This document shows, one piece after another, positions 1 to 64,000 of a stretch of DNA of 64,000 bases. The DNA lies in the NCBI GenBank assembly GCA_964603545.1, contig CAZRVD010000002.1, forward strand, positions 46,854 through 110,853. Direction: 5' to 3'. Position numbers and translations under genes: made by a program. How positions within the stretch are numbered: position 1 is the first letter of the stretch; every line of letters starts with the position of its first letter. Origin of the DNA: an uncultured Candidatus Saccharibacteria bacterium. Its GTDB lineage: Bacteria; Patescibacteriota; Minisyncoccia; Phycocordibacterales; DATDWN01. The notes beneath the pieces were generated by a model, which made no database searches, was not told where the DNA came from, and saw only the letters and a list, made by a program, of their open reading frames with translations.

Positions 1-8401: not shown

Positions 8402-9613
8402 CTACAATGCGTCTGCCAGGGAGTAAGTAGGACCGAGCATACTAATTGCAAAAAATCCAACACCCACACCGATGAGTATCATAAGCACTGGCTCTATGAT
8501 AGACGACATGTCTTTTGTTTTCTGGTCTACTTCTTCTTCATAAAAAGTCGCCACTCCTAGAAGCATCTCCCCTATCTTTCCCGTTTCTTCCCCCACAGCG
8601 ACCATCTCACCAACAAAAAGCGGGTAGAGTTTGGTGTTTGTATTAAATACTCCAGAAATCGGTTCCCCCTTCTGAATTACATCTTGAATCTTTTCCAAAA
8701 CAGCTTTGTAGTAGGAGTTTTGTATAACATCTTTAGTTATTCCTATAGCTAAAACTATATCTACTCCCGAAGAAAGTAATGAGGAGAGCGTTCGAGCTGT
8801 TCTGGCAGAATTTACCTGTTTTACAATTTCCTTAACGACTGGAATATGCAAGAAAACATAGTCTGACATTCTCTGACCTTTTCTTGTTCTGTAACCTATT
8901 ACTAATAGAAATACGGAAAGAATAGTTCCAAAAATAACAAAAACAAAATAGGACTTTAAGAAACTACTAATGGCGATAATAATACGAGTAGAAAGAGGGA
9001 GTTTTATTCCAAGCCCTATAAACGTAGCGGTGAGAGTTGGCACCATGTATACCATCATCAAAACTCCAATAACTATCATAAGTGAAAAGATGACAGCTGG
9101 GTACATCATCGCTCCTCTTATTTTTTTTGTCAGCAGATATGCTTTCTCCATTTGCACACCAACATTTAGAAGTGACGTAGATAGATTTCCGGACTCTTCT
9201 CCGGCCTTAACCATCGACACAAAAAGAGTAGAAAAAACTTTTGGATAGTTTTTCATTGAGTCACTCAGAGTATTTCCCTTTGTTAGAGACTCATTTAAAC
9301 CAATTAAAACTTTTTTGAAAGCTCCTTTAGATTGACGCTCCAATATGGACAAAGCACGAGTAATAGGAAGACCGGCTTCTGTCATTTTAGAGAGATTTTT
9401 GGCAAAAACGATTTTATCTCGAGTTTTAACCCCTCCAAAAATTGAAGACAGAAATGGGATTGAGAATTCTCTCCTTCCTTTTATTTCCTCAGCGGAAATA
9501 ACTGTAGAGCCATCTTGTTTAAGAGTGTGATAAAGGGCAAATTTATCTTTTGCTTCTAAATCCCCCTCAACAACCTTTCCCTCTTTATTTAAAATTTTGT
9601 AGTGAAATAACAT
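8402..9613 (-). CDS. pilC: Type IV pilus assembly platform protein PilC (GspF family)
   Basis: 403-aa polytopic membrane protein with two GspF-like repeats, directly downstream of the pilB ATPase. Confidence 0.9.
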   Translation of the reverse strand: MLFHYKILNKEGKVVEGDLEAKDKFALYHTLKQDGSTVISAEEIKGRREFSIPFLSSIFGGVKTRDKIVFAKNLSKMTEAGLPITRALSILERQSKGAFKKVLIGLNESLTKGNTLSDSMKNYPKVFSTLFVSMVKAGEESGNLSTSLLNVGVQMEKAYLLTKKIRGAMMYPAVIFSLMIVIGVLMMVYMVPTLTATFIGLGIKLPLSTRIIIAISSFLKSYFVFVIFGTILSVFLLVIGYRTRKGQRMSDYVFLHIPVVKEIVKQVNSARTARTLSSLLSSGVDIVLAIGITKDVIQNSYYKAVLEKIQDVIQKGEPISGVFNTNTKLYPLFVGEMVAVGEETGKIGEMLLGVATFYEEEVDQKTKDMSSIIEPVLMILIGVGVGFFAISMLGPTYSLADAL

Positions 9614-9617
9614 ATTT

Positions 9618-11375
9618 TTATTCGGAAACTACCCGGAGGACTTCTTCGATCGTGGTATAACCCTGCACCGCTTGGAAAATCCCATCCTCTATCATAGTCA
9701 GCATTCCCTCTGCTTCTGCCACTTTTTGTATCTCATCAGATGTCCCGGACTTCAAAATAACCTCTTTAATAGCTGGAGAAACTTTTAAAATCTCGTGGAT
9801 ACCACTTCTTCCTGAAAAAGCCTCGTTTACTGGAACATCTTTTTTGACTCTCCAAAAAGGAACATCTTCCCATTTGTCACTTTTGCCAACAATTTTTTCT
9901 GCTTTTAGTGCATCTAGAACTTTGTCTAGATTGATTGATTTACCAAGGGTGTCGATTTCAGATTTTGTCAGGAAATATTTTTCTTTAAATTCGTTTGTTA
10001 GTTTTCTAACCAGTCTTTGTCCAATAATAATGTTTACGGTAGAAACAATAAGAAAAGGCTCCACTTTCATATCTATAAGTCTCGGTACTGCACCAGCTGC
10101 AGAGTTTGTGTGGAGTGTAGAGAGCACTACATGTCCAGTAAGAGACGCGTTTATCGCCAAACTAGCCGTCTCGTTATCACGAATCTCCCCCACCATGATA
10201 ATATCTGGGTCTTGTCGAACTAAAGTTCGCAGTCCCGATGCAAAAGTAAAACCTATCTCGGGACGAACCTGAGTTTGATTTATTCTTTTCATTTGGTACT
10301 CAATAGGATCTTCAATCGTTGAGATATTTACGTCTGGTGTATTTAATATGTCGAGTACAGTATATAGTGTGGTTGTCTTTCCCGATCCTGTAGGACCTGT
10401 TGTCAAAATCATCCCAGTTGTTGACTTTACCGCTCTATGAATTCTGTCTAAGCCCTCCCCATGAAAAGCCAAGGACTCTAGTGTAAAGCCAGAGACATTT
10501 TCTCGGAGTAATCTCATAACAATTTTCTCACCGTAGTAAGTAGGAAGAGAAGAAACACGGAATGAAACTTTTTCTCCATCTGAATCTATTTTAAATCTTC
10601 CGTCTTGAGGAAGTCTTTTTTCATCAAGTTTAAGTGAGGACAGAACTTTAATACGAGCAGCGATACTTGGCGCCATATTTTTTGGCAAAATCATAGCGTC
10701 GTGAAGTAAACCGTCTATTCTATATCTCACGAGAAGTTCTGCTTCCTGTGGCTCTATATGAATGTCAGAGGCGTTTTGCAAAATTGCATGTTTAAGTAAA
10801 GTATCCACGATTCTAATCATCGGGATATCATCTGCCATCTTCTTCAAATCTTGCTCGTTTAGCTCAGCGCCGTCTGTATTTGAAGGAATACTTTTTATAT
10901 TACTGACATCCTCTGCAATCAAATCACCAAACTCTGCCTTCAAACTTTTTTGATACTGCAAAATTGCACTCTTCATTGAATCGTCATCGGTAAGACGAGG
11001 TAAAATCTTAAGTCCCGTTTTCTTTTTTATAAAATCAATCGCAGTTAAATCTTCGGTATCTAGCATGGCAACTTCCAAACTATTGTCTGACTTTTTGAAA
11101 GCAACAACATTATGATTTCTAGCAATAGGTTCTGGAATAAGAGAGAGAACTTCAAAAGGAAGTTTTTCTTTCTTTAGGTCCACAAAAGGAATACCAAGTA
11201 TGTACGCCTGCATTCTACGAAGATCGTCTTCTGTCAGTTTGCCTTTATTTACCAAAGTTTTACCAATATTCCCCCCTTTTTCTTTGGTTTCTTTTTCGGC
11301 GACCTCAATATCAGCCTTGGAAACAAGACCCGAGTCTAGAATAAAATCTTTTAATTGTTTTTCTTCAATGTGCAT
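9618..11375 (-). CDS. pilB: Type IV pilus assembly ATPase PilB (GspE family)
   Basis: 585 aa. Walker A GPTGSGKTTTLY, GspE N-terminal domain and the conserved His-box region. Confidence 0.9.
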   Translation of the reverse strand: MHIEEKQLKDFILDSGLVSKADIEVAEKETKEKGGNIGKTLVNKGKLTEDDLRRMQAYILGIPFVDLKKEKLPFEVLSLIPEPIARNHNVVAFKKSDNSLEVAMLDTEDLTAIDFIKKKTGLKILPRLTDDDSMKSAILQYQKSLKAEFGDLIAEDVSNIKSIPSNTDGAELNEQDLKKMADDIPMIRIVDTLLKHAILQNASDIHIEPQEAELLVRYRIDGLLHDAMILPKNMAPSIAARIKVLSSLKLDEKRLPQDGRFKIDSDGEKVSFRVSSLPTYYGEKIVMRLLRENVSGFTLESLAFHGEGLDRIHRAVKSTTGMILTTGPTGSGKTTTLYTVLDILNTPDVNISTIEDPIEYQMKRINQTQVRPEIGFTFASGLRTLVRQDPDIIMVGEIRDNETASLAINASLTGHVVLSTLHTNSAAGAVPRLIDMKVEPFLIVSTVNIIIGQRLVRKLTNEFKEKYFLTKSEIDTLGKSINLDKVLDALKAEKIVGKSDKWEDVPFWRVKKDVPVNEAFSGRSGIHEILKVSPAIKEVILKSGTSDEIQKVAEAEGMLTMIEDGIFQAVQGYTTIEEVLRVVSE

Positions 11376-11380
11376 GAGAT

Positions 11381-11480
11381 ACGAAAATTATTCGAACATT
11401 ACGAATGGCTACGAATAATGCGTTTGGCTTTTTCCATTCGCAATCATTCGTTGATTTAAATTATTCGTATATTCGTATGT
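11381..11480. repeat. Array of TACGAA(T)/ATTCGTA heptamer repeats upstream of pilB; shares a 21-mer with the 19625-19760 array
   Basis: GATACGAAAATTATTCGAACATTACGAATGGCTACGAATAATG...CATTCGCAATCATTCGTTG...ATTCGTATATTCGTATG. The string ATTACGAATGGCTACGAATAAT recurs inverted at 19696-19717. Confidence 0.7.
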
Positions 11481-11540
11481 TTATCTTAATTATACCAAAA
11501 TTAAAATCTTATTTCACAAAAAATGTGTAAAAGATTATTA

Positions 11541-11569
11541 TTGACTAAATTTGTAAATTAGATTAGACT
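11541..11569 (+). promoter_or_regulatory. Sigma70-like promoter (TTGACT-17-TAGACT) driving the downstream structured RNA
   Basis: -35 TTGACT at 11541-11546, a 17-bp spacer, then -10 TAGACT at 11564-11569. Confidence 0.45.
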
Positions 11570-11576
11570 CATTTAT

Positions 11577-11878
11577 GAAACAGTTCTTGGTTCGCCGGCG
11601 ATGGGTCTGCCAACTCAGGTGTGGTGGCTCACCCTGGCCACCGTGAGCGACTAACCGCTCAAAACAGGATCAAAATCTTGAACAGACCCATCGCTTTCCG
11701 CCCGCAAGTTTCAAGCGGGTGGGTCCGACCGGTTCATGGTTTCCAGATCTATGGGTAAAAGTCCGGGTCGACATTGTGTCGTCGCCCCGGCTTTTCGTTT
11801 ATTTGACAAAAAGATTGCTTGGGTGTATTATGGTGTTATTGAAGTTCGCCCACCAGGGCGGGCTCGTTTTTTTACCGG
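11577..11878 (+). ncRNA. Structured GC-rich RNA with own promoter and intrinsic terminator; candidate nusA leader/attenuator or unassigned ncRNA
   Basis: ~300 nt markedly GC-rich. Long-range complement GATGGGTCTG (11601-10) / CAGACCCATC (11682-91). Hairpins CCCGC-AAGTTTCAA-GCGGG and GGTGGC-TCACCCTG-GCCACC with an alternative GCTCAC/GTGAGC pairing. It ends in the terminator GCCCACCAGGGCGGGCTCGTTTTTTT. Only random-looking ORFs overlap it. Confidence 0.4.
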
Positions 11879-11953
11879 AGGTAAAAAAACAATTAAACAG
11901 CTTTACCTAAGCCCTGTTTAGGTAGAAATAAATTAAAATTAAATATAACTAAT

Positions 11954-13105
11954 ATGATTGATTTAAAAGTGGTCAGTTCAGTACTAGCCCAATTAGAAGA
12001 AGAACGAGGAATACCTAAGGAGAAAATTCTTGAGGCTATTGAACTTGCCCTAGCTACTGCGTACAAAAAAGAGTACGGTAAAAAAGGGCAAATAATCCGA
12101 GCGAAATTCGATGTGAATTCTGGAAAAACTGAAATGTTTCAGGTTAAAAAGGTAGTGGATGACACTACTGTTGTTATGGACGAAGACGACCTTCCTGAAT
12201 TTGATCCTTTGACAGCAGAGACAGAAGCTACGATCGAACTGTACAACCCTGAACATCATATAATGATAGACAATGCTAGAAAGATAAAGAAAAACGTGGC
12301 TCTAGGAGAAGAAATGATTTTTCCTCTTGAAGCTCAAGACGACTACAGTAGAATTGCCGCTCAAACAGCTAAGCAGGTCATTATGCAGAAAATCCGCGAA
12401 GCGGAGAAAGTCTCTATTATGTCTCAATACGGACAACGTGAGGGAGAAATAGTCACTGGTACAGTACAAAGAATAGAGAGAGGAAATATATTTATAGACA
12501 TGGGACGAGCTACAGGACTTTTGCCTTATGAAGAGCAAATCCCTGGAGAGAGGTTCGGTCAAGGAGAAAGGGTTCGAGCATACCTATATAGAGTAGAAGA
12601 GTCTGGGAAGGGCGTATTCCTGCGACTTTCTCGCTCACATCCAAAGTTTCTAGAAAAACTTTTTGAAGCAGAGGCACCAGAAATAGCAAACGGCACTGTA
12701 ATAGTAAAATCTGTTGCCAGAGAAGCAGGATCACGAACAAAAATCGCGGTTAGTTCTGTTGATTCACACATAGACCCTGTAGGTTCTATGGTTGGCCAGC
12801 GTGGTGTTCGTGTTTCAACTGTTATGTCTGAACTCGGTGGAGAGAAAATAGATATTATAGAATGGAACGAAGACCCAAAGAAATTTATTGAAGACGCACT
12901 TTCCCCTGCTAAAACATTGGAAGTAAAAGTGAACGAAGCAGAAAAACAAGCGACAGTTACAGTATCTGAAGACCAACAGTCACTAGCCATTGGTAAGGGA
13001 GGACAAAATGTTCGCCTAGCTGCAAAACTAACTGGTTGGAAAATAGACATCCAATCTGCACAAAAAGATGAGTCAGCAACATCTGAGGAAGTTTCTGCTG
13101 AATAA
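11954..13105 (+). CDS. nusA: Transcription termination/antitermination factor NusA
   Basis: 383 aa. NusA N-terminal domain (EALELALATAYKK), S1 domain and KH domains. Confidence 0.95.
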   Translation: MIDLKVVSSVLAQLEEERGIPKEKILEAIELALATAYKKEYGKKGQIIRAKFDVNSGKTEMFQVKKVVDDTTVVMDEDDLPEFDPLTAETEATIELYNPEHHIMIDNARKIKKNVALGEEMIFPLEAQDDYSRIAAQTAKQVIMQKIREAEKVSIMSQYGQREGEIVTGTVQRIERGNIFIDMGRATGLLPYEEQIPGERFGQGERVRAYLYRVEESGKGVFLRLSRSHPKFLEKLFEAEAPEIANGTVIVKSVAREAGSRTKIAVSSVDSHIDPVGSMVGQRGVRVSTVMSELGGEKIDIIEWNEDPKKFIEDALSPAKTLEVKVNEAEKQATVTVSEDQQSLAIGKGGQNVRLAAKLTGWKIDIQSAQKDESATSEEVSAE

Positions 13106-13149
13106 TTGTGATAGTATTAATTCAATATTTAATAAAACAAAAAAATAAT

Positions 13150-13671
13150 ATGAATTTGATAAAGGAGATAGATCCAGGAACAGCCGATAAAATAAATGTC
13201 ATTATTGAAATAAATAAAGGCTCAAAAAATAAGTATGAAATAGACAAACAGACTGGCCTTATTATGTTAGATAGAGCTATGCACACTACCCAAGACTACC
13301 CTTTTGACTATGGTTTCGTTCCTCAAACACTCTGGGATGATGGAGACCCTCTTGATGTCCTAGTTCTTACTACTTACCCACTATTTCCAGGTATTTTAGT
13401 GAAAGTTAGACCTGTTGCAATAGTAAACATGGTGGATGATGGAGAATCAGATGCAAAAATCATTGCTGTACCAGTAAAGGACCCTCGTTTTGATGAGATA
13501 AAAGATATTGGAGATATAAACAAACATACACTAAAAGAAATTGAACACTTCTACAAAACCTACAAAGATTTACAAAATAAAGTTGTAGTGATAAATGGAA
13601 TAGACGGAGCGGATAAAGCGAAAGAAGCTTTTGAAAAAGCCCTGGCTAACTATAAAAAGGCCGGGAAATAA
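13150..13671 (+). CDS. ppa: Inorganic pyrophosphatase (family I)
   Basis: YEIDKQTGLIMLDR, DYGFVPQT and DGDPLDVLVL motifs. The track ORF starts at 13108, but the conserved N-terminus begins at the ATG at 13150. Confidence 0.9.
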   Translation: MNLIKEIDPGTADKINVIIEINKGSKNKYEIDKQTGLIMLDRAMHTTQDYPFDYGFVPQTLWDDGDPLDVLVLTTYPLFPGILVKVRPVAIVNMVDDGESDAKIIAVPVKDPRFDEIKDIGDINKHTLKEIEHFYKTYKDLQNKVVVINGIDGADKAKEAFEKALANYKKAGK

Positions 13672-13693
13672 TAAGCACTCCAGTAATTAACAT

Positions 13694-13740
13694 AACAAAA
13701 TTCTGTACTATGTTGTAGTACAGGATTTTGTTATATACTT
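13694..13740 (+). terminator. Rho-independent terminator after ppa
   Basis: 18-bp near-perfect stem AACAAAATTCTGTACTAT / GTAGTACAGGATTTTGTT with loop GTT, followed by a T-rich tail. Confidence 0.7.
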
Positions 13741-13778
13741 ATATCTATAATAATTATTAAGAATAATAATCAACATAG

Positions 13779-14567
13779 ATGAAAAAATTTATATTAAATT
13801 CTCTAGTAATTGCAGTTGCTCTAAGTGGAGCCGTCACTGCCTTTGCAGAAGAAACGAGTAATACTTCTGTCAGACCTAATCCATTAAAGGCATTGATGGA
13901 GGCTCAAAAAAATACCAGGGAAGAAACCAGGGAGAAAATGCAAGACGTAAGAGAAAATCGTGCCAGCACAACTAAGGCTATTAAAGATGATGCCAAAGAA
14001 AGAATGTTGGATCTAAAAGCTAAAATGGCCAGTTCATCTACTGAAAGAAAAGAGGATAGGGAAGAAAAAATGGAAGAAAGACGAGAAGATAGAATAGAAC
14101 TCATAAAAAGAATGATCGGAGATCGTTTTAGAAAAATGTTCATGCGCTTCCAGGCAACAATAGACCGAGAGACTAAGATTATGACAAAGATTAACACTCG
14201 AATAGAAAAGGTTAAGACAGCAGGAGGAAATACAACAAATGCAGAAAAATTCACAGCTGAAGCAAAAGTTCATCTTGGTGAAGCTCAAACCGCTCTTGAT
14301 ATGTTAAAAGTTATGGCCACAAGTACTGCAGAGATTGACGCTCAACTACTAGCAACGACTACAAGTCCAGGAACAGTAACAAAAGGAACTTTGCAGAAAA
14401 TGAAAGGTGTAACAGAACAAATAGAAAAACATTTAAAAGAAGCTCATAAAGCTCTGGAAAATGCTCTGAAAAATCTACGAGGAATGTCATCCGTTAACGC
14501 AAATGCAACCACAACTACTCCCGCAAACACAGGAACATCAACAACCGCGACAACAACAAATAATTAA
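13779..14567 (+). CDS. Hypothetical secreted coiled-coil protein (K/E/R-rich) with signal peptide
   Basis: 262 aa. Signal peptide LVIAVALSGAVTAFA, a highly charged heptad-like middle, and a Thr-rich C-terminus. Confidence 0.5.
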   Translation: MKKFILNSLVIAVALSGAVTAFAEETSNTSVRPNPLKALMEAQKNTREETREKMQDVRENRASTTKAIKDDAKERMLDLKAKMASSSTERKEDREEKMEERREDRIELIKRMIGDRFRKMFMRFQATIDRETKIMTKINTRIEKVKTAGGNTTNAEKFTAEAKVHLGEAQTALDMLKVMATSTAEIDAQLLATTTSPGTVTKGTLQKMKGVTEQIEKHLKEAHKALENALKNLRGMSSVNANATTTTPANTGTSTTATTTNN

Positions 14568-14587
14568 AAAAATAATAATAAAATAAT

Positions 14588-14941
14588 ATGAACGAAAACA
14601 TGCAACCAAACAACGCACCATTAAACAATATGCCGGTAGATAACGTATCCGTAAATAATTCACCTGAAAATAAGTCATCAATAGGCTCTATAATAGGAAC
14701 GATAATAGTAATCGCTATTATTATCTTGGGTGGACTTTATTTCTGGGGTAAAAGAATAGATGAAGCAAAAATGACTCAGGATTTAGTTACGGGTGAAAAT
14801 GCAGATACCGTGGTGAATGAATCTAATGACAACTTGGAAGCAAATTCAATAAAGAGTGTTAGTGGTGCGGATGATTTAAACTCAATAGAAGCAGACTTAA
14901 AAGGAACTAATACTACTAACCTTGCTCCAGAATTAGAGTAA
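14588..14941 (+). CDS. Hypothetical small membrane protein
   Basis: 117 aa with a single TM helix (IGSIIGTIIVIAIIILGGLYFWG). Confidence 0.45.
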   Translation: MNENMQPNNAPLNNMPVDNVSVNNSPENKSSIGSIIGTIIVIAIIILGGLYFWGKRIDEAKMTQDLVTGENADTVVNESNDNLEANSIKSVSGADDLNSIEADLKGTNTTNLAPELE

Positions 14942-14990
14942 AACTTCCAAATTTGGCTGATTGTTAAAAACCACTTATAGTGGTTTTTGC
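14942..14990 (+). repeat. Minimal version of the post-stop element: AACTTCCAAATTTGGC palindrome box plus terminator hairpin
   Basis: TAA-AACTTCCAAATTTGGCTGATTGTTAAAAACCACT-TAT-AGTGGTTTTTGC. The first 16 nt are identical to copy A in sense. The hairpin AAAACCACT/AGTGGTTTT is followed by a U-run. Confidence 0.7.
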
Positions 14991-15026
14991 ATTATATTTG
15001 CTAAAATACGCCTAATAATATAGACT

Positions 15027-16103
15027 TTGCTCATGTCAAAACACTATAAAGATGTAAAGATTACTCCTCTTCCAGAGAGAGAACTTGAAATAATAGGAAC
15101 AATTACTGCTGAGAAAATGAGTTTAATGCGAGAAAAAGCTTTAAAAAAACTCAAAGAATCTGTGGAACTCCCTGGGTTTAGAAAAGGAAACGCTCCCGAT
15201 AGTTTGGTGGCACAGAAAATAGGTGAGGGAACGCTCTTGGAAGAAGCTGCGGAAATAGCTCTTACGGAGGAATACCCGAGTATTTTAGAAGAACACAAAA
15301 TAGATGCTATTGGCAGACCAGAAATCACAATTACTAAAATTGGGCTTGGAAGTGATATGGAGTTTAAAATAAAAACTTCACTTATGCCAGAAGTTAAACT
15401 TGGAAATTACAAAAAAGTAGCTAGTAACCAGAATCTAGCATCTGGGGAAGAAAAGATTATAGTTCTAGATAAAGAAGTAGAGGACGTCATTGAGAATATT
15501 AGACAAAACCTGGCTCACGAAAAAGTTCACGCTGAGGCTGGTGGAGGCCATGAGCATAAGCACAGAAAAATTGAAGACAGTGACTTGCCTGAGGTAAATG
15601 ACGAGTTTGCAAAAATGCTTGGAAACTTTGAAAGTTTGGATGAAATGAAATCTAAAATCAAAGAAAATATTGTTAAAGAGAAAGAACTTAAGGCCAAAGA
15701 CAAAAGACGAACAGATATTTTGGAAAAAATAATGTTGGACTCAAAAATAGACCTGCCTAAAATTATTGTAGAAGGTGAAATGGAAAAAATGCTAGCACAG
15801 TTTAAGGACGACATTGCAAAAAGTGGAATCTCTTACGAAGATTATTTGAAACATATAAAGAAAACCGAGAATGACCTAAGAGCTGAATGGAAAGAACCTG
15901 CCCTGAAACGTGCAAAGTCCCAAGTAATACTAAACACGATTGCAAAAGAAGAAGGTATTGCTCCTAAAGAAGAAGACATCAAGAGAGAAATGGAAAACAT
16001 CCTAGCAAACTACAAAGAAGCAGATCGTTTCCGAGTGAGAATGTATGTGGAGACTTTTCTGACGAACGAACTAGTATTCCAATTTCTGGAAACACAAGTT
16101 TAA
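15027..16103 (+). CDS. tig: Trigger factor (short form)
   Basis: 358 aa. N-terminal ribosome-binding motif PGFRKGNAP. It sits upstream of clpP, the usual tig-clpP synteny. Confidence 0.8.
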   Translation: MLMSKHYKDVKITPLPERELEIIGTITAEKMSLMREKALKKLKESVELPGFRKGNAPDSLVAQKIGEGTLLEEAAEIALTEEYPSILEEHKIDAIGRPEITITKIGLGSDMEFKIKTSLMPEVKLGNYKKVASNQNLASGEEKIIVLDKEVEDVIENIRQNLAHEKVHAEAGGGHEHKHRKIEDSDLPEVNDEFAKMLGNFESLDEMKSKIKENIVKEKELKAKDKRRTDILEKIMLDSKIDLPKIIVEGEMEKMLAQFKDDIAKSGISYEDYLKHIKKTENDLRAEWKEPALKRAKSQVILNTIAKEEGIAPKEEDIKREMENILANYKEADRFRVRMYVETFLTNELVFQFLETQV

Positions 16104-16258
16104 AATCTCTTTCTCACCAAAACCTTTTCAGAGACATAAATTTTTCCAGCGAAAAATTTATTCTAGTCCTCGGTCTTGATTCGTCAAGAACGGGGTGCCT
16201 TGACGAAACCAGCTCAAGACCTGTGGATGCTCTAAAAAGGTTTTGGTTCAACGAGATT

Positions 16259-16963
16259 TTAAAGAATCAGCAGTGAAGAAATAGCGATTGCAGCTGTTTC
16301 TGCGCGGAGGATTTGGGAGCCGAGGGAGATGGCTGGAACATTGTAGGATTTAAAAAGAGCAATTTCTTTTGGGCTAAATCCCCCTTCTGGACCAACAAAA
16401 ACAGCAAAGGAATGAACACTACTTAGTCCTGAAATGTATTTGTGAAAGGAATCTCCTTCTGGGTGAAGAACTATTTTTTCTTGTGGGAGAATTCCTTTTT
16501 GAAAAACTTCTTCGATTTTCATAACTTCATGTAAAACAGGAACATCTCCCCTACCGGACTGCTCTGAAGCTTCCACCAAAATTTTATTTAATCTCTCCAT
16601 ATTTAATTTTCTTTTTTCACTGTGTTCACAGAGAATCGGAATGATACCGTTTACACCAAGCTCAGTAACCTTTTGAGCGATAAGTTCAAAATTATCTTTC
16701 TTGACTAGTGCCATGCAAAGCCAGACATTTTTTCTCGGAGCAGAGTCTGTTTTCTTTTCTTTAAACACTTCAAGAGTTGCACCAAGATTTCGTAAAGATG
16801 TGATCATGCACAGATAGTCAGTCCCAGAGCCGTCAAAAAGAATAACCTGACTTCCAACATTGTAACGAAAAACGCTTTTCCATTGGTGAATAAGATCCCG
16901 ATCGGTGAGATCAAATGATTTGCTCCCTATTGGAGTATTTGTATAAAACCTATGCAACCTCAT
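16259..16963 (-). CDS. rsmE: 16S rRNA (uracil1498-N3)-methyltransferase RsmE
   Basis: 234 aa. MRLHRFY N-terminus, PUA-like N-domain and SPOUT C-domain (LCMALVKKDNFELIAQKVTELGVNGIIPI). Confidence 0.75.
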   Translation of the reverse strand: MRLHRFYTNTPIGSKSFDLTDRDLIHQWKSVFRYNVGSQVILFDGSGTDYLCMITSLRNLGATLEVFKEKKTDSAPRKNVWLCMALVKKDNFELIAQKVTELGVNGIIPILCEHSEKRKLNMERLNKILVEASEQSGRGDVPVLHEVMKIEEVFQKGILPQEKIVLHPEGDSFHKYISGLSSVHSFAVFVGPEGGFSPKEIALFKSYNVPAISLGSQILRAETAAIAISSLLIL

Positions 16964-17010
16964 AAAAATAATTATATATTAAAACGATGGGGATGGCTTG
17001 TGGCCATCCC

Positions 17011-17247
17011 CTAGTCTTCTTCGTGCTTGTGATGTTGTCCACCGTGTGTTCTACCAACCGTTCTGTGTTCACCATTTCCCTCTGGTGTCCAGTGACTTCG
17101 ACACTGACCACTCATATTAGAATCCGAAAGCTTTCTCCCGCAAATAGTACAATGGGTTAGCCGAGGAGCTCCTTCTGGAGGCCTGGGCATTTCGGTTTCT
17201 CTTGGTTTACGCATGAACCCATCCTCCAGAATTACTCTATAAAACAT
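17011..17247 (-). CDS. Possible small Cys-containing (zinc-ribbon-like) protein
   Basis: 78-aa ORF with HCTICGRK...GQCRSH. Its GC is somewhat elevated. A hairpin GGGGATGGC-TTGT-GGCCATCCCC (16990-17012) follows its stop. Low confidence. Confidence 0.3.
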   Translation of the reverse strand: MFYRVILEDGFMRKPRETEMPRPPEGAPRLTHCTICGRKLSDSNMSGQCRSHWTPEGNGEHRTVGRTHGGQHHKHEED

Positions 17248-17311
17248 AGATAATTAAGTCAATCTAAGAAGGTAGATTTACAAAAAGGCACTTTCTGGTA
17301 TACTCTAGCTC

Positions 17312-17884
17312 ATGTTAATACCAACCGTTATAGAAAAATCTCAATTCGGTGAGAGAGCTTATGACATCTTTAGCCGACTTTTGCGTGATAATATTATTTT
17401 CCTGGATGGTCCTATCGACGACCATGTAGCTAATCTTATTATTGCCCAAATGCTGTTTCTACAGTCTGAAGACCCAAAAAAGGACATTTCTTTCTATGTA
17501 AACTCTCCTGGAGGATCAGTCACAGCAGGACTGGCAATTGTTGACACCATGAATCATATTAAAAACGACGTCTCTACTGTTTGTGTTGGAATGGCAGCAT
17601 CAATGGGGGCAATAATTTTATCTGCTGGTAAAAAAGGTAAGAGATTTGCCCTGCCAAATGCAGAGATAATGATCCATCAACCATGGCAGGGAGGAATTGA
17701 GGGCCAAGCGTCTGACATCGAAATATCTGCTAAAAGAATAATAAAAAATAAGGAGGAGCTTAGTAAAATGCTAGCTAAAAATACTGGCCAGAGCTTAGCT
17801 AAAATTGAAAAAGACTCTGATAGAGATTTTTTCATGTCAGCAGAAGAGGCTAAAAAGTATGGTCTCGTAGACAAAGTTCTGTAA
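17312..17884 (+). CDS. clpP: ATP-dependent Clp protease proteolytic subunit
   Basis: 190 aa with the catalytic region [11 protein letters not shown] and HQP. Confidence 0.95.
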
Positions 17885-18101
17885 CGACTCTCGAATTTTG
17901 ACTTATTCCCCCCTTTCTTATATAGTACGGGTATTATTTATATTAATTGTAAGTAACCAATTGTTCTTGTTTTTCTTGATTTTTACCGATTATTTCCGAA
18001 TTACCGAAAGAAAATTCAAATTAAATCATAAAATTCTTAAAAGAAAGTATTAACTTTTCAGGCAAGTCTAGAGAAAAAGAGGAAGGGGTTTCGATAAAAA
18101 A

Positions 18102-19631
18102 ATGTCATTAAAAATTGTAGCTCTACTTTTGAGCACAGCATCACTAACATCGTTAGTGATCGGTTATTATCTGCGTATTTTGGTTGCAAAAAGTAAGAAG
18201 GGTTCGATGGAGCTTGATATTCAGAAGATGATGCTTGTGGCTAAAGACAAAGAGCAAAAGATAATAGACGAAGCAAGTATTAAAGCTGAAGAAATATTAA
18301 ATACTGCGCGAGTTGAGATAAAACAAAAAGAGGAAGACAATAAAAAAACAGAGGAAAGATTGGTGAAAAAAGACGAACTACTCCTCCAACGTCAGTCTGA
18401 TATGGATAAAGAAGTAGAAGAAGTTAAAAAGAGAATTCAGGAAATTAAACAGATCAGAGAAAATGCTGAAAAAATAGAGCAAGAAAAGAAAGAAGAGTTA
18501 CAAAAAATTGCAGGGCTTTCGAAAGAGGAAGCGAAGAAAGAAATAATGAAAACAGTTGAGAGAGAATCTGAAGAAGATATTTTGGTTAGGATGAAGAAAT
18601 TGGAAATGGATGGTAGCGAAAAAATAGAAGAAAAAGCAAAAGGAATTTTAGCTAGCTCCATACAAAGACTTTCAAACTCAGTGACTTCAGATATGCTTAC
18701 AACAAACGTTGCGATACCAAGTGACGAAATAAAAGGGAAAATAATTGGAAAAGAGGGCCGAAATATAAAGGCTTTTGAGAGATGTACTGGAGTTGAGGTG
18801 ATTGTTGACGATACTCCGGGCTCTATTACCATCTCCTCTTTTGACCCAGTGAGACGCCAGATAGCTAAAACTGCCCTAGAGAAACTTATAGCAGATGGAA
18901 GAATACAACCTGCAAAAATCGAGGATATGGTGAAACTAGCAGAGGAGGAAATAAATAAAATAATAAAAGAGAAGGGTGAAGAAGCTGTATATGAAACAGG
19001 TGTACTTGGTCTTGATCCAAAAGTAATTTCTATTTTAGGAAGACTACACTTTAGAACAAGTTACGGACAAAATGTTTTGGCACACTCAATAGAAATGACT
19101 CATATAGCTGGAATGCTTGCCGAAGAAATTGGTGCGAACGTTGCTGTAGCAAAAGCTGGAGCGCTTGTCCACGACATTGGAAAAGCACTTGATCATGAAG
19201 TAGTTGGTACACACGTTGAGATAGGAAGAAGAATACTTCAAAAATTTGGCACGGACGAAAATATTATTAAAGCAATGCAGGCACACCATGAGGAATACCC
19301 TTATGAAACTGTAGAATCTATGATCGTGCAGTCAGCAGATGCAATATCTGGCGGAAGACCTGGGGCAAGACGAGACAGTATTGAAAACTATTTGAAGAGA
19401 TTAAAAGATTTGGAAGCTGTGGCAAATTCATTTAACGGCGTAGAAAAGTCTTACGCACTACAGGCAGGAAGAGAAATAAGAATATTTGTAACACCAACAG
19501 AAGTGACGGACCTAGAAGCCAAGAAAATGGCGAGAGATATAGCCCTAAGGATAGAATCGGAGTTAAAATACCCAGGAGAGATAAAGGTTTCAGTCATCCG
19601 GGAGTCCCGAACCATCGAGTTCGCCCGTTAA
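18102..19631 (+). CDS. rny: Ribonuclease Y
   Basis: 509 aa. N-terminal TM, coiled-coil, KH domain (GKIIGKEGRNIK) and HD domain (HSIEMTHIAGMLAEEIG...VHDIGKA). Confidence 0.9.
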   Translation: MSLKIVALLLSTASLTSLVIGYYLRILVAKSKKGSMELDIQKMMLVAKDKEQKIIDEASIKAEEILNTARVEIKQKEEDNKKTEERLVKKDELLLQRQSDMDKEVEEVKKRIQEIKQIRENAEKIEQEKKEELQKIAGLSKEEAKKEIMKTVERESEEDILVRMKKLEMDGSEKIEEKAKGILASSIQRLSNSVTSDMLTTNVAIPSDEIKGKIIGKEGRNIKAFERCTGVEVIVDDTPGSITISSFDPVRRQIAKTALEKLIADGRIQPAKIEDMVKLAEEEINKIIKEKGEEAVYETGVLGLDPKVISILGRLHFRTSYGQNVLAHSIEMTHIAGMLAEEIGANVAVAKAGALVHDIGKALDHEVVGTHVEIGRRILQKFGTDENIIKAMQAHHEEYPYETVESMIVQSADAISGGRPGARRDSIENYLKRLKDLEAVANSFNGVEKSYALQAGREIRIFVTPTEVTDLEAKKMARDIALRIESELKYPGEIKVSVIRESRTIEFAR

Positions 19632-19760
19632 AGATACGAATGGACAAGTAATTCTCAAACTTACGAATCTATACGAATGAAATACTAAAACAGGTTGATT
19701 TATTCGTAGCCATTCGTAATAATCGTCCAATCTTTATTCGTATCTGTCAATCTATTGCGT
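19625..19760. repeat. Imperfect ~110-bp palindrome built from 3x TACGAAT then 3x ATTCGTA units, between rny and hup
   Basis: Left arm GATACGAATGG...TTACGAATC-TA-TACGAATGA. The reverse complement of the right arm, GATACGAAT...TTACGAATGGCTACGAATAA, aligns with the left arm. Confidence 0.7.
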
Positions 19761-19831
19761 CAGAAAAGCCTTACTGTATACTAATTACATAGTAGATAGT
19801 AGGTTTATTAGTGGCTTAATCATTTTAAATT

Positions 19832-20104
19832 ATGAATAAAGCAGGCATTGTAGACGCAGTACATGAAAAATTAGGTGGTACAAAGGTCCAAGCTGAGGAA
19901 GTTGTAGATTTGGTAATAGATTCAATAGTTAATACTCTTAAGAAGGGTGGAGAAGTTTCTGTGGCAGGTCTAGGAATCTTCTCAACTAAGACAAGAGCAG
20001 CTAGACAAGCTAGAAACCCAAGAACAGGGGCTTCAATTTCAGTTCCTGCAATGAGGGTTCCAAAATTCCGTGCAGCTAAGGCACTTAAGGAAGCGGTCAA
20101 ATAG
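19832..20104 (+). CDS. hup: DNA-binding protein HU
   Basis: 90 aa with the HU arm region ARQARNPRTGASISVPA. Confidence 0.95.
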   Translation: MNKAGIVDAVHEKLGGTKVQAEEVVDLVIDSIVNTLKKGGEVSVAGLGIFSTKTRAARQARNPRTGASISVPAMRVPKFRAAKALKEAVK

Positions 20105-20142
20105 TCACATTCGCAATCATTCTTTTGCAAAAGAAATCAAAA

Positions 20143-20168
20143 AGCACCCAATCGGGTGCTTTTTGATT
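20143..20168 (+). terminator. Rho-independent terminator after hup
   Basis: AGCACCC-AATC-GGGTGCT followed by TTTTGATTT. Confidence 0.75.
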
Positions 20169-20189
20169 TGAGTAATTTTATACACAAAC

Positions 20190-20575
20190 GAAAACCGCCA
20201 CCGTTCCCCTGCGTCACAGACGACTTACAGGGAAACGGGGCGGTGGGGTGCGGGCTGGCCAAACTAGAGGTCCGGTCGAAAACTTTATCGAGGTTCACTC
20301 GCCTACTAAAGCCCGTAGAAGATATGCGGGGGCATGCTCAGCGTGCCTACTCGATCAAGGGTTCGTGTGTAGACTTAGAGGTCAACCGTTCCGTATTAAA
20401 TCCTACTCCTGTGAATAAAATTGTAAAGTGGATAAGTGTGTGGGATACGTGGGCTGGGAAACCGGGGGTTTTCCAGTCTATCTGGTTCGATCCCGGGTTC
20501 ATCGGCCACGGATATTTTACTCGTCGAAACAGAAGAAGTTCCGAATCACCTCTTGGTCAGGAATAGTTTTTTGCT
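20190..20575 (+). ncRNA. GC-rich, hairpin-dense noncoding segment with a tRNA-like 3' element (T-arm + acceptor + encoded CCA); family unassigned (tmRNA-like?)
   Basis: A ~16-bp imperfect hairpin CCGCCACCGTTCCCCTG...CAGGGAAACGGGGCGGTGG lies at 20198-20250. Hairpin CTGGGAAA-CCGGGGG-TTTTCCAG. At 20481-20508 sits TCTGG-TTCGATC-CCGGG-TTCATCG-G-CCA (T-stem, T-loop, acceptor 3' strand, discriminator, CCA). It ends in a U-run at 20567-20573. The overlapping ORFs look random. Confidence 0.35.
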
Positions 20576-20630
20576 AAAAACTTTCCCGACCCGACCTCGT
20601 GCCGTCGCACTCCGGTTCACACACGTACGA

Positions 20631-20657
20631 AAAAACCTCCATTCAGGAGGTTATTTT
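20631..20657. terminator. Bidirectional intrinsic terminator (CCTCC-ATTCA-GGAGG flanked by A-run/T-run)
   Basis: AAAAAACCTCCATTCAGGAGGTTATTTT. On the minus strand it follows tRNA-Gly(UCC). Confidence 0.7.
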
Positions 20658-20666
20658 CGTCGTGTG

Positions 20667-20737
20667 TGCGGGATAGCGGAATCGAACCGCTCTCCACAGT
20701 TTGGAAAACTGTTGTTTTACCGATAAACTAATCCCGC
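20667..20737 (-). tRNA. tRNA-Gly (anticodon UCC)
   Basis: Minus strand reads GCGGGAT-TA-GTTT-ATCGGTA-AAAC-A-ACAGT-TTTCCAA-ACTGT-GGAG-AGCGG-TTCGATT-CCGCT-ATCCCGC-A. All four stems pair. CCA is not encoded. Confidence 0.9.
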
Positions 20738-20805
20738 GATACTTAACAAAACCATGTTATCAGAAAAATTACTCCTCGGCAATTTTTAAATGTTATAATT
20801 CCACT

Positions 20806-21906
20806 ATGTTTTTAAAGGCTATTGCCAGTATTTTAATATCACCAATATTTCTTTTAAGTGAGCTTTTTAATCTGTCTACACCAGAAGTCTATATCGCTCC
20901 AAAAGAACCAGCTGTCATAGTTAAGGAAGAACCAAAGACATCATCTAGCACAGTGGCAAAAATTGTTACAAAAACTGCTACGACAACAAAAAAACAAACA
21001 AAACCAGCAACAAAAAATATTCAAAAACCTGTTGCTGTAGTCCCTCCTATACCACTTCCACCACCAGATTTTGAAACTATAAACACAAATGCAAGAAAAA
21101 CCTTGGTAAACATTTTCTGTACTACAAAGAATAATGATCTCTCCCCCATCTCGGGTACGGGAGTAATAATAAGTAATGATGGACTGATTTTAACCAACGC
21201 CCACATTGGTCAATATTTTTTACTAAAAGATTTTAAAGAAAAAGATTATTTAAAATGTATTGGTAGAGTCGGAAGTCCAGCCTACCCGAAATATAATTTA
21301 GAGTTAGTTTATATTTCTCCAAACTGGGTCAAGGCCAACAAAACACTTTTAAAAGAACAGAACCCCAAGGGCACAGGTGAAGATGACTTTGCATTTCTCA
21401 GAGTTACAGACATGGTAGACGGTTCACAGTTACCTATATTTACATTCATTGAACCAAATATAAATGAAGCTATAAACGTTGGTGAACCAGTCCTACTCGC
21501 CTCTTATCCAGCTGGTTTCCTGGGAGGTCTCTCTATCATCAAGGATTTAAATGTAACAAGTGCCATAACAAACATTCAGGACGTTTTTACTTTTAAAGAT
21601 GGAGAGATAGATGTCATATCTATTGGAGGCACAGTAGTTTCTCAAAAAGGTTCTTCTGGTGGACCTGTTGTCGACAGAAATACATCTCTTATTGGAATTA
21701 TCACTACAAGCTCTGATGGCACCACCACAAGTAGCAGAGGATTAAACGCTATAACACTTGCGTACATAAACAGGACACTTCAAAGTGAACTTGGTATAAA
21801 ACTTCGAGAATTTTTATCTCTTGACCACAGCCAATTTGCAAAAACATTCGCAAACACTACCGGGACAACACTAACCAAACTTATTACCGACGAACTATTG
21901 AGATAA
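20806..21906 (+). CDS. Secreted trypsin-like serine protease (S1 family)
   Basis: His motif ILTNAHIG and Ser motif GSSGGPVV, plus an N-terminal signal/TM. The track ORF starts at 20701 and overlaps the tRNA. The ATG at 20806 is preceded by TGnTATAAT (20791-20799). Confidence 0.8.
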   Translation: MFLKAIASILISPIFLLSELFNLSTPEVYIAPKEPAVIVKEEPKTSSSTVAKIVTKTATTTKKQTKPATKNIQKPVAVVPPIPLPPPDFETINTNARKTLVNIFCTTKNNDLSPISGTGVIISNDGLILTNAHIGQYFLLKDFKEKDYLKCIGRVGSPAYPKYNLELVYISPNWVKANKTLLKEQNPKGTGEDDFAFLRVTDMVDGSQLPIFTFIEPNINEAINVGEPVLLASYPAGFLGGLSIIKDLNVTSAITNIQDVFTFKDGEIDVISIGGTVVSQKGSSGGPVVDRNTSLIGIITTSSDGTTTSSRGLNAITLAYINRTLQSELGIKLREFLSLDHSQFAKTFANTTGTTLTKLITDELLR

Positions 21907-21944
21907 TAGAAAAATTAGAGGTTCCGAGATACAATTAGAATGTA

Positions 21945-24881
21945 ATGACTTCTGCTAATAAAATGATAAAAAAGGTTAGTAAAAAAAGTGTTTTAAAAAT
22001 ATTTTTGTTTTTTTTCGTTTTTATTTCTCTATTACTTGTTAAACCGGATGTAGTTTCTGCTGCGGTTGAAATCTACCCTGGACCGGGTGGTAATGCTTAC
22101 AAGTCAGACCTATATAATGTTGAAGTTTGGGATGGTTCTGCTTGGATTCCAGCTTATGTATATAAGCGAAGTAGAATAAGTACTATGCACTGGCATGTTG
22201 GAACAGTTACTAGTGTGAACTTTCTTACATTTGGTACAACTGGGCCAGTAAATGTAAGAATTAGCAAAGTAAGTGGTCCTATAACTTCAATAGCTGTTAG
22301 TCCAAAGAGTAAAAATATTCAAAACTCAATTAGTGGCGGGCTAGCAACTCTCACTCTAAATATAAACGATAAAACATGGATTACAATTGATGGGGATGAT
22401 GCTAATCCACTGTTTATTTTTGCTGATGCATTCAAACCAGCAGTTCCAGCACCTGGTGCGGGAGTAAAATATTTTGGACCCGGAGTTCAAGATATTTCAC
22501 CTGGAACAGGTAACCACTACTATCCCTCTGATAATGAAATCATTTACCTTGATGGAGGAGCTTGGGTTAGAGGAAACATAATCTTAACTGGCAAGAGTAA
22601 CGTCAAAATAATGGGTCCTGGAATATTATCTGGGGATCTTTGGGATTCGCAAACTATCCAAAACCTTGGATGGAATGGGATGCAAGATTATTTCATGATA
22701 TACGGGGGATCATATGGAACTTTAAATAGTAGCACCGTGAGTGGAATAACCTTGGTGGATTCTCCTGTTTTCAATATTTATAGTATGTCTAGCGCATATA
22801 GTGTGAAAATATTATCTCCATGGTATGCACAAACTGATGGATTCAGTGTGGTTGACGTAGATCAAGTTTTTATTTTCAACGGTGATACCACATTTAATCC
22901 ATATTTAAACTTTTGGTCACCAATAACAAATGGCTATACTGTTAATCTTCGAATAACAAATTCATTTGGAGGTACAGCAAATAATGCTGTTTTTCTAGGT
23001 GGTTTTTATGGAAATCCCCCAGGTGCAAATTTCACATCGCTTGTAGATAATGTTGATATTAAAACTTTTAATGACAACAGCTTTGTCCAATGGGGAGCAC
23101 CACATGAGCCAGCAGTATTTCAAATTTGGGTGGATAATGACAATAGTGGCTATGGTTATAGAAATCAAACATATCAAAACATTCGCATAGAAGGGAATGT
23201 TAATGCTCCTTTAATGCAGTTACAAAATAGAGTCTACCCATCTTATGCTTGGGGAGGTATATCCTATGATCCTCCACTGGGTAATACCGAGAATATTGTA
23301 TTTAAAAACATTACTTTGGAAGGAACACAATCAGATGTCAGTGGACAAAAAAGTGAAATTAAAGGTTGGGATGCTAATAATGGTTTTCGTAACATCATTT
23401 TGGAAAACTTCAGTATGGGTGGAACAGTTCTAAATCAATCTAATATAAGTAACTATATTGATGTAAATAGTTATGTTTGGGGGCTTGGTTTTTCACCGGC
23501 TCCAACAATAGATTCACTATCAGCAAATCCGACTACTATTGTTCAAGGGTCATCATCCACTCTTTCTTGGTCAACAACAAACGCATCTTCGTGTACAGGA
23601 AGCGGATCTTGGACTGGATCTAAGGGAATTTCTGGTAGCCAAACTGTTTTTCCAACAACAAATTCTACATACACATTAACCTGTACTAATTCTGGAGGAG
23701 GAACAGTAAGTAAATCAGTGAGTGTTAGCGTTGCACAAACGAGCCCAATTGGACTCTGGACTCTTGACCAAACTTCAGGCACTACTGCCTCAGACACATC
23801 TGGAAGTGGGTATAATGGCACCTTAATAAACTACACGGGTACTAGTTGGACTACAGGAAAGGTCTCTAATGGTTTGAATTTTGATGGAGTTGATGACCAA
23901 GTTAAAATTAGTGGAGCAACAACTCTGAATAAACTTACTGGTATGACACTATCAGCTTGGGTTAATCCTAGAAGCTCTGGTGGTAATGGTAGTGGTGCTG
24001 GAACAATTTTTACTAAAAGTGGTATCGTGGGTTCTTCTGCAAGATTCCGTATTTTAATGGGAAGTGATGGTTCTAGTATTCAACTTACAGCAAATTACAC
24101 TATTACTTCTGCTGGATGGAAAACACCCACAGGAAGTCTGCCTCTAAATTCTTGGCATCATGTTGTAGTTACTTACACACATGACAATGTAAATAGCATT
24201 CCTAAAATTTACATAGATGGTGTACTTCAGACACTGACCACACTGGGGACTGCATCAGGCGTTGGATTAAATGACGACGACATTCTATACATTGGTAGTA
24301 GAGGTACAAGTGCAACTGGAGTCTTTGATGGAGTTATTGATCAAGCGAGAATATACAACAGAGAATTAAGTTCTGGAGAAGTTACGACTTTGTACAATTC
24401 AGAGAGCTCTCCTCCTCCCATCGACTTCTCCCTTTCCTCTTCCCCATCAACCGTCAAAGTAATGCAAGCAAAGTCAGTTACTAACACTGTTACAGCTACA
24501 CTTGTAAGTGGAACATCTGGAGCGGTGTCATTTAGTGCTAGTGGATTGCCTACTGATGCTACTGCATCATTTTCTCCTACATCCTGTAGTCCAACCTGTA
24601 CTACAACCCTCACCATTGATTCTCTTTCTTCTACCCCAGTGGGTAATTCTACAATTACTGTTACTGGAACAGCTGGAACAGTCACTCGAACAAGTACTTT
24701 TACATTAGATATGAACTACAGGGGTGATATTAACAACGATGGGACTGTAAACTCCATAGACTGGTCCTTAATGAATTTCAAGTGGAACACAAGTGATGTT
24801 TCGACTGACTTAAATAGTGATGGTAATGTAAACTCTGTAGACTTCTCCCTACTTAACGCTAATTGGTTTAAAAGTGGGTAA
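21945..24881 (+). CDS. Large secreted multidomain protein: beta-helix-like region + Ig-like + ConA/LamG-like lectin domain + C-terminal type I dockerin
   Basis: 978 aa with signal/TM. LamG-like LNFDGVDDQVKISG...LSAWVNPRS. C-terminal duplicated Ca-loop repeats DINNDGTVNSIDWSLMN and DLNSDGNVNSVDFSLLN. Confidence 0.75.
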   Translation: MTSANKMIKKVSKKSVLKIFLFFFVFISLLLVKPDVVSAAVEIYPGPGGNAYKSDLYNVEVWDGSAWIPAYVYKRSRISTMHWHVGTVTSVNFLTFGTTGPVNVRISKVSGPITSIAVSPKSKNIQNSISGGLATLTLNINDKTWITIDGDDANPLFIFADAFKPAVPAPGAGVKYFGPGVQDISPGTGNHYYPSDNEIIYLDGGAWVRGNIILTGKSNVKIMGPGILSGDLWDSQTIQNLGWNGMQDYFMIYGGSYGTLNSSTVSGITLVDSPVFNIYSMSSAYSVKILSPWYAQTDGFSVVDVDQVFIFNGDTTFNPYLNFWSPITNGYTVNLRITNSFGGTANNAVFLGGFYGNPPGANFTSLVDNVDIKTFNDNSFVQWGAPHEPAVFQIWVDNDNSGYGYRNQTYQNIRIEGNVNAPLMQLQNRVYPSYAWGGISYDPPLGNTENIVFKNITLEGTQSDVSGQKSEIKGWDANNGFRNIILENFSMGGTVLNQSNISNYIDVNSYVWGLGFSPAPTIDSLSANPTTIVQGSSSTLSWSTTNASSCTGSGSWTGSKGISGSQTVFPTTNSTYTLTCTNSGGGTVSKSVSVSVAQTSPIGLWTLDQTSGTTASDTSGSGYNGTLINYTGTSWTTGKVSNGLNFDGVDDQVKISGATTLNKLTGMTLSAWVNPRSSGGNGSGAGTIFTKSGIVGSSARFRILMGSDGSSIQLTANYTITSAGWKTPTGSLPLNSWHHVVVTYTHDNVNSIPKIYIDGVLQTLTTLGTASGVGLNDDDILYIGSRGTSATGVFDGVIDQARIYNRELSSGEVTTLYNSESSPPPIDFSLSSSPSTVKVMQAKSVTNTVTATLVSGTSGAVSFSASGLPTDATASFSPTSCSPTCTTTLTIDSLSSTPVGNSTITVTGTAGTVTRTSTFTLDMNYRGDINNDGTVNSIDWSLMNFKWNTSDVSTDLNSDGNVNSVDFSLLNANWFKSG

Positions 24882-24948
24882 ATGGTGAGACAGATGATTG
24901 TTACTATGTTATTATTTATTCAATAATAATTAATTTTTTATTAAAAAC

Positions 24949-25599
24949 ATGGATTACATACATAATAAAATCTCTGAAAACGTTAATTGGTATCGAAAGT
25001 GGCATGACATGGATGGCCCAGATTTAATCCACTGGCTCTTGTTCATTTTAGTTGCAGTACTTGCTTGGTCTTCTATAAATGGACAGGTCTATTTGTGGTT
25101 AAATGAAATTAGTGAACAGGAAATTGTAGTTAAGCTACCAAATAGTAATGCCACTCTTTCCCTAGACCCACAAACAAGCACAGTAAGAGTTGGTGATGTG
25201 TTTACTGTTAACGTTATTTTAAATACAAATGAAGGGTCTGTAGATGGTGTAGATATATATGGTCTACATTATGACCCAAGCATACTGGAGGTTATAGACG
25301 ACATATCAAAACAAAAAGGTGTGCAAATAGAACCTGGCAAAATCTTGCCAAACAACGCCGTAAACAGCGTAAACCCATCCACTGGTACAATAAAATTAGG
25401 TCAACTTTCATACGGTGGTGAAAAATTCACAGGCAGAGGCACACTAGCCACAATTCATTTCAAGGCCGTCGGTGTCGGAAGCTCATTTTTGAAATTTGAT
25501 TTTGAAAAAGGAAGCACAATAGACACAAACGCTGCGTACAAAGGTAGAGACAAATTAGCAAAGGTTGTGGATGCAATTTATACAGTTACAGAAAAATAA
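24949..25599 (+). CDS. Membrane-anchored cohesin-domain protein
   Basis: 216 aa. TM LIHWLLFILVAVLAW, then a cohesin-like beta-sandwich signature VGDVFTVNVILNT...VDGVDIYGLHYDPSILEV...GTLATIHFKAVGVGSS. Confidence 0.65.
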   Translation: MDYIHNKISENVNWYRKWHDMDGPDLIHWLLFILVAVLAWSSINGQVYLWLNEISEQEIVVKLPNSNATLSLDPQTSTVRVGDVFTVNVILNTNEGSVDGVDIYGLHYDPSILEVIDDISKQKGVQIEPGKILPNNAVNSVNPSTGTIKLGQLSYGGEKFTGRGTLATIHFKAVGVGSSFLKFDFEKGSTIDTNAAYKGRDKLAKVVDAIYTVTEK

Positions 25600-25602
25600 C
25601 AT

Positions 25603-27189
25603 ATGAAAAAATATCTAAAAATTACTGCCCTTTCTATATTTGTAATGACGGGCTTAGTCCTTGGTCTATCAAGCAAAAATGTTACGGAAGCAGCAACCAC
25701 AGCTACATTAAGTTTGTCCCCCACATCTTCTAGTATTATTTTAAATCAAAACTTTACAGTTAATATTCTACTGGACACTGTTGGTAATGCCACTGACGGT
25801 GTTGATGTTTTTTCACTCCACTTCAATCCAGCAATTCTACAAGTTGTAGACAGTAACGCATCTGTGGCTGGGGTGCAGATTGCTCCTGGATCTCTTATGC
25901 CAGCAACCACAGCAAATGTTGCAGATAACACAGCTGGAACAATACAATTCTCCCAAGCATCATCTGGAGGTAGTAATTTCACTGGAAGTGGAATTTTGGC
26001 CACAATCACTTTTAGAGCCAACGCTGTTGGCTCTAGCGCGGTTACTATGGACTTTACTCCAGGAAACACAGCTGATACTAATGTAGCTTTCCAAGGAACT
26101 GATCTTTTGCTTTCCGTTACTAATGGTACTTATACGGTTGTTAATCCTTTTGATTTCTCCGTAACTACAACAGGTGGTCCCAAATCTGTAACTCAAGGAT
26201 CATCTGTAACTCAAGCTGTTAGCTCAACTCTTATATCTGGTACAGCGGCGTCTGTGACATTTTCAGCGTCAGGACTACCAACTGGAGCTACAGCTTCTTT
26301 TTCACCCGCCTTATGTACTCCTACTTGTACAACAACAATGACTATTACTACTACAGGTTCTACACCAGTAGGAACTTCTAATGTAGTAGTTACGGGAACA
26401 TCAGGAGCAACAGTTCGAAACGCTACAGCTTTCGTTTTGACGGTGAACGCGGTGCCTCTAGATTTCTCCGTAACTACAACAGGTGGTCCCAAATCTGTAA
26501 CTCAAGGATCATCTGTAACTCAAGCTGTTAGCTCAACTCTTATATCTGGTACAGCGGCGTCTGTGACATTTTCAGCGTCAGGACTACCAACTGGAGCTAC
26601 AGCTTCTTTTTCACCCGCCTTATGTACTCCTACTTGTACAACAACAATGACTATTACTACTACAGGTTCTACACCAGTAGGAACTTCTAATGTAGTAGTT
26701 ACGGGAACATCAGGAGCAACAGTTCGAAACGCTACAGCTTTCGTTTTGACGGTGAACTTAGCTAATTATAATCGTACAATCCAAATAGACCCGGAAGGTA
26801 TTTCAAACAAAATACTATCTGGGACACTCGATGTTTTAAACCCCTCAAAAGTTTCGATCAAGACTTATCCATTTACCACAAACTCATCTGGACAAGCTAC
26901 AATTTCATTTGATATTTCTCCTCAAGTTGTGTATTTGAAACTTAACCCCACACCATTCCTTGCAAGACTGATTAGTTTAGATTTAAACACAAATACTACA
27001 TACGTATTTCCAAAACTTCTAACTGGAGATCTTAATAATGACAACTTAATTAACTCTGTAGATTACTCTGTGTTAAATGGAAACTGGTTTACCTCTAACG
27101 CCACGTCAGACCTAAACAAAGATGGTTTGGTTAACTCTATAGACTTCTCATTTATGAATCAACACTGGTTAGTAAATGGTGATGCGTAA
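25603..27189 (+). CDS. Secreted cohesin + 2x Ig-like repeat + C-terminal dockerin protein (adaptor scaffoldin-like)
   Basis: 528 aa. Signal peptide, cohesin-like TDGVDVFSLHFNPAILQV, two identical 103-aa repeats, and dockerin DLNNDNLINSVDYSVLN...DLNKDGLVNSIDFSFMN. Confidence 0.7.
   Translation: MKKYLKITALSIFVMTGLVLGLSSKNVTEAATTATLSLSPTSSSIILNQNFTVNILLDTVGNATDGVDVFSLHFNPAILQVVDSNASVAGVQIAPGSLMPATTANVADNTAGTIQFSQASSGGSNFTGSGILATITFRANAVGSSAVTMDFTPGNTADTNVAFQGTDLLLSVTNGTYTVVNPFDFSVTTTGGPKSVTQGSSVTQAVSSTLISGTAASVTFSASGLPTGATASFSPALCTPTCTTTMTITTTGSTPVGTSNVVVTGTSGATVRNATAFVLTVNAVPLDFSVTTTGGPKSVTQGSSVTQAVSSTLISGTAASVTFSASGLPTGATASFSPALCTPTCTTTMTITTTGSTPVGTSNVVVTGTSGATVRNATAFVLTVNLANYNRTIQIDPEGISNKILSGTLDVLNPSKVSIKTYPFTTNSSGQATISFDISPQVVYLKLNPTPFLARLISLDLNTNTTYVFPKLLTGDLNNDNLINSVDYSVLNGNWFTSNATSDLNKDGLVNSIDFSFMNQHWLVNGDA
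26152..26769 (+). repeat. Perfect tandem duplication (2 x 309 bp) inside the cohesin-dockerin gene
   Basis: 26152-26448 and 26461-26757 are identical by direct comparison (GATTTCTCCGTAACTACAACAGGTGGTCCC...TTGACGGTGAAC). Each encodes one Ig-like module. Confidence 0.85.
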
Positions 27190-27203
27190 TTAAATAAAAA
27201 TAA

Positions 27204-28469
27204 ATGAAAAAATTCTTCATAGTAATAATCTTAGTTATTGGTTTTTCAATTTTTGCCCCACAGGCTTCAGCTGCCACCTTAATTCTATCTCCCTCTTCGG
27301 GAAATGTTACTGCTGGTCAGACTATTACTGTCGATATAATGCTTGATACTAAAAATGCAGATATTGATGGTGTTGATGTTTATTCTCTACACTACAATCC
27401 AGCTATTTTAGAGGTAGTAGACAGTAGTTCATCTGCTTCTGGAATACAAATAACCCCAGGAAGTTTGTTCCCTATCACCTTAACTAACAAAGTTACAAGT
27501 GGTGTGGTTCAATTTTCTCAAGTAACAAGTGGAGGAACCTCCTACAAGGGTGCTGGCAAACTAGCTACTATTACATTTAAAGGATTATCAAACGGAACTT
27601 CTGCGGTCACTTTTGATTTTACACCAGGAAGCACTTCAGATACTAACGTAGCGGGAGGAGGTAAGGATGAATTAACAAGTGTGGGTAGTGGTAGTTATAC
27701 GGTAACCGGCGGAGGTGTTACCCCGCCCCCACCACCACCAGTTGATACTACAGCACCAGTTATATCTGCAATTAGTTCTTCGGGGATTAAATCAAGTAGT
27801 GTAAATATTGTGTGGACAACAGATGAATCTTCTGACACGGTAGTTGAGTATGGTCTCACTACATCATATGGATCTCTGAGTACAAACTCTTCTCTACTAA
27901 CTCTTCACTCAAGGTCATTAGTTAATCTAAAATCAAACACTCTTTACCACTTCCGAGTAAAATCAAAAGATGCTGCAGGAAACCTGGCTGTCTCTACTGA
28001 TAAAACATTCACTACTCTGGCTGGTTCCTCCACTCCTCCTCCACCACCAACTCCTACCCCGACACCTACACCTGGTCCAGGTCCAGCTCCTAGACCAACA
28101 CCTACACCGTCTCCAACATCTAGTGGTACTGGCCCTAGACTCTCTTCAATATACGCCTTAGAGATTTCTGATAGTTCCGCAATAATTTCATGGAAAACAG
28201 ACAGGCCATCTGATTCCAAAGTGGAATACGGCAAAACAGATAGCTATGAATCAAGTACGGAAGTTAATTCATCTTTTGTCACTTCACACTCATTTAATTT
28301 ATCAAACCTTTCATCGGGCACAACATACCACTACCGTGTAAGATCAATTGATGAATCAGGTAATTTAACTTTTTCTGGCGACAGAACTTTTACAACAATT
28401 AATGTTATTGAAAATGACATGAACTTCTTTGAAAGAATTTGGGATTGGTTTATCTCTCTATTTGTTTAG
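27204..28469 (+). CDS. Secreted cohesin + Pro-rich linkers + 2x fibronectin-III-like domains, C-terminal hydrophobic tail
   Basis: 421 aa. Cohesin-like IDGVDVYSLHYNPAILEV. Linkers PPPPPP and PTPTPTPTPGPGPAPRPTPTPSP. Two FN3-like modules (SS..I.W.TDE.SD..VEYG). Tail FERIWDWFISLFV. Confidence 0.7.
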   Translation: MKKFFIVIILVIGFSIFAPQASAATLILSPSSGNVTAGQTITVDIMLDTKNADIDGVDVYSLHYNPAILEVVDSSSSASGIQITPGSLFPITLTNKVTSGVVQFSQVTSGGTSYKGAGKLATITFKGLSNGTSAVTFDFTPGSTSDTNVAGGGKDELTSVGSGSYTVTGGGVTPPPPPPVDTTAPVISAISSSGIKSSSVNIVWTTDESSDTVVEYGLTTSYGSLSTNSSLLTLHSRSLVNLKSNTLYHFRVKSKDAAGNLAVSTDKTFTTLAGSSTPPPPPTPTPTPTPGPGPAPRPTPTPSPTSSGTGPRLSSIYALEISDSSAIISWKTDRPSDSKVEYGKTDSYESSTEVNSSFVTSHSFNLSNLSSGTTYHYRVRSIDESGNLTFSGDRTFTTINVIENDMNFFERIWDWFISLFV

Positions 28470-28470
28470 C

Positions 28471-28773
28471 CTACTGCTTTATACCTTCTGCTGAAATCTG
28501 GATTATCACATCAAAGCTGTCAGAAGTGACAGCTTTGTTCGTTTTAGAAAAGCCACATCTAATACATTTGTGAGTAATTATATATTCACTTCCCTTTTTG
28601 CTAACTCCTACTGGCTCCATCATACCCTCGCATTTCTCTGCCCTATCTCCAGGAAAAATATCCAAGTGTTTTGACCACAGACAATGTGGGCAATGATTTG
28701 TGTATCCATTCCCCTTCACTACTGTCCCACATTTCTCACAAACAAAATTTTCCTTATTTTTTATGAAAGTCAT
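28471..28773 (-). CDS. RNHCP-domain zinc-ribbon protein
   Basis: 100 aa. CEKCG...YTNHCPHCLWSKH...CIRCG matches the RNHCP signature. Confidence 0.7.
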   Translation of the reverse strand: MTFIKNKENFVCEKCGTVVKGNGYTNHCPHCLWSKHLDIFPGDRAEKCEGMMEPVGVSKKGSEYIITHKCIRCGFSKTNKAVTSDSFDVIIQISAEGIKQ

Positions 28774-29364
28774 TTATTTTTTAACAACTTCATCAAAATT
28801 AATTGTCCAATATTCCTCAGTATTTATTCCATAAATTTTCAAAAGCTGATTTGCTGAACAAATTTTTCTATCCTTTTCCTCTAAACTAAGTTCTCTCGCA
28901 ACATCATCTATATCTTTCCAGCTCTCAGCTTCTATTTCTAGATAAGTAGGTACCATGGCAATTGTATCTATATCAAACTCAATACTTCCTTTTTTCCACT
29001 TACTTCTTTTTTTCTGCGCCTCTCCGTGTTTTTCTATAAAACCAATCTTTTTAAGAAAAAGTTTTGTCTCTTCATATGAGTCAACCCTAATTTCTATCTC
29101 TTCCATCCCCTCATCATTTGTACTACCATCTTGTGAAGTTACCCCTAAACGCTTCTTAAAAGCTAGAACGATTTTATCCCCCTCATCGCGCAATCTTATC
29201 CAGCTATTGTCTTTATCCAATCGATAATCCGGATAATCAAAAGCAACATGACGAAGAAATACATCCCCCATTTTCTGTGCGCCAATATCCAAAAGTTTTT
29301 GTTCTAATTTTTCTTTATCTATATTCAAATATTTAACTTCAATTTCTTCTTTTGAATTAGTCAT
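28774..29364 (-). CDS. CYTH-domain protein (triphosphate tunnel metalloenzyme / CyaB-like)
   Basis: 196 aa. N-terminal EIEVKYL (the ExExK motif of CYTH) and a charged beta-barrel pattern. Abuts the RNHCP gene with no gap. Confidence 0.65.
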   Translation of the reverse strand: MTNSKEEIEVKYLNIDKEKLEQKLLDIGAQKMGDVFLRHVAFDYPDYRLDKDNSWIRLRDEGDKIVLAFKKRLGVTSQDGSTNDEGMEEIEIRVDSYEETKLFLKKIGFIEKHGEAQKKRSKWKKGSIEFDIDTIAMVPTYLEIEAESWKDIDDVARELSLEEKDRKICSANQLLKIYGINTEEYWTINFDEVVKK

Positions 29365-29915
29365 TAAAATTCATTAATTAGCTCTGGCAAACTTATAAAA
29401 CCATCATCTTCCGTAATGTGCCCAGCATTATGCAATACTACAATTTTTGAACCAATTTCCAAAAACTTATTTTTATTTTCTTCAAAAAACCCGTATGGAT
29501 CGTTATCAGAAATTATTAAGGTAGATTTAGGAAGAACTCTTTTAACCTTTTCTAAATCTATCGGAGTTTTTATCCAAGGTTTAGCGATTTCTCTTATCTC
29601 TTCGTCCTCAAGATTATTCAGGTTAAACCATCCTGAAACAAAAACTGCCCCACCCACTATACTATTTGTCTTTTCTAAATACCTCAAAATTGCTTGGCAC
29701 CCGATACTGTGTCCAACAAAATATGTTTGAGAGTCAGATAAACCAACCACTTCTATAAGTTTATTTACCCATTTATCAATATTCGGCACCTCTGTGTCAG
29801 GCATTTCCGGTACAATTACTTGATACCCCCTCTTTTCGAGCTCTACTTTTAACCATGGTCGCCAATCATCATTTGAACCGCCAGACCATCTGTGAATAAC
29901 AAATACCCGTTTCAT
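29364..29915 (-). CDS. Alpha/beta hydrolase, RBBP9/YdeN-like serine hydrolase
   Basis: 183 aa. Nucleophile elbow GHSIG and a C-terminal HNAGH motif. Overlaps the CYTH gene start by 1 nt. Confidence 0.7.
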   Translation of the reverse strand: MKRVFVIHRWSGGSNDDWRPWLKVELEKRGYQVIVPEMPDTEVPNIDKWVNKLIEVVGLSDSQTYFVGHSIGCQAILRYLEKTNSIVGGAVFVSGWFNLNNLEDEEIREIAKPWIKTPIDLEKVKRVLPKSTLIISDNDPYGFFEENKNKFLEIGSKIVVLHNAGHITEDDGFISLPELINEF

Positions 29916-29918
29916 TTG

Positions 29919-29991
29919 TCGGGGTGCCGGGATTCGAACCCGGAGTCGCTTGTTCCCAAAACAAGAATGTTAGCCGTTACACTACACCCCG
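29919..29991 (-). tRNA. tRNA-Pro (anticodon UGG)
   Basis: Minus strand reads CGGGGTG-TA-GTGT-AACGGCTA-ACAT-T-CTTGT-TTTGGGA-ACAAG-CGACT-CCGGG-TTCGAAT-CCCGG-CACCCCG-A. Confidence 0.9.
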
Positions 29992-30049
29992 AAAATACAT
30001 AAATACAAAATGAAGTCTAACACAAAAATACTAATTCACAAATAAATGG

Positions 30050-30610
30050 CTATAGGACAAGGTCTTCAAGTAAAAAGACCTGCGATGATTGTGTGTTTGG
30101 ATCAAGATGAACAGTTACAACATCAAACTGCCAATCAACATTATCTGGGACATTTCTGTCTAGTAAATATGACTGCACTGCCCTACTTAGCCTCTGTAGT
30201 TTCCAAGGATGCATATTATCCTCTGGACGGTAATCGTCCTGGTGGCGCATTTCTTTGTTGGAATAAGAAATGTTCTCGTCATCGTAATTTTTTACGTCTC
30301 CTCGCCTATTCCTTATTCCGCCTCGAACTGCATCCATCAGGCCGTTTACCCAGCCCTTATTGGTTTCACGAGTAACATTACTTAAGTCTCTTGAAACACT
30401 TTTAACCTCTACAAAGTGAAGCTTATTCCCTTTCTTCACAACAATATCTATCTCTCCCCATTTCTTTAGGTAATTACGTTCAATTACTTTATAGCCAAGT
30501 CCTGTTAAGTACTTACAAGCATCATCCTCCCCTATCTGGCCAATTTTCTGTTTATCCGTAGGCTCTTTTGAGAAATTCTTGTTATACATATCTAAAATAT
30601 ACTCCGACAT
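30050..30610 (-). CDS. YraN-family (UPF0102) predicted endonuclease with ~65-aa internal insertion
   Basis: IGQIGEDDACKYLTGLGYKVIERNYLKKWGEIDIVVKKGNKLHFVEVK is the YraN core. At 186 aa it is longer than typical, with a GC-richer insert in the middle. Confidence 0.7.
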   Translation of the reverse strand: MSEYILDMYNKNFSKEPTDKQKIGQIGEDDACKYLTGLGYKVIERNYLKKWGEIDIVVKKGNKLHFVEVKSVSRDLSNVTRETNKGWVNGLMDAVRGGIRNRRGDVKNYDDENISYSNKEMRHQDDYRPEDNMHPWKLQRLSRAVQSYLLDRNVPDNVDWQFDVVTVHLDPNTQSSQVFLLEDLVL

Positions 30611-30628
30611 TTTAAAAAGTAAATCACA

Positions 30629-30710
30629 GTTACATCTGTAATGGCAATTTGTCTTGGAAATGTTACATATGTAACACGCTGTCTTATTGTAGGTAGTTAC
30701 ACATGTAACT
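30629..30710. promoter_or_regulatory. Three GTTACA-N2-TGTAAC palindromic operator-like sites at ~33-bp spacing upstream of the yraN-like gene
   Basis: AGTTACATCTGTAAT (30629-43), TGTTACATATGTAACA (30661-76, a perfect 16-bp palindrome) and AGTTACACATGTAACT (30695-710). Confidence 0.55.
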
Positions 30711-30971
30711 ATCTATATCATTTCACGTGAAACATATTATATAAATGATCAAAAACAGACACCTAATGGCCATGTCTGATTAAAAATAACCATACTTTAA
30801 GCCATATATTACCAATGGACATAATAAAGTCCCTAAACTTGACCAAAGTCAAAGACTTGTCTTTAATACACATGTCCCCAGACTTATCCACATTTTAACC
30901 ATAATTATGTCTGATAAATTTTACCCTTTTATTTTTTATGGCTTTGTTATATGATGATATTTGTTAAGTTA

Positions 30972-31042
30972 GCGGGTATGGTTTAATGGTAGAACACGTC
31001 CTTGCCAAGGACGAGATCCGGGTTCGATTCCCGGTACCCGCA
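30972..31042 (+). tRNA. tRNA-Gly (anticodon GCC)
   Basis: GCGGGTA-TG-GTTT-AATGGTA-GAAC-A-CGTCC-TTGCCAA-GGACG-AGAT-CCGGG-TTCGATT-CCCGG-TACCCGC-A. Confidence 0.9.
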
Positions 31043-31070
31043 CAAATTTTAACGCAGTGAAATCACTTTG

Positions 31071-31142
31071 TGCTCCCGGCAGGAATCGAACCCACATCCA
31101 CGGTTCCGAAGACCGGTACTCTATCCGTTGAGCTACGGGAGC
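31071..31142 (-). tRNA. tRNA-Arg (anticodon UCG; one C-U mismatch at 27-43)
   Basis: Minus strand reads GCTCCCG-TA-GCTC-AACGGATA-GAGT-A-CCGGT-CTTCGGA-ACCGT-GGAT-GTGGG-TTCGATT-CCTGC-CGGGAGC-A. Its overall similarity is to enterobacterial tRNA-Arg. Confidence 0.7.
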
Positions 31143-31217
31143 AAACTAACAAACTCATAATACAGATAAAAATTGGTTGTGTCCATGTTAAACATTGAAT
31201 GATATAATAAAACCAAC

Positions 31218-32681
31218 ATGAATTTATCTATTCCAAGTGAGGTTTCATATGTAACAAACAAACTCGAAGAGGGAGGCTTTGAGGCTTTTTTGGTTGGTGG
31301 GTGTGTAAGGGATCTAGTACTAAACAAGACTCCAAAAGACTGGGATGTCACGACAAATGCCACCCCAGACCAGATTATAGCCTTATTTACCAAGACATTT
31401 TATGAAAATGAGTTTGGAACAGTAGGAGTAGTAAACGAGGAGACAGAAGATGAAAGTTTAAAGGTAATAGAGGTAACCCCATATAGACTAGAGGGGAACT
31501 ACTCTGACAACAGGCACCCAGATAGCGTTACTTTTAGCCAAAAAATAGAGGACGATTTGAAAAGAAGAGACTTCACAATGAACTCACTGGCATATTCTGT
31601 ATCTAAAAAAGAAATAATTGACCTTTACGGTGGAGAAAAAGATATAAAGGACAAAATTATTAGAACAGTCGGGGAACCAGCAGATCGTTTCAAGGAAGAC
31701 GGACTTAGAATACTAAGAGCTGTGCGTCTTAGCACAGAATTAGAGTTTGAAATAGAGCGTAAAACTGAAAAAGCTATACTTGAAAACCAAAACCTGCTCC
31801 AAAACATATCAAAGGAGAGAATAAGAGATGAGTTTACAAAGATAATTATGTCAAATAAACCGATGGATGGACTTTTGGCTATGAAAAAGCTTGGACTTTT
31901 AGTCTCTGTAGTACCTGAATTAGAGGAAACTATTGGAATAGAGCAAGGGGGAATACACACCTTTGATGTATGGGAACACTTGCTTCGCTCACTACAGCAT
32001 TCCTCAGACAAAAAATACCCTTTAGAAATAAGGCTTTCTGCGCTTTTTCATGATATTTCCAAACCAGAGTCTCGAAGAGGAGGAAAGAATAAACAATGGA
32101 CTTTTTACGGTCATGAAGTGCTTGGAGCAAGAAAAACTAAAAGAATTCTTACAAACTTAAAATACTCAACGAAAATTATTGAAAAAGTTGTTTCAATGAT
32201 CAGATGGCATATGTTTTTTTCTGACACAGAGCAAATTAGCCTCTCAGCGGTCCGTAGAATGATCGTAAATGTTGGACGAGAGAATATATGGGATCTCATG
32301 AATCTACGCATATGCGACCGTATAGGAACTGGTAGACCTAAAGAAGACCCTTACCGTCTCCGAAAATATCACGCAATGATAGAAGAAGCACTTCGAGACC
32401 CTATTTCTGTTGGAATGCTTAAGATTGATGGTAAAAAAATAATGGAAATTACAAAAATAACTCCTGGACCTAAGGTTGGTTTCACGTTACACGCACTTTT
32501 AGAAGAAGTTTTGGATGATCCTACAAAAAATACGGAAGAATACCTTGAAAACAGAGCAAAAGAGCTTATTTTGCTTCCTGAAAATGAATTAAAAGCCTTA
32601 GGGGAAGAAGGAAAAATGTCAAAAGAGGAAGCAGATGAGATGGAAATAAAGAAAATCCGCTCTACTCACCGCGTCAAATAA
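31218..32681 (+). CDS. cca: CCA-adding tRNA nucleotidyltransferase with HD domain
   Basis: 487 aa. Pol-beta-type NTase motif GGCVRD...DWD, a tRNA-NT head, and a C-terminal HD region (HD...H). Confidence 0.85.
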   Translation: MNLSIPSEVSYVTNKLEEGGFEAFLVGGCVRDLVLNKTPKDWDVTTNATPDQIIALFTKTFYENEFGTVGVVNEETEDESLKVIEVTPYRLEGNYSDNRHPDSVTFSQKIEDDLKRRDFTMNSLAYSVSKKEIIDLYGGEKDIKDKIIRTVGEPADRFKEDGLRILRAVRLSTELEFEIERKTEKAILENQNLLQNISKERIRDEFTKIIMSNKPMDGLLAMKKLGLLVSVVPELEETIGIEQGGIHTFDVWEHLLRSLQHSSDKKYPLEIRLSALFHDISKPESRRGGKNKQWTFYGHEVLGARKTKRILTNLKYSTKIIEKVVSMIRWHMFFSDTEQISLSAVRRMIVNVGRENIWDLMNLRICDRIGTGRPKEDPYRLRKYHAMIEEALRDPISVGMLKIDGKKIMEITKITPGPKVGFTLHALLEEVLDDPTKNTEEYLENRAKELILLPENELKALGEEGKMSKEEADEMEIKKIRSTHRVK

Positions 32682-32704
32682 AAATTCCAAATTTTAATAT
32701 AAAA

Positions 32705-32763
32705 AACCGCCCAATGATCAAGGTCCATGGGGGAGTGTCATGGGCACTAATCATTGAGCGGTT
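32705..32763 (+). terminator. Long interrupted hairpin after cca (possible terminator or structured RNA)
   Basis: AACCGC-CCAATGATC-AAG-GTCCATG-[GGGGAGTGT]-CATGGGC-AC-TAATCATTG-A-GCGGTT, then TTGG. Further hairpins GGGAGTCGGCCGACTCCC (32888-32905) and GTCCTTTA-TAAGATACTG-TAAAGGAC (32993-33018). Confidence 0.4.
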
Positions 32764-33061
32764 TGGAGAGAAGACCCACACAGCATCCGTGAAGCTAGAT
32801 GTTGTAACTGAACTCCAAAAATATAAGTAGATAGCGAGGGTTCGTTTACACCTATTTCTTGATAAGAAACCAAGTGGTCTTCTGAGGGGAGTCGGCCGAC
32901 TCCCAAAATGGGTCGCACGACGAAGAACAAATTGCAAATGTCGTGTTCAGGGTTTATTGGACACTCTAATTGCGGTTCCTTAATTAGTGTATGTCCTTTA
33001 TAAGATACTGTAAAGGACATAAGCCAGAAAATTGTGGATAACTTAGATTAAGTTTCGATTT

Positions 33062-33856
33062 CTAGAGGGTAATATCAATAGAAATAGGGCAGTGGTCGGA
33101 GCCAAGGACATCGGGATGAATGCGTGCTTGTTTTACTTTTTCTTTTAGTTTTTTACTTACAAAAATGTAATCGATTCTCCAACCAATATTTCTTTCTCTG
33201 GCATTTGCAAAATGACTCCACCAAGTGTAAAAACCGTTTCCTTTTGAAAAAAGTCTGAATGTATCGATGAAACCTACGTCAATAAAATTTTGTATACCCT
33301 CACGTTCTTCCGAAGTAAAACCTTTTTTACCAACATTTTCTTTTGGTCTAGCTAGATCGTCTTCCGTGTGTGCAACATTTAAATCTCCACAGAAAATAAC
33401 TGGTTTTTTCTTCTCAAGTTTTTGAGCATACTCAAGAAATGCCTTATCCCAACCCTTGTGTCGTAGGGGAATACGAGAAAGGTCATCTTTCGCATTAGGA
33501 GTATAAACAGTTATCAGATAGAAAACTGAAAACTCAGCAACAATTACTCTTCCTTCTGTATTTGGATCACCATATTTATCTTCAAGTTTGTATTTTTTTA
33601 AAATATCTTCTGGAAAATCTAGTTGAACTGATATGGGTTTTTCTTTGGTAAAAATAGCAGTACCGCTATAACCCTTCTTCTTTGCCGAGTTCCAATACTC
33701 TTCATAGTCTGGTAAATCTACCTCGCTTTGGTGCTGTTCTGCCTTTGTTTCCTGTAAACACAAAATATCCGGCTTGTATTTTTCTATAAAAGGCACAAGC
33801 AGTCCCTTTTTATGCACTGCTCGTATACCGTTTACATTCCAAGAGATTATTTTCAT
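33062..33856 (-). CDS. xth: Exodeoxyribonuclease III
   Basis: 264 aa. ISWNVNGIRA...LCLQETK...SDHCPI are ExoIII/APE signatures. Confidence 0.9.
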   Translation of the reverse strand: MKIISWNVNGIRAVHKKGLLVPFIEKYKPDILCLQETKAEQHQSEVDLPDYEEYWNSAKKKGYSGTAIFTKEKPISVQLDFPEDILKKYKLEDKYGDPNTEGRVIVAEFSVFYLITVYTPNAKDDLSRIPLRHKGWDKAFLEYAQKLEKKKPVIFCGDLNVAHTEDDLARPKENVGKKGFTSEEREGIQNFIDVGFIDTFRLFSKGNGFYTWWSHFANARERNIGWRIDYIFVSKKLKEKVKQARIHPDVLGSDHCPISIDITL

Positions 33857-33878
33857 ACTGAATTATATTAACATTCCA

Positions 33879-34820
33879 CTATCTATTATGAAACTTTTTA
33901 TGAATATCCCTCAGATGTTTATCTGTTACGTGTGTGTATATTTGAGTAGTAATGATACTTGAATGACCTAAAAGAGCTTGCACGGAACGAAGATCTGCAC
34001 CGTTGGAGAGTAGATCGGTAGCAAAAAGGTGTCGCATTGTATGAGGAGTAACTTTTTTGGAAATACCCGCTTTTGTAGCGTGTTTTTTAATTATTCTTTC
34101 AATTGACCTGTTTGTTAGAGGTTTAGCCTCTTTTGTTGCGATTTTCCCATCATTTGATTTTTTATTTTTAGATTCTTTGGCTATTTGAACAAAAAGAGCA
34201 TCGCTCATATCCTTACGAGCCGAAAGGTAAGCCCTGACACTTTTTTTTGCTTCATCTGAAATAAAAACCACGCGAACTTTACCTCCTTTTCCTCGAATAG
34301 AAAGTTCATCTGTACTTAAATCTATGTCTGAAGTTAGAGAACAAAGTTCAGAAACACGCAGTCCTGTAGAAAATAGGAGTTCTAGTACAGCCTTATCTCT
34401 CAAGTCTCTTAAGTCATTGCCATCTGGAGACTGTAACAGACGAGTTAGTTCTGCATGGGTAATAAGGTCAAGAGAACGCTCTCCGACTTTGGCCAATTCT
34501 ATACGTTCTGCTGATAAAGACTTTATTTCTTGCCTTGCTAGATATTTTAAAAATGCCCTTAGAGCAATTAGATAATAATTTTGGGTCTTTTTTGAAAGTG
34601 TTTCGGTTTTTATTTTACTCTGGCCAGTTAGTTGCCTGTTAAGCCACAAACGAAACTCACGAACTGAGTCTCCGGTAATTTTAGCGGGGTCGTCATTTTT
34701 GGAATAATCTAAAAATCGAGTCAAATAATGGTCATAATTCTCAACTGTTTTCAGGGATCGACCTCTTTCTATCTCAATATATTCCAGAAACTGCTGTTTT
34801 AGTTGTTTTAGGGAAGCCAT
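33879..34820 (-). CDS. Tyrosine site-specific recombinase XerC/XerD-like
   Basis: 313 aa. C-terminal catalytic motifs HTMRHLFATDLL...LLGHSSIITTQIYTHV. Confidence 0.85.
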   Translation of the reverse strand: MASLKQLKQQFLEYIEIERGRSLKTVENYDHYLTRFLDYSKNDDPAKITGDSVREFRLWLNRQLTGQSKIKTETLSKKTQNYYLIALRAFLKYLARQEIKSLSAERIELAKVGERSLDLITHAELTRLLQSPDGNDLRDLRDKAVLELLFSTGLRVSELCSLTSDIDLSTDELSIRGKGGKVRVVFISDEAKKSVRAYLSARKDMSDALFVQIAKESKNKKSNDGKIATKEAKPLTNRSIERIIKKHATKAGISKKVTPHTMRHLFATDLLSNGADLRSVQALLGHSSIITTQIYTHVTDKHLRDIHKKFHNR

Positions 34821-34910
34821 TTAAACAAAATTATAACATAGTATGTCGCACAATATCGAACACTGGAACCCCTTGCAAATGGCTGTCTTTTGTGATATCC
34901 TGTTGGGACA

Positions 34911-35180
34911 ATGCTTACAAAGACAAAGAAATCAAAAATCGTCAAAGAGGTACAAGTACACGCAACTGACACTGGTTCTCCAGAGGTTCAGATCGCTATT
35001 TTGACTAAAAGGATTGACGAATTAGCAAGCCACCTTAAGAAAAATGCAAAAGATAATCACTCTCGAAGAGGATTACTACAAATGGTTGCAAGTCGAAAGA
35101 CTCACATGAAGTATCTAGAGAAAAAGAATCCAAAGAGATTCAACGCCCTAAACAAGAAACTAGGTTTGAAGAGCAAGTAA
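34911..35180 (+). CDS. rpsO: 30S ribosomal protein S15
   Basis: 89 aa. The motif DNHSRRGLLQMVASRK is typical of S15. Confidence 0.9.
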   Translation: MLTKTKKSKIVKEVQVHATDTGSPEVQIAILTKRIDELASHLKKNAKDNHSRRGLLQMVASRKTHMKYLEKKNPKRFNALNKKLGLKSK

Positions 35181-35395
35181 AATAAACCCATCTGCGTTGT
35201 TGTGTTTCAATTTTGCTCGTTCACCGTACTAGATGTACGACTCACTCACAAAATCTCACACGCCTAGCACCTGGGCTTATTTTCCTCACTCTTAGAAACT
35301 TATCTCCTTCAATTTTTGGTTTTGAATATACTAGTAAGCATTGTGATACAATTAAGGAAGGTCGAATTTTAATAATTTAGAAATAATTTTTACAT

Positions 35396-35950
35396 ATGTC
35401 AGTTATAAAACACAAAGATCAACGAGTTGGTATTTTTATCGATACACAGAACCTATACCATTCAGCAAAAAACATTTACAACACTAGAGTAAACTTTGAC
35501 CAGGTGGTTAAAGACGGTCTAGCGGGAAGACAACTTATTCGTGCGGTAGCTTATGTTATCACTACAGAAGCAGGGGATGAGAAAAACTTTTTCGAAGCTC
35601 TGGGAAAAATGGGGATTGAAACAAAAACAAAAAACCTTCAGATTTTTTCTGGAGGAGCTAAAAAGGCAGACTGGGATGTCGGGCTTGCGGTAGATGCCAT
35701 AAAACTTGCCCCAAAACTAGATGCAATAATTTTAGTCACGGGAGATGGAGATTTCGTACCACTAGTAGAATACCTTCAAGTAAACGAAGGTTGCCAAGTA
35801 GAAGTAATGTCCTTTGGTAAATCTTCCTCAAGTAGACTAATAGAAGTCTGTGATGATTTTATTGATCTCGATCTACACCCAGAAAAATATCTCCTAGGTT
35901 TCGGTGGGGGCAAAAGAAATCGCAGAGTACCAAGAACCATTCCGAAATAG
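35396..35950 (+). CDS. NYN/LabA-like domain protein (PIN-like nuclease fold)
   Basis: 184 aa. RVGIFIDTQNLYHS...ILVTGDGDFVPLV matches LabA/NYN (DUF88). Confidence 0.7.
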   Translation: MSVIKHKDQRVGIFIDTQNLYHSAKNIYNTRVNFDQVVKDGLAGRQLIRAVAYVITTEAGDEKNFFEALGKMGIETKTKNLQIFSGGAKKADWDVGLAVDAIKLAPKLDAIILVTGDGDFVPLVEYLQVNEGCQVEVMSFGKSSSSRLIEVCDDFIDLDLHPEKYLLGFGGGKRNRRVPRTIPK

Positions 35951-35969
35951 TTTTTAAATCAAGGGGATT

Positions 35970-36884
35970 TTGTTACAATGTGTAAGAATGAATCCTGAAG
36001 AAAATTTAAAAAATAATACGGAGAAAAGTAAACCGGAAGAAAGAGTGCCTATTAAATCCCTACGAACTTATCAGGGGGATGTGCAAGAAGCCATAGAAAA
36101 AAACAAATATTCCTCAACAACAATTCTAGTTTCTGAGCAAAAAAGAAAACTAGAAAGTCCCATTGATCCAGAGAAAGCAAATCAAATTAATAAAAACAGA
36201 AATAAAACTTTTGTTCTGTTGGGTGTAGCTTTTATAGTGCTAGGTTTAGTTTCCATCTCAACTCTTTATTACATCAAATCAAACGAAAAAGTTAATATAG
36301 AAAAACAAACAAAAAGCATAATAACTTTTTCTGAAGAAAGAACCGTAGAGACAACAAACCAGACCAAGGAAGATTTTATAAATAAAATATTGGAAGATAA
36401 AAGTAGTTGGAATATGGCGGTTAATTCTGTCCTATATTTAAATATACTGTCAGAAACAACGGAAGCAAGAATTGAAAATGTTTTATCTCTCTTATCACCA
36501 AATATGCCGCCGTCTTTAGTAAGATCTTTTGGAGAGAAATATATGTTCGGAGTTTATTCTTTTGATACAAACGAGCCGTTTATAATTTTAAATGTTAATG
36601 ATTTTTCACTAGCTTATCCAGGAATGCTGAAATGGGAAAAAGATATGGTAACAGACTTGGGAGGTTTGTTCGGCGTAATTGATAGTGGGAACGCTAGCAC
36701 AAGTGTTCCTGTATTTACAGATGAAACTATAAAAAACAAGGACATTAGAATAGCCAAGGATTCTTCAGGAAATCCTCTCTTCCTTTACTCTTTTGTGGAC
36801 AGAAAAACACTAATAATTACCAAAAATCAAAACATCTTGTCAGCTCTGGTTGATAAATTAATCATAAACAAGCAGGTAAGATAG
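35970..36884 (+). CDS. Hypothetical membrane protein
   Basis: 304 aa with a single TM (TFVLLGVAFIVLGLVSISTLYYI). No recognisable domain. Confidence 0.45.
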   Translation: MLQCVRMNPEENLKNNTEKSKPEERVPIKSLRTYQGDVQEAIEKNKYSSTTILVSEQKRKLESPIDPEKANQINKNRNKTFVLLGVAFIVLGLVSISTLYYIKSNEKVNIEKQTKSIITFSEERTVETTNQTKEDFINKILEDKSSWNMAVNSVLYLNILSETTEARIENVLSLLSPNMPPSLVRSFGEKYMFGVYSFDTNEPFIILNVNDFSLAYPGMLKWEKDMVTDLGGLFGVIDSGNASTSVPVFTDETIKNKDIRIAKDSSGNPLFLYSFVDRKTLIITKNQNILSALVDKLIINKQVR

Positions 36885-36922
36885 ACGATTGCATATAAGA
36901 CCATTTTTGCTACAATGGACTT

Positions 36923-37279
36923 ATGACAATAGACACAAACTACTTCAAAAGTTTACTTGCGAAAGAAGCTTCTGACCTGGAAAGCCAGTTGGCGAATTTA
37001 GGTAGAAAAAATCCAGACCGCGCTGGAGACTGGGAAACTATTAGAAAGGCAAATGGATTAGACAAGGCAGATGACTTAGAAGTTGCAGATGGAATTGAAG
37101 AGTTTGAAAACAACAACGCGGTGTTGGGACAACTAGAATTAAAATTAGTGGATGTTAAAGAAGCCTTGGCTAAAATAGAAGCAGGAACGTATGGAAATTG
37201 TGGTGTTTGTGGGAAGGAAATAGAAGAGGACAGACTAGAAGCGAACCCTTCCGCTAAAACTTGCAAATTACATATGTAA
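36923..37279 (+). CDS. DksA/TraR-family C4 zinc-finger protein
   Basis: 118 aa. Coiled-coil N-terminus plus C-terminal CGVCGKEI...CKLH. Confidence 0.7.
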   Translation: MTIDTNYFKSLLAKEASDLESQLANLGRKNPDRAGDWETIRKANGLDKADDLEVADGIEEFENNNAVLGQLELKLVDVKEALAKIEAGTYGNCGVCGKEIEEDRLEANPSAKTCKLHM

Positions 37280-37298
37280 GGGTTAGAGTACCTGCCAT

Positions 37299-38846
37299 AT
37301 GGCGGTATCTAAAATATACTCAGCTCAGGCAACACTACTTTCGGCTCAAATCATAGATTTAGAGGTGGATCTCTCTCGAGGGCTCCACTCTTTTTCTATA
37401 GTAGGACTTGGGGACAAGTCCGTGGATGAGGCAAAGGACCGAGTATCATCGGCCATTAAAAACTCTGGATGGAAATCGCCGAAAAATAAAAACCAGAAAG
37501 TTGTAGTGTCTCTTGCCCCAGCAGATGTTAAAAAAGAAGGTCCAATTTTTGACCTACCTATTGCACTGGCATACCTCATTGCCTCAGAAGACATAAAAGC
37601 AGAAACGGAAAATAGACTTTTTATTGGAGAGTTATCACTAGACGGAAAGCTTCGACCAGTAAAAGGGGTCCTCCCTATAACACAAAAAGCAAAGAAAAAT
37701 GGATTTAAAGAAATATTCTTACCTGTCGAAAACGCTGAAGAAGCTGGGAATATCGAGGGTATAAAAGTTTTTGGTGCAGAAAGTTTACTTGATGTTGTTA
37801 AACATATAAATATAAAAGAAATTGAAATGGAGGGTTTTTCTAAAACTGAATTGATTGAACACATAAACAAAAAAGTAAAGAAGGTTAAAAAAGAAATAGA
37901 AATAGACTTTGCAGATATAAAAGGTCAAGAATCTGCAAAAAGGGGGCTAGAAATCGCTGCAGCTGGTGGACACAACATCATAATGTATGGACCACCGGGA
38001 ACAGGAAAGACTATGCTAGCTAAAGCATTCTCGCATTTACTACCCGATCTTTCTTTTGAAGAAAAACTGGAAGTAACTTCTATTTATTCTATTGGTGGAA
38101 TGCTTATGGATGGAATAATAAATGAGGCACCCTTTCGTTCGCCACACCACACTGCGTCATATGTATCTCTTGTTGGTGGTGGAGCAAATTTAAAACCCGG
38201 TGAAGTAACCTTGGCACATAAGGGAGTTTTGTTTATGGATGAATTTCCAGAATTTGATAAAAAAGTTTTGGAATCTTTGAGACAACCACTTGAAGATAGG
38301 GTTGTTACGGTATCTCGGGCAAAAGGTTCTGTGCGTTATCCTGCGCATTTTATACTAGTAGCAACAATGAATCCTTGTCCCTGCGGAAATTATGGAGTGA
38401 AAGGTAAGGAGTGTGTCTGCTCAGCGCCCGCAATAGAGAAATATAGAAGAAAACTTTCTGGGCCGATAATGGACAGAATTGACTTGTGGGTAGAGGTTTC
38501 AAAAGTTGAGTATGAAAAATTAACAGATGGCAGAGAACTTCACGAAGGAACAGAAAAAATAAAACCAAGAGTAGAGAAGGCTCGAAAACTCCAAGAAAAA
38601 AGATTTTCTAAACTTAAAATCAAAACAAATGCGGAGCTTTCCTCAAAAGATTTAGTGAAGACGGTTCCACTTTCAGAAAAAGTTAAAGAATTACTAAATG
38701 AATCAGCAAAAAAGTTAGATCTCTCTGCTCGTTCCTACCACCGCATTATAAAACTTGCCAGAACAATCGCCGACCTAGAAGGCGTTCCTAATATTTCCGA
38801 AAATCACATACTCGAAGCTCTACAATACAGACCTAAAAAATACTAA
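37299..38846 (+). CDS. comM: YifB/ComM-family Mg-chelatase-like AAA+ ATPase
   Basis: 515 aa. N-terminal Lon-like domain, Walker A GPPGTGKTMLAK, and the Cys cluster CPCGNYG...C. Confidence 0.85.
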   Translation: MAVSKIYSAQATLLSAQIIDLEVDLSRGLHSFSIVGLGDKSVDEAKDRVSSAIKNSGWKSPKNKNQKVVVSLAPADVKKEGPIFDLPIALAYLIASEDIKAETENRLFIGELSLDGKLRPVKGVLPITQKAKKNGFKEIFLPVENAEEAGNIEGIKVFGAESLLDVVKHINIKEIEMEGFSKTELIEHINKKVKKVKKEIEIDFADIKGQESAKRGLEIAAAGGHNIIMYGPPGTGKTMLAKAFSHLLPDLSFEEKLEVTSIYSIGGMLMDGIINEAPFRSPHHTASYVSLVGGGANLKPGEVTLAHKGVLFMDEFPEFDKKVLESLRQPLEDRVVTVSRAKGSVRYPAHFILVATMNPCPCGNYGVKGKECVCSAPAIEKYRRKLSGPIMDRIDLWVEVSKVEYEKLTDGRELHEGTEKIKPRVEKARKLQEKRFSKLKIKTNAELSSKDLVKTVPLSEKVKELLNESAKKLDLSARSYHRIIKLARTIADLEGVPNISENHILEALQYRPKKY

Positions 38847-38918
38847 AAATTTAAAATCTGAGTGAATCCGAAATGAAAATGCTGAGTATTTCTGAGAATT
38901 TTTGTTCGAGTTGTAATA

Positions 38919-39040
38919 AAACTTTCACAATTTGTGCTAAATCCGATGTGAGAAATTAAAAATGTGAGAAGCCTTATTAGACATAAGGTGACGAGTATTT
39001 TTAATTTTGGAACGAGGAGTTAGCCAAATTTGAAAATTTT
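38919..39040 (-). repeat. Post-stop structured repeat, copy B (begins at stop of M23 peptidase gene)
   Basis: Sense strand reads TAA-AATTTTCAAATTTGGCTAACTCCTCGTTCCAAAATTAAAAATACTCGTCACC-[CCTTAT GTCTA ATAAGG]-CTTCTCACATTTTTAATTTCTCACATCGGATTTAGCACAAATTGTGAAAGTTT. Confidence 0.85.
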
Positions 39041-40136
39041 AGAATGGGTTGCGGGCGCCACGAATCTCAAAATGTACATGCACCCCAGTACTCTTACCTG
39101 TTGATCCCATCTTTCCTATGATCTGACCTTGATTGACTCTGTCTCCAGGACTAACTGCTAAGCTACTCAAGTGTCCGTACAATGTTTGTGTACCGTTTCC
39201 ATGTTTAATAACTACATAGGTACCATAACCGCCATTCCAACCAACTCTAGCAATAATAACTTCGCCAGAAGCTGAAGCTAGAACATTCGCACCATAGCTG
39301 GATGCTAAATCTACTCCGTTATGACCATGGATACCTTGAGTTTTAATACCACCGACAATCGGTCTCATGTAATAACCGCTGTATGTTGGCCCCCCACTAG
39401 TTCCCGCACTAGTCCTTCTTGTTCCAGCTGAAACAGGGGCAGCCTCGCCATCTGGAACTACAATCACATCTCCAACAACAAGCTTGGAATTTTTGGTTAA
39501 GTTATTGTACTGCATTATTTCGTCCAAATCTCCCTTGTGCAGTTTTGCAATAGCTTGAAGGGTATCGCCCGATTTTACAACGTGTTGTACTCCTGAAATA
39601 GGTAAAATTACTAGAGTTTGCCCTAAAGTAAGTTTGTCACTTTTTAAATCATTGCCCCATTTAATAGTATTTACAGAAACTCCGAACATTTTAGCAATAA
39701 TTGGTAATGTATCTCCCTGGCGAACAACATAAACACTAATCTGCTCATCGTCTATAGTTTTGGAGTCTGCAATTGCCTGAGTTTCGGAAGAAATATAAAC
39801 ATCGTCAACAATAGAAAGCTCTCCCGTGGTAGAAGATGAGTTTTGGTTTGGAGAAAGTGTTGCCTGAAGTAGAGCAATATTCTGTGAGTTTGAAGAAACG
39901 ATCTCTTCAGCCTCTGCTTTGCTCCCCCCAGAAAAACAAGATTTTATATCAAAAATCCCACAAGCAGAAGCTGTGAGTGGAAATAGAAACAAAGACAAAA
40001 TAGCCGGATTAATGGCTAAAACAGACACTATTTTCACCACATTCTTAGTAGATCCCACCTGACGACACTTTTTGTAAAATGTTGACGAGGTGATTTTAAG
40101 ACCTGACTGGGAATGAGGATCTTGTGTAGACCTCAA
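39039..40136 (-). CDS. M23-family metallopeptidase with two LysM domains
   Basis: LysM repeats YVVRQGDTLPIIAKMFGVSVNTI and HVVKSGDTLQAIAKLH. M23 catalytic region HNGVDLA...GTYVVIKHGNG..TLYGHL...GSTGKSTGVHVHFE. The start is uncertain; the N-terminal 50 aa look atypical and a downstream GTG may be the true start. Confidence 0.85.
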   Translation of the reverse strand: MRSTQDPHSQSGLKITSSTFYKKCRQVGSTKNVVKIVSVLAINPAILSLFLFPLTASACGIFDIKSCFSGGSKAEAEEIVSSNSQNIALLQATLSPNQNSSSTTGELSIVDDVYISSETQAIADSKTIDDEQISVYVVRQGDTLPIIAKMFGVSVNTIKWGNDLKSDKLTLGQTLVILPISGVQHVVKSGDTLQAIAKLHKGDLDEIMQYNNLTKNSKLVVGDVIVVPDGEAAPVSAGTRRTSAGTSGGPTYSGYYMRPIVGGIKTQGIHGHNGVDLASSYGANVLASASGEVIIARVGWNGGYGTYVVIKHGNGTQTLYGHLSSLAVSPGDRVNQGQIIGKMGSTGKSTGVHVHFEIRGARNPF

Positions 40137-40314
40137 AATAAGCTAAAATTTAATTTAAATTCAGAACTCCTGTATTATTATATGGCTTAACAAAGCCATA
40201 TAATTCGGCAACATTTCCGTACTAATTTATTATATATCCTGCAAAGACCTGGTCAATAGAGGTTATGAACAGGTCACAAATCTAGGTTTTTAACAAATGC
40301 TATAATCAGACCCA

Positions 40315-42255
40315 ATGGATTATTTAAAAACTCTTAATTCCGAGCAGAAAAAAGCTGTTTTGGCGACTGAAGGACCCGTTCTCATCGTTGCAGGAGCTGG
40401 GGCGGGCAAAACAAAAACCATAACCCATCGTATTTTACACCTTATTTATAGCGGGGTAAGACCAGAAAACGTACTGGCTATTACCTTTACAAACAAAGCT
40501 GCTAGGGAAATGCGAGAGAGAGTTCTTGATTTAATGAAAATAGACCCAAAACTTTCACACTTACGAAGTGGGATACCTTTTATGAGCACTTTTCACTCAC
40601 TTGGTGTGCAAATAATAAAAGAAAACGCTGAACTTCTAAAACTGCCTAGACATTTTACTATTTTTGATACTGCCGACTCCAAAAAAGCCTTAAAAGAGTC
40701 CATAATCTCGGTTGGTGTTGACCCAAAAGAGTATTTAGATAAAGTCAGACACGTAATATCAAAGGAAAAAGGCAGAGGGGTTGATTTTTCTGAATATTCG
40801 GAGAAAGGAAGTTTTGATTTTACCTCGGAGTTAACAAAAAAGGCTTGGGAAAAATACGAGGAGACACTTAAAAGGGAAAAAGCCCTAGATTTTGATGATT
40901 TACTACTTAAAACATTAAAACTCTTAAAAAAATACCCTGATGTTTTAGAAAAGTATCAAAACCGCTTCCAATATATCCACGTAGATGAATACCAGGACAC
41001 AAACAAGGTTCAAAACGATATTGTAGAGTTTTTGACAGACAAACATCAAAACATATGCGTGGTGGGAGATACCGACCAAAATATATACAGCTGGAGAGGA
41101 GCAGAAATAAAAAACATGCTCCATTTTGAAAAGACATACCCAAACACTCAAACTTTTTTCCTTGAACAGAATTACCGTTCAACTAAAAACATTCTGGCTG
41201 TTGCAAATGAAATAATAGAAAAAAACAATTTTCGTATACCAAAAAAACTTTTTACTGAAAACAAGGATGGAGAAAAAATTTCTGTGTTTGAAGGTAGAAG
41301 TGAAGTAGATGAAGCTCAGTTTATAGCCTTAAAATCAAAAAATTTGATAGAAAGTGGAGTAAAACCTGAAGATATTGCGGTGTTATATAGAGCCAACTTC
41401 CAATCTAGGGTCTTGGAAGATGCCTTTTTAGCCTTTGGAGTAAGCTACCAGATGCTCGGAACAAAGTTTTTTGAAAGAAAAGAGGTTAAGGATGTTATTA
41501 GTTTTATAAAAGCTTCACTAAACACAGACTCCACGACCGACTTACTGCGAATTATAAATATCCCGCCCAGAGGAATAGGTAAAACAACGATTCAGAAAAT
41601 AATTGAAGGAAGAGAAGCTGAACTACCAGAAAAAACTAAAGAAAAAATTTTGGAATTTAAAAAACTTCTATCTAGAATAAAAAACGCTCTGCTTACCCAA
41701 AAAACTAGCGAGGCAGTAAAGTTTGTTATTAAAACAACTGGCATGGAAGACCTTTATAATACTGGGTTAGAAGAGGACACGGAAAGATTAGAGAACATTA
41801 TGGAACTTGTCTCTCTTGCTTCTGGTTATGATGAGAACTCCCCTGAAGATGGTGTTGAAAAATTTTTAACAGATAGTAGTTTGGCATCTGACCAAGATTC
41901 ACTGGATGGAGAAAAAAGTGGTGTAAAACTTATGACGGTACACTCTTCCAAGGGATTAGAATTCGATTATGTATTCGTATCTGGCCTGGAAGCAGATCTT
42001 TTTCCACACAGAAGAATGGGAGAAAAAAAATCTGGAGAAGACAATGAGGAAGAAAGAAGACTTTTTTATGTTGCTATAACTCGAGCAGGTAAAAAACTTT
42101 TTTTGACTTGGGCTGTCACACGTACTATATTTGGGACAAGAGAAATCAATTCTCCTTCTGAGTTCTTAGATGATATTCCAGAAAAGTACACAGAAAAAGA
42201 GTCGTATGAAGGAAGTGAAGCTCCTAGAAAACCGTTATTCAGCATAGATTTCTGA
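40315..42255 (+). CDS. pcrA: ATP-dependent DNA helicase, UvrD/PcrA family
   Basis: 646 aa. Motif I AGAGAGKTKT, motif II VDEYQDTN, motif VI VAITRAGKKL. Confidence 0.9.
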   Translation: MDYLKTLNSEQKKAVLATEGPVLIVAGAGAGKTKTITHRILHLIYSGVRPENVLAITFTNKAAREMRERVLDLMKIDPKLSHLRSGIPFMSTFHSLGVQIIKENAELLKLPRHFTIFDTADSKKALKESIISVGVDPKEYLDKVRHVISKEKGRGVDFSEYSEKGSFDFTSELTKKAWEKYEETLKREKALDFDDLLLKTLKLLKKYPDVLEKYQNRFQYIHVDEYQDTNKVQNDIVEFLTDKHQNICVVGDTDQNIYSWRGAEIKNMLHFEKTYPNTQTFFLEQNYRSTKNILAVANEIIEKNNFRIPKKLFTENKDGEKISVFEGRSEVDEAQFIALKSKNLIESGVKPEDIAVLYRANFQSRVLEDAFLAFGVSYQMLGTKFFERKEVKDVISFIKASLNTDSTTDLLRIINIPPRGIGKTTIQKIIEGREAELPEKTKEKILEFKKLLSRIKNALLTQKTSEAVKFVIKTTGMEDLYNTGLEEDTERLENIMELVSLASGYDENSPEDGVEKFLTDSSLASDQDSLDGEKSGVKLMTVHSSKGLEFDYVFVSGLEADLFPHRRMGEKKSGEDNEEERRLFYVAITRAGKKLFLTWAVTRTIFGTREINSPSEFLDDIPEKYTEKESYEGSEAPRKPLFSIDF

Positions 42256-42270
42256 AATAAGCCTAAAAAC

Positions 42271-43062
42271 ATGTTAAAAAAGAAATCACTTGGTCAAAAT
42301 TTTCTAAAATCTCCTAAAGTGGTTAGTGATATTATTTCTGCTGGAAAAGTAAAGGGTAATGACACAGTACTCGAGATAGGTCCAGGTGAAGGAGTAATGA
42401 CCACCGAACTTTTAAAAACTGGAGCAAACGTGATTTGTATTGAGAAAGACGATAGATTAATACCAATACTTCAAAACAAATTTTCAAAAGAAATAGCTTT
42501 AGGACAACTTATACTTATTCACGAAGATATCTTAAAACTTAATCTCCCGAAATCCGACTTCAGTAAAAAAGGGGGATATAAAGTAGTAGCTAATATTCCT
42601 TACTACATTACAGGACAAATAATTCGAATGTTTCTAGAAAGTGAGAATAAACCGACTTCAATGACTCTACTGGTTCAAAAAGAAGTTGCGGAAAGAATTG
42701 TTGCGAGAGATAAAAAGGAAAGCTTACTCTCTCTTTCTGTAAAAGTTTTTGGTGATCCAAAAATTATAAGAGTTGTGGGTAGGGGCGCATTTAATCCAGC
42801 GCCGAATGTAGACTCAGCTGTGATAAACATAGAAAATATTTCGAAAGAAAAACTTGATAAACTTAATCCAAAATTTTTCTTTGAAGTTATTCATGCTGGA
42901 TTTGCTCATAAAAGAAAACAGCTACTGCCAAACCTCGCAAATAATTTTGAAAAAGAAAAAATCGTAAAGGCTTTTGAAGATTTGGAAATGGATTTGAAAA
43001 TACGTGCAGAAGATGTTTCATTAGAGAAATGGATAAAACTCGCCAAATTACTTACAAAATAA
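42271..43062 (+). CDS. rsmA: 16S rRNA (adenine1518/1519-N6)-dimethyltransferase
   Basis: 263 aa. LGQNFL...VLEIGPGEG...ANIPYYIT are the KsgA/Dim1 signatures. Confidence 0.9.
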   Translation: MLKKKSLGQNFLKSPKVVSDIISAGKVKGNDTVLEIGPGEGVMTTELLKTGANVICIEKDDRLIPILQNKFSKEIALGQLILIHEDILKLNLPKSDFSKKGGYKVVANIPYYITGQIIRMFLESENKPTSMTLLVQKEVAERIVARDKKESLLSLSVKVFGDPKIIRVVGRGAFNPAPNVDSAVINIENISKEKLDKLNPKFFFEVIHAGFAHKRKQLLPNLANNFEKEKIVKAFEDLEMDLKIRAEDVSLEKWIKLAKLLTK

Positions 43063-43063
43063 T

Positions 43064-44722
43064 ATGAAAATGATAAATAAGATTTTGGATAATATAAAAA
43101 ATCAAGAAATAACCATAGCTGGATGGGTTTACAGTTTCATAGGAATACTTTTTGTGCGTTTTATATTCGAATCACTGTCGAGTCCATCAATTTCTGGGAT
43201 AATTCCTTCCGACCCTTACACTTTAGTACACATTGGTATGTATTTTCTTGCTGTCACCTTGGGAACAATATTAATTTTTGGTCACTTCACGAACGACTAC
43301 AAAAATTCTTCCAAAATAATTCTCTTTGGACTGCCTCTACTTTGGTTAGCCCCTATCATAGATATTTTAATAAGTAAGGGAGAAGGTTTTAGGATGTCTT
43401 ATGTATTTGATAGTGGCAGAGATTTAATTTTTGATTTTCTAACTTTTTTTGGACCGAACCTCACACAAGGTGCGACTGTGGGAATCCGCATTGGCATAGC
43501 ACTTTCACTTTTAGGAATTGGGTATTTGATTTGGCTTAAAAATAACAGTTGGAAGAGAACTTTGTCAGGAGTTTTCTTAATATATTTATTTGTATTTTTT
43601 ATGGCTGTTTTACCTGGATTTGTATACACACTCACACATCTTGGATATTCACCAGCACAGGGGACTGAAATAATAGATTATCTAGAGAAAAATATTTTAA
43701 AATCAACCATTTCTCACAACACATTACGAGAAGGTTTTTCATCTGTACCAACTATAAGATTTTTAGAACTTGGTTTTGACAAGCTTTTGTCACAAATTCT
43801 ATTTATCCTATCAAGCATACTTGGAATTTTACTTTTTTGGAAAATAGACCGAACAAAATTTTGGGCAGTTATAAAAAACTCACGTCCAGAAAGAATAAAC
43901 TTTTATACAGCATCACTTTTTTGTGGAATTGGATTTGCTTATATAAATAGATTGGGAAACCCTTTTGTTTGGATGGATATTTTTGGAATTGTCTGTCTAC
44001 TTATTTCTTGGACAGCACTCTGGATGCATGCTGTACACCTAAACGACGTAAATGATGTTGAGATAGACAAAATATCAAACAAGGAAAGGCCTCTCATAAA
44101 AAATGATTTGAGCGTAAGTAATATGAAAGAGACTGGTAAACTGTGGCTCTGGGTTGCTCTACTTGGTGCTTGGTCTGCCGGGTTTTATCCATTTTTCATG
44201 GCACTAGTTTACGTCGCTTGCTCATACATATATTCATCTCCTCCACTCCGGCTTAGAAGACTGCCACTGGTGCCGTCATTTCTCATAGGAGTCGCTTGTC
44301 TTGCAACCATTCTTGCTGGTTTCTTTTTTGTCTCTACAAACAAAGAGATAGAAACTTTTCCAACATTTTTGGCCGTAGGAATAGTGATTATGGTTACTTT
44401 AGCTATAAACTTTAAGGATATAAAGGACGTAGAGGGCGATAAGGCGAGTGGGATAATGACCATACCAACACTTTTTCCAAAAAAAGGAGTGAGGATTGTT
44501 GCCTTACTTTTTGCTATTAGTATTCTACTTGTGCCAGTTTTTCTGCACTTTTACCTCCTTTATATAATTTCTATACCTTGCGCTGTTATTGGATACAAAC
44601 TCGTAACGAGACAGCCTTATGTTGAAAAATATATTTTCGTTCTTCGATTCTTTTTCTTAGCAGGAATAGCTATTTCGTACCTCATAATTTTCTGGTTGGC
44701 AGATGTTTATAACTTACTCTAG
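43064..44722 (+). CDS. Polytopic membrane protein with C-terminal UbiA-family prenyltransferase domain
   Basis: 552 aa with more than 10 TM helices. It carries two Asp-rich UbiA motifs, NDVNDVEIDK and DIKDVEGDK. Confidence 0.65.
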   Translation: MKMINKILDNIKNQEITIAGWVYSFIGILFVRFIFESLSSPSISGIIPSDPYTLVHIGMYFLAVTLGTILIFGHFTNDYKNSSKIILFGLPLLWLAPIIDILISKGEGFRMSYVFDSGRDLIFDFLTFFGPNLTQGATVGIRIGIALSLLGIGYLIWLKNNSWKRTLSGVFLIYLFVFFMAVLPGFVYTLTHLGYSPAQGTEIIDYLEKNILKSTISHNTLREGFSSVPTIRFLELGFDKLLSQILFILSSILGILLFWKIDRTKFWAVIKNSRPERINFYTASLFCGIGFAYINRLGNPFVWMDIFGIVCLLISWTALWMHAVHLNDVNDVEIDKISNKERPLIKNDLSVSNMKETGKLWLWVALLGAWSAGFYPFFMALVYVACSYIYSSPPLRLRRLPLVPSFLIGVACLATILAGFFFVSTNKEIETFPTFLAVGIVIMVTLAINFKDIKDVEGDKASGIMTIPTLFPKKGVRIVALLFAISILLVPVFLHFYLLYIISIPCAVIGYKLVTRQPYVEKYIFVLRFFFLAGIAISYLIIFWLADVYNLL

Positions 44723-44742
44723 TAGTGTGATATTATTTACGC

Positions 44743-45585
44743 ATGCCTAGTAATAGAACTCTTGCTGTTTTGGTACTCTGCCTTGGTATTGTCGTATCTG
44801 TATGGTTGTTTTCTAAAAAATCTACATTTACAAATCAAGATGTTGTATTAAAAAACACACAACCTGTCTCTGTAGATTCTATTATAAAGATAGAAGGTGA
44901 AAAAAATGATGATTGGAAAAAAATCCTCGTAAACGTTGATCCAAAAAACCAAAAGGTTATAGACCTTACAAAAAACAATACCGTTAGAGAAGACGACACG
45001 ACTCTAACAGACCAGATGTCTAGAGATTTTCTATCTCAATATCTAATGGCAGTTAAGGAAGGGATAGATGTCACCCCAGAAGTTGCCTCGCAAATAGCCC
45101 AAAACACTCTTTCCCTGCCTGGATACAAACAAGGTGCCGTTGTTTATATAAAAGAAAATCTAAGGGTGAGTACCAAAACTGACCCAGAAAGCATGAGAAT
45201 ATACAGAGAAAAAATAAACCAGGCTATGATATCAGTATATTTCAACGTAAAAGATGACCCAATAGCAATCGTGGTTAAAGCGCTTCAGGAGGAAAATGAA
45301 AACGAGTTAAAAAAATTTGACCCTATTATAACAATAAACAAAGATGCTATAAAAAGCTTGCTGGATATGGAGGTACCCCCAAGCGCCGTAAAGGTTCACT
45401 TAGACCTATTGAATACATCTTCATTAATACTTTCTGACTTAGAATCCATGAGAGTCGCTATTTCTGACCCTGTTAAAGTTTTTTCCGCTATAGGAAGTTA
45501 TTCGACGCACATAAGTAGTTTTAGTACCGCTCTCTCAAATATGAGTCTCTACCTAACAAAGAATACTCAGATCTTATTGTTTTAG
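44743..45585 (+). CDS. Hypothetical membrane-anchored protein
   Basis: 280 aa with an N-terminal TM (LAVLVLCLGIVVSVWLF). Confidence 0.45.
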   Translation: MPSNRTLAVLVLCLGIVVSVWLFSKKSTFTNQDVVLKNTQPVSVDSIIKIEGEKNDDWKKILVNVDPKNQKVIDLTKNNTVREDDTTLTDQMSRDFLSQYLMAVKEGIDVTPEVASQIAQNTLSLPGYKQGAVVYIKENLRVSTKTDPESMRIYREKINQAMISVYFNVKDDPIAIVVKALQEENENELKKFDPIITINKDAIKSLLDMEVPPSAVKVHLDLLNTSSLILSDLESMRVAISDPVKVFSAIGSYSTHISSFSTALSNMSLYLTKNTQILLF

Positions 45586-45674
45586 TTTTCAACATAATTC
45601 CTAGTTTTACAAAGCTTTCTTTAATATAATAGTATACAATTAGTGTGTAGATTTGTTTTTCTAATACATTCCTT

Positions 45675-47330
45675 ATGAAGAAATATTTGATAGTGATAAT
45701 AATGCTCTCGTTATTGTCATTTTCTGTCCCAAATAAGACCTATGCAGTGTATACCGATGTGGCAAACACATTAAAAGAGTACGGGCTTGACTCTGTTGCC
45801 TATATGGTTGCAAAAACAGTTACAAGAAAACTTACAACTAAGACGGTAAACTGGATAAACTCTGGATTTAAAGGAAATCCTGGATATATTCAAAACCCAG
45901 ACCAATTTTTCCTTGATGTTGGAGATGACTTGGCATCACAATTCCTGTCACAAGCTGGGGTGAATAAATTATGTAGCCCATTTAAAGCTCAGGTGCGTCT
46001 AGCTTTGGTAAAAAACTATATTGATGACAGTAAGAACTACTCTTGTACATTAAGTATTTTAAAAAACAATTACGATGCTTTCACTAGAGATTTTAGTCAA
46101 GGTGGATGGGAAGGTTGGTTTGAAGTAAGTCAAAATAGTCAAAATAATCCTTATGGTGCCTATCTTGATACAAAAAATGAATTATCTATTAGAATAGGAA
46201 CGGAGAGAGAACAGAAGCAGAAACAAATAGACTTAAGTGGAGGATTTCTAAATCTTCAAAGATGCCCAAAGGGTATGGAGTTCGTTGATCCAGTATCACT
46301 AAAAAAAATTTGTGGAACCAAAGAGGAAACTGTCACTCCAGGAACTGTTATAAGTGACCAACTCAAGGAGACTTTAGGTACTAAGTGGGGAGAACTTGTA
46401 GCTGCAGATGAATTCAATGAAATAATTACTGCTCTTGTTTCACAACTTATAGGACAAGTTGCTGGTGCAACCGGAGGTCTTTTTGGAGCAAGTGAGAAAA
46501 CTATTTCGGCTTCTGGTGCAGTCCAACCATCTTTAGTAGATCAAATAGGAGCAGAGGCACAACCTCTCGTAAATTACCAAATAGGCGCAACAGATCCAAC
46601 GCTTAACTGTACATCCACTGGAGGCGGAACCGACCAGTATGGCAATACCACCGGAGGAACAACGGACTGCCAGTCCACCCCTGGGGGAGTGAGTGGCCTA
46701 CCTGCATGGCCTATAGGTTCTGGGGGAAGTGGAGGAGGATCTTGTCCAGCATACACACCGAATCCGAGTCACGATTGTACTAAAGTAGATAGTGGAGCTG
46801 TCCTTGCAATATTAAATAAATATCCACCTTCAAACGCAGGGATCACCCAAGCTGAAGTTGAGGTAAAACAACTATACCCTTGGGCATTTGTTATACCTCA
46901 TGCAAGACTTGATAAATTTGATTTTGGTAACGGAATGGGTGTTGATGTGATTGTCGGTGCCGTTGCTAATGGGGTTGGTAAGAGTTGGACATGGAATGTC
47001 GAGTGCGCTTGCAACAGAAACCCTTCCGGAAGCCCCGCAACAAATCCACCAATACCACTTCCTGGAGTGGGAACATACCTGCTGACCGTGGATATTGGTG
47101 GAGCTGGATCTGTCACAGACAATGTTGACACATGTCAGAATTTATCTGGAATTGCCACAACAACATGTAGCAAACCTTATCCGATAGACTCCTTTGTTTC
47201 AGTAACTGCAATCCCTGCCGTAGGAAGAACATTTGTTGGTTGGAGTGGGGCATGTGCGGTATTCAATCCAAGTAATGTTTGTTACGGAAACATAACCATG
47301 AGTGGAACAATCGGTGCGACTTTCAGATAG
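45675..47330 (+). CDS. Hypothetical secreted protein with Gly/Thr-rich region and C-terminal bacterial repeat domain
   Basis: 551 aa. Signal peptide, and a C-terminus GGAGSVT...C...YP.DS.VSVTAIPAVGRTFVGWSGAC that resembles the Listeria-Bacteroides / InlB B-type repeat. Confidence 0.5.
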   Translation: MKKYLIVIIMLSLLSFSVPNKTYAVYTDVANTLKEYGLDSVAYMVAKTVTRKLTTKTVNWINSGFKGNPGYIQNPDQFFLDVGDDLASQFLSQAGVNKLCSPFKAQVRLALVKNYIDDSKNYSCTLSILKNNYDAFTRDFSQGGWEGWFEVSQNSQNNPYGAYLDTKNELSIRIGTEREQKQKQIDLSGGFLNLQRCPKGMEFVDPVSLKKICGTKEETVTPGTVISDQLKETLGTKWGELVAADEFNEIITALVSQLIGQVAGATGGLFGASEKTISASGAVQPSLVDQIGAEAQPLVNYQIGATDPTLNCTSTGGGTDQYGNTTGGTTDCQSTPGGVSGLPAWPIGSGGSGGGSCPAYTPNPSHDCTKVDSGAVLAILNKYPPSNAGITQAEVEVKQLYPWAFVIPHARLDKFDFGNGMGVDVIVGAVANGVGKSWTWNVECACNRNPSGSPATNPPIPLPGVGTYLLTVDIGGAGSVTDNVDTCQNLSGIATTTCSKPYPIDSFVSVTAIPAVGRTFVGWSGACAVFNPSNVCYGNITMSGTIGATFR

Positions 47331-47352
47331 TAAACGTTGAAGACAAAAAGAA

Positions 47353-49356
47353 ATGAAAAGATTTTTTCCTTACATACTAATAATTACAATACTGACAGTA
47401 TTTTTTAATGTAACTCCAACAGTGGAAGCTCAGGCGGCAGTACCAAACCTACCCGCTTGTCAGTACATTGATTATATCGTTTATGTTCAAATAACAAATA
47501 AACCTTGTATTGGAACAGGAGTTTTTGATAAGGGAGTGGTGTACCAAGTTGATCCACCTGGATCAACTAGTTGGTTAGGATGTCTTACATTTGGCAGTTT
47601 CTCTAGCTGTCTTGTAAACGGCGCCACAAATGTACTAGCTAGTTTGCTATACACAGTGCTGACCATGGTATCGGCACTTTTGTGGATTGCGGGAACGCTT
47701 CTGGATTTTGTCCTGCGGTATACGATTGTCGACATGAAAAAACACCTGGATATGCTTACCGGCATAAACACCGCCTGGAAAGTTATAAAAGATTTGATGA
47801 ATATGGCCTTCATATTTATTTTAGTATATGAAGGAATAAAACTAATTATTGGACAGGGGAGTAGAGAGACCATTAAAAATTTTATTGTGGCAGTTGTTAT
47901 CGCTTCACTTCTGGTAAACTTCAGTTTGTTTTTTACAAAAGTACTTATAGATGCGTCTAACGTAGTGACTCTTGGTTTTTATGATTCAATTATAGACAAC
48001 ACGGCAATAACTGTTGGTGGTGGAACAACAGGCGGTGGCACAGGGGCCTCCAGATCTATAAGTGGTCTCTCAGTACCATTTATGAACGCTCTTGGTCTTT
48101 CTAGTTTTTGGTCTGGGGTGTCGTTTGATGCGATAAGAAGTCAGACTGGAGGAAATTTAAATATGATGATACTCCCACTTATGGGAATAATTCTGTTTCT
48201 AATAGTATCTTTTGTATTTTTTGCTGTAGCAATAATGTTCACTATTAGATATCTGACACTCATAATACTTCTCATCCTTTCACCAGTTGCATACATGGGA
48301 GCGGCTCTGCCTTTTATGAAAACCTATGCAGATGATTGGTGGAAATCACTTAACGGCCAACTTCTCTTCGGTCCAATATATATGGTAATGACTTGGGTTG
48401 TTCTACTTCTCATGTCTAGTTCTGGTTTTATAGTTAAGGGAAGTTGGGGAGATGTATTAAGTGGAGTAAACAACATTGGAACACCCTATGACCAACAGCC
48501 TATCAGTTTAGTTTTCAACTTCGTAATTATTATCGGACTTGTTATCGCATCACTGACAATCGCAAAAAGCACAGCAACCAAAGGTTCAAAACATATTGGA
48601 GAAGCAACAAAGAGACTGACCGCATTTGCGGGTGGAGCAGTGATGGGTGCGGGAGCTTCAGGTTTTAGAAGCACTATTGGACGTGCTGGCCAAGCTGTCG
48701 CTAGTAATCAATGGCTTCGTGATAGAGTACCTGATAGTCGAATAGCAAGAACATTAGTAAAAGCTGGTGAAAAAACTGGGGCTGCGAGTTTTGATGTTAG
48801 AGCTACTGAAATTGGTAAGGCAACTGGAACTGGTAAGGCAGGTGGCAAAGGTGGTTACCAAGCAGAAAGGGAGAAAAAAATTAATGAGAGAATGAAATTT
48901 GCTGAACAACTTTCAGACACCGTAACAGGAGCTGACGTTGAGGCGGAAATGGAGAGAAGGGGCTACGATAAAGTATCCAATGAAGGAAGGGTTAACGCAT
49001 ATGTTGTGGCTGGAAGATCAAGAGCTGACGCAACCGCTCTTGTTGCAAGAGAGGCAGAACGTGAAAGACGTGCAGCTCAAGTACAATTAATAGGTGACGC
49101 GGCTCAAAATACAACACTAAGACAGGAGCGATATTTACACAATCTAAGCCAAACAAGATGGTATACTCCAAATCTATATAGTGGAGTTTCTGAAGATGCA
49201 GAAGCGGCAAGAAGAATGCGCGAAGGTAAGAAAGCTAAAAAAGGAGGTGTAGCTAAACTAATAGCTGATTTTGCAGCAGCAGCCAAAGAAGAAGAGGGTG
49301 AGCAATCAGCAACAACCCCCGCTACACCTGCCACAGGAACACCACCAACACCATAA
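47353..49356 (+). CDS. VirB6/TrbL-like polytopic membrane protein (T4SS-like cluster)
   Basis: 667 aa. Signal peptide, at least 6 TM helices, and a C-terminal charged/Pro-Thr tail. It lies next to the VirB4 ATPase. Confidence 0.5.
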   Translation: MKRFFPYILIITILTVFFNVTPTVEAQAAVPNLPACQYIDYIVYVQITNKPCIGTGVFDKGVVYQVDPPGSTSWLGCLTFGSFSSCLVNGATNVLASLLYTVLTMVSALLWIAGTLLDFVLRYTIVDMKKHLDMLTGINTAWKVIKDLMNMAFIFILVYEGIKLIIGQGSRETIKNFIVAVVIASLLVNFSLFFTKVLIDASNVVTLGFYDSIIDNTAITVGGGTTGGGTGASRSISGLSVPFMNALGLSSFWSGVSFDAIRSQTGGNLNMMILPLMGIILFLIVSFVFFAVAIMFTIRYLTLIILLILSPVAYMGAALPFMKTYADDWWKSLNGQLLFGPIYMVMTWVVLLLMSSSGFIVKGSWGDVLSGVNNIGTPYDQQPISLVFNFVIIIGLVIASLTIAKSTATKGSKHIGEATKRLTAFAGGAVMGAGASGFRSTIGRAGQAVASNQWLRDRVPDSRIARTLVKAGEKTGAASFDVRATEIGKATGTGKAGGKGGYQAEREKKINERMKFAEQLSDTVTGADVEAEMERRGYDKVSNEGRVNAYVVAGRSRADATALVAREAERERRAAQVQLIGDAAQNTTLRQERYLHNLSQTRWYTPNLYSGVSEDAEAARRMREGKKAKKGGVAKLIADFAAAAKEEEGEQSATTPATPATGTPPTP

Positions 49357-49360
49357 AACC

Positions 49361-50260
49361 ATGGATACAGAAATAAAAAAAATCATTGAGGAAAGAATAA
49401 AAAAATTACCACCCAGTGTAGCGAAAGCTATTAGGGGTATCCCTTGGTTAGAGACAATAAAAAATATTGCAAAAAATAATAACCTTAGTGAAGATAAAGA
49501 AATATCATTAATAATTGAAACGACTATTTTAGTATACGGGATTGAATCTCCAAAAAAATATGCCGAAGATTTAATTGTAAACCTTGGGGTGGGGGATGAT
49601 TTAGCTGAAAAAATACTAAAGGAAATAGAAACTCAAATCCTTATTCCAATACAAACCCTTACTGGTGGTGTTGGCCCCACAGAAGAGCAGAAAAACTCAC
49701 TATCTATCTCGTCAGCAGAGACACGAGCCCGTGAAACAGCAAACAAATATAGCTTAACCAGTAGCCAAACAAATACTTTAGTAAATAATACACTCTCTTC
49801 AATTAGAAATGGCCAAAAAGTCTCTCCGGAACAGTTAGTAACAAATTTAAACATATCCAAACTCCTCGCTGAACAAATTACCTTAGACCTAGAAAAAAGA
49901 GTTTTTGAACATGCTGTCAAACAAGTTTCACCAGAAAAAAGAGAGGTAGAAAAACCCAAACCGGAAACTCCCTCAAAAATTCCAGAGATCAGGCCAGATA
50001 ACCTTCCTATGCAGGGCAGTAACTTTATCCCAACACCAAAACCAGCATTTCAAAACGAGACTTTGGATAAACAAAGGGTCGGAAACTCTTCTGGTATTGG
50101 AGTACCAAGATACGCGACAGACAACACTCCACCAATAGCTACTTCTCCAGCACCGAGTGCAAGAAATATTATAGAAAAGAAACTAAATGATATTACCGTT
50201 GGCAACAAACCACCAGAGACAAAGTACGAGAAGGATCCGTATAGAGAACCGTTAGGGTAA
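49361..50260 (+). CDS. Hypothetical protein
   Basis: The track ORF begins at 49271 and overlaps the preceding gene. The ATG at 49361 directly follows that gene's stop. Confidence 0.45.
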   Translation: MDTEIKKIIEERIKKLPPSVAKAIRGIPWLETIKNIAKNNNLSEDKEISLIIETTILVYGIESPKKYAEDLIVNLGVGDDLAEKILKEIETQILIPIQTLTGGVGPTEEQKNSLSISSAETRARETANKYSLTSSQTNTLVNNTLSSIRNGQKVSPEQLVTNLNISKLLAEQITLDLEKRVFEHAVKQVSPEKREVEKPKPETPSKIPEIRPDNLPMQGSNFIPTPKPAFQNETLDKQRVGNSSGIGVPRYATDNTPPIATSPAPSARNIIEKKLNDITVGNKPPETKYEKDPYREPLG

Positions 50261-50283
50261 ATAAAATGCTTTAAAATTTAACA

Positions 50284-50721
50284 ATGCGTTACCAAATACC
50301 ACAATTTATTGATGTAGAAGACAAAATCATTGGGCCCTTAACCCTAAAGCAATTCGTGTATCTTGCTGGTGGAGCTGGAATGGCTTTTGTTATTTATACT
50401 TATATACCTATATACATAGCTGTGATACTAATAGCTGTAGTGATACCGCTCTCTATTGCTCTAGCTTTTTATAAAATAAATAACAAACCATTCGTAGATT
50501 TTCTTGAATCTGCTTTCATGTTTTATACAAAACAAAACCTTTATATATGGAGAAAAGAGCAAAAGAAGATAGTAAAATCAGAAGCAGATGTGGCCAAAGA
50601 ATCTGCTCAAGTGTATGTACCAAGACTTTCCGATAGTAAACTGAAAGAATTGTCGTGGACCTTAGACATAAATGAAAATCTTAATCCATTAACCGGACAA
50701 AGTGGCAAAAATACAAAGTAA
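50284..50721 (+). CDS. Small two-TM membrane protein, PrgI/VirB3-like by context
   Basis: 145 aa with a hairpin TM pair (LAGGAGMAFVIYTYIPIYIAVILIAVVIPLSIALAFY), immediately upstream of the VirB4 pieces. Confidence 0.4.
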   Translation: MRYQIPQFIDVEDKIIGPLTLKQFVYLAGGAGMAFVIYTYIPIYIAVILIAVVIPLSIALAFYKINNKPFVDFLESAFMFYTKQNLYIWRKEQKKIVKSEADVAKESAQVYVPRLSDSKLKELSWTLDINENLNPLTGQSGKNTK

Positions 50722-50759
50722 CTTAAAGTTTTCTATTATAATTCTGATATAATAATGGC

Positions 50760-51392
50760 ATGGCTGTAAATTCTAAAGCAACACAAGAATTCGTTCCGAT
50801 AAAAGAAGTCAGAGATGGTATTGCTGTGCTCAAAGATGGCTCCATGCGAGGTATTGTTTTGTCTTCTTCTCTAAACTTTAGCCTAAAATCGGAAGACGAG
50901 AGAAAAGCTATTGTTCTACAGTTTCAAGACTTTTTGAATTCTCTAGACTTCAGCGTACAGATATCTATTCAATCAAGAAGACTGGATATACGGCCATACA
51001 TAGCCCTTTTAGAGGACAGGTACAAGGAACAAACCAATGACTTAATGAAAATTCAGACCAGAGAATACATTGATTTCATAAGAAAGTTTACAGAAACAAC
51101 AAACATAATGACCAAAAGTTTCTTTGTCGTTGTGCCATATGATCCAGCTCTTATAAATATAAAAAGTGGTACTGGATTTTTCAAAAAAACATCTGTAAGT
51201 GAAGATCAGATTAAAAAAGAAGCTTCTTTTGAAGAAAACCGGACTCAGTTAGAGCAAAGAGTCTCTGTTGTAGAACAAGGTCTCTCAAGATGTGGAATAA
51301 GAGTAATAAGACTGGGAACAGAAGAAGTTATTGAGCTTTTCTATAAGATATTTAATCCAGGGGATACAGAAAAACCAATTAAATCATCATAA
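50760..51392 (+). CDS. VirB4/TrsE-family conjugation-type ATPase, N-terminal fragment (separated from remainder by one in-frame TAA)
   Basis: 210 aa. EFVPIKEVRDGIAVLKDGSMRGIV resembles the VirB4 N-terminus. It is in the same frame as 51399-53210. Confidence 0.6.
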   Translation: MAVNSKATQEFVPIKEVRDGIAVLKDGSMRGIVLSSSLNFSLKSEDERKAIVLQFQDFLNSLDFSVQISIQSRRLDIRPYIALLEDRYKEQTNDLMKIQTREYIDFIRKFTETTNIMTKSFFVVVPYDPALINIKSGTGFFKKTSVSEDQIKKEASFEENRTQLEQRVSVVEQGLSRCGIRVIRLGTEEVIELFYKIFNPGDTEKPIKSS

Positions 51393-51398
51393 AAAAAC

Positions 51399-53210
51399 AT
51401 GGGAATATTTGATTTTTTAAAAAAGAAAAAAGAGGAGCAGGAAATTTCAACAATTCTCCCACAAGAGATATATGATTCTAGTACTCTTGAATTGAAAGAC
51501 GTCATTGCTCCAAGCGCTCTAAAGGTTACCCCGAAAGAAATCAACCTTGGTGAAAAAGTTTTACGAAGTTTCTTTGTTATCTCATACCCAAGATACCTTT
51601 CTGATAGTTGGTTTTCTCCAATAATTAACTTGGATAAGATATTCGATATTTCAATATTTGTTAAACCCATAGATACGGCGGGAGTTCTGCGCACCTTTCA
51701 AAAAAAAGTGGCTGAGGTCCAGAGTCAGATAAATACCAGAGAAGCAAAGGGGTTAGTTAGAGACCCGATGCTAGATACTGCCTACCAAGATCTTGAGAAC
51801 CTTCGAGACAACCTCCAGCAGGCTCAGGAAAGACTTTTTGACGTCGGGCTTTATATTACGATGTACGCAGATTCTAGTGAAGAATTGGACAAAGTAGAGT
51901 CAGAAATAAAATCAATACTAGAAGCAAAACTTGTATATCTCAAACCCGCACTTTTCCAACAAGAACAAGCTTTTAAAGCTGCAATACCAATAGCCACAGA
52001 TGGACTCGAGGTTTACAGCAAATTAAACTCTTCACCATTATCTAGTTTGTTTCCATTTGTTTCATTTGATCTTACTTCTGACAAGGGGATTCTTTACGGA
52101 ATAAATCGTCACAACTCATCCCTTGTTTTGTTCGATAGGTTTTCTTTGGAAAACTATAACTCCATAACATTTGCAAAATCTGGTGCAGGAAAATCCTACA
52201 TGACTAAGATAGAAATTCTTAGAACATTAATGTTTGATACTGATGTTATGGTGTTGGACCCTGAAAGAGAGTACGAATACCTAGCAGAAGCTGTTGGGGG
52301 AAGATATTTTAATATTTCTCTAAACTCTGAACACCACATAAATCCTTTTGAACTTCCAACTCCTGGAGAAGACGAGTCATTCGCAAACGTACTTCGCTCA
52401 AATATCATAAACCTTGTCGGTCTTTTCCGTATCATGATGGGAGGACTGACCCCAGAAGAAGACGCTATTATAGACAGAGCAATAACAGAAACTTATGCAC
52501 TTAAAGACATTACAGCAGACTCAAACTTTGAAAATGTAGAGCCCCCACTACTTTCAGACTTTGAACTCGTTCTTTCTGGAATGGAGGGGGGAGACTCTCT
52601 AGCACAGAGACTAACAAAATATACTAGAGGTACTTGGGCAGGGTTTATAAACAGACCGAGTAATGTTGATATAAATAAAAGATTTATCGTCTTTTCTCTT
52701 CGCGACATGGAAGATGAGCTCAAGCCTATCGCCATGTACATCATAATGCACTATATATGGAACATGATAAGAAAGAAGTTAAAGAAGAGACTTCTTGTTA
52801 TAGATGAGGCTTGGTGGATGATGAAATCCGAAGACACAGCTTCTTTCCTTCTCTCTCTTGCAAAAAGAGGAAGAAAATACTATCTAGGACTTGCTACAAT
52901 AACCCAAGACGTTGATGACTTCTTAAAATCCCCTTATGGATTGCCCATTATAACAAACTCTTCTATTCAAATACTTTTGAAACAATCCCCAACAGCTATA
53001 GACAAACTACAACAAGCCTTTAGTTTAACTGATGAAGAAAAATATCTGTTATTAGAATCTGATGTTGGAGAGGGAATATTCTTTGCTGGATTAAAACACG
53101 TAGCTATAAAGGTTATCGCTTCATATACTGAGGATCAAATAATAACATCAGACCCTTCACAAATTTTATCGATTAAAAAGGCTAGGGTTGATTTAGAAAA
53201 TAGTAAATAA
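51399..53210 (+). CDS. VirB4/TrsE-family conjugation-type ATPase, C-terminal portion
   Basis: 603 aa. Walker A FAKSGAGKSYMTK and Walker B LLVIDEAWWMM. Confidence 0.8.
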   Translation: MGIFDFLKKKKEEQEISTILPQEIYDSSTLELKDVIAPSALKVTPKEINLGEKVLRSFFVISYPRYLSDSWFSPIINLDKIFDISIFVKPIDTAGVLRTFQKKVAEVQSQINTREAKGLVRDPMLDTAYQDLENLRDNLQQAQERLFDVGLYITMYADSSEELDKVESEIKSILEAKLVYLKPALFQQEQAFKAAIPIATDGLEVYSKLNSSPLSSLFPFVSFDLTSDKGILYGINRHNSSLVLFDRFSLENYNSITFAKSGAGKSYMTKIEILRTLMFDTDVMVLDPEREYEYLAEAVGGRYFNISLNSEHHINPFELPTPGEDESFANVLRSNIINLVGLFRIMMGGLTPEEDAIIDRAITETYALKDITADSNFENVEPPLLSDFELVLSGMEGGDSLAQRLTKYTRGTWAGFINRPSNVDINKRFIVFSLRDMEDELKPIAMYIIMHYIWNMIRKKLKKRLLVIDEAWWMMKSEDTASFLLSLAKRGRKYYLGLATITQDVDDFLKSPYGLPIITNSSIQILLKQSPTAIDKLQQAFSLTDEEKYLLLESDVGEGIFFAGLKHVAIKVIASYTEDQIITSDPSQILSIKKARVDLENSK

Positions 53211-53221
53211 AAACGAACAAA

Positions 53222-53647
53222 ATGGACAAAGAACCTCAAATCAAAGACACTGTAGCGTTTCTAATGATATTTACCGCTCTTTTTTTTGATGCCTTACAAG
53301 CTTTAATTGGATGGATACCCATGGTCGGAAACGTCATTTCTGATGTGATTAGTATATTTGTATTTATGACTTTTTTGTTGTGGTTCCACATGTATGGGGT
53401 AAAAATGATGACCCCAAAAAGATTCACGTCCCTAGGACTAGGAGGTGTCATTGAAATGATTCCTTATGTAAACCTACTTCCGGCATGGACTCTTGTCGTT
53501 ATTTACCTTATTGGAACAACCAAAATTAAAGAGTTGTTTGAAAAAAACCCAGGAGTGGCTGGTTCGATATTTAGGCTTGGTGAAAAAATAAAAAACCTGA
53601 ACAAAACCGGGGAGCCACCACACGTACCGCTCATAGACGAGCGTTAA
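53222..53647 (+). CDS. Hypothetical membrane protein
   Basis: 141 aa with 3 TM helices. Confidence 0.45.
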   Translation: MDKEPQIKDTVAFLMIFTALFFDALQALIGWIPMVGNVISDVISIFVFMTFLLWFHMYGVKMMTPKRFTSLGLGGVIEMIPYVNLLPAWTLVVIYLIGTTKIKELFEKNPGVAGSIFRLGEKIKNLNKTGEPPHVPLIDER

Positions 53648-53709
53648 TTGTCGAGAACTTTGTGAATAACAAAAGGCCACTAAAAAATGATTATGGTATT
53701 ATTATAAAG

Positions 53710-54729
53710 ATGAGATATCTTATTGTTATATCACTATTTATTATAACTTTACTATTTGTTGGTTTTTTTGATTACTCTAGTACAGCATCGGCTCAAGGTC
53801 TTGGAATGAATGATGTTATAAACATTGATTTGGTACCTGCGGTACCAAAGGCAAACGAAACTGTATATGTATTTCTAACTAGTTATGCAACAAATATAGA
53901 CGCTGCCAGTATAACCTGGAGAGTTAATGGAAAAACAATTAAATCTGGCGTTGGAGAAAAAACTTTTAATTTCTCTATGGGAGACGTTGGTAAAATCACA
54001 ACTCTTAGTGTTACAGTAAAAACAACTGATGGTTCCGTAATTGAAAGATCAATCCCCTTAAAACCAATAAGTGTTGATCTTGTGTGGCAAAGTAACGGTT
54101 TTGTCCCGCCGTTTTATAAAGGAAAAGCCCTTTTTAGTCATCAAAATCAAGTGACTGTGATAGCCTCACCACACATACCTAATTCAAGCGGTGGAGAAGT
54201 AAGTCCTAAAAATATCATATATAAGTGGAGGAAGAATGGCTCAGTAGATGAAGGTGCTTCTGGGTTTGGTAAAAACACCTACACTTTTGAAGGATCGCTT
54301 ATATCAAGACCTGTTACTATTGGAGTTGAAGTAACCGCCACTGGTGGAGAAGGAATTGGTTACGCAACCATAAATTTAACCCCAAATGAGCCTGCTATAA
54401 TTTTTTATAAAAAAGACCCTATCTATGGAATAGAATTCCAAAGAGCCTTAGCTGGAACAGTTGAACTAAGTAATTCAAACGAAATCAATATTATTGGCGC
54501 ACCTTTCTTTTATAGTACGGATGACTATTTATCTGAAAAACTAATCTATAAATGGTCAATTAATGGGTCTCCAATAAATAATGCGGTCAGTCAAAGAAAT
54601 CAAGTGCTTAGACAAAAAGAGGGAACTAGTGGGTCATCCAATATTTCCTTGTCTATAGAAAATCCAGGTAAAATACTACAATACTCTTCTTCTAATTTCT
54701 ATCTGCAATTCAAGGACAATAATCAATAA
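53710..54729 (+). CDS. Hypothetical secreted protein
   Basis: The signal peptide MRYLIVISLFIITLLFVGFF starts at the ATG at 53710. The track start at 53662 is probably too early. Confidence 0.5.
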   Translation: MRYLIVISLFIITLLFVGFFDYSSTASAQGLGMNDVINIDLVPAVPKANETVYVFLTSYATNIDAASITWRVNGKTIKSGVGEKTFNFSMGDVGKITTLSVTVKTTDGSVIERSIPLKPISVDLVWQSNGFVPPFYKGKALFSHQNQVTVIASPHIPNSSGGEVSPKNIIYKWRKNGSVDEGASGFGKNTYTFEGSLISRPVTIGVEVTATGGEGIGYATINLTPNEPAIIFYKKDPIYGIEFQRALAGTVELSNSNEINIIGAPFFYSTDDYLSEKLIYKWSINGSPINNAVSQRNQVLRQKEGTSGSSNISLSIENPGKILQYSSSNFYLQFKDNNQ

Positions 54730-54740
54730 TGTAGTAAAAA

Positions 54741-55607
54741 ATGAAAAAAAATATAAAAAAAATAATACCCATAATTACACTGATCATCATGTTAGTGCCA
54801 GGATTTTTTGGAGTGTACGCCCAAACTCCACCACCGAACAACCCGACCCCTTATACCGTACTAACAACACTACCAGGAATAGGGACCCAAACAACACTAA
54901 CTAGTTATCTGCCAGCGGCCTTTAATTTAGCTATTGGTATAGCTGTTGCTCTCGCTTTCGTTATGATTACTTTTGGTGGAGTAACTTACGCCACATCGGA
55001 CGCAATAACAGGCAAGGCAAAAGGAAGGGAGTATATTGAAGATGCATTATGGGGATTGCTTTTAGTAATTGGATCATATGTAATATTAAACACCTTAAAT
55101 CCGCAAATTCTTAACTTTAGTCTGCGTTTTGACAGACCAACTGTACCAGTCTCTAGCGTAACTTTAATCGCAGGAACTCCACTAGACCCCGCAGCCAGAG
55201 CTGATGATGCCTCTGTTAGAGCTACTCTGGTTGGCATAGGAATAAATCACCCCCCTTGTCTTGCTGGAGAAACACAAGGATGTACAAACGTTAACGGACT
55301 TCCAGCTGGGGCTGTTACTGGCCTCTTAACACTGAAGAAGGCATGCAATGGCTGTACTATTATGATAACTGGTGGAACTGAAGGTGGACATGCAACTCAC
55401 GGGCCAGGAAAGCAAATCGTAGACCTAAGGCCTGAAAACGCTTTAAATTATTATATTTGGGGGGATGGCAACACCCCGCCAGACGGAACAACAAGAACAA
55501 AAAACTTACCTAACGGTCAGTCAATAAAGTTTGTTTATGAAACGGCAGGAGGAAATGTCAGGGGAACTTCAACGGGAGCGCATTGGCATACTGTAATATC
55601 AAATTAA
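54741..55607 (+). CDS. T4SS pilin-like (signal peptide + two TM) protein fused to a C-terminal Gly/His-rich domain
   Basis: 288 aa. The N-terminal half has a signal peptide, a Pro-rich linker, and AIGIAVALAFVMITFGG...ALWGLLLVIGSYVILN. Confidence 0.4.
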   Translation: MKKNIKKIIPIITLIIMLVPGFFGVYAQTPPPNNPTPYTVLTTLPGIGTQTTLTSYLPAAFNLAIGIAVALAFVMITFGGVTYATSDAITGKAKGREYIEDALWGLLLVIGSYVILNTLNPQILNFSLRFDRPTVPVSSVTLIAGTPLDPAARADDASVRATLVGIGINHPPCLAGETQGCTNVNGLPAGAVTGLLTLKKACNGCTIMITGGTEGGHATHGPGKQIVDLRPENALNYYIWGDGNTPPDGTTRTKNLPNGQSIKFVYETAGGNVRGTSTGAHWHTVISN

Positions 55608-55608
55608 T

Positions 55609-56829
55609 ATGTCAAAAAAAACCATATTTACGATAACGTTTATTATTCTCCTAATAGTCCTGGCTGGACTAGTAGGATACTACCTAAATAAAAATGATGA
55701 GAGTACTCCTAATGGAACTCCAAGTATTTTTAGAAATTTTTTCCCTTTTGGTGGAAACGACCTTCCAGACAATAACGACACAACCACACCAGAGGATGAC
55801 GGTGATGTAGTAGAAGAACCTGTAGATTTTATACAAAAACTAAGGAGAATCTCTGGAGAGCCTGTGGCTGGAGCAGGACTCCTTGATGTTAAAGCAGGAA
55901 CTATTGTACGTTATATAGAAAAAGCTACAGGGCACATCTTTGAAGTGGAGCTGTTCTCTCCAAGACAAGGTAGAATATCGAACACAACAATTCCACAAGT
56001 GTATGATGCTGTTTGGGGCAACAAAAATGAATCCTTGATGGCTAGATATTTAAAAGAAGATGACCAAACAATAGACACTTATTCACTTTCTATAAAAGAT
56101 ACCAGTACTACAACGGAAAACACGATTTCAGGGATCGCATTTCCGGTAAATCTTAGCGATGTTTCGGTTTTTGGAAATAGTGTTTTTTATCTAGAGAAAA
56201 ATAGTAATTCATCGTACGGCTATATCTCCACATTTAGTGGTTCTGGTAAAAGACTTATTTGGAACTCTCCTCTTACTGAACTTACATCTCAATACGTAAA
56301 TGCAAAAACTGTAGCGCTTACTACAAAACCAGAAGAGAGCACCCCGGGATTCCTATATTTTGTTGACACTAGTACCGGATCAATTCGAAATATCCTTCAA
56401 AACATACTTGGACTTTCTGCTCTTGTTAATGACAATGCTACTGAAGTGTTGTATCTAAACCAAGGAGGTAGATCAGATTTATATTTATATAATTTAAGCA
56501 CTAGAGCAAACTTGAAACTAACGCCCTCTACTTTCCCAGAGAAATGCGTGTGGAGTAAAAAAGATAGAACTGTAGTATATTGTGCCGTACCGAGAGAATC
56601 TGTGGAAACAAATAGTCTAACCTTATGGTATAAAGGTCAAATTCAACTAACGGATGATATTTGGAAATTTGATTTAAAAAATAACTCATCAAGTATTACT
56701 CTGGACCTTAGCAAGGAGTCTGGGGAAACGATAGATGTAATAAAACCTATCTTGTCAGATAGCGAACAGTATTTGGTATTTGTAAATAAAAGAAACAACT
56801 CTCTATGGAGTTTGGACTTGAGTAAATAA
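55609..56829 (+). CDS. Hypothetical membrane-anchored protein
   Basis: 406 aa with an N-terminal TM (IFTITFIILLIVLAGLVGYYL). Confidence 0.45.
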   Translation: MSKKTIFTITFIILLIVLAGLVGYYLNKNDESTPNGTPSIFRNFFPFGGNDLPDNNDTTTPEDDGDVVEEPVDFIQKLRRISGEPVAGAGLLDVKAGTIVRYIEKATGHIFEVELFSPRQGRISNTTIPQVYDAVWGNKNESLMARYLKEDDQTIDTYSLSIKDTSTTTENTISGIAFPVNLSDVSVFGNSVFYLEKNSNSSYGYISTFSGSGKRLIWNSPLTELTSQYVNAKTVALTTKPEESTPGFLYFVDTSTGSIRNILQNILGLSALVNDNATEVLYLNQGGRSDLYLYNLSTRANLKLTPSTFPEKCVWSKKDRTVVYCAVPRESVETNSLTLWYKGQIQLTDDIWKFDLKNNSSSITLDLSKESGETIDVIKPILSDSEQYLVFVNKRNNSLWSLDLSK

Positions 56830-57549
56830 TTAAACTACTGCGATGGATTTATGATATTTTCTCTTTATGTAGAGCTCTTGAACAATAGAAAATAAGTTAC
56901 TGACAAAGAGATATAGGGCAACGGCAGAGGAGATGTTATATATAATAATTGTTATAAATGGTGGTAGAAAATATTTCATTTGGAAAGACATAGCCTTTGC
57001 CATTTCACTCTGTTTACTTTTGTCTTGTGACTCTGTCTGACCAGAAGTAGCTATGCTTGTTTGAAAGTAAGTAGTAATACCAACAAGGAGAGCCAGGATT
57101 AGACTTTTTTCTGCCATATTTATAAGTCCTAAGAACATCATATCTACAGAAGGTGGAATAGAAATAAAACTATATAGAAGACTTGTGTTTATTTCCGGTA
57201 GTCCTATAAATACCCTATAAAGACCAATAAGAATTGGTATTTGAATAAGAATAATAAAAATACCAGTGAATGGATTCATCCCTTTTTCCTTATAGTACTC
57301 CATTATCTTCACCCCTTGTTCGTTTTTGTCTTTATATTTTTCCTTAATAAGAGCAAGATCTTTTTCTGCACTCTTCATCTCGAGTTGGGACCTGGAAGCC
57401 TTGATGGAGAGGGGAAGTAGTACAAGTTTGGTAATGATAGTAAATATAATAATCACCACACCAACATCAAAAAATGGTAGTAGGTTTATTAAAAATACAA
57501 GGCCACTATATAGTGGCTCGGATATGATGGTGTGAAATATTGATGTCAT
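56830..57549 (-). CDS. yidC: Membrane protein insertase YidC (short form)
   Basis: 239 aa with 5 TM helices, in the rpmH-rnpA-yidC synteny. Confidence 0.85.
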   Translation of the reverse strand: MTSIFHTIISEPLYSGLVFLINLLPFFDVGVVIIIFTIITKLVLLPLSIKASRSQLEMKSAEKDLALIKEKYKDKNEQGVKIMEYYKEKGMNPFTGIFIILIQIPILIGLYRVFIGLPEINTSLLYSFISIPPSVDMMFLGLINMAEKSLILALLVGITTYFQTSIATSGQTESQDKSKQSEMAKAMSFQMKYFLPPFITIIIYNISSAVALYLFVSNLFSIVQELYIKRKYHKSIAVV

Positions 57550-57553
57550 TTGA

Positions 57554-57901
57554 CTATATTATCACAAGAGTAGAAGAAAGTAATCCGTTGATCTCTTTCT
57601 CTAACAGAGAATAGTCCTTTTCAAAACCCTTTTTATATAAAAAGAACACAAAAAACCCAGGTTTAATCTTTTTCAAATTTCTGCTAATCACAGAATATCC
57701 TCGCCTTCTAAGTTTATTTCTGTCTACTGCTCTTTTTAAAACCTTTTTAGAAACCGAAAAGGAGAACTTGCTGTCTGGCAAACCATTGCCTACATCCATT
57801 TTAGCTAAATAAAGGGTAAAGGAAGGAGAATTATACCTCTTTCCTTGGCTCATTATTTGACCAAAATATTTTCTCTCTATTCTTCTTTTTTTAGGCAACA
57901 T
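57554..57901 (-). CDS. rnpA: Ribonuclease P protein component
   Basis: 115 aa with the basic RNR motif KKVLKRAVDRNKLRRR. Confidence 0.85.
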   Translation of the reverse strand: MLPKKRRIERKYFGQIMSQGKRYNSPSFTLYLAKMDVGNGLPDSKFSFSVSKKVLKRAVDRNKLRRRGYSVISRNLKKIKPGFFVFFLYKKGFEKDYSLLEKEINGLLSSTLVII

Positions 57902-57933
57902 TTTGTATAGAAGTATAGTGGGTCTAAGGAGAA

Positions 57934-58071
57934 TTAGACGGTAGAAAGTTTAGTCCGACCCTTTCTTCTTCTTCTAAGGAGTGTGTTTTGCCCTGTTTTT
58001 GACTTACTTCTGGTTAGAAATCCGTGAGCTCTTGCTCTTTTTCTCTTTTTCGGTTGATATGTTTGCGACAT
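57934..58071 (-). CDS. rpmH: 50S ribosomal protein L34
   Basis: Minus strand reads [45 protein letters not shown]. It is below the ORF-track cutoff. Confidence 0.9.
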
Positions 58072-58182
58072 GTTTTAATGTTTAAAATTTATTGTTATTA
58101 ACACCTTGTACACACATTATTAACATAAATGAATGTATTTAACAAGTGCTATCTTTTTTTCTTTTCTATATAATATGAAACT

Positions 58183-59523
58183 ATGATGGAAAACAAAAAG
58201 CTTTGGGATGGTGTCTTGGTTGAAATGGAGTTAAATCTATCCAAACCAAACTTCAATACTTGGTTCAAAGACACATTTATAGTTAAACAAGAGAACGGCG
58301 CGGTTCACCTTGGAGTCCCAAACACTTTTGTACAAGACTGGCTCAGTAGTAAATTCCACAACACCATCCTAAAAGCCTTAAGAAACATCTCCAGTAACGT
58401 CCAATCACTACACTACACTATCTCTAGGGAAGACATGAAAGAGAGAGCTTTATCAGAGAAACCCCAACAAACCACAAGGGAGTTACCGATCGCAGATACC
58501 TATATAAATAAGGAAGACAATCTTAACCCTAGATACACCTTTGATACTTTTGTGGTCGGGCCATTTAATGAATTTGCCCACGCAGCCAGCCAAGCAGTAA
58601 TTAAAAAACCTGGAATAGTTTACAACCCGCTATTTGTTTATGGGGGAACTGGACACGGAAAAACTCACCTTATACAAGCCATGGGTAATTACTTAAAAAG
58701 TTCTGGGAATAGAAAAGTTTTTTATACTACTTCAGAAAAGTTTTCTCAGGAACTCGTTAATGCCATACAAGCAAACAGGCCAAACTTTTTTAAGGAGAAA
58801 TACAGAAAATATGATGTTTTAATAATGGATGATGTTCAGTTTTTCTCTGGAAAAATGAAAACCCAGGAAGAGTTGTTCCATTTGTTTAATCATTTATACG
58901 AGAACAACAAACAGATAATCTTCTCCTCAGATAAGCACCCAGCCCTGATCCAAGACCTTGAAGATCGCCTCAAATCCAGATTTAGTGCTGGAATGACTGT
59001 AGACATACCCACACCAGACAATGAGTCCAGAATTGCCATTATTAGAGCTAAATTGAACAGTAGTGAGTATCCGCTGTCTAAAGAGGTTATTGAGTATCTA
59101 GCATACTCAATAAATGGAAACATTAGGGAACTAGAAGGAATAATAAACTCAATAACCTGCCAGTCACAACTTAAAGGTAGAGAACTTTCACTTTCAGAGG
59201 TTAAAAATTTTGTTAAAAACAACACTAGACCTAAAAAAATAATTTCAATAAAAGAGGTTGTCAAAACTGTTTCTGATTTTTATAACATAGAAGAACAATT
59301 AATTTACGACAAGACTCGCAAAAAAGAGATTATAAAACCTCGACAAATAATCATGTATATCTTACGTGAAGATTTTAACATCTCTTTCCCTGCAATAGGG
59401 GAAAAACTTGGTGGAAGAGATCATACAACCGTTATGCACTCGTGTGAAAAAATTAAAAATGATGTAAAAACAGACGAACTTTTACTACAAGAGATAAACC
59501 AACTGCGGTCTATCTTTGTGTAA
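58183..59523 (+). CDS. dnaA: Chromosomal replication initiator DnaA
   Basis: 446 aa. Walker A GGTGHGKTHL, box VII, and the C-terminal DNA-binding HTH (GGRDHTTVMH). Confidence 0.95.
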   Translation: MMENKKLWDGVLVEMELNLSKPNFNTWFKDTFIVKQENGAVHLGVPNTFVQDWLSSKFHNTILKALRNISSNVQSLHYTISREDMKERALSEKPQQTTRELPIADTYINKEDNLNPRYTFDTFVVGPFNEFAHAASQAVIKKPGIVYNPLFVYGGTGHGKTHLIQAMGNYLKSSGNRKVFYTTSEKFSQELVNAIQANRPNFFKEKYRKYDVLIMDDVQFFSGKMKTQEELFHLFNHLYENNKQIIFSSDKHPALIQDLEDRLKSRFSAGMTVDIPTPDNESRIAIIRAKLNSSEYPLSKEVIEYLAYSINGNIRELEGIINSITCQSQLKGRELSLSEVKNFVKNNTRPKKIISIKEVVKTVSDFYNIEEQLIYDKTRKKEIIKPRQIIMYILREDFNISFPAIGEKLGGRDHTTVMHSCEKIKNDVKTDELLLQEINQLRSIFV

Positions 59524-59734
59524 AAGATTGTGTATAGTGTGTATATAAGTTCTTGGTAATATTGTAAAAAGTGTTAATTGTTTAAGTAGATTTATAGGTT
59601 TTATATCTTTATATATAACTTATTAACATTTCAAATCATATAAAATGGCTAATATTAAGGATATATTAATCTTTTCCAGTTTTACACAGGATATATAATA
59701 ATTAATCTTAAAAGAAATAAATTAAACTAATACT
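59524..59734. other. Candidate oriC / DNA unwinding region (dnaA-dnaN intergenic, extremely AT-rich)
   Basis: By position, between rpmH-rnpA-yidC, dnaA and dnaN. Only degenerate DnaA-box-like 9-mers are present: TGTGTATAG, TGTGTATAT and TTTTACACA, each 2 mismatches from TTATCCACA. Confidence 0.45.
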
Positions 59735-60835
59735 ATGAACATAGAATGTATTAAGGACAAACTTTCATACGCTATTGGAAAAGCTGAAAAAATTACAGGT
59801 AAAAATATTACACTACCTATATTAGGTTGTGTACTCCTTGAGGCTGACAAATCAACATTAACAATAAAAGCTACAAATTTAGATTTAGGTATAGAGATAA
59901 ATATTCCTGTAAAGGTAATAAAACCAGGAAAAGTAGCTGTTTCTGGTTCGGTTTTGTATAATTTTATATCAAACATAATTACTGATAAAAATGTTTCTTT
60001 GGAGGTTGTAGATGGAAATTTAAAAGTGTCAACAAAACATTCAGAATCAACAATAAAATCATTCCCAATTGATGATTTTCCAAATATTCCAAAAGTGTCT
60101 AGTGATAATCCTTTTACATTTAACGCTCCAAATTTAATAAAAGGATTAAAATCTGTAATGTATAGTTCTTCCGTTTCAACAATAAGGCCGACACTTTCTA
60201 GTGTTTTGGTTTTATCTGAAGACGAAGAGGTTGTTTTTGTCGCAACAGACTCCTTTAGGTTGGGAGAAAAGAAGATTGGAGTAAAAAAACACAAAGATTT
60301 TAATCAAATTCTTATACCCTTTAAAAACATAGGGGAGATTATAAGAGTTTTAGAAGATATAAAAGATGATGTTTTGGTTTTTCTAAATGAAAATCAAATA
60401 GCTTTTTCTTACGGAGATATATATATTACATCGAGGGTAATAGACGGTGTTTTTCCTGATTACAAACAAATAATTCCAAAAGATACAAAAACTGAGGTTA
60501 TAGTTTTAAAACAGGATTTCATAAGCTCTCTGAAAATATCAAACATTTTCGCTGATAAATTTAGTCAAGTCACTTTCTTTATCTCTCCCAAAAATAACCT
60601 TTTTAAAGTTTCAACAAAAAATATGGATGTAGGAGAAAGTATAAGTAATATAGATGCGGTTTTAAAAGGGGAAGAATTATCTATAAGTTTTAACTATAAA
60701 TATATAGTAGACTGTTTTCAATCTATAGACAGCGATAGCATCTCTCTTTCTTTTTCTGACGCAAACAAACCAATGGTAATAAGAGGGGTTTCGGATAAAT
60801 CATTTCTCTACCTGGTTATGCCGATGAATAAATAA
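59735..60835 (+). CDS. dnaN: DNA polymerase III beta sliding clamp
   Basis: 366 aa with the three-domain beta-clamp pattern, downstream of dnaA. Confidence 0.9.
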   Translation: MNIECIKDKLSYAIGKAEKITGKNITLPILGCVLLEADKSTLTIKATNLDLGIEINIPVKVIKPGKVAVSGSVLYNFISNIITDKNVSLEVVDGNLKVSTKHSESTIKSFPIDDFPNIPKVSSDNPFTFNAPNLIKGLKSVMYSSSVSTIRPTLSSVLVLSEDEEVVFVATDSFRLGEKKIGVKKHKDFNQILIPFKNIGEIIRVLEDIKDDVLVFLNENQIAFSYGDIYITSRVIDGVFPDYKQIIPKDTKTEVIVLKQDFISSLKISNIFADKFSQVTFFISPKNNLFKVSTKNMDVGESISNIDAVLKGEELSISFNYKYIVDCFQSIDSDSISLSFSDANKPMVIRGVSDKSFLYLVMPMNK

Positions 60836-60958
60836 AGACTTCCAAATCCGGCGAACTCCTGGTTTCAAATTTAAAAATACTCATCATCTTACTGTTTGTA
60901 AGGCTCCTCTCATTTTTAAATTCTCAACTTCGGATTTCATCCAAATTATGAAAGTCTT
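60836..60958 (+). repeat. Post-stop structured repeat, copy E (sense with dnaN, begins at its stop codon)
   Basis: TAA-AGACTTCCAAATCCGGCGAACTCCTGGTTTCAAATTTAAAAATACTCATCATC-[CTTAC TGTTT GTAAG]-GCTCCTCTCATTTTTAAATTCTCAACTTCGGATTTCATCCAAATTATGAAAGTCTT. Aligns with revcomp of copy A. Confidence 0.85.
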
Positions 60959-60969
60959 AACAAAAAACA

Positions 60970-61224
60970 ATGTTAAATATATCTAAATTTTTAGAAAAAT
61001 TTAAAAAAAATATTGAAACTGGAGAGTTGTTGAATAGTAGAATTATTGAGATTGTTAAAAATAAAACTGGGATAGTTTTAAATATTGGTGATTTTGAAAT
61101 AAAAGAAGGTGTGCTCTATTTTAAAACATCACCTATGGTTAGAAACAAACTTTTTATTTATAAAGACGATCTAATAAGAGAAACAAATCTTTTAAGTGGA
61201 TTAAAAATAGTAGATATTAGGTAG
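60970..61224 (+). CDS. Small protein downstream of dnaN, DUF721/DciA-like by position
   Basis: 84 aa. The assignment rests only on size and location. Confidence 0.35.
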   Translation: MLNISKFLEKFKKNIETGELLNSRIIEIVKNKTGIVLNIGDFEIKEGVLYFKTSPMVRNKLFIYKDDLIRETNLLSGLKIVDIR

Positions 61225-61475
61225 GGTTATTGTAAACCCTGACTCATTGCCCAAAGCCTAATAGGGTATTCCCATCTTTCAAATTGAGGATCGCTCTCAG
61301 GAATAATCTCTAAGTTATCTCTAGGAGCATCCTTGTTGAGCCAGTATAAAATAGAATGGACTCCTCCAGAGAGTGTTTCCTGAACTGAATCGTAAGGAAT
61401 ATCACCACCTGTTCCATTTGGAATTACACTAGATATTCCACCTTGCCATTTACCCCTGAGAACTGGTTTTAAGTC

Positions 61476-63404
61476 CTAATAGTCTTCTTTTTGGGGCTTT
61501 GTGAAGGACTCTGGTGGTATTGTTTTCAATACTTCATCCATAAAAGCTCTCCACATAGGGGCAACTATAAGCCCAGAGACCTTCTTTGCCATTGGCGTGT
61601 TGTCGTTATTTCCTGCCCAAGTTCCCACTACAACACTTGGTGTGTATCCAATAGTCCAAGCATCCTTATAGTCGTTTGTTGTTCCTGTTTTTACAGCAAC
61701 TTCTCTGTCTCCAAAATATATAATAGAATTAGCCCCATATAGCGGTGTTCTTGCCACGTTGTCTGAGAGGATATCCGTTATTTTTCTGGCCACTTCTGCA
61801 TCTAACACCACAGAGGGTTTCATTTTTGCCTCTTCCAAAACTTTTCCATTCCTGTCTTCAACTTTAAGTATGCTTATATAAGGGTTTCTGACTCCTTCTG
61901 TGGCAAATACTCCATAGGCTGATGTCATATCAAGGAGAGAAACTTCACCACCTCCCAAAACCAAAGTTAATCCATACTGATTTGCATTTCCAAGTTTTCC
62001 GATTCCCATATTTTGTGCGAGATTAATAGACTCTGATATACCAGCAAGATACAAAGTTTTAACGGCTGGAATGTTTATAGATTGTGCTAAGGCTTCTCTT
62101 AGCGTTATTGGACCTCTAAATTTGTCGTCATAGTTTCCTGGAGAATAACAGTCACCCTCACTTGTCATATCTTCTTTTGGACACCTCGTCGAGAATTGAG
62201 TTTTTAGATCAAACAAAACCGTGTCCGGAGTATAGCCTTTTATAAAAGCTTGTGCGTATACAAACGGTTTGAAGGTTGATCCTGGTTGTCTGTGGGCGGT
62301 GGTTACATTAAAGTTTCCATCCATTTTTGTTTCAAAGTAGTTACGAGAACCAACCATAGTAAGTATTCCTCCCGTTTTTGGGTCTAAAGCAATAAAAGCA
62401 TCATTTGTTCCATTGAAGTTTTTTTCATTTATCTCAGCATATTTTAGAGCAATGGCCTCAGCCTTAGCTTGCAGATCGTAGTTTAAGGTTGTAGTTACTC
62501 GTAATCCTCCTTGCTCTAAAACATCTTTGCCGTATTTTTTCTCCAAATAATCTTTTACAAACATTACAAAATGAGGAGCTTTTATGCCGGTAGAACTCTT
62601 GGGTAAGAAATTTACCTGCTCTTTTGTTGCCTCATCAAACTGTTCCTTGCTAATTTTTCCATCTTCCAACATTTCCTCTAAAACAACATCTTTTCTATCA
62701 TCCAGGTCTTTTTTGTGGGTTCCGTACGGGGAATAGTAAGATGGGGCCTGCGGGAGTGCAGCTAAGTACGCTGCTTCAGCCAAAGTAACCTCTTCTGATG
62801 ATTTTCCAAAAAAGGCCTGACTAGCTTCTTCTACACCGTAGATTGTTCCTCCAAAAGGGTTTTCATTTAAATACATACTGAGTATCTGGTCCTTTGAAAT
62901 TAATTTTTCCAGCTTTAAAGCAAGAACAATTTCCTTTAACTTTCTAATTGGTCCACCAAGAAACGACTTATCTCCTGTTAAAATTGAATTTTTAACAACT
63001 TGTTGAGTTATTGTTGATCCACCTTGTGAGTATTCTCCACTAACGGCGTTAACTATGATAGCTCTTAAAAAAGACGTCGGCTTGAAACCTTTGTGTGTGT
63101 AAAAATCTTTATCTTCTATTGATATCGTGGCATCTTTAATGTTTTTTGAAATATTTTCAATCGGAACTATTGTTCTCTTTGTTTTGTTGTATACATCGTA
63201 CAGAAGCACCTCACCTGTATTGTCATATATTTTTGTAGATTGGCTTACTTTTCTCTCCTCAATAGTGTCTAAAGAGGGGATTTTGAAGGTGGATGCCCAA
63301 ATAGTCATTAACCCCACAAGTATGATACCTGAGGACAATAGAAAAATAACAACATTTCTAACCCCGTGTTTTTGTATGGGATTTGTATACCTTTTTTGAG
63401 ACAT
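61476..63404 (-). CDS. Class A penicillin-binding protein (transglycosylase + transpeptidase)
   Basis: 642 aa. GT51 motifs EDKDFYTHKGF and GGSTITQQ. Transpeptidase motifs STFKP, SIN and KTGT. Confidence 0.9.
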   Translation of the reverse strand: MSQKRYTNPIQKHGVRNVVIFLLSSGIILVGLMTIWASTFKIPSLDTIEERKVSQSTKIYDNTGEVLLYDVYNKTKRTIVPIENISKNIKDATISIEDKDFYTHKGFKPTSFLRAIIVNAVSGEYSQGGSTITQQVVKNSILTGDKSFLGGPIRKLKEIVLALKLEKLISKDQILSMYLNENPFGGTIYGVEEASQAFFGKSSEEVTLAEAAYLAALPQAPSYYSPYGTHKKDLDDRKDVVLEEMLEDGKISKEQFDEATKEQVNFLPKSSTGIKAPHFVMFVKDYLEKKYGKDVLEQGGLRVTTTLNYDLQAKAEAIALKYAEINEKNFNGTNDAFIALDPKTGGILTMVGSRNYFETKMDGNFNVTTAHRQPGSTFKPFVYAQAFIKGYTPDTVLFDLKTQFSTRCPKEDMTSEGDCYSPGNYDDKFRGPITLREALAQSINIPAVKTLYLAGISESINLAQNMGIGKLGNANQYGLTLVLGGGEVSLLDMTSAYGVFATEGVRNPYISILKVEDRNGKVLEEAKMKPSVVLDAEVARKITDILSDNVARTPLYGANSIIYFGDREVAVKTGTTNDYKDAWTIGYTPSVVVGTWAGNNDNTPMAKKVSGLIVAPMWRAFMDEVLKTIPPESFTKPQKEDY

Positions 63405-63441
63405 TCTTCATATTCTAACACATTTATGATAAAGTGATTAA

Positions 63442-64000
63442 ATGTTTAGTTTACTAAAACCTAAAATCGTGGCCAGTGAGTCCGAGATAGAAGAGCTGCT
63501 TTCTCGTGGTATTGAAAATATTTTTCCCAATAAGGACTTTTTAAAATCAAAAATGATGAGAGGGGAAAGGGTTACCTTGTACCTAGGAATAGATCCAACT
63601 GGTCCAAATCTCCACCTAGGACACGTTATACCAATGCTTAAGCTCAGTGGGTTCCAGAAAATGGGGCATCAAATAATTTTACTCATGGGAGATTTTACTG
63701 CCATGATAGGAGATCCAACGGATAAAACCGCAACGCGTAAAAAATTAACAAGAGCAGAAGTTTTGAAGAATTTAAAAAATTATAGGAGACAAGCTTCTAA
63801 GTTTATAAATTTTTCTGGAGGAAACAAGGCGGAGTTCAAATTTAATTCAAAATGGCATGATAAATTAAAGTTTTCTGATGTGCTTGAGTTGTCTTCAAAT
63901 TTTACCGTTCAGCAAATGCTTGAAAGAGAGATGTTTTCTCAAAGAATGAAGGAAGGAAAACCAATAAACCTTTCAGAGTTTATGTACCCTCTCATGCAAG
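63442..64000 (+). CDS. tyrS: Tyrosine--tRNA ligase (3' end beyond window)
   Basis: HIGH-class motif GPNLHLGH. The pattern GDFTAMIGDPTDKTATRK is typical of TyrRS. Confidence 0.8.
   Translation, partial: MFSLLKPKIVASESEIEELLSRGIENIFPNKDFLKSKMMRGERVTLYLGIDPTGPNLHLGHVIPMLKLSGFQKMGHQIILLMGDFTAMIGDPTDKTATRKKLTRAEVLKNLKNYRRQASKFINFSGGNKAEFKFNSKWHDKLKFSDVLELSSNFTVQQMLEREMFSQRMKEGKPINLSEFMYPLMQ

Follow-up and report, generated by a model that had tools for sequence, protein, structure and literature searches.

A small dispersed DNA element built from convergent rows of the heptamer TACGAAT in intergenic spacers of Patescibacteria and Bacteroidota

In the 64-kb stretch of DNA analyzed here (the window), two intergenic regions, one upstream of the pilB-pilC-pilin operon and the other between rny and hup, are made up of rows of the heptamer TACGAAT and of its complement, ATTCGTA. 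An earlier, sequence-only reading of the window proposed that these are either iterated binding sites for one regulator, which would co-regulate the pilus genes and hup, or copies of a small palindromic selfish repeat. The locus raises the question of what such arrays are, and whether carrying them says anything about the regulation of the genes beside them.

Two arrays in the window and their surroundings

The window has a G+C content of 37% and holds 13 exact copies of the heptamer in either orientation, compared to 7.1 expected. Heptamer density is far from even, with 10 of the 13 in two places of approximately 100 nt each, designated R1 and R2. R1 has four exact heptamers (11400–11477) and four copies with one mismatch, starting at 11380, while R2 has six exact heptamers (19635–19742). 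When 13 hits were placed at random in 200,000 trials, four or more fell within 110 nt in five trials, and six never did. The two arrays are built alike, with a TACGAAT block on the left, an ATTCGTA block on the right, and the inner pair TACGAATnnnTACGAAT in each. They have in common the 21-mer ATTACGAATGGCTACGAATAA in opposite orientation (R1, 11398–11418, plus strand; R2, 19700–19720, minus strand), for which shuffled sequences gave no match, and forward R1 is co-linear with reversed R2 across approximately 100 nt. The clusters, their block order, and the shared 21-mer had all been described in the sequence-only reading, and our counts bear them out. That an A+T-rich heptamer should cluster by chance between genes is an explanation with nothing in its favor beyond the low G+C content of the window, and it is refuted by the random placements, by the 21-mer (no matches expected), and by the occurrence of the same architecture in at least 117 unrelated genome stretches. 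Two other candidates were also rejected. A DNA uptake sequence would be over-represented throughout the genome, coding DNA included, which is not the pattern of these 13 heptamers, and an origin with DnaA boxes does not fit either, as dnaA and dnaN lie at 58–61 kb of the window, where there are no heptamers.

The flanking genes had been called correctly, as confirmed by Pfam: pilB, encoding a T2SSE ATPase (9618–11375, minus strand), rny, encoding RNase Y (18102–19631, plus strand), and hup, encoding HU (19832–20104, plus strand). On the minus strand, pilC and the pilin genes follow downstream of pilB, and nusA lies to the right of R1. The left block of R1 (11380–11416) consists of TACGAAA at 11380, a reversed copy with one mismatch, ATTCGAA, at 11390, and TACGAAT at 11400 and 11410, and its left edge is 4 nt away from the start codon of pilB (CAT at 11373–11375). 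A variable center, AATGCGTTTGGCTTTTTCC (11417–11435), which is not conserved in the orthologous copy of L115, is followed by the right block (11436–11486), with ATTCGCA at 11436, ATTCGTT at 11446, ATTCGTA at 11463 and 11471, and the terminal motif TGTTTATCT at 11478–11486, the opposite-strand reading of a family terminus, AGATAAACA. R2 begins 3 nt past the rny stop codon (19629–19631). Its left block (19632–19681), with the terminus AGATACGAAT, has TACGAAT at 19635, 19662, and 19672; the variable center spans 19682–19698; and the right block (19699–19745), with the terminus ATTCGTATCT, has ATTCGTA at 19702, 19712, and 19736 and includes the 21-mer. R2 had been described as a near-palindrome with arms of approximately 55 nt. 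The pairing is not continuous: the 10-nt termini are complementary at 100% and the inner 21 nt at 81%, and the stretches between heptamers are not complementary.

The two copies differ in where they lie relative to the promoters. The predicted pilB promoter, GTGAAA-17-TATAAT on the minus strand (11489–11517), rests on a consensus match and on the conservation in relatives of its extended −10 box, TGgTATAAT (11489–11497). This position of the −10 box places R1 between the −10 box and start site on one side and the ATG on the other, i.e., in the 5′ leader of pilB, which it spans from approximately the predicted start site, near 11482 of the minus strand, to 4 nt before the ATG. R1 had been assigned to the pilB promoter region and is downstream of the promoter proper. 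The putative hup promoter is TTGCGT-16-TATACT (19755–19782, plus strand), 10 nt to the right of R2; it falls below the threshold of a consensus promoter scan and is recognized by conservation, being kept in all aligned relatives with or without an array.

Several other features of the window were recorded along the way. Between R1 and the nusA leader, a G+C-rich stretch of approximately 330 nt (11541–11900) carries a promoter-like TTGACT-17-TAGACT and is a candidate structured RNA; it is common to L119 and, more distantly, to L124, and has no Rfam match at E ≤ 1. The nusA leader (11803–11875) has TTGACA-17-TATTAT followed by a terminator-like hairpin and T-run, kept in all aligned relatives, and judging from this arrangement may be an attenuator. 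A second dispersed intergenic repeat of approximately 135 nt, unrelated to the TACGAAT arrays and with no Rfam match, is present in four copies with a mean identity of 72%: after pgk (1886–2045, plus strand), between a pilin gene and pilC (8262–8405, plus strand), after a comM-like gene (38895–39050, plus strand), and between dnaN and a small ORF (60825–60985, minus strand). A run of co-directional ORFs at 50284–56829, one encoding a 603-aa protein and several encoding predicted membrane or secreted proteins, is a possible secretion or conjugation-like cluster.

A family of arrays in two phyla

One genome per species was scanned with the architecture pattern TACGAATNNNTACGAATN{10,40}ATTCGNANNNATTCG, which has 25 specified bases and, by our estimate, approximately 0.03 matches by chance. 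At least 117 genome stretches matched. Approximately three-quarters of the matches listed are from Patescibacteria of many classes (Zambryski-, Nomura-, Nealson-, Kaiser-, Wolfe-, Sungii-, Azam-, Levyi-, Curtiss-, Kerfeld-, and Falkowbacteria, and Saccharibacteria), and the remainder are mostly from Bacteroidota, often on several contigs of one genome. The membership of Bacteroidota is genuine, since the RuvB adjoining the array in L031 is 82–85% identical to RuvB of Bacteroidia, some of it encoded on Mb-size contigs. Arrays that fall outside the selection imposed by the pattern show the identical build. A phage or plasmid origin was rejected, as the same pattern had no match in 2.9 million viral contigs and consensus arrays had none among PLSDB plasmids. 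No Rfam family matches the window or 16 loci, and none of six array strings was found in a full-text literature search, for which the heptamer alone is too common to be informative. Literature searches on MITEs and on Patescibacteria returned nothing relevant, and a 77-bp inverted repeat of P. gingivalis proved unrelated. R1 and R2 are copies of a small, non-coding, dispersed DNA element that lies between genes in many Patescibacteria and Bacteroidota and is, apparently, undescribed.

The anatomy of the element was compared across 112 arrays. Its length is 60–120 nt (median 90 nt), with a left row of three to five TACGAAT and a right row of three to five ATTCGTA around a free center, and the commonest forms are ++++---- (4 + 4) and +++++----- (5 + 5). 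Of the block pairs found, 68 were convergent and none divergent. The heptamer is conserved (T.95, A.88, C.99, G.87, A.99, A 1.0, T.96), with C3, A5, and A6 nearly invariant. Spacing from start to start is mainly 8 or 10 nt, and 211 of 325 steps have a mirrored counterpart in the other arm; typical patterns are 8-10-8 in both arms, or 8-9-8-10 on the left and 10-9-9-8 on the right. The free center measures 0–35 nt, and the gap between blocks ranges from −2 to 33 nt. Beyond the outermost heptamers are short end motifs that are specific to a genome and common to its copies, for example AGATAAACA in Zambryskibacteria, GGCA in CAVUWW01, GATACCAAT in CAZYWN01, and ATC in Bacteroidota, where many copies terminate in CTAC.../...GTAG. 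Terminal inverted repeats of the MITE type are present, in the form of convergent heptamer blocks and of palindromic termini such as AGATACGAAT/ATTCGTATCT.

Arrays fill the whole spacer, with the upstream stop codon mostly 1–12 nt away and the downstream start codon mostly 4–20 nt away. The junctions with the start codon are stereotyped, with ...TTTCGTAAAGAT or ...ATTCGTATATTAAATTTT directly followed by ATG. The spacers are co-directional in 77 cases, divergent in 11, and convergent in 11, and several of the convergent ones are genuine (e.g., L016, L057, and L060). Arrays also occur inside operons, between mraZ and rsmH (L069), between a response-regulator gene and a putative kinase gene, and among ribosomal protein genes (L6, L18, and S5; S13, S11, and S4). 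The 82 downstream genes belong to more than 60 unrelated families, mostly housekeeping, with 17 of the 82 encoding ribosomal proteins; the downstream genes in Bacteroidota are mainly metabolic. Within a genome, the copies are discrete and sharp-ended, with unrelated flanks and sometimes a center in common. Arrays recur before the same genes (pilB, hup, recA, recR, and ribosomal protein genes) across classes, with 13 coincident pairs compared to a rough random expectation of approximately five. Two suggestions drawn from neighboring genes were rejected: arrays merely occupy spacers of two-component operons, and the array of L069 is not an MraZ operator, as it lies between mraZ and rsmH and not upstream of mraZ. 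Known MraZ boxes contain GTGG.

When all ORFs, or those of 35–130 aa, at the 117 loci were clustered, no recurrent transposase, regulator, or small protein was found near the arrays, and only housekeeping families came up. A PaaX-like family is present at four array loci, kilobases from the arrays. In approximately 1 Mb of array loci (8-kb blocks around full arrays), no autonomous partner with the same ends was found, and the genes between neighboring arrays are housekeeping genes. At one locus (L043, 3473–3922), two arrays that are mutual reverse complements flank a 94-aa ORF resembling the small ORF that follows dnaN in the window.

The genome from which the window comes is related to Zambryskibacteria. 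Comparison of relatives shows that the element comes and goes as a block. At eight syntenic loci with RNase Y 84–94% identical to that of the window, no clear array was found at the places covered, with L122 and L123 reaching the rny–hup side only. In the closest relative, L122, whose RNase Y is 94% identical, an 11-nt spacer stands where the window has R2, and the rny–hup array is absent in all relatives examined. The pilB array is absent in L118–L121, L124, L125, and L128–L134, and 80 metagenomic loci with PilB 64–85% identical, which amount to 1.03 Mb, held one clear array in total and none at pilB. In L118–L120 and L123–L125, the place of R2 is taken by a conserved segment of approximately 110 nt with a small hairpin (CCTTAC...GTAAGG), unrelated to R2.

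A clean filled and empty pair was found in Bacteroidota, where L031 differs from L208 and L209 (RuvB 95% and 94% identical, respectively) by 79 nt. In the empty site, GTTTGGAA and TATTCTTAGATAA adjoin, with TAA serving as the stop codon for the gene upstream. The block begins after GGAA in the filled site, and the upstream reading frame enters it and stops at an internal TGA; the native ATTCTTAGAT there reads ATTCGTAGAT, similar to an element end. Through the insertion (L031, 1170–1290; L208/L209, 2470–2500), the upstream gene, which encodes a WD40-repeat protein, loses its last four codons and gains a new stop, and the native ATTCTTAGAT beside it already resembles an element end. No target-site duplication is evident at this one clean pair or at the flanks of copies within a genome; around R1 and R2 themselves, the flanking sequences have diverged between the window and its relatives. 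Several copies in one genome and presence or absence between relatives, as in MITEs, were both found.

Conservation of the array upstream of pilB orthologs, which the sequence-only reading had proposed as a check, was found in a few of them, and no clear array stands there at the syntenic loci that reach pilB or at the 80 loci with related PilB. In L115 (Zambryskibacteria Baikal-deep-G185; PilB 82% identical), the same idiosyncratic array stands at pilB, and another lies directly before nusA. When the window is compared with L115, identity at the four-fold sites of pilB is 37.5%, compared to 29% for random sequence, with no local block of higher identity. The arms of the two array copies are approximately 95% identical, and the center is not conserved. 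Such identity in the arms, despite saturated synonymous divergence in pilB, indicates purifying selection on the pilB copy. In L126 and L127 (PilB 85% identical), a degenerate array keeps CGAAT cores at the same place. The remaining relatives have a pilB leader of 10–20 nt or unrelated short-repeat arrays: (TTCTATC)x8 in L130 (292), TAGTAGATA.../...TATCTACTA in L131 (10001), CTTTTAACTT in L129 (516), and (TAATTTC)n in L121 (592–1039), all of which can fold. The pilB leader looks like a hotspot for repeat arrays of differing sequence.

How the arms may be read and how the arrays may spread

If the arrays acted as transcribed RNA, each would form a long imperfect hairpin before a start codon or between cistrons, with a role in processing, stability, or translation control. 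R1 is transcribed within the predicted pilB leader, arrays within operons must be read through, and other repeat arrays that form hairpins occupy the same place in the pilB leaders of relatives. The R1 leader folds at −27.3 kcal/mol compared to −13.5 for shuffled sequences, and the mean over 64 arrays is −29. However, the pairing itself is not conserved. Mirrored spacer bases match in 33% of cases, compared to 34% for a null in which arms were paired between unrelated arrays, and only 13 variant heptamers are mirrored in the opposite arm while 222 are not; arm covariation was absent whether the arms were paired outside-in or inside-out. When the 64 arrays were oriented according to the gene downstream, the sense fold was no more stable than the antisense fold (−29.4 versus −30.4 kcal/mol, p = 0.19), and G-U pairs were not enriched. 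With arrays oriented in this way, variant heptamers were equally frequent in the 5′ and 3′ arms, and variants that yield G-U pairs showed no preference for an arm. Moreover, a hairpin would not require one heptamer in two phyla, no Rfam family matches, and the hup transcript predicted from the conserved promoter would not include R2. We, therefore, consider an RNA-level element quite improbable.

Conserved heptamers and spacing, unconserved pairing, and the lack of strand asymmetry together mean that selection is strand-symmetric, which is the signature of double-stranded DNA sites. Most likely, the arms are read as double-stranded DNA by a sequence-specific protein. The proposal of iterated binding sites, thus, survives for the arms, in which heptamers and spacing are conserved, pairing is not, and the pilB copy is under selection, and even there binding is what these patterns point to rather than an observation. 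In the window, a heptamer-binding protein would occupy the DNA of the pilB leader and, at hup, the DNA immediately before the −35 region. A promoter carried by the array itself was rejected: heptamer pairs spaced by 8 nt give TAnATT, and type-B ends give TATATT-N6-7-ATG, but −10-like hexamers at leaderless distance are not enriched (27%, compared to 22% for control genes).

The same constraint bears on a REP/REPIN-type repeat mobilized by a REP-associated tyrosine transposase (RAYT). The arrays are dispersed between genes, have a palindromic build, and come without a target duplication, many Bacteroidota copies end in CTAC.../...GTAG, and RAYT genes do occur in Patescibacteria, with L056 (6203–6835) matching NF047646 at 80.7 bits and L128 (6045–6734) giving a weaker match. 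Both of these genes, however, are flanked by G+C-rich palindromes of their own, GAAGGCGACATTCCGGAATGTCGCCTTC and AGCCCTAGGGTACCCCTAGGGCT, and not by TACGAAT arrays. In addition, such enzymes act on folded single strands, for which pairing of the arms would be needed, and constraint that is strand-symmetric without pairing argues against this single-strand chemistry as it does against an RNA hairpin. A RAYT-mobilized repeat is, in our judgment, very improbable. The RAYT-type Y1 transposase genes and their flanking palindromes (L056, 6140–6912; L128, 6000–6760) were recorded as a separate observation, as was a palindrome copy that lies in frame inside the RAYT gene of L056 (6486–6512).

A further possibility is that the arrays are operators of a global regulator of the host, with a conserved (for example, cooperative) DNA-binding protein tuning many housekeeping genes, including pilB and hup, and with patchiness reflecting turnover and not mobility. 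The strand-symmetric constraint on heptamers and spacing and the strong purifying selection on the pilB copy would be expected of such operators. Many arrays stand 4–12 nt from a start codon with stereotyped junctions, downstream genes are enriched in ribosomal protein genes, and arrays recur in other classes before pilB (L037), hup (L082), recA, and recR. Against this, the downstream genes are functionally unrelated and, in Bacteroidota, mostly metabolic, and arrays also stand between convergent genes (L016, L057, and L060) and within operons. The distribution is very patchy among close relatives, which differ by blocks of approximately 80–110 nt, one of them cutting into the end of a coding sequence. 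Copies within a genome have centers in common, and the distance between arms, from −2 to 33 nt, would be intolerable for a single complex spanning both. Diverse flanking genes, patchy distribution, and block-wise differences argue against a conserved regulon, and we regard a global regulator as a somewhat unlikely explanation.

Co-regulation of pilB and hup in particular was the claim of the sequence-only reading. An array stands before pilB in an Azambacteria genome (L037) and another before hup in a Saccharibacteria genome (L082), and these speak weakly for the idea. The position relative to the promoter differs, with the L082 array downstream of the hup promoter, in the leader, and R2 upstream of it, and this placement means that the L082 copy arose independently of R2; it also counts against a global regulator. 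Close relatives of the window lack both arrays, and more than 60 unrelated families of genes neighbor arrays of this family. A dedicated pair of co-regulated genes is not supported; pilB and hup are linked only in that each carries a copy, as do dozens of unrelated genes. The caution to be drawn is that shared intergenic motifs are not evidence of co-regulation.

The other half of the original proposal, a small selfish repeat, fits most of the evidence, as the copies are discrete, sharp-ended, multiple, beside unrelated genes, and present or absent between relatives. Our preferred explanation, to which we give about an even chance, is a MITE-like dispersed element whose arms would be protein-binding arrays and some copies of which the host has retained by selection. 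Each arm would be a polar, inward-facing row of protein sites, as in transposon ends with several sites per end, and the free center and varying distance between the arms are easier to reconcile with two ends bound independently than with one spanning complex. Gain and loss of the element would take place block-wise, in intergenic spacers and now and then in the last codons of a gene, and some inserted copies would then be kept by selection. In the window, one copy lies between the −10 box of pilB and the ATG, in the leader, and the other between the rny stop codon and the hup promoter, and the probable effect on expression would be through occupancy of leader or promoter-proximal DNA. Protein binding by the arms, the mode of spread, and any effect on expression are our reading of a family whose architecture, distribution, filled and empty sites, and pattern of constraint are observed directly.

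A purely selfish element does not account for everything. Retention of one heptamer in two phyla is unusual among MITE families, and the pilB copy has been conserved for long. The modest recurrence before the same genes is also unexplained by selfishness alone, as are the absence of a coding partner and the lack of target duplication. Prolonged conservation at pilB, together with the degenerate copy of L126 and L127, suggests that some copies, at least, are of use to the host. A more far-reaching and, in our view, unlikely proposal is that the arrays are cis-sites of an undescribed system of Patescibacteria and Bacteroidota, in which one sequence-specific binding protein, possibly a domesticated recombinase or nucleoid protein, assembles in polar rows on the TACGAAT sites, propagates the arrays, punctuates operons, and sets the expression of housekeeping genes, including those for the pilus ATPase and HU.

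Comparison with known systems and significance

Small, non-coding repeats of approximately 60–150 nt with inverted ends are known from several bacteria, including Correia/NEMIS in Neisseria, ERIC/IRU in enterobacteria, RUP in pneumococcus, and RPE in Rickettsia. Like these, the TACGAAT element is multi-copy, lies between genes and within operons, is present or absent between relatives, and can sit in leaders and be co-transcribed. Those families, however, are each known from a single genus or family and have ordinary inverted repeats, whereas the arms of the TACGAAT element are rows of one heptamer, occur in two phyla, and do not co-vary, and no duplication of TA or of another target was seen. 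REP, BIME, and REPIN sequences are likewise dispersed, intergenic, free of target duplication, and long-persistent, and upkeep by a cognate protein could explain conserved arms. REP sequences are short paired hairpins that flank their own RAYT gene, whereas pairing is not conserved in the TACGAAT arrays, and the RAYT genes that were found carry other repeats.

The ends of Tn7, Mu, and IS21 have several protein sites each, with sites of 15–22 bp, target duplications, and coding partners. They resemble the TACGAAT element, as do eukaryotic foldback elements, in that each end has an inward row of sites and a few distinct terminal bases, with a free segment in between. In contrast, TACGAAT sites are 7 bp, and neither target duplication (at one clean pair) nor a coding partner (in approximately 1 Mb of array loci) was found. 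The omega heptads (WATCACW) of inc18 plasmids, ParR/parC iterons, ParG/parH boxes, and MetJ boxes are arrays bound cooperatively by small proteins. These are rows of four to 10 short sites with periods of 7–11 bp, direct and convergent, over approximately 100 bp, recognized as double-stranded DNA without pairing of arms, all of which is similar to the arrays described here. However, they occur once or a few times, beside the operon of the binder on a plasmid, whereas the TACGAAT arrays are present in dozens of chromosomal copies beside unrelated genes. Arrays of this kind are the subject of several papers (PMC4627068, PMC3074150, PMC3130281). Direct repeats of another heptamer, TAACTGA, have been reported in Beggiatoaceae, Cyanobacteria, and some Bacteroidetes; they are also iterated and intergenic, often a few nucleotides from a start codon, beside genes without a common function, and patchy across phyla (PMC4679880). 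TAACTGA repeats are contiguous and have one orientation relative to the gene, whereas TACGAAT is spaced by 8 or 10 nt and always forms two convergent blocks; TACGAAT is absent from that paper (PMC4679880). None of the families compared is matched by the TACGAAT arrays in all of its defining features.

Patescibacteria have tiny genomes, few recognizable regulators, and very short spacers, and to our knowledge almost nothing is known of their cis-acting DNA. In this setting, an element of approximately 100 nt stands in the spacers of essential operons, keeps one heptamer over two phyla, and is strongly selected in at least one copy. Either it is a selfish element that has been successful and unusually well conserved, or it belongs to a layer of control. 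As such, it offers a bait for finding the binding protein and, at the level of strains, a marker of insertion polymorphism.

Follow-up and report, generated by a model that had tools for sequence, protein, structure and literature searches.

In the metY–rimP–nusA–infB operon of E. coli, an RNA gene and terminators precede nusA, and the RNA gene, metY, encodes a tRNA that is co-transcribed with the operon. In bacteria with AT-rich genomes, orphan structured ncRNAs have come to light as intergenic islands of high GC content, examples being the raiA motif RNA and the Breaker/Weinberg candidates. Group I introns are built around a core in which a closing helix, two arms and a second long-range helix, abutting the 3′ strand of the first, are followed by a hairpin and by the 3′ strand of the second helix. 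Bacteria of the candidate phyla radiation (CPR), to which Parcubacteria belong, have very small genomes in which hardly any DNA is non-coding; to our knowledge, next to nothing has been learned about their regulatory RNAs.

The rimP-leader (RF01770) is an attenuator upstream of rimP–nusA–infB, for which NusA has been proposed as the effector (Naville and Gautheret, 2010; PMC2965389). Here we analyse positions 11541–11878 of a 64 kb stretch of DNA (the window), upstream of nusA, which an earlier note had taken for one ∼300 nt RNA with the features of a nusA leader or attenuator. On balance, we consider it probable that this interval holds two separate transcription units: a gene for a small, pseudoknotted RNA that falls outside Rfam, and the promoter and leader of nusA itself.

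The interval between pilB and nusA

The segment had been described as GC-rich in an AT-rich context, and this is borne out by a GC content of 51–57% over 11550–11800 against 18–39% in the flanks; no other tRNA-free intergenic stretch of the window is as GC-rich. Its neighbours are a divergent pilB-type gene and nusA (Table 1), whose product has an exact protein match in an entry under Parcubacteria group bacterium Gr01-1014_46. The idea of a single RNA did not survive closer inspection, since a second and better promoter lies inside the proposed transcript (11803–11831), together with a local terminator-type hairpin, AAAAGTCCGGG...CCCCGGCTTTT (11757–11795), that would form the 3′ end of the GC-rich RNA. 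Across 80 related nusA loci, conservation detectable by blastn is confined to 11791–11876, and the closest relatives, with pilB–nusA spacers of 220–360 nt, keep the nusA promoter and leader while the GC-rich block is absent. We therefore treat the two units as separate. Very divergent homologues of the GC-rich element occupy the same site in three other related Parcubacteria lineages, L004, L211/L212 and L259/L260, the last being the fourth lineage of the comparison.

Table 1. Features of the interval and its flanking genes (window coordinates).
Feature	Position	Strand	Basis or remarks
pilB-type type IV pilus/T2SS ATPase gene, 585 aa, divergent upstream neighbour	9618–11375	−	ORF; Pfam MshEN and T2SSE on the identical gene in L081
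Unit 1, putative small-RNA gene (promoter to terminator)	11541–11797	+	promoter, GC-rich transcript, terminator hairpin
Candidate small-RNA promoter: −35 TTGACT (11541–11546), 17 nt spacer, −10 TAGACT (11564–11569)	11541–11569	+	9/12 consensus positions
Predicted small RNA, ∼220 nt: 5′ single-stranded leader, pseudoknotted core, terminator	11575–11797	+	fold z; homologues in L004, L211/L212, L259/L260
P1, 13 bp closing helix (11597–11609 with 11683–11695), enclosing H1, H2 and the 5′ strands of P6/P5	11597–11695	+	MFE fold, RNAalifold
H1 hairpin UGGUGGC-UCACCCUG-GCCACCG; 5′ strand UGGUG invariant in the family	11622–11643	+	fold, RNAalifold
H2 hairpin UGAGCG-ACUAAC-CGCUCA	11644–11661	+	fold, RNAalifold
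Long-range stem, 5′ strands: P6 AGGAUC (11666–11671), AAA loop, P5 AUCUUGAA (11675–11682); inside P1 loop	11666–11682	+	structural alignment
H4 hairpin CCGCCCGC-AAGUUUCAA-GCGGGUGG	11698–11722	+	fold
Long-range stem, 3′ strands: P5 UUCAUGGU (11733–11740), UUCCA, P6 GAUCU-A-U (11746–11752)	11733–11752	+	structural alignment
Small-RNA terminator-type hairpin AAAAGUCCGGG...CCCCGGCUUUUCG; the 'RNase P P4-like' stretch of the earlier note	11757–11797	+	fold
Unit 2, nusA promoter and leader	11803–11874	+	promoter, hairpin and U7
nusA promoter TTGACA-17-TATTAT	11803–11831	+	11/12 consensus; kept in relatives whether or not they have the small RNA
nusA leader: conserved AUUGAAGUUCGCC; 9 bp hairpin (11843–11864), then U7 (11867–11873)	11838–11873	+	sole terminator call in region; blastn conservation
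Second hairpin, U-tract and ACC with GGU and A-tract, UUUUUUUACC-GGA-GGUAAAAAAA	11867–11889	+	seen in a spurious MIR2670 alignment
nusA, 383 aa	11954–13105	+	ORF; Pfam NusA_N, S1 and KH domains

The TTGACT-17-TAGACT promoter of the earlier note was found where it had been proposed, and would place the start of the small RNA near 11575–11577. A TTGAC(T/A) −35 element and a TAnAnT-like −10 element recur 19–30 nt upstream of P1 in L004, L212 and L259 despite the divergence of the RNA, and a GC-rich hairpin followed by a U-rich tract, unrelated in sequence, occupies the terminator position in L004, L211 and L259; promoter and terminator are kept in all four lineages. The terminator scanner did not call the small-RNA hairpin (11757–11797), because its loop exceeds 8 nt and its U-tract is interrupted (UUUUCGUUU). 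We envisage that a sigma-70-like promoter drives a transcript of ∼220 nt, which would end at its own intrinsic-terminator-type hairpin.

In 25 of the 52 distinct contexts compared, a promoter similar to that of nusA is present, its end lying 3–12 nt ahead of the leader. The leader hairpin, with six G-C pairs in its 9 bp stem, precedes nusA at no fewer than 59 of 100 related loci (45 distinct sequences), with or without unit 1, and its stem varies among relatives by changes from G-U to A-U and from C-G to G-C. The second hairpin is restricted to close relatives (11 of 52 distinct leader contexts). The earlier note had correctly recognized a canonical terminator with T7 here, at 11843–11873 and ∼80 nt before the nusA ATG at 11954, and had wrongly assigned it to the 3′ end of the GC-rich RNA; it belongs to the nusA leader. 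This GC-rich hairpin and U7 would begin ∼5–10 nt after the start of the nusA transcript, and NusA, which stimulates termination at hairpins, would exert feedback here in the way suggested for the rimP-leader. By analogy with that element, the hairpin and U7 probably act as a NusA-type transcription attenuator. With a strong hairpin and U7 ∼35 nt into the nusA transcript, most transcripts would, at face value, terminate, and we identified no antitermination mechanism.

Structure and covariation of the GC-rich element

The + strand of the element folds better than its shuffled counterparts (z = −5.15, with none of 200 shuffles as good), compared with z = −3.44 for the − strand, and the elements of all four lineages fold better than shuffles (z from −3.5 to −6.2). 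The + strand is also indicated by G-U pairs in every helix and by the direction of the promoter and terminator. In the fold that we propose, P1, which is the long-range pairing GGCGATGGGTCTG/CAGACCCATCGCT of the earlier note, would enclose H1, H2 and the 5′ strands of a stem composed of P6, an AAA/UUCCA internal loop and P5. The 3′ strands of this stem come after H4, so that P5 and P6 would form a pseudoknot with P1. A hairpin is found at the H4 position in every lineage, varying in length and sequence.

Several smaller elements had been pointed out before. The hairpin GGTGGC..GCCACC is present, as are TGAGCG..CGCTCA and CCGCCCGC..GCGGGTGG; the supposedly GNRA-like hairpin CCCGC-AAGTTTCAA-GCGGG has a loop of 9 nt and is not of the GNRA type. 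As for the mutually exclusive hairpins, GCTCAC can indeed pair with GTGAGC in the window sequence, but this pairing has no counterpart in the homologues.

Covariation, which the earlier note had recommended examining in relatives, is strong. Over 41 pairs in five helices, 96.8% of 188 cells are paired and 21 of the 41 pairs show compensatory changes, values that derive from four lineages and five distinct sequences, the cells not being independent events, and from a multi-lineage alignment fitted by hand to the proposed structure with N padding, which makes the pair counts lean towards that structure. All cells of P1 are paired, with both sides changed in nine of its 13 pairs. The corresponding figures are 97% paired with compensatory changes in two of seven pairs for H1, 100% with three of six for H2, 89% with four of nine for P5 and 100% with three of six for P6. 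Pairing dropped to 26–46% when the 3′ partners were slid by 1–3 columns, and none of 500 shuffles reached the observed pairing or compensatory values. MAFFT gave a different alignment of the raw 5′ domains from the structural one.

RNAalifold predicts P1, H1 and H2 from the alignment, and folds of single sequences recover, independently of any alignment, either P1, H1 and H2 or, in L259 and in the L004 centroid, P5 and P6. Chance pairings that resemble pseudoknots are common in this AT-rich DNA: a generic descriptor matched 75 of 80 upstream regions and gave no discrimination. What speaks for the pseudoknot is consequently its positional homology, together with the length and GC-richness of its helices.

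Homologues, distribution and alternative readings

From the window sequence by itself we built a covariance model, which found a single non-self match in 784 kb (18.7 bits, E = 0.02). This match is the syntenic, GC-rich element of L004, with P1, H1 and H2 aligned. L211/L212 is ∼80% identical to L004. A P1 that encloses H1 (5′ strand UGGUG...) and H2, and a P6-AAA-P5 pseudoknot around RAUC/GAUY, are found in the window, L004, L211/L212 and L259/L260, and a motif-anchored descriptor returned these known members and weak chance matches only. With the family model R2, members score 54–72 bits and no further match was found in 892 kb. Similarly, blastn and nhmmer searches with the element against the window and all related loci gave self-matches only, and neither the 64 kb window nor ∼0.9 Mb of related loci contains a second copy. 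The search for further members covered one exact-pattern metagenome scan and nusA neighbourhoods of 9–21 kb. The scan, with TGGTG-N6-CC-N4-CACC-N20-35-RATCAAAAYC, gave 42 matches, all unrelated and mostly antisense to AAA+ ATPase genes; it recovered no known member, presumably because the collection is without them. In viral contigs, the pattern ATCAAAATC-N50-80-TTTCCAGAT gave only chance matches among the matches listed, and H1 combined with ATCAAAATC gave none. We discarded TTTCCAGAT as a family marker, as it is too common and occurs mostly within pilB-type genes. Phage and plasmid collections yielded no match, or chance matches at E ∼0.9.

The family has so far been seen at one site in four lineages of a single Parcubacteria (Zambryskibacteria-like) clade. 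At the pilB|nusA site of ∼90 other relatives, including the nearest (NusA 88–92% identical), the element is absent, and since even these nearest relatives are without it, the small RNA is, judging by this distribution, an accessory gene. Between lineages the RNA core is 44–52% identical on the structural alignment (a free-end-gap global aligner inflates such values on short aligned pieces), compared with 78–86% for neighbouring pilB/nusA DNA. By this comparison its sequence is evolving much faster than the flanking DNA, with the predicted fold kept. A check for target-site duplications showed that the repeats flanking the cassette are the two −35 regions. Other inserts occur in the same spacer: a ∼110 nt hairpin element in L083, a GC-rich ORF in L005, for which there was no Pfam match, and MITE-like elements downstream of the leader.

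The earlier suggestion of a nusA leader or attenuator can be kept for the separate hairpin and U7, which is attenuator-like. It is quite unlikely for the GC-rich element as a whole, in which the alternative pairings would decide read-through in the manner of a cis-acting riboswitch or attenuator. Every known copy does immediately precede nusA, in the same orientation, but a near-consensus promoter, conserved with and without the element, stands between the element's terminator and the gene. On this ground nusA would not depend on the upstream promoter, TTGACA-17-TATTAT being present also in relatives that have no element; ∼90 related loci, including those with NusA 88–92% identical, do without the element. 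The ability of GCUCAC to pair with GUGAGC in place of H1 and H2 is confined to the window and, while imperfect U-tracts make read-through conceivable, one or two extra hairpins between core and terminator in L004/L211 and L259 leave no conserved overlap of the riboswitch type; nor does any riboswitch family match. Attenuators are, on the other hand, known upstream of the nusA operon (PMC2965389). The patchy presence of the element among close relatives, its very high divergence and the variety of inserts in the same spacer would also fit a non-functional insertion at a variable site, either a decaying foreign GC-rich fragment or a miniature mobile element with incidental hairpins. We regard this as unlikely. 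The divergence is not random, with five helices in register, 96.8% pairing and 21 compensatory pairs, and a promoter and terminator are kept in four lineages; moreover, the element lacks terminal inverted repeats, has no other copy in the window or the ∼0.9 Mb of related loci, and matches no phage or plasmid.

That Rfam missed a known class (RNase P RNA, 6S, SRP, tmRNA or a group I-like ribozyme) in very divergent or reduced form, as might happen if models fail on divergent CPR genomes, seems to us highly improbable. The Rfam search proposed in the earlier note gave no family match in Rfam 15, either for the whole window at gathering score or for 11400–12000 at E ≤ 10, where there were only chance matches (a mitochondrial LSU model on AT-rich DNA, P31 on the terminator, AfaR and MIR2670), and L004, L259 and L211 likewise gave only chance matches at E ≤ 10 with relaxed filters. 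The RNA gene family is absent from Rfam 15. ARAGORN found no tRNA or tmRNA in the region, and four tRNAs elsewhere in the window. The earlier failure to recognize the cores of RNase P RNA, tmRNA, SRP RNA or 6S RNA is upheld by these searches, as is the dismissal of a resemblance to RNase P in AAAGTCCGGG, which is one arm of a local hairpin. Here the 10 nt AAAGUCCGGG and its complement CCCGGCUU equal the two consensus strands of bacterial RNase P helix P4, but they lie 17 nt apart as a 3′-terminal hairpin followed by U's, homologues have unrelated terminator hairpins at this point, and neither RF00010 nor RF00011 matches. We likewise rejected tmRNA, for whose tRNA-like domain and tag reading frame ARAGORN and Rfam were negative; SRP RNA, 4.5S or large bacterial, which had no Rfam match and for which no GNRA-capped helix with conserved loops could be seen by eye; and 6S RNA (RF00013), which had no match and is a rod, the conserved fold here being a multi-branch pseudoknot. 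Resemblances to 5S rRNA (GCCAACUCAG) and to a T-box (GGGUGGGUCCG) are not conserved in homologues and have no Rfam match. The order of P1, two hairpins, the P5/P6 5′ strands, the P1 3′ strand, a hairpin and the P5/P6 3′ strands does follow the group I order P3-P4/5-P6-P7-P3′-P8-P7′, and the last hairpin is followed by a AGAUCUAG-type motif similar to the group I 'S' element, AAGAUAUAGUCC; yet RF00028 matches in no lineage, empty sites join promoter-region DNA and not a gene, so that an intron would have neither exons nor host gene, and H1 is a plain 7 bp hairpin without the P4/J4-5/P5 organization. A housekeeping RNA would also be expected in the nearest relatives, and this one is missing at the pilB|nusA site in ∼90 of them; the core of ∼165–180 nt is far below the size of RNase P RNA or tmRNA. 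A small protein is scarcely credible as the product. Short frames exist, such as 23 codons from an ATG at 11575 or 45 codons from a GTG (11621–11758), and the first begins at the predicted transcript start, making a leaderless mRNA conceivable. However, comparison of the window, L004/L211 and L259 in all six frames showed no stop-free segment kept from one lineage to another (only L004 and L211, which are ∼80% identical, resemble each other, and they do so in every frame), so that the conserved protein-coding ORF named in the earlier note as evidence against an RNA was not found across lineages; the L004 frame matching the ATG at 11575 stops after eight codons, and the substitutions follow compensatory base pairing and are not codon-like.

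The remaining possibility raised in the earlier note, an independent ncRNA of unknown family, agrees well with the separate promoter and terminator of each lineage, the missing Rfam matches, the lack of a conserved ORF and the strong covariation. We conclude that the small RNA is most likely an independently transcribed, structured RNA that acts in trans. Rather than being a nusA leader, it would work with a protein partner, act as a catalyst or bind a ligand; all known copies adjoin nusA, and a cis or NusA-linked role may exist. There is a very small chance that the ∼170 nt core, with its group I-like order of helices, is a free-standing RNA of a new class, catalytic or ligand-binding, and that these ultra-small CPR bacteria carry it beside nusA, at a variable spot, in a fast-evolving accessory cassette with its own promoter and terminator. 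The cassette might be under diversifying selection, arising for example from phage conflict or host interaction.

Comparison with known systems

The arrangement resembles that of E. coli metY in that a gene for a stable RNA, with its own promoter, would immediately precede the nusA operon in the same orientation, with terminator hairpins in between. It differs in that the RNA is not a tRNA, that nusA has its own conserved promoter after the RNA's terminator and that the RNA is dispensable in close relatives.

Like the orphan ncRNAs, the element appears to be a stand-alone unit of ∼200 nt in which covariation supports several helices and a pseudoknot, and its GC content stands out from that of the genome. 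None of those families in Rfam 15 matches it in sequence or structure, its distribution is very narrow (four lineages, one locus) and its turnover relative to the flanking DNA is unusually fast. A stand-alone RNA of ∼220 nt whose pseudoknot is kept while its sequence is almost wholly rewritten would be a rare and well-supported candidate for a new class of structured RNA in CPR bacteria. The patchy distribution at a single locus and the fast turnover raise the question of what force selects for it: a protein partner, catalysis or a conflict system. A practical lesson is that, in AT-rich genomes, a GC-rich island beside a gene should be called a leader only once it has been searched for internal promoters and terminators.

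With the group I core, the element shares the order of helices around the pseudoknot, and that order only. Host gene, splice sites and the P4/J4-5/P5 organization are all lacking, and we could identify no G-binding site; the element's helices are longer than P3 and P7, and it has its own candidate promoter and terminator. Compared with RNase P RNA, the P4-like strands form an unconserved terminator, CR-II and CR-III are lacking, and the size is only ∼220 nt.

The closest parallel to the nusA leader (11838–11873) is the rimP-leader, from which it is nevertheless distinct. Here there is no rimP and nusA is the first gene; the RF01770 model gives no match at E ≤ 10; and, unlike in the rimP-leader, the hairpin starts ∼5 nt after the predicted transcript start. 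The rimP-leader signature is GGGc...gCCC (PMC2965389), compared with GUUCGCC(C)...(G)GGCGGGC here, in the stem GUUCGCCC/GGGCGGGC. If the hairpin and U7 do act in this way, attenuation as a means of NusA autoregulation would extend to a phylum-level group for which it had not been described, and with a different stem signature. In both systems a short terminator hairpin and a stretch of U's immediately precede the nusA operon, the sequence of the stem is conserved beyond the needs of pairing, and no antiterminator is visible; both are widespread within their clades, and by analogy NusA would be the obvious candidate effector in each.

The interval between pilB and nusA

The NusA protein of the window is identical to an NCBI protein named from Parcubacteria group bacterium Gr01-1014_46; the host is a candidate-phyla-radiation (CPR) bacterium, and its relatives are Zambryskibacteria/Paceibacteria-type MAGs. 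We sampled 80 genomic loci (numbered L001 onwards) encoding NusA 69–89% identical to that of the window, and added further loci of closer NusA relatives through exact-protein look-ups. In the window, 578 nt separate pilB from nusA.

An earlier note had read most of this spacer as one GC-rich RNA of ~300 nt. The finding as such is real. The segment has 51–57% GC, against 18–39% in both flanks; its upstream promoter, TTGACT-17-TAGACT, matches 9 of 12 consensus positions; and the proposed long-range pairing GGCGAUGGGUCUG/CAGACCCAUCGCU forms 13 bp in the minimum-energy fold, in which the listed hairpins all appear. This fold is far more stable than those of shuffled sequences (z = −5.15 on the + strand, −3.44 on the − strand). 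Overlooked, however, were the strongest promoter match of the region, TTGACA-17-TATTAT (11/12), and, just upstream of it, a local hairpin followed by U's (AAAAGUCCGGG...CCCCGGCUUUU). One RNA unit therefore ends at ~11797 and a second begins at ~11838. The GC-rich RNA with its own promoter stands, but an inner promoter and an inner terminator make two units of the interval, and the terminator hairpin with U7, although present, belongs to the second unit rather than forming the 3′ end of the large RNA. We consider this two-unit model, taken as a whole, moderately probable. Unit 1, the candidate small-RNA gene, would be transcribed from its own promoter, end at its own terminator and act as a folded RNA in trans; within the two-unit model, we think ‘trans-acting’ equally likely to be right or wrong.

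A nested imperfect palindrome of ~100 nt, built of TACGAA/TTCGTA units (e.g. ATACGAAAAT...ATATTCGTAT and TACGAATAAT...ATTATTCGTA), lies immediately 5′ of the pilB start codon. Close relatives, with their shorter spacers, do not have it; it may represent an operator array or a further small insertion. Stretches of 100 nt with > 50% GC also occur in two other intergenic regions of the window (37% GC overall), in neither of which an Rfam family reached threshold.

Coordinates of features in the window and in related nusA loci
Feature	Locus	Position	Strand
pilB-type ATPase gene, one flank of spacer	window	9618-11375	-
Nested imperfect palindrome	window	11379-11478	
Unit 1, candidate small-RNA gene	window	11541-11797	+
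Upstream promoter	window	11541-11569	
GC-rich segment	window	11550-11800	
Inner hairpin and U's	window	11757-11795	
Unit 2, nusA promoter and leader	window	11803-11874	
Inner promoter	window	11803-11831	
Second leader hairpin	window	11867-11889	
nusA, other flank of spacer	window	11954-13105	+
GC-rich intergenic regions	window	16964-17311; 32682-33061	
Region of promoter deletion	L211	9597-9625	
Same region, intact	L212	9594-9640	
Hairpin-like insert	L083	9375-9490	
GC-rich ORF and terminator hairpin	L005	3402-3854	
MITE-like element	L004	3845-3985	
MITE-like element	L259	2860-2990	
MITE-like element	L257	75-205	
MITE-like element	L262	1395-1525	
Structured ~130-nt insert	L002	2925-3075	
Structured ~130-nt insert	L083	9825-9975	
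Reverse-transcriptase gene	L257	3657-4404	
Reverse-transcriptase gene	L262	4974-5951	

Divergent homologs and a shared pseudoknot fold

When 11541-11880 was compared with the 80 loci by blastn, only 11791-11876 was conserved, that is, the second promoter, the hairpin and U7. The closest relatives (L001, L002, L082 and L085-L088; NusA 88–92% identical) have spacers of 220–360 nt in which the promoter region on the pilB side and the promoter and leader of nusA are retained but the ~260-nt GC-rich block is missing. The GC-rich element therefore lies outside the conserved nusA leader, and the suggestion that it is itself that leader is not supported.

In L004 (NusA 88% identical) exactly this site is occupied by a GC-rich block of ~300 nt that looks different and has its own TTGACT promoter and a strong terminator. 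A first covariance model, made from the window sequence alone with helices P1, H1, H2 and H4, gave one non-self match in 784 kb. This match (18.7 bits, E 0.02) was to the L004 block, and in it P1, H1 and H2 were each aligned with their counterparts. A version ~80% identical to that of L004 is present in L211 (Parcubacteria bacterium C7867-006) and L212, and a fourth, again very different, in L259 and L260. All six loci score 54–72 bits with a family model from the four lineages, which found nothing further over 892 kb (99 sources); thus four lineages are known, and in each the element lies between pilB and the nusA promoter. The L211 and L212 small-RNA loci are identical except that L211 has lost ~17 nt, including the TATACT −10 box and some of the 5′ leader; expression of the L211 copy may therefore be poor.

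The lineages were aligned by hand, segment-wise, each row being checked as an exact substring of its source. All share a closing helix, P1, of 10–13 bp; a 7-bp hairpin, H1, with the invariant 5′ strand UGGUG; a hairpin of 4–6 bp, H2; a long-range composite stem in which P6, around RAUC/GAUY, is followed by a conserved AAA / YYCCA-type internal loop and then P5; and a hairpin, H4, between the 3′ strand of P1 and those of P5/P6. Because the 5′ strands of P6/P5 lie inside the P1 loop and their 3′ strands outside it, the fold is a pseudoknot. The P5 strands read AUCUUGAA/UUCAUGGU in the window, AUCAAUGGU/ACCAUUGAU in L004, CAAUGAU/AUCAUUG in L211, and UUGCC/GGCAA plus AAC/GUU in L259.

The covariation check proposed in the earlier note, against homologous regions upstream of nusA, has a positive outcome: in an alignment fitted to the structure and containing only five distinct sequences, 41 pairs in five helices are standard in 96.8% of 188 cells, and both sides have changed in 21 pairs. 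Sliding the 3′ partners by 1–3 columns lowers standard pairs to 26–46%, and none of 500 shuffles reached the observed values. Loose pseudoknot-like pairings are frequent by chance in the AT-rich DNA of these loci. Independent of the hand alignment are the window-only model match, RNAalifold, which recovers P1, H1 and H2, and single-sequence folding (z-scores all between −3.5 and −6.2), which gives P1/H1/H2 for the window, L004 and L212, and P5/P6 for L259 and the L004 centroid. That the small RNA is encoded on the + strand is indicated by the orientation of promoter and terminator and by G-U pairs, which occur in every helix.

Identity and history of the putative small RNA

No Rfam 15 family reaches threshold anywhere in the window, relaxing the search over 11400-12000 yielded chance matches only, and ARAGORN found nothing in the GC-rich region; the RNA is therefore not reclassified to a known family. 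Nor is any reading frame conserved between lineages, which leaves the RNA interpretation standing. RNase P RNA had been set aside earlier despite a P4-like stretch, rightly so: its two strands pair locally as a terminator hairpin and are not conserved in the homologs. The models of tmRNA, SRP RNA and 6S RNA matched none of the lineages, and these RNAs differ in architecture; tRNA, 5S-like RNA and T-box were each rejected. A riboswitch-type leader would have drawn on the mutually exclusive GCUCAC/GUGAGC pairing, but this has no counterpart in the homologs; extra hairpins stand between core and terminator in L004/L211 and L259, and nusA is preceded by a promoter of its own. Likeness to a group I core (P3, P4-5, P6, P7, P8) is limited to the order of helices around the pseudoknot; host gene, P4/J4-5/P5 organization and RF00028 match are all absent. 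That the small RNA represents a new structured family from a poorly explored bacterial group is well supported; its known distribution is very narrow.

The family is accessory, being absent from the pilB–nusA site in ~90 other related loci. Its cores are 44–52% identical between lineages in the structural alignment (76% for L004 and L211), whereas pilB and nusA, each over its nearest 600 nt, are 78–86% identical as DNA; the RNA has thus changed much more rapidly than the DNA around it, with its fold retained. The nusA promoter-leader is 73–85% identical. Both the turnover and the patchy presence fit vertical descent in which the RNA was lost repeatedly and evolved quickly by compensatory changes; they also fit exchange of the cassette (the RNA with its promoter and terminator) at a variable spot.

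Other genomes hold other inserts in this spacer. In L083 a hairpin-like insert of ~110 nt (TTTTTCAGAC...GTCTGAAAAA), duplicated around a scaffold gap of Ns and unmatched by the family model, lies exactly at the small-RNA site, which therefore looks like a hot spot for small inserts. L005 has there a GC-rich (50–68% GC) ORF of 150 codons, without a Pfam match, followed by its own terminator hairpin.

The nusA leader hairpin

The leader, from ~11838, is a 9-bp hairpin with a U-tract, AUUGAAGUUCGCCC-ACCA-GGGCGGGCU-CG-U7. Hairpins of this type precede nusA in 59 of 100 loci (45 distinct sequences), 42–392 nt before the ATG. The 5′ strand AGUUCGCC is highly conserved and the 3′ strand alternates G-U and A-U partners; in L004 and L005 a C-G pair of the stem has become G-C. 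A recognizable promoter ends 3–12 nt before the hairpin in about half of the distinct contexts, so that the hairpin occupies the extreme 5′ end of the transcript.

Its U-tract and ACC can pair with a downstream GGU and A-tract (UUUUUUUACC...GGUAAAAAAA), as in 10 other leader contexts; this would give a conserved second hairpin in read-through transcripts of the closest relatives. Between leader hairpin and nusA ATG, a MITE-like element (~125 nt; terminal inverted repeats GAGCTTTCACAATTTC...GAAATTTGGAAGCTC) occurs in four loci. L260, whose NusA protein is exactly that of L259, lacks it, and the difference is therefore a recent insertion/deletion polymorphism. A different structured insert of ~130 nt follows the hairpin in L002 and L083, closed by a 15-bp stem (GACCCCTCAGATTTG...CAAATCTGAGGGGTC in L002; one compensatory change in L083). 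About 2 kb downstream of nusA, L257 and L262 have a reverse-transcriptase gene (Pfam RVT_1, 325 aa), of which there is none at the corresponding place in the window.

The earlier idea of a nusA attenuator suits this smaller hairpin with U7, not the GC-rich element. The rimP-leader has been reported as the most widespread attenuator. It consists of a terminator upstream of rimP-nusA-infB; its stem is conserved in sequence, an antiterminator is lacking, and NusA has been proposed as effector (PMC2965389). By analogy, unit 2 may attenuate nusA transcription in response to NusA. The RF01770 (rimP-leader) model did not match the nusA leader hairpin and the stem signature differs, so the two are not the same motif; what they share is the logic.

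Follow-up and report, generated by a model that had tools for sequence, protein, structure and literature searches.

A stop-abutting 16-nt box as the probable remnant of a dispersed palindromic repeat of Patescibacteria

We consider it probable that (i) the 16-nt box that follows the stop codon of a small gene upstream of tig (site E) is a truncated copy of a dispersed, imperfect palindrome of ~125 bp, reduced to 16-19 nt at the outer end of its 5' arm, (ii) the terminator adjoining it is an ordinary one, unrelated to the repeat, and (iii) the repeat family is a non-autonomous mobile palindrome of the REP/ERIC/RPE type. The repeat itself appears to be an undescribed, phylum-scale palindrome of the reduced genomes of Patescibacteria. 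In what follows, the window is the whole stretch of DNA analyzed, 64,000 nucleotides long, and loci compared with it carry L numbers.

Site E, AACTTCCAAATTTGGC (14942-14957, plus strand), begins at the first position after the TAA (14939-14941, plus strand) that closes ORF 14588-14941, a 117-aa reading frame without a Pfam match, and so has its 5' foot directly against the stop of a gene on its own strand, a trait of the family. The site is a solo 5'-arm fragment, lacking the interior and the 3' arm of the repeat: a remnant of the 3' arm was sought at the site and none was found, nor did the site give any match to the family covariance model R1 (E<=10, filters off). The exact 16-mer occurs at two places in the 64 kb, site E and 2023-2038 on the minus strand, the latter within copy A of the palindrome. 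This confirms the 16/16 identity to copy A that a sequence-only reading of the window had pointed out, and the identity extends to 19/19 when the TAA is included; the same 19 nt, TAA plus box, are shared by site E and many members of the family. Counted within the window, the motif stood out in its long form, two exact 16-mers per 64 kb being far above the chance expectation, whereas the shorter CCAAATTTGG was not enriched by itself (four found at <=1 mismatch vs 4.1 expected). When <=3 mismatches were allowed, the 16-mer had four matches vs 1.5 expected, a difference that is not significant alone. Solo boxes are scarce: ~0.85 Mb of family-rich DNA yielded only site E and one 30-nt arm fragment, and at <=2 mismatches site E was the only one in L001-L074. 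The arm fragment, found at 12478 of L080 among relatives of the trigger-factor region, consists of ~30 nt of the 5' arm, placed between a stop codon and a canonical terminator, and is plainly a truncated arm.

The terminator that the same reading had placed right after the box is indeed present, at 14965-14989 (plus strand), where TAAAAACCACT and AGTGGTTTTTG form an 11-pair stem around a 3-nt TAT loop, followed by a T-rich tail. This short, G+C-containing stem-loop with a T-run directly after it has the form of an intrinsic (Rho-independent) terminator of the 14588-14941 gene, and it is the sole terminator-like site in 14800-15200, where 0.1 would be expected. Between the small upstream ORF and tig, eight orthologous spacers share the nearly invariant sequence TTGCYAAAATAnGCCTAATAATATAGACT; in the window, this block (TTGCTAAAATACGCCTAATAATATAGACT, 14998-15026, plus strand) lies just upstream of the tig ATG (15033) and, by its sequence, looks like the tig promoter. 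In the same eight spacers the terminator is preserved as a structure, and conservation is lowest in the box after the stop. At the orthologous site, L075, L098 and L094 have box-like sequence with a terminator behind it, while in L088 and L089 the site holds a perfect palindrome, AACTTCCGAATTCGGAAGTT, with an 18-bp stem formed by GTAAAGTAAAAACTTCCG and CGGAAGTTTTTACTTTAC (9348-9387 of L088, equal to 6262-6301 of L089); it is located upstream of the tig promoter and looks like a copy of the repeat with a collapsed center. One feature of the site speaks against a relic: the box in the window is perfect (16/16), though the truncation seems older than the split from the relatives in which the box has decayed, so that a perfect box beside decayed orthologs calls for gene conversion or else for constraint acting on the box.

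A second minimal form, proposed after the cca stop, did not survive closer inspection. The sequence AAATTCCAAATTTTAATAT (32682-32700, plus strand) is present there, but it agrees with the box at no more than 12 of 16 positions, scores 10 bits (E=8.6) with the family covariance model, and is replaced by ACAAAGTAATT at that position in the closest relative. With a weight matrix for the box it reaches 11 bits, and about five unrelated positions in the window score as high (>=10 bits). This stretch, which we do not count as a member of the family, is AT-rich and lies past the T6 run with which a minus-strand terminator ends; this terminator closes a conserved intergenic region of 380 nt (32682-33061, minus strand). 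The region is 83% identical to 20246-20613 of L075, the adjoining cca coding DNA being 80% identical; on the minus strand it has a promoter-like TTTACA-17-TACACT, ends in a long hairpin plus T6, and, judged by these features, is a candidate for an ncRNA of ~280 nt. It had no match in Rfam at E<=10.

The box belongs to an imperfect palindrome of ~125 nt, in which it makes up the outer 5' arm, and six recognizable copies of this palindrome, four full and two divergent, are found in the window, about one per 10 kb. The full copies A-D were obtained by repeat finding and alignment, and both strands of each fold into a single long hairpin. With model R1, which was built from 61 copies and has 133 positions and 29 pairs, they score 104-121 bits, and the divergent copies F and G score 52-54 bits. 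The 5' foot of copy A (1920-2039, minus strand, 119 bits) overlaps the TAA of the phosphoglycerate kinase (PGK) gene. Copy D (8282-8402, minus strand, 104 bits) directly follows a T2SS-F/PilC-like gene that ends in TAG, and is separated from the next ATG by 16 nt; its ortholog in L075 keeps the hairpin, with a much diverged sequence. Copy B (38919-39039, minus strand, 115 bits) immediately adjoins the TAA that ends an M23/LysM peptidase gene, and copy C (60836-60957, plus strand, 121 bits) that of dnaN, 12 nt before the next ATG. Copy F (4248-4367, core 4260-4356, minus strand, 52 bits) begins its hairpin at the G of the TAG stop of ORF 4367-5836, and copy G (30229-30350, core 30243-30336, plus strand, 54 bits) lies within the UPF0102/YraN-like ORF 30050-30610 (minus strand). 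The dnaN gene that precedes copy C (59735-60835) encodes all three beta-clamp domains (Pfam). The 446-aa ORF just upstream of it (58183-59523) could be dnaA, in which case the region of the chromosomal origin may lie within the window.

When each prokaryotic species was represented by one genome, a scan with a gapped pattern picked out 74 loci, ~57 of them true members of the family. The member loci come from MAGs labelled Zambryskibacteria, Lloydbacteria, Paceibacterota, Minisyncoccia, Parcubacteria and Patescibacteria, with a few short contigs binned elsewhere. Run over the loci, the covariance model found 79 non-redundant copies, often several per 8 kb; strong matches number 80, in ~60 Patescibacteria loci. 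The arms of the element are AACTTCCAAATTTGG and CCAAATTRTGAAAGTT, its head is AACTTCC, and conservation within the family is highest in the outer arms. In Rfam 15, only four tRNAs in the window reach the gathering score, and copy A retrieved nothing relevant at E<=10; a limited full-text search of the literature on the motif and on repeats of Patescibacteria or Parcubacteria found no description of it. One locus, L086, carries a unit of ~100 nt twice, 1.4 kb apart (966-981 and 2393-2408), in which a box-like AACTTTCAAATTTAGG precedes a G+C-rich hairpin; one of its two copies adjoins a full family element.

The full element is one long hairpin that is maintained by compensatory substitutions. 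Across the 80 strong model matches, 94.9% of cells form standard pairs and 23 of the 29 pairs show double changes, a level of pairing that none of 500 shuffles, and no slid register, approached. The box forms the outer 5' strand of a stem of ~55 bp and covaries with its 3' partner, as in CCAAATCTGG/CCAGATTGTG of L075 and GACTT/AAGTC of copy C; double changes are seen in 13 of the 17 pairs of the outer helix. Copies F and G keep the full-length hairpin with a different outer stem sequence that has no CCAAATTTGG, and F is still placed at a stop codon. The two arms of the element differ consistently by one C.A mismatch and one bulged purine. The foot of the long palindrome is A/T-rich with only 3-5 T, and the palindrome does not itself have the form of a canonical terminator. 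No ORF is conserved in the element, because the frame relative to the stop varies; a conserved peptide, or readthrough into the element, was rejected on finding that the stop-to-foot offset varies over eight positions, and an internal promoter on finding no consistent -35/-10 by eye.

Placement directly at the stop codon, which had been suggested for the box, proved to be a property of the family. In 59 of 76 full copies the 5' foot lies at a TAA (44) or a TAG (15), with the stop -4 to +3 nt from the first stem base, where an abutting stop was defined as the TAA or TAG that ends an ORF of >=50 codons; orientation is identical in all 59. The genes upstream are unrelated housekeeping genes, including those for PGK, DnaN, the T2SS-F/PilC-like protein, the M23 peptidase, EF-Tu, GyrB and RNase Y (Pfam), as well as others recognized by eye. 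In six loci the gene before the element ends in ...VVTKI[IV]A (EF-Tu, one of them verified by Pfam), and in four (L002, L020, L036 and the window) it ends in ...FEIRGARNPF (M23 peptidase). That several species carry the element behind the same genes may be a sign that selection retains it, and that it is not purely selfish. In ~10 further copies, the 5'-box end faces a divergent gene, with 3-25 nt between it and the start codon. The opposite (3') end is loosely placed, at distances of 4 to several hundred nt from the next gene, and is <=8 nt from a convergent stop in two cases only. Of 52 co-directional genes downstream, 15 start <=35 nt from the element; a convergent gene follows 24 copies, and many copies are followed by 50-300 nt that include a promoter or terminator. 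A conservative scan found a canonical terminator <=90 nt downstream of at least 12 of the 76 copies (for example, at the EF-Tu sites); this number is a lower bound, because the scan missed the terminator of site E itself.

Several other properties of the neighborhood were considered. The genes of the window use TAA 37 times, TAG 16 times and TGA twice, and we rejected the lack of TGA among the abutting stops as evidence of TA targeting, since TGA is rare anyway (2 of 55 genes). A Shine-Dalgarno-like 4-mer is found upstream of only four of the 55 predicted genes, and in many genes a TATAAT-like box precedes the ATG by a few bases, a pattern that suggests mRNAs with a very short leader or none. 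Mimicry of an anti-Shine-Dalgarno sequence by the CUCCU loops of the element was discarded, the genome being essentially without Shine-Dalgarno sites. Orientation relative to the replication strand proved unusable, since the GC skew of the window simply follows the gene strand.

Comparison with L075, which is syntenic with ~5,000-33,500 of the window and has a trigger factor 83% identical to that of the window, revealed filled and empty sites. Elements are present in L075 after the ortholog of ORF 9618-11375, where the window has a 4-nt spacer; after the gene for RNase Y, where the window has a different palindrome of 113 nt; and after the YraN-like gene, where the window has nine unrelated nucleotides. 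The last of these is a clean filled/empty pair, and it shows no target-site duplication at the YraN stop, nine nucleotides being replaced by ~131; many copies are flanked by TA(R)...(Y)TA, and this flank is part of the palindrome. Conversely, copy G forms an in-frame insertion of 28-31 aa in the UPF0102/YraN-like protein that is absent from the L075 ortholog (186 aa in the window vs 154 aa in L075), and the Pfam UPF0102 match is broken at copy G, at profile position 44 of 80. It is the only intragenic copy among ~85. Homogenization of copies within genomes was rejected, in that the closest relative was in the same MAG for only 4 of 37 copies from well-sampled MAGs. Some non-orthologous copies of different MAGs reach 92-98% identity in the interior; identity between orthologous copies ranges from 93-96% down to ~60%. 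No pair of boxes at the spacing of an insertion sequence was found in ~1.2 Mb of loci, and neither an autonomous partner element nor a mobilizing enzyme was found, which, like the missing duplication, counts against the reading favored here. Taken together, the compensated hairpin, the foot at a co-directional stop, the gain and loss between close relatives, and the in-frame copy indicate a family that behaves as a non-autonomous mobile palindrome of the REP/ERIC/RPE type.

The window holds other repeats and palindromes. The 113-nt palindrome that takes the place of the L075 element after the RNase Y gene (19632-19745, AGATACGAAT...ATTCGTATCT) starts at the first position after the stop and, on its sequence, may represent a second family of stop-anchored palindromes; an inverted partial copy of it lies at 11384-11418. 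A composite palindrome of 165 nt (16099-16263) fills the gap between the convergent tig and ORF 16259-16963, folds with -48 and -57 kcal/mol on the two strands, and holds both stop codons in its outer stem. As these palindromes are unrelated to the family, stop-flush hairpins look general in this compact genome. In addition, two tandem 300-nt copies, 99% identical and spaced by 309 nt, are located at 26146-26754 inside ORF 25603-27189, whose neighboring ORFs share related repeats of 97 and 40 nt; proline-rich short repeats are found at 28032-28115.

Among known systems, REP/BIME elements consist of 20-40 nt units that share a GTAG head, and RAYT transposases are associated with them; they are extragenic palindromes thought to protect the upstream mRNA, and many REPs of E. 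coli lie within ~15 nt of stop codons. The repeat is likewise an extragenic palindrome at gene 3' ends, but it is ~125 nt long and its head is AACTTCC, without GTAG. The ERIC sequences are imperfect palindromes of ~125 bp that are multi-copy, dispersed, located in transcribed intergenic regions (often at gene 3' ends), conserved across genera and occasionally intragenic (PMC10969869). The repeat resembles them in its length of ~125 bp, its single long hairpin, and its multi-copy, dispersed occurrence at gene 3' ends with an occasional intragenic copy; it differs in having one end mostly flush with a stop codon, a near-fixed orientation, and an antisense strand that is always the better hairpin, its host phylum is unrelated, and so, apparently, is its sequence. 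Rickettsia palindromic elements (RPEs), ~100-150 bp long and found in small, reduced genomes, occur both in non-coding DNA and in frame within unrelated housekeeping genes (PMC10969869). Copy G, as an in-frame insertion of 28-31 aa, behaves in this way, but the repeat lies mostly right after stops, with a single intragenic copy in ~85, and has no sequence relationship to the RPEs. Correia/NEMIS, RUP, SPRITE and other MITEs are small, non-coding elements with terminal inverted repeats and presence/absence polymorphism, which are co-transcribed and form terminator-like or RNase-substrate hairpins (PMC10969869). The repeat shares their small size (~125 bp), terminal inverted repeats, non-coding nature, dispersal (six copies per 64 kb) and insertion polymorphism (three sites filled in L075 only, one the reverse), but it is palindromic throughout and not only at its ends, shows no duplication at the one clean site, and no parent insertion sequence with the same ends was found for it in the ~1.2 Mb of loci. 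The mixture of retention, turnover and intragenic insertion is as described for ERIC, RPE and other MITE-like repeats (PMC10969869).

As for function, the element has a stop codon on one side and, on the other, a canonical terminator or the next cistron (within 35 nt in 15 of 52 cases), so its sense strand should be contained in the upstream mRNA. We postulate that the element would be co-transcribed at the 3' end of that message, where the sense hairpin could block 3' exonucleases or act in a terminator-like way, serving as a 3'-end barrier. The spacer between the stop codon and the hairpin may have been removed by the deletion bias of compact genomes, a bias that would be a sufficient reason for its absence, and deletions obliged to spare the stop codon would leave stubs of the 5' arm such as those at site E and in L080.

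That function resides in the CCAAATTTGG box at the stop, as either a site bound by a termination or 3'-end factor or a processing site that acts with the downstream terminator, with the long palindrome as its elaborated form, strikes us as very unlikely. Such a role would fit the exact box at site E, the box-like sequence and terminator at the orthologous site of three relatives, the order of stop, box and terminator after a different gene in L080, and the conservation of the outer arms above the rest of the family. It does not fit a box that covaries with the 3' arm as one side of a stem, that is missing from copies F and G while the hairpin (and, in F, the anchoring at the stop) is kept, that almost never occurs solo, and that is the least conserved part of the spacers orthologous to site E. 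A scan of viral contigs with the 16-mer, moreover, gave 45 exact matches, all of them due to chance and none with a covariance-model match or an element. As copies F and G lack the box, and a canonical terminator was detected in only ~12 of 76 copies by the conservative scan, box plus terminator is not the invariant core of the family that the sequence-only reading had suggested. A device linked to translation we hold to be highly improbable. Here, the terminating ribosome would melt the 5' arm and expose the 3' arm and the downstream start, allowing coupling or reinitiation across the looped-out hairpin without a Shine-Dalgarno sequence, or the element would offer a C-rich, G-poor loading site for Rho after the stop. 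The foot does fall within the footprint of a terminating ribosome, the 3' arm has a conserved RTG, the sense strand is 23% C and 14% G, and both the near absence of Shine-Dalgarno sites and the 15 close downstream genes are in keeping with this idea; yet most copies are at the ends of transcription units, 24 of them before a convergent gene and many with 50-300 nt of promoter- or terminator-bearing sequence, ~10 abut a divergent start codon and not a stop, and a rut site should be unstructured, whereas pairing in the element is under selection.

A more serious rival arises from the asymmetry between the strands. Without exception among the 76 full copies, the better hairpin is formed by the strand antisense to the adjoining gene, with a mean folding energy of -50.8 vs -37.2 kcal/mol for the sense strand with RNA parameters, and -27.9 vs -22.7 with DNA parameters. 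A.C and pyrimidine mismatches of the sense strand correspond to G.U and tandem G.A pairs on the antisense strand: the sense strand has 268 A.C mismatches vs 61 G.U pairs, and its conserved loops CUCGUCA/CUCCUCA become tandem G.A pairs on the antisense strand. Alifold gives the reverse strand a consensus energy of -18.2, vs -9.0 for the forward strand. The excess of C over G on the sense strand is specific to the element, C and G being about equal in ordinary spacers. A role as a 3' hairpin of mRNA does not predict an advantage of the antisense strand; on the other hand, the asymmetry is inherited by the whole family and thus amounts to one observation, not 76 independent tests, for which reason a role of single-stranded DNA or antisense RNA is kept as a serious, non-exclusive rival. 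According to this alternative, the folded, G-rich antisense strand would be functional, as the substrate of a tyrosine recombinase or HUH enzyme (compare attC, REP-RAYT and the ends of IS200/IS605) or as a hairpin that stops transcription from downstream; the bias in gene orientation would then be secondary. We think it unlikely, and it is compatible with site E being a relic. The attC sites are imperfect palindromes of 57-141 nt with conserved AAC...GTT ends and a variable center in which structure is kept; with their orientation fixed, they adjoin the stop of the ORF before them, and of the two strands the antisense one is the better or functional hairpin. The repeat shares their size range, their AAC...GTT ends, the variable but structured center, the site after the stop, the fixed orientation and the better antisense hairpin, and the one mismatch and one bulged purine by which its arms consistently differ also favor this alternative. 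Nevertheless, the attC motifs RYYYAAC/GTTRRRY are lacking, AAC and GTT being nearly invariant but flanked by A-rich and T-rich sequence (TAAA-AAC ... GTT-TTTA), and the copies are single and kilobases apart, dispersed after core housekeeping genes, without cassette arrays; no integrase, adjacent or otherwise, and no TnpA was identified. Further, a next gene at 6-35 nt leaves no room for the promoter of an antisense RNA, and the strict abutment of the stop codon is not predicted.

An extension of this idea, to which we assign a low probability, is that the repeat is a domesticated, strand-specific hairpin system across Paceibacteria, in which a conserved protein recognizes the asymmetric foot, with its one fixed mismatch and one bulged purine, and the folded antisense strand is the functional form. 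If so, it might be an attC-like single-strand recombination site for exchanging the ends of housekeeping genes or, alternatively, an insulator against antisense transcription in AT-rich, promoter-dense, leaderless genomes.

For site E, the result is deflationary, in that the apparent minimal form is best read as a stub of the repeat beside a normal terminator. The family as a whole, of moderate interest, offers in its strand asymmetry a puzzle, in its copies a practical marker for the annotation of gene ends and for assembly joins in CPR MAGs, and in its survival a case on which to test how palindromes, selfish or domesticated, hold out where deletion bias is strong.

Follow-up and report, generated by a model that had tools for sequence, protein, structure and literature searches.

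Background

Integrative elements that target tRNA genes leave att-site scars at these genes, and their integrase-less remnants include cis-mobilizable elements. Recombination sites that function as folded single strands are represented by the integron attC site and the attP(+) hairpin of CTX-phi.

[quoted passage not shown]

The present report concerns positions 20190-20575 of a 64,000-nucleotide stretch of Patescibacteria DNA, which is called the window below. The original prediction, made from the letters alone, read a T-arm, an acceptor strand and an encoded CCA in this block and left the choice among a tmRNA, a tRNA-like remnant of a mobile element and some other structured RNA. We believe, with a probability of about 0.7, that the interval is a composite of a minus-strand small-RNA gene and the debris of insertion modules that copy tRNA ends. 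The last two options therefore each hold for one half of the block: the right half is a remnant of insertion modules, and the left half a structured RNA, though on the minus strand.

Results

Composition and boundaries of the block

The block is indeed GC-rich (0.513 against 0.374 window-wide) and hairpin-dense; what has to be given up is the assumption that it is one unit. The GC content is 0.57 at 20188-20394 and 0.59 at 20436-20508, but only 0.27 in between at 20395-20435, where an AT-rich promoter splits the block in two. The halves also occur independently in relatives: locus L107 has the left half without the right one, and L105 and L111 have the right half without the left one. Considering the AT-rich gap together with this independent occurrence, the block is not a single unit. 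An nhmmer search with the whole block against 80 related loci gave one weak match, and folding of the whole block compared with shuffles gave z = -4.1 on the plus strand and -2.8 on the minus strand.

On the left, the block is bounded as predicted by the intrinsic terminator of hup (20134-20169, plus strand), which the terminator scan presents as a 16-bp stem followed by a T-run; hairpins homologous to it stand 3' of hup in relatives. The right boundary had been placed at a bidirectional terminator. The hairpin that ends the interval, near 20551-20577, is AU-rich and internal to a module remnant; the true bidirectional terminator found by the scan is the one downstream of tRNA-Gly, with a core stem at 20634-20652 and an extended palindrome at 20620-20666, acting on both strands. 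ARAGORN reports four tRNAs in the window, of which the nearest to the block is tRNA-Gly(UCC) on the minus strand (about 20667-20737; 66.6 bits with the Rfam tRNA model). This is the target gene of the modules discussed below. None of the four tRNA genes encodes CCA.

On the minus strand the order would be tRNA-Gly(UCC), terminator, a Y-type remnant, an X-type remnant and the small-RNA gene, whose terminator would abut that of hup.

Related loci

The comparison set consisted of 80 Patescibacteria loci gathered by a search with the neighbouring RNase Y gene; further small-RNA members were added via look-ups of hup homologs. The gathered loci are Paceibacteria, including MAGs labelled Zambryskibacteria, Taylorbacteria and similar, and the rny-hup pair is syntenic across all of them. 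The window itself is identical to GCA_007376085.1 and two other public assemblies, and an exact-protein look-up of its hup returned the same organism only (100% identical). The organism also occurs in the assembly ERZ27284378 and the run SRR8863434.

hup and tRNA-Gly(UCC) are separated by anything from 64 nt to about 3 kb, with contents that differ between genomes, which marks the interval as a hot spot for insertions at the 3' end of a tRNA gene. The annotated genes in L103-L106 and L112-L114 include only a DUF2784 gene between hup and the tRNA-Gly region.

A candidate small RNA gene on the minus strand

The left half contains a candidate small RNA of about 205 nt on the minus strand, from about 20394 to about 20186, identified by a promoter, a terminator and nine homologs. 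The promoter scan gives a sigma-70-type promoter with the -35 hexamer TTTACA at 20427-20422, the -10 hexamer TAGGAT at 20405-20400 and a spacer of 16-17 nt. The corresponding promoter block, CTTTACAA-N10-AGGAGTAGnATTwwAyAyGGAGG, is kept in eight other genomes while the body of the RNA diverges; in these relatives it comprises the -35 TTTACA, a 16-17-nt spacer and the -10 TAGnAT. The predicted 5' end, ACGGAAC, begins near 20394; the body that comes next is a rod-like imperfect hairpin, and the RNA closes with the terminator hairpin and its U-run. We infer the start from the position of the -10 hexamer, and the 3' end is a prediction as well. The terminator hairpin appears in folds at 20194-20244 and is followed on the minus strand by UUUUCGUUUG; a U-run beyond the hairpin exists on the minus strand only. 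The imperfect hairpin noticed at the 5' end of the block is real, and it is the terminator of the minus-strand RNA. The small RNA would be transcribed from its own sigma-70-type promoter and would end at this intrinsic terminator.

The same unit is found between hup and tRNA-Gly(UCC) in eight other Paceibacteria genomes. Downstream of the promoter, the relatives have 130-150 nt of GC-rich, poorly conserved sequence and then a strong hairpin with a U-run at the hup terminator; the scan calls both the minus-strand promoter and the terminator in L107, L007 and L011. The nine distinct members are those of the window, L001, L003, L007, L011, L101, L107, L112 and L115. The close relatives L103-106, L111 and L116-123 are cleanly without the unit, and for this reason we consider the small RNA an accessory gene.

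Minimum free energy folding predicts a common structure in all nine members, in which the 5' GGAGG-type end closes a long imperfect hairpin. A conserved apical hairpin, then an A-rich bulge (GAUAAAG and variants) and then the terminator are likewise predicted in nine of nine. Every member is more stable than its dinucleotide shuffles (z from -2.3 to -7.6 in the sense orientation), with a mean over members of -5.1 for sense against -3.7 for antisense; in the window copy it is the antisense strand that folds more stably (-84.9 against -75.3 kcal/mol). In the four-sequence alignment A4, 88% of cells are paired against 75% in shuffles, and 19 pairs are changed on both sides, compared with 7.5 in shuffles (0 of 500 reach 19) and 1-4 in slid controls. 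Compensatory changes are also present in alignment A7, which compares L007 with L101; between these two members they affect 14 of 46 pairs. L007 and L101 share several G-U pairs, which on the opposite strand would give C-A.

The covariance model R1, built from three members, recovers L003 and misses the window copy, L001 and L115, even with filters off; hence the body of the window copy is assigned to the family by synteny, by its promoter block and architecture, and by a short motif at the apex. No ORF of the block has a Pfam match, and none is kept among relatives. A search of the L107 homolog against Rfam, at gathering thresholds and at E <= 10, returned hairpin or terminator noise only. 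Scanning metagenomes with the promoter block gave two chance matches; scans of viral contigs with the promoter block and the X core motif gave none, or chance matches in GC-rich phages. By these scans both families look clade-restricted rather than phage-borne.

Comparison with relatives thus supports the gene structure and the predicted fold of the small RNA. Our best guess concerning its role is that it acts in trans as a stable structured RNA, which we presume from the lack of an ORF, a downstream gene and an antisense target; it would most likely bind a protein through the apical motif, its most conserved part. Several other candidates were considered and dropped. A type I toxin encoded opposite would call for a conserved ORF, a leader or riboswitch for a gene downstream, and a retron ncRNA for an RT, and none of these is present; RNase P and SRP RNA have no Rfam match at 20100-20680 on both strands at E <= 10.

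Proposed insertion modules in relatives

The right half becomes intelligible from two families of gene-less modules, X and Y, of 140-280 bp, which occur in relatives at the 3' ends of tRNA-Gly, tRNA-Pro and hppA. An intact module is arranged as follows: the target 3' end, a terminator, an inverted copy of the target end, a structured core and a displaced direct copy of the target end. The arms, 10-21 nt long, are complementary to each other and match the resident target genome by genome.

The X element is found at tRNA-Gly in L011, L001, L007, L004, L018, L002 and L041. In the orientation of the tRNA, an intact X presents tRNA-Gly, a terminator, the inverted T loop, T stem and acceptor 3' strand, a core of two hairpins, and the direct copy, which extends from within the T loop into the native trailer. 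Both arms track the resident tRNA (for example, CCAGA/UCUGG in L007 and GGGAG/CUCCC in L018). L039 and L047 carry the X core as well, in their case downstream of hppA, a pyrophosphatase gene; here the arms copy hppA and not a tRNA, and the displaced hppA copy still encodes the C-terminus and keeps the native terminator. The existence of arms that copy hppA excludes an intrinsically tRNA-like function of X. The Y family has an X-like layout with a different core, in which the hairpins carry a GC-CGUC-GC apex; it resides at tRNA-Gly(UCC), tRNA-Gly(GCC) and tRNA-Pro, with L020, L112 and L019 among the carriers.

Across all loci, we compared the final 26 nt of the tRNA with its flanks. Inverted copies 10 nt or longer are present downstream of 13 of 67 tRNA-Gly(UCC) and 5 of 42 tRNA-Pro genes; they lie 30-70 nt downstream of the tRNA, and direct copies lie 120-230 nt downstream. 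The upstream controls for inverted copies gave none, except one match from a neighbouring tandem tRNA gene. An integrase gene has no room in modules of 140-280 bp, and none was found nearby among the genes annotated in L103-L106 and L112-L114. Searches of an intact X (L011) and an intact Y (L020) against Rfam, at gathering thresholds and at E <= 10, returned hairpin or terminator noise only, and our literature searches found no description of these elements. A glycine-charged analogue of tmRNA was also considered for X and Y, and rejected in view of the lack of a tag frame, the variable 3' ends and the same design at hppA.

Probable module remnants in the window

The right half spans 20436-20629 and consists of degraded copies of X and Y. 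At 20436-20448, on the minus strand, there is a displaced, slightly mutated direct copy of the tRNA-Gly 3' end and trailer (GUAUCCCACACAC at 20448-20436, against UAUCCCGCA plus CACAC); compared with UAUCCCGCACAC, it makes a degenerate direct repeat of the tRNA 3' end in the window. Intact modules in relatives end with the same kind of displaced copy. In the window this displaced tRNA end directly adjoins the small-RNA promoter, and L107 still has tRNA-Gly and then the small RNA in tandem, with no module; the arrangement in the window would fit such an ancestral tandem.

The first hairpin of the X core is at 20454-20476 on the plus strand (CTGGGAAACC-GGG-GGTTTTCCAG; alignment A2). Its motif TGGGAAACCnnnGGTTTTCC is unique in the window, with 0 occurrences expected, and stands in the same place in L002, L004, L011 and L018. 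The motifs of the window copy follow one another in the correct order. It is followed at 20477-20508, also on the plus strand, by the inverted tRNA-3'-end arm (T') of X, TCTATCTGG-TTCGATC-CCGGG-TTCATCG-G-CCA, in which TCTATCTGGTTCGA matches L011, L001 and L007 at the same position of the module.

This arm is what had been read as the T-arm, acceptor strand and CCA of a tRNA-like RNA. The letters were reported correctly: TCTGG-TTCGATC-CCGGG occupies 20481-20497, TTCATCG 20498-20504, G 20505 and CCA 20506-20508. Their derivation from a tRNA also stands. The T-loop consensus GGTTCGAWYCC has five sites in the window, which are those of the four real tRNAs and the one in the block, against 0.02 expected by chance, so that the T-loop piece is tRNA-derived and not accidental. 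What does not stand is a working tRNA-like end, as the piece is the arm of an X module. Compared with intact copies, the window copy has lost about 48 nt of the core, those of the second hairpin, at the junction of 20476 and 20477. Its arm has diverged in the outer part, and the two arms no longer match. It is this drift of the outer arm that produced the string TTCATCG-G-CCA; a tRNA with an end like that of the window arm was found in none of the fetched loci. The window copy gets no significant score from an HMM built on intact X cores, which we attribute to the deletion. With its middle lost and its arms mismatched, the window copy of X is most likely inert, its T-arm, "acceptor" and "CCA" most likely being relics; the encoded CCA is fortuitous.

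The Y-type remnant is at 20555-20629 on the minus strand (GGTCAGGAATAG...GTGC-CGTC-GCAC...GGTTCACACACGTACG). A nearly identical unit lies beside tRNA-Gly in L105/L106 and L111, with truncated X remnants behind it.

Discussion

Alternative readings of the interval

The tmRNA option would make the block a divergent or reduced tmRNA, or an aminoacylatable tRNA-like RNA, on the plus strand, with its 5' end near 20241 pairing with TTCATCG and with an encoded CCA end. In its favour, the T-arm consensus leads through 7 nt and a single base to CCA, and the plus-strand fold has a z of -4.1; GGTTCGATCCC at 20484-20494 has a T-loop of the GTTCRANYC type, and yet such a T-arm is common to every tRNA-derived sequence and is not specific to tmRNA. 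The programs proposed for checking it gave no tmRNA or tRNA-like match in the block: ARAGORN in tmRNA mode finds nothing at the default or at the 90% threshold; Rfam at gathering thresholds finds in the window only the four tRNAs; and at E <= 10, on both strands of 20100-20680, all that it returns is noise of the terminator kind, and none of the models for tmRNA, tRNA, RNase P, SRP, 6S or group I introns matches. For a 7-bp acceptor stem with G3:U70, the sole partner is CGGTGGG, which is present at 20241-20247 as had been pointed out; it needs three G-U pairs and sits in the terminator hairpin of the conserved opposite-strand gene, and we discard it as an acceptor strand. The failure to find a convincing tag frame is confirmed by the three-frame translation of 20241-20485, in which the peptides before stops end in PN, AY, RV, PY, LL, KL, SG and CE. 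Nor is there a conserved plus-strand promoter or conservation as one unit in relatives, where L107 on the one hand and L105 and L111 on the other separate the halves. The local tRNA genes lack an encoded CCA, and the modules with which the T-arm piece can be aligned have arms copied from tRNA-Gly or hppA. A permuted tmRNA was rejected as well (no coding piece downstream). Taken together, we put the probability of this option at practically nil. Two other plus-strand proposals are extremely unlikely. The phylum makes it natural to think of a tRNA gene at 20241-20508 interrupted by a divergent group I intron that standard tools miss, as such introns do occur there and are able to escape RF00028 and ARAGORN (PMC13011429); moreover, lowering the ARAGORN threshold to 90% brings out a "tRNA-Ser(cga)" that spans 20241-20508 and includes an intron of 168 nt. 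When introns are allowed at the default threshold, however, ARAGORN finds nothing, and RF00028 has no match at E <= 10, although divergent introns can be missed by it (PMC13011429). The supposed 5' exon and intron region are the minus-strand unit of promoter, RNA and terminator conserved in eight genomes, the supposed 3' exon is homologous to arms copying tRNA-Gly and not a serine tRNA, and one finds no D-arm and a C at position 33 of the anticodon-like loop. A further ARAGORN call, "tRNA-Pro(ggg)" at 20431-20504, is below the default score and was set aside. The remaining proposal, a 136-aa protein encoded at 20156-20566 on the plus strand, draws on an open frame that spans the block and is annotated by gene callers in three public records. 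This frame has no Pfam match, starts with GTG inside the hup terminator, crosses the promoter-like AT-rich gap and two unrelated conserved elements, and is kept in no relative, where indels occur throughout; an acquired GC-rich ORF, which would have been the alternative to a structured RNA, is thus not supported.

Each half can also be explained in a way that differs from ours. The left half could be a mobile element at the level of DNA, that is, a GC-rich imperfect palindrome, with the promoter block as the end of the element or a protein-binding site. The clean presence or absence among close relatives (L105 against L112) would be explained in this way, as would the conservation of this block of about 50 bp outside its two hexamers and the good folding of both strands at a locus that is an insertion hot spot. 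Nevertheless, the sequence of the hexamers, their spacing and their orientation to the terminator are right in every member; within the same genome, tRNA-Gly has a promoter laid out in this way too; the G-U pairs favour the minus strand; and neither target duplications nor terminal repeats were found at the boundaries. We therefore regard a DNA element as distinctly unlikely here and prefer the small-RNA gene. As for the right half, X and Y, including the window copy, might be functional structured read-through RNAs (3'-trailer RNAs or tRNA mimics) and not scars. Some compensatory change in the predicted core hairpins, a G-U pair in the Y stem that favours the sense strand, and the conservation of the cores across genomes whose RNase Y is only about 70% identical are in agreement with this proposal. 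It fails to explain why the arms copy whichever gene adjoins them, a protein-coding one included, why a terminator separates the target gene from the element, and why the 3' ends of the arms vary and the acceptor is not kept. The displaced gene ends, and copies that are nested and truncated, are characteristic of DNA insertion, and the window copy has a large deletion. Functional read-through RNAs are accordingly very unlikely in our opinion, and we retain insertion modules as the explanation.

How the modules may move

The mode of movement that we infer is as follows. A module would bring its target a terminator and a new 3' end, which in the case of tRNAs begins at the T loop; after site-specific integration at the target 3' end, the displaced original end would mark the far side. 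A small circle with a target 3' end would recombine with the chromosomal copy within the T loop. The inverted arm would pair with the direct copy in a single strand, rebuilding the target duplex as a recombination site; this idea is suggested by the inverted target-end copy kept in every module at three kinds of target. It is tempting to propose that such paired copies would serve as the recombination site in the same way as the attC hairpin of integrons or the attP hairpin of CTX-phi, but we regard this reading as rather unlikely. We also consider it rather unlikely that X and Y would be new gene-less miniature site-specific mobile elements, programmable by their arms and served by a recombinase in trans, and the 205-nt RNA a new clade-specific stable RNA.

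Significance

The analysis does away with the mistaken call of a tmRNA or tRNA-like RNA, and with a 136-aa "gene" that is spuriously annotated in public assemblies. It adds a comparatively well-supported, unclassified small-RNA family to a phylum with a barely charted RNA repertoire, and it indicates that in these reduced genomes the 3' ends of tRNA-Gly, tRNA-Pro and hppA gather nested, very small modules that copy their targets. If they are mobile as proposed, the modules would be an unusually minimal kind of site-specific element and a source of tRNA-like false positives in genome scans.

Comparison with known systems

Like tmRNA (ssrA), the block is GC-rich over ~300-400 nt while its genome is AT-rich, and it has a T-loop consensus with CCA further downstream. 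It differs in having no model match, acceptor stem, credible G3:U70, tag frame or conservation as a unit, and its tRNA-like part comes from tRNA-Gly and not from tRNA-Ala. The intron-containing tRNA genes of Patescibacteria (PMC13011429) belong to the same phylum and likewise have tRNA-like exons missed by standard tools; the block, unlike these, has no cloverleaf that can be rebuilt and no intron core, and its "intron" is a gene on the opposite strand.

The small RNA resembles 6S RNA and other rod-shaped RNAs in its length of 170-210 nt, its own promoter, a long imperfect hairpin closed by the ends, and a sequence that diverges fast while the fold is kept. Covariance models of 6S at E <= 10 match neither the window copy nor the L107 homolog. 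In contrast to 6S RNA, no large central bubble is predicted (in the nine MFE folds, internal loops reach about 5 x 5 nt at most), the small RNA is absent in close relatives, and what is conserved is its apical hairpin together with the A-rich bulge.

The modules are comparable with attC and the attP(+) of CTX-phi in that their arms could pair in one strand and so rebuild the target duplex (in relatives; the window arms are mismatched) and in that a structured, variable sequence lies between the arms; the layout of target, inverted arm, loop and target is the one expected after single-strand integration. Their arms, however, copy the end of a gene and not a fixed core site, and an IntI/Xer-type partner belongs to the known systems.

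The att-site scars of tRNA genes have in common with the modules a direct repeat of the tRNA 3' end from the T loop (present in relatives; the copy in the window is degenerate), the supply of a replacement 3' end, polymorphism of presence and absence, and old copies nested and decaying at one tRNA. The modules depart from them in their size of 140-280 bp with no gene and no integrase, in the inverted copy of the target end beside a conserved hairpin core in every module, and in the use of the same design at the protein gene hppA.

Gene and tRNA calls across the block

The GC-rich block next to hup (window 20190-20575), which the original prediction read as possibly tmRNA-like, is overlaid in public assemblies of the same organism (L098-L100) by an annotated hypothetical protein of 136 aa (window 20156-20566, plus strand). 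The span of this ORF covers a terminator, an RNA gene on the opposite strand, a promoter and module scars; we consider the annotated protein almost certainly spurious. When its score thresholds are lowered, ARAGORN calls a pseudo-tRNA-Pro(ggg) at window 20431-20504 and an "intron-containing tRNA-Ser(cga)" at window 20241-20508, from which it follows that module arms can yield false tRNA-like calls.

A 213-aa ORF is found on the minus strand at window 1050-1691, with a GC content of ~0.5-0.57 (vs 0.37 in the genome) and no Pfam match. The region is probably the "first GC-rich segment" of the original prediction; it has the appearance of a genuine protein-coding gene of foreign origin rather than of a structured RNA.

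Modules and repeats in related loci

The X and Y module families (gene-less, 140-280 bp) occupy the 3' ends of tRNA-Gly(UCC), tRNA-Gly(GCC), tRNA-Pro(UGG) and the pyrophosphatase gene hppA in related Patescibacteria loci (L011:3239-3350, L001:10281-10405, L007:8883-9005, L018:8400-8678, L020:11778-11985, L016:11168-11325, L019:10975-11130, L039:2226-2440 and L047:1660-1850; L060 and L041, at tRNA-Pro). Each module carries a replacement 3' end for its target, together with a hairpin core flanked by two copies of the target end, one inverted and the other direct and displaced; the arm sequence tracks the resident target. The modules match neither Rfam nor viral contigs, and a literature search found no description of them.

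A hairpin with the apex GC-CGUC-GC and variable stems recurs within Y modules and as stand-alone intergenic repeats. It is observed at window 20596-20613, at L019:7560-7620, at the apex of the small RNA (the candidate RNA gene near hup) in L115, and at L067:1920 and 7954; in L067, for example, the stand-alone repeat is present as two near-identical 90-nt copies. Several relatives carry an insertion that separates a stop codon from the terminator behind it, a palindromic, MITE-like block (CCAAATCTGGCGCA...CCCGCAGAGTACTAAATGTACA...CATCCAGATTTG); it occurs at two different genes: after hup (L011:1981-2100, L001:8052-8180, L005:8170-8300) and after hppA (L016, about 1044-1170). It is absent in the window.

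In one Zambryskibacteria lineage (L107:3346-3659; also L108-L110), the small RNA gene directly follows tRNA-Gly(UCC) on the same strand, and no terminator lies at their junction. The pair may be co-transcribed, and the tandem probably represents the ancestral arrangement.

Follow-up and report, generated by a model that had tools for sequence, protein, structure and literature searches.

Do four consecutive genes of a CPR bacterium encode a cellulosome-like scaffold, and were they acquired as an island? Both had been proposed in the original prediction for the ORFs P1 to P4, which occupy positions 21945-28469 of the forward strand in the 64-kb stretch of DNA analysed here (the window). The coordinates, strand and lengths claimed for these ORFs (978, 216, 528 and 421 aa) were all reproduced, the motifs quoted for them are present in their translations, and the source, guessed to be a reduced, CPR-like genome, is indeed a member of the CPR.

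Gene layout of the locus

A six-frame HMM scan of the entire 64 kb identified exactly three cohesins and two dockerins, all within the P1-P4 block and all above Pfam gathering cutoffs, which bears out the module identities first read from the translations. The genes are closely spaced: the gap before P3 is 3 nt and that before P4 is 14 nt (Table 1). A terminator-like hairpin 43 nt past the P4 stop codon, within a convergent RNHCP gene, is possibly the end of the operon. Immediately 5' of P1 lies a gene for a trypsin-like protease (called as 366 aa in L001), which is kept in the Parcubacteria bacterium C7867-003 and is absent from loci L005-L008, where the three cohesin genes are found. It is regarded here as a neighbour gene, its membership of the cohesin-dockerin system being uncertain.

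Table 1. Features of the cohesin-dockerin locus and its flanks (positions in the window)
Feature	Position	Strand	Basis
tRNA Gly-UCC	20666-20737		
S1 serine protease, trypsin-like, N-terminal hydrophobic signal/anchor	20806..21906	+	Pfam Trypsin_2, 47.7 bits
P1, 978 aa, secreted cargo with dockerin	21945..24881	+	ORF and domain matches
P1 GH49-like region, aa 39-537 (N-terminal beta-sandwich, right-handed beta-helix)	22059..23555	+	AF2 and Foldseek
P1 Laminin_G_3/ConA-like lectin module, aa 647-813	23883..24383	+	Pfam PF13385, 80.7 bits
P1 Ig-like spacer, aa 816-925	24390..24719	+	BLASTP
P1 dockerin, bare	24723..24878	+	Pfam Dockerin_1
P2, 216 aa, class-A cohesin with membrane anchor	24949..25599	+	Pfam Cohesin, hydropathy, orthologue alignment
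P3, 528 aa, monovalent adaptor	25603..27189	+	AF2 model, orthologues
P3 cohesin module, aa 30-181	25690..26145	+	
P3 Ig-like spacer tandem duplication, unit 309 nt (103 aa)	26146..26754	+	Repeat search
P3 X-like small beta-sandwich, aa 386-469	26758..27009	+	AF2 model
P3 dockerin, adaptor class	27010..27186	+	Pfam Dockerin_1
P4, 421 aa, stalked class-C cohesin	27204..28469	+	Pfam Cohesin and fn3 matches
P4 cohesin	27273-27728	+	Pfam, isolated module
P4 conserved C-terminal W/F-rich tail	28422-28466	+	Orthologue conservation
Terminator-like hairpin, 11-pair stem	28512..28537	+	Consensus scan only
tRNA Pro-UGG	29918-29991		
tRNA Gly-GCC	30972-31043		
tRNA Arg-UCG	31070-31142		

P1, a dockerin-bearing cargo protein

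P1 has a hydrophobic N-terminus (aa 11-43) and consists of a signal peptide, a GH49-like region, an Ig-like module, a Laminin_G_3 module, an Ig-like spacer and a dockerin. The beta-helix originally proposed was confirmed by an AF2 model (pLDDT 92.7, pTM 0.91) and could be refined to a GH49-like fold: Foldseek analysis against the PDB matched the region to 3wwg (E 1.7e-18, TM 0.71), 6nzs and 1ogm, with GH28 structures being weaker matches. The two-domain fold is shared with GH49 enzymes of clan GH-N (Penicillium Dex49A dextranase, Aspergillus isopullulanase and Arthrobacter dextranase), and the alignment to GH49 structures spans its full length (TM 0.67-0.71, E 1e-15 to 1e-18), albeit at only 16-20% identity. 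A family profile of the region matches Dex49A (1ogm, E 8.3e-4), with TDG and GD aligning to Asp376 and Asp395, two of the three catalytic Asp residues, both retained in P1; by column counts, the equivalent of the third, Asp396, is N across the family and T in P1. The putative acid residues of P1 are D298, D306 and D314. As this third residue is replaced and a Pfam scan of P1 gave no GH49 match, its catalysis and substrate remain putative; going by the model, the region with its GH49-like (dextranase/isopullulanase) fold is a plausible catalytic domain. Other members of this unannotated family carry SLH, FN3, Big_7 or LamG tails and, among 121 retrieved, a dockerin is present only on P1.

The ConA/LamG-like domain that had been predicted corresponds to Laminin_G_3 and is probably a carbohydrate-binding module. 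The spacer that follows it shares its module type with the P3 repeats (BLASTP against the P3 repeat, 55% identity, E 2e-24). The C-terminal dockerin, also as predicted, scored 33.7 bits within the full-length protein and 39.9 bits when isolated (cutoff 22.9) and comprises two 22-residue repeats, DINNDGTVNSID and DLNSDGNVNSVD, each followed by a helix. An X module was looked for beside this dockerin and none was found.

P2, P3 and P4, the cohesin-bearing proteins

P2 possesses a conserved N-terminal tail of ~25 aa, a single TM helix (~aa 26-45, by hydropathy) and a cohesin (aa 65-216; 40.1 bits, cutoff 24.1), in agreement with the anchor plus cohesin first described. Read from the sequence, the charges around its N-terminus are not in clear accord with the positive-inside rule. 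TM-cohesins of ~205-220 aa form a recurring class.

P3 has approximately 25 full-length orthologues and was modelled with domain boundaries (AF2, pLDDT 90.4). It consists of a signal peptide, a class-B cohesin, two Ig-like spacers, an X-like beta-sandwich and a dockerin, so that the predicted order of cohesin, two Ig-like repeats and dockerin holds. The cohesin was missed in the whole-protein Pfam scan and scored 34.4 bits as an isolated module, and the dockerin, with 28.2 bits when the whole protein was scanned, reached 33.6 bits on its own, with model helices at 485-493 and 512-520. The spacers are 99% identical copies of a tandem duplication; L001, an otherwise identical assembly, has a single copy (BLASTN against the window), the 425-aa version of the protein being P0242. 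The X-like sandwich (model strands 389-460, pLDDT >90) directly abuts the dockerin, forming an X-Doc-like dyad; it resembles cellulosomal X modules by position, and a Pfam scan of it as an isolated domain matched no family.

P4 begins with a signal peptide and a class-C cohesin (missed in the whole-protein scan, 34.3 bits once isolated), followed by a Pro-rich linker, an FN3 module, a Pro/Thr-rich linker, a second FN3 module and a W/F-rich tail. The linkers show proline repeats and both FN3 modules were matched by Pfam (FN3/Pur_ac_phosph_N), as expected from the architecture claimed. The hydrophobic tail also claimed is real and its motif is conserved among orthologues, but it is shorter than a TM helix. 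A sortase motif was sought in P4 and none was found.

Cohesin and dockerin classes and their conservation across the CPR

The three cohesin modules of the window are paralogues (45-58% identical), and the family numbers 5,575 representatives at 50% identity. Against the PDB, a deep family profile matched cohesins of cellulosomes (3l8q, E 9.6e-4), cohesins making up eight of its twelve matches. Across loci the modules fall into three orthologous classes, with 64-71% identity within a class and 46-57% between classes, and the nearest neighbour in another locus belongs to the same class in 17 of 18 cases. Genes of the P2, P3 and P4 types occur in the same order at L003-L008, which, L005 (GCA_034680565.1) aside, are by record title Parcubacteria, Saccharibacteria, Patescibacteria group and Doudnabacteria.

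Two dockerin classes were distinguished: an X-Doc adaptor class with 74% mean identity across loci, and bare or diverse cargo dockerins with 41%; this split is similar to that between scaffoldin and enzyme dockerins of cellulosomes. Among 118 dockerin-bearing homologues, 93 have the X-like module next to the dockerin (gap 0-4 aa) and 88 (97 of 127 in a first set) combine cohesin and X-Doc in one polypeptide, counts that are biased to P3/P4 designs as the homologues were retrieved with P3 and P4 queries. All four dockerin repeats of the window share a near-identical putative recognition pattern, NS[IV]D[WYF]S..N..W, and a strict binding hierarchy may therefore not exist between the P1 and P3 dockerins.

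Comparison with known systems

Cellulosomal adaptor and anchoring proteins include the monovalent adaptors ScaC/ScaH and the anchor ScaE of Ruminococcus flavefaciens, as well as ScaB of Acetivibrio cellulolyticus. The locus shares the assembly logic of such systems, and to that extent the description of it as cellulosome-like stands. It differs in having one cohesin per protein and one dockerin enzyme, in lacking a multi-cohesin primary scaffoldin, CBM3, cellulases and hemicellulases, and in its anchors, where an N-terminal TM helix and a putative C-terminal tail take the place of SLH or sortase anchoring. A search of the 64-kb window for a multi-cohesin scaffoldin, a cellulose CBM, an SLH or sortase anchor or a second dockerin enzyme found none. 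The host also differs, being a member of the CPR whose genome is reduced, as does the cargo, which is adhesin-like in other lineages. The system is thus not a true cellulosome and is read here as a simple surface tether with one socket per protein.

Non-cellulosomal cohesin-dockerin systems include the Clostridium perfringens toxin complexes of GH84 NagJ and GH33 NanJ and proteins of Archaeoglobus fulgidus, and were reportedly surveyed by Peer and co-workers in 2009. The present system differs from these in its conserved three-cohesin operon, with orthologous classes in several CPR lineages, and in its dedicated membrane-anchored cohesin and adaptor. Among CPR bacteria, the dockerin protein SEML1_0315 of Southlakia epibionticum is essential (PMC10633639), cohesin and dockerin proteins are expressed in Shapirobacterales (bioRxiv 10.1101/2021.08.21.457207), and surface modules of both kinds have been proposed to act in glycan targeting or adhesion (PMC10633639; bioRxiv 10.1101/2021.08.21.457207). 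SEML1_0315 (927 aa, Ig-rich) is encoded by a stand-alone gene that no cohesin genes adjoin; these earlier reports are single-gene mentions in which the operon, paralogue classes and GH49-like cargo are not described. No description of a three-cohesin CPR operon with orthologous classes, a membrane-anchored cohesin and an adaptor was found in the literature searched, and we know of no earlier account of one.

Proposed mechanism and alternative explanations

We propose, with a probability of about 0.6, that the locus is a vertically inherited, non-cellulosomal cohesin-dockerin operon for surface display. The identities and folds of the modules, the conservation of the operon, the paralogue classes and the lack of island signatures are established by the results above, whereas topology, Ca2+-dependent binding, cohesin-dockerin pairing, catalytic activity and substrate are inferred, as follows. 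All four proteins would be exported or inserted into the membrane, with signal peptides on P1, P3 and P4 and one TM helix on P2. P2 would be a type II membrane protein displaying its cohesin near the membrane, while P4, probably retained at the envelope by its conserved tail, would present its cohesin at the distal end of the Pro-linker/FN3 stalk. As a monovalent adaptor and spacer, P3 may dock its conserved X-Doc dyad Ca2+-dependently into one of these anchoring cohesins and capture the bare dockerin of P1 with its own class-B cohesin, so that the putative glycoside hydrolase and LamG lectin module would be tethered away from the cell surface. The anchor, adaptor and cargo roles first suggested fit the architectures of P2, P3 and P1, respectively.

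It is very improbable that the block is instead an island of cellulosome type, gained horizontally for the breakdown of plant polymers and inserted at tRNA genes by the nearby recombinase. The predicted tRNA genes, Gly(UCC) on one side and the Pro/Gly/Arg group on the other, are present, as is the Xer-like gene at 33879-34820, a tyrosine recombinase 5.4 kb downstream; moreover, proteins on Mb-scale contigs from outside the CPR share 50-57% identity with the GH49-like family, which could mean a past acquisition of the catalytic domain. Against this, gene order from ClpP to rpsO is identical in C7867-003, the tRNAs and Xer gene included, at 74-82% protein and about 74% nucleotide identity, and GC, GC3 and codon usage of P1-P4 are within the background of the window. 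A search of the window for att-like or flanking direct repeats found none. The entire recombinase is covered by matches to XerD/XerC/XerA; it adjoins rpsO in both the window and C7867-003 and, by its sequence, is of the housekeeping XerC/D type. These results contradict the acquired island, as for a cellulosome does the lack of a multi-cohesin scaffoldin, cellulose CBM or cellulase in the window; the operon was inherited vertically and not recently acquired.

The other alternatives concern pairing. P3-type proteins could bind each other head-to-tail into a surface fibre or lattice, structural or adhesive more than an enzyme tether, with P2 as the membrane base and P4 and P1 as terminators or tip subunits. 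This is unlikely, if the strongest of the alternatives: cohesin with X-Doc is the dominant architecture, the high conservation of the adaptor dockerin is as expected of a fixed structural contact, spacer number varies between one and two Ig units and cargo elsewhere is adhesin-like, but characterised cellulosome adaptor scaffoldins avoid self-binding through divergent cohesin/dockerin specificities (PMC12484212), and three cohesin classes kept distinct suggest directed pairings, not one promiscuous contact. Somewhat less likely still is that the modules do not pair at all and independently bind other ligands (host-cell glycans, S-layer or peptidoglycan), their clustering reflecting only a shared surface function. 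Complementary modules are adjacent and in the same order at at least six loci, large dockerin cargo genes lie immediately upstream of the cohesin genes at L008-L011, Ca-loop residues are canonical in both dockerin repeats and nearly invariant family-wide, and the cohesin-only homologues with TM, peptidoglycan-binding or SH3 domains resemble anchors awaiting dockerin partners; all of these argue against such independent binding.

Within this operon, P1 would act on a polysaccharide, by cleavage or binding, that may be alpha-glucan-like or another extracellular or host-surface type. The suggested role in attachment or polymer degradation may hold for the enzyme-like cargo found here, but breaking down polymers is not what the system serves in general, since the same operon in other CPR lineages has adhesin-like, non-enzymatic cargo (Ig/TIG/CarboxypepD_reg proteins). 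The cohesin trio is a conserved chassis whose dockerin cargo is exchangeable between lineages, an enzyme-like protein in this bacterium and adhesin-like elsewhere, and its main clients may be other dockerin proteins encoded outside the 64 kb.

Organisation of the gene block

Four consecutive ORFs on the forward strand form a compact block with intergenic gaps of 67 nt (P1-P2), 3 nt (P2-P3) and 14 nt (P3-P4). They encode a putative dockerin-bearing cargo protein (P1), a cohesin with a predicted membrane anchor (P2), an adaptor possessing both a cohesin and a dockerin (P3) and a stalked cohesin (P4). An ORF check reproduced the coordinates and lengths in the original prediction, and the positions of the nearby tRNAs and of a Xer-like gene also matched it. 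Promoter-like matches upstream of P1 and P2 were not in excess (29 versus 24.3 expected from shuffles). The P4 sequence also occurs, with 100% identity, in 'Parcubacteria group bacterium Gr01-1014_46', so the assignment of this DNA to the CPR, made initially as a guess, was right.

Coordinates of the genes of the block and of other features discussed (window positions)
Feature	Position	Strand	Description
P1	21945-24881	+	ORF, 978 aa
P2	24949-25599	+	ORF, 216 aa
P2 N-terminal tail	24949-25023		aa 1-25
P3	25603-27189	+	ORF, 528 aa
P3 Ig spacers	26146-26754		309-nt tandem duplication
P4	27204-28469	+	ORF, 421 aa
P4 C-terminal tail	28422-28466		aa 407-421
GC-rich ORF	1050-1691	-	213 aa
Segment before tRNA-Gly	20156-20660		136-aa GTG ORF
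Trypsin-like serine protease	20806-21906		secreted or anchored
dnaA	58183-59523		
dnaN	59735-60835		

Cohesin and dockerin modules

The N-terminal modules of P2, P3 and P4 are clear paralogues (45-58% identical). Using the Pfam Cohesin model (PF00963, gathering cutoff 24.1 bits), the P2 module was identified in the whole protein with 40.1 bits; those of P3 and P4 were not called by whole-protein Pfam scans and were recovered as isolated modules (34.4 and 34.3 bits, respectively). The same model matched 19 of 27 diverse members of the family. A profile of three cohesin sequences gave marginal matches only among PDB entries (E 0.3-0.5), and that of the 27-member family matched cellulosomal cohesins (best hit 3l8q, E 9.6e-4), with cohesins making up eight of its twelve matches. 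The nine-stranded flattened beta-sandwich (jelly-roll) typical of cohesins was found, AF2 modelling having covered P3 and aa 39-537 of P1. By family match and fold these modules are real cohesins, predicted to bind dockerins in a Ca2+-dependent manner. Their subfamily is large, with 5,575 representatives at 50% identity with E <= 1e-3 (318 with E <= 1e-30). It includes proteins of nine (2276 aa) and five (1030 aa) cohesin modules, indicating that true multi-cohesin scaffoldins of this subfamily exist somewhere, and in some relatives the cohesin is fused to peptidoglycan-binding or SH3 domains.

Dockerins of type I (PF00404, Dockerin_1; gathering cutoff 22.9 bits) were identified in P1 (39.9 bits as an isolated module, 33.7 in the whole protein) and P3 (33.6 and 28.2 bits, respectively). 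All five cohesin and dockerin modules that had been read from the translations thus exceed the Pfam cutoffs, and a six-frame HMM scan of the 64 kb located exactly three cohesins and two dockerins, all within the block. Each dockerin consists of two segments of ~22 residues, an EF-hand-like Ca loop (D-x-N-x-D-x-x-x-N-x-x-D) being followed by a helix. Across the family alignment the loop positions hardly vary, and the P3 model places helices at 485-493 and 512-520 after the loops (pLDDT ~94). Mean identity is 74% among dockerins of the adaptor class (tight) versus 41% among those of the cargo class (diverse).

The P3 dockerin is preceded by a small beta-sandwich, a putative X module (aa 386-469; modelled confidently by AF2, at 389-460) for which an isolated-module scan matched no Pfam family. 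Of 118 dockerin-bearing homologues, 93 have this sandwich against the dockerin (gap of 0-4 aa), a count that, like those of the cohesin subfamily, is biased to these designs, as the homologues were retrieved with P3, P4 and cohesin queries. The P1 dockerin is bare, without such a module. The pair of P3 and P1 echoes the X-Doc dockerins of cellulosomal scaffoldins as opposed to the bare dockerins of cellulosomal enzymes.

Putative adaptor and anchoring proteins

The full-length AF2 model of P3 (40 sequences, mean pLDDT 90.4) comprises, in order, a signal helix, a beta-sandwich (aa 34-180), two Ig modules, the small beta-sandwich and a C-terminal helix pair. P3 is secreted by prediction and has one cohesin and one dockerin with spacers between them, as do monovalent adaptor scaffoldins. 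The ScaC/ScaH monovalent adaptors of R. flavefaciens serve as spacers (PMC12484212), and the placing of P3 beside them is an architectural one only. The two Ig spacers are the product of a tandem duplication, with copies 99% identical. L001, another assembly from the same population, has a single 309-nt unit (11198-11500), giving a P3 of 425 aa, and is otherwise 100% / 99.98% identical to the window; two copies are present in the P3 of C7867-003, a Parcubacteria relative. Either the adaptor truly varies in length or an assembly has collapsed the repeat. Distant P3 orthologues possess Big_7 or FN3 spacers instead, the cohesin, pre-dockerin sandwich and dockerin being kept.

Typical hydrophobic N-terminal signal sequences were identified on P1, P3 and P4. 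P2 has one predicted transmembrane (TM) helix at ~aa 26-45, preceded by a conserved tail of 25 aa. An exhaustive search showed proteins of this kind to be a recurring class: at ~205-220 aa, they join an N-terminal TM helix to a P2-type cohesin through a low-complexity linker. The W/H-rich P2 tail (M-[DE]-x-IHN..SE...WY[RK].WH.MD), presumably cytoplasmic, is strongly conserved in close orthologues and absent from more distant TM-cohesins of equal size. P4 ends in a W/F-rich tail, FFERIWDWFISLFV, whose motif F-E-[RK]-[IF]-x-x-W-[FIL]-[IL]-S-[LF]-F is common to orthologues from several genera; the tail is not long enough to form a TM helix and matches no known sorting signal. No LPxTG motif was found in P1-P4, nor did Pfam match SLH modules in the proteins of the block. 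The two FN3 modules of P4 and the Laminin_G_3 module of P1 were both matched by Pfam in whole-protein scans.

P1, the putative cargo protein

P1 aa 39-537 belongs to a well conserved family (160 matches, 43-57% identity) without a Pfam model, several members of which sit on Mb-scale non-CPR contigs; their C-terminal tails vary (SLH and TIG, FN3, Big_7 or LamG). The AF2 model of this region (pLDDT 92.7, pTM 0.91) comprises an N-terminal beta-sandwich and a right-handed parallel beta-helix, the fold of GH49. The beta-helix-like region of the original prediction was thereby borne out, with GH49 as the matching fold and GH28 polygalacturonases far weaker. Foldseek analysis gave a full-length match to isopullulanase (PDB accession no. 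3wwg; E 1.7e-18, TM 0.71), and the GH49 matches 3wwg, 1wmr, 6nzs and 1ogm, the latter two being dextranases, range over E 1.7e-18 to 1.2e-14 and TM 0.67-0.71.

At sequence level the relationship is remote. Pfam Glyco_hydro_49 and 49N gave no P1 match at E <= 1, a precomputed GH49 domain was present in none of the 120 P1 homologues listed, and the N-terminal region had no PDB sequence match when used as a single sequence. The profile of the family gave a remote match to the dextranase Dex49A (1ogm, E 8.3e-4), in which the motifs 'sTDGf' and 'GD' align on Asp376 and Asp395. We take the catalytic residues of Dex49A to be Asp376, Asp395 and Asp396 (numbering after Larsson et al. 2003). The equivalent of Asp376, D298 of P1, is kept in 53 of 55 family members and that of Asp395, D314, in all 55; the position of Asp396 is occupied by Asn (46), Glu (6), Thr (2, P1 among them) or Asp (1), and an additional Asp, D306, is kept in 52 of the 55. 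On sequence and modelled fold, P1 is plausibly a glycoside hydrolase of clan GH-N. Downstream of the putative catalytic region are an Ig-like module, a LamG lectin module, a second Ig-like spacer with 55% identity to the P3 repeats, and the dockerin. Among 121 retrieved members of the enzyme family, P1 alone has a dockerin; one is also present in its orthologues at four other loci (L001-L004).

Public annotation gives no glycosidase name to P1, the protein with the glycosidase-like fold. The submitter names of P4 ('glycoside hydrolase family protein') and of the 425-aa P3 ('exo-1,4-beta-D-glucosaminidase') are not supported by domain content.

Conservation of the cohesin genes among CPR

Genes of the P2, P3 and P4 types recur as a trio in constant order: a TM-anchored cohesin (class A), an adaptor running from cohesin to putative X-Doc (class B) and a cohesin-stalk protein with a signal peptide (class C). 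Such trios were found in loci labelled Saccharibacteria (L006), Patescibacteria group (L007) and Doudnabacteria (L008), and in a further locus (L005) of other genomic context, between MurJ and LepA and without P1. In Yanofskybacteria, Daviesbacteria and a MAG labelled Gammaproteobacteria the arrangement is looser, with one or two cohesin genes after a dockerin cargo. The contig search by exact patterns gave 6 loci and under-samples the taxonomic spread. Cohesin identity is 64-71% within a class versus 46-57% between classes, and in 17 of 18 cases a cohesin's closest counterpart at another locus shares its class; these three orthologous classes indicate that the triplication is old and that each copy has been maintained. 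In other loci the cargo encoded upstream of the cohesins carries TIG, CarboxypepD_reg, SdrD_B or FN3 domains or is unannotated, and is not enzymatic by Pfam.

Genomic context

The block had been proposed as a possible acquired island, a reading that had to be abandoned. In C7867-003 (identity of 74% for P4 and 82% for P3) the same order is found: ClpP, RNase Y, HU, protease, P1, P2, P3, P4, RNHCP, UPF0102, CCA-adding enzyme, Exo_endo_phos, Xer and S15. The tRNAs, too, keep their positions. At nucleotide level the 7.8-kb block is 73.6% identical between the two genomes and its flanks are 76-81% identical. P1-P4 (GC 0.375-0.401, GC3 0.240-0.309) lie within the distribution of the 42 other window genes in GC, GC3 and synonymous codon usage, and a repeat search found no att-like direct repeats flanking the block. 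Matches to XerD/XerC/XerA models span the whole recombinase, whose gene adjoins rpsO in both genomes; on these matches the enzyme is of the housekeeping type. Synteny of both flanks, typical composition, the lack of such repeats and the housekeeping Xer together rule out a genomic island or integrated mobile element.

The 213-aa ORF on the reverse strand (GC 0.50 versus a window mean of ~0.375), which has no Pfam family, is by composition a stronger candidate for foreign origin than the cohesin genes are. The segment between the HU-gene terminator and tRNA-Gly also has a raised GC (0.44); no Rfam RNA was found in it, and its 136-aa ORF, called as a gene in another assembly, has no Pfam match. 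In C7867-003 the equivalent position is taken by a DUF2784 gene, encoded on the other strand. The trypsin-like protease gene lies directly upstream of P1 and is kept in C7867-003; the trios of other loci lack it. dnaA and dnaN are adjacent (211-nt gap) and have the lowest GC of the window (0.285-0.297), and the chromosomal replication origin probably lies within 58183-60835.

Comparison with known systems

Of the cellulosome-like interpretation, the modules and the assembly logic stood, the latter being like that of cellulosomal anchoring and adaptor scaffoldins, but the reading as a cellulosome did not. P2, P3 and P4 have one cohesin each, with no others in the window, so that a multi-cohesin primary scaffoldin is lacking; the 64-kb window gave no match to CBM or cellulase families, the sole dockerin enzyme in it being the GH49-like P1 rather than a set of cellulases or hemicellulases with a cellulose CBM; and in place of SLH or sortase anchoring, P2 has its predicted TM helix.

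Non-cellulosomal cohesins and dockerins are widespread, and such systems were reportedly surveyed by Peer et al. in 2009, a study cited in PMC10066038. Those of the glycosidase complexes of C. perfringens and of A. fulgidus proteins are closer to this operon than cellulosomes are. In the CPR literature dockerin and cohesin proteins are mentioned in passing only. SEML1_0315 is an essential dockerin protein in a cultivated Saccharibacterium (PMC10633639); as a stand-alone Ig-rich gene it was rejected as an instance of the same operon. Expressed cohesin and dockerin proteins of Shapirobacterales were read as a cellulosome (bioRxiv 10.1101/2021.08.21.457207). Full-text literature searches found no description of a three-cohesin operon. 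The families to which its parts belong are already known; what appears to be new, as far as sequence can tell, is a monovalent, membrane-anchored operon of three cohesin classes with exchangeable cargo, conserved among CPR and here accompanied by a GH49-like enzyme.

Proposed model and significance

The analysis above establishes what the modules are, their folds, the paralogue classes and the conservation of the operon; topology, binding, pairings, catalysis and substrate we infer, proposing that a Ca2+-dependent cohesin-dockerin relay would operate on the cell surface. P2 would be the membrane-proximal socket and P4 a second socket, held on a stalk of Pro-linkers and FN3 modules. P3 would act as monovalent adaptor and spacer, its conserved X-Doc plugging into an anchoring cohesin and its own cohesin capturing the bare dockerin of P1, the GH49-like/LamG working end.

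The main rival to this relay is head-to-tail polymerisation, by which proteins with both a cohesin and an X-Doc would assemble into fibres; a cohesin is also present in 88 of the 93 homologues in which the sandwich abuts the dockerin. All four dockerin repeats of the window have the pattern NS[IV]D[WYF]S..N..W in common, so dual binding modes and overlapping specificities are possible and the pairings may not follow a strict hierarchy. A second, weaker alternative gives the modules ligands of other kinds; if they do not bind each other, the finding shrinks to a cluster of ordinary surface proteins. Returning to the surface relay, its broadest form would make the three-cohesin operon an ancient, CPR-wide, general-purpose plug-and-socket apparatus by which these ultra-small, host-dependent bacteria would build and re-tool their surface, with exchangeable cargo (glycosidases, lectins, adhesins) extended from the cell, possibly by head-to-tail cohesin/X-Doc chains. 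We give this bold reading about one chance in four.

To our knowledge, surface organisation, host attachment and nutrient uptake in CPR/Patescibacteria are largely uncharted, with only pili and a few surface proteins implicated. The cluster is compact and amenable to recombinant expression, with its three cohesin classes, two classes of dockerin and exchangeable cargo. Being conserved, it gives a concrete and testable way into the construction of CPR cell surfaces, by which that question would become one of simple binding and localisation experiments. Cohesin-dockerin biology would be extended to a membrane-anchored, monovalent form in a reduced genome, to an uncharacterised GH49-like enzyme family without a Pfam model and, if the predicted pairing holds, to new orthogonal cohesin-dockerin pairs for protein-assembly engineering. 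Were the broad reading true, the apparatus would be a major determinant of host attachment and feeding in these bacteria and would not be functionally related to the cellulosome.
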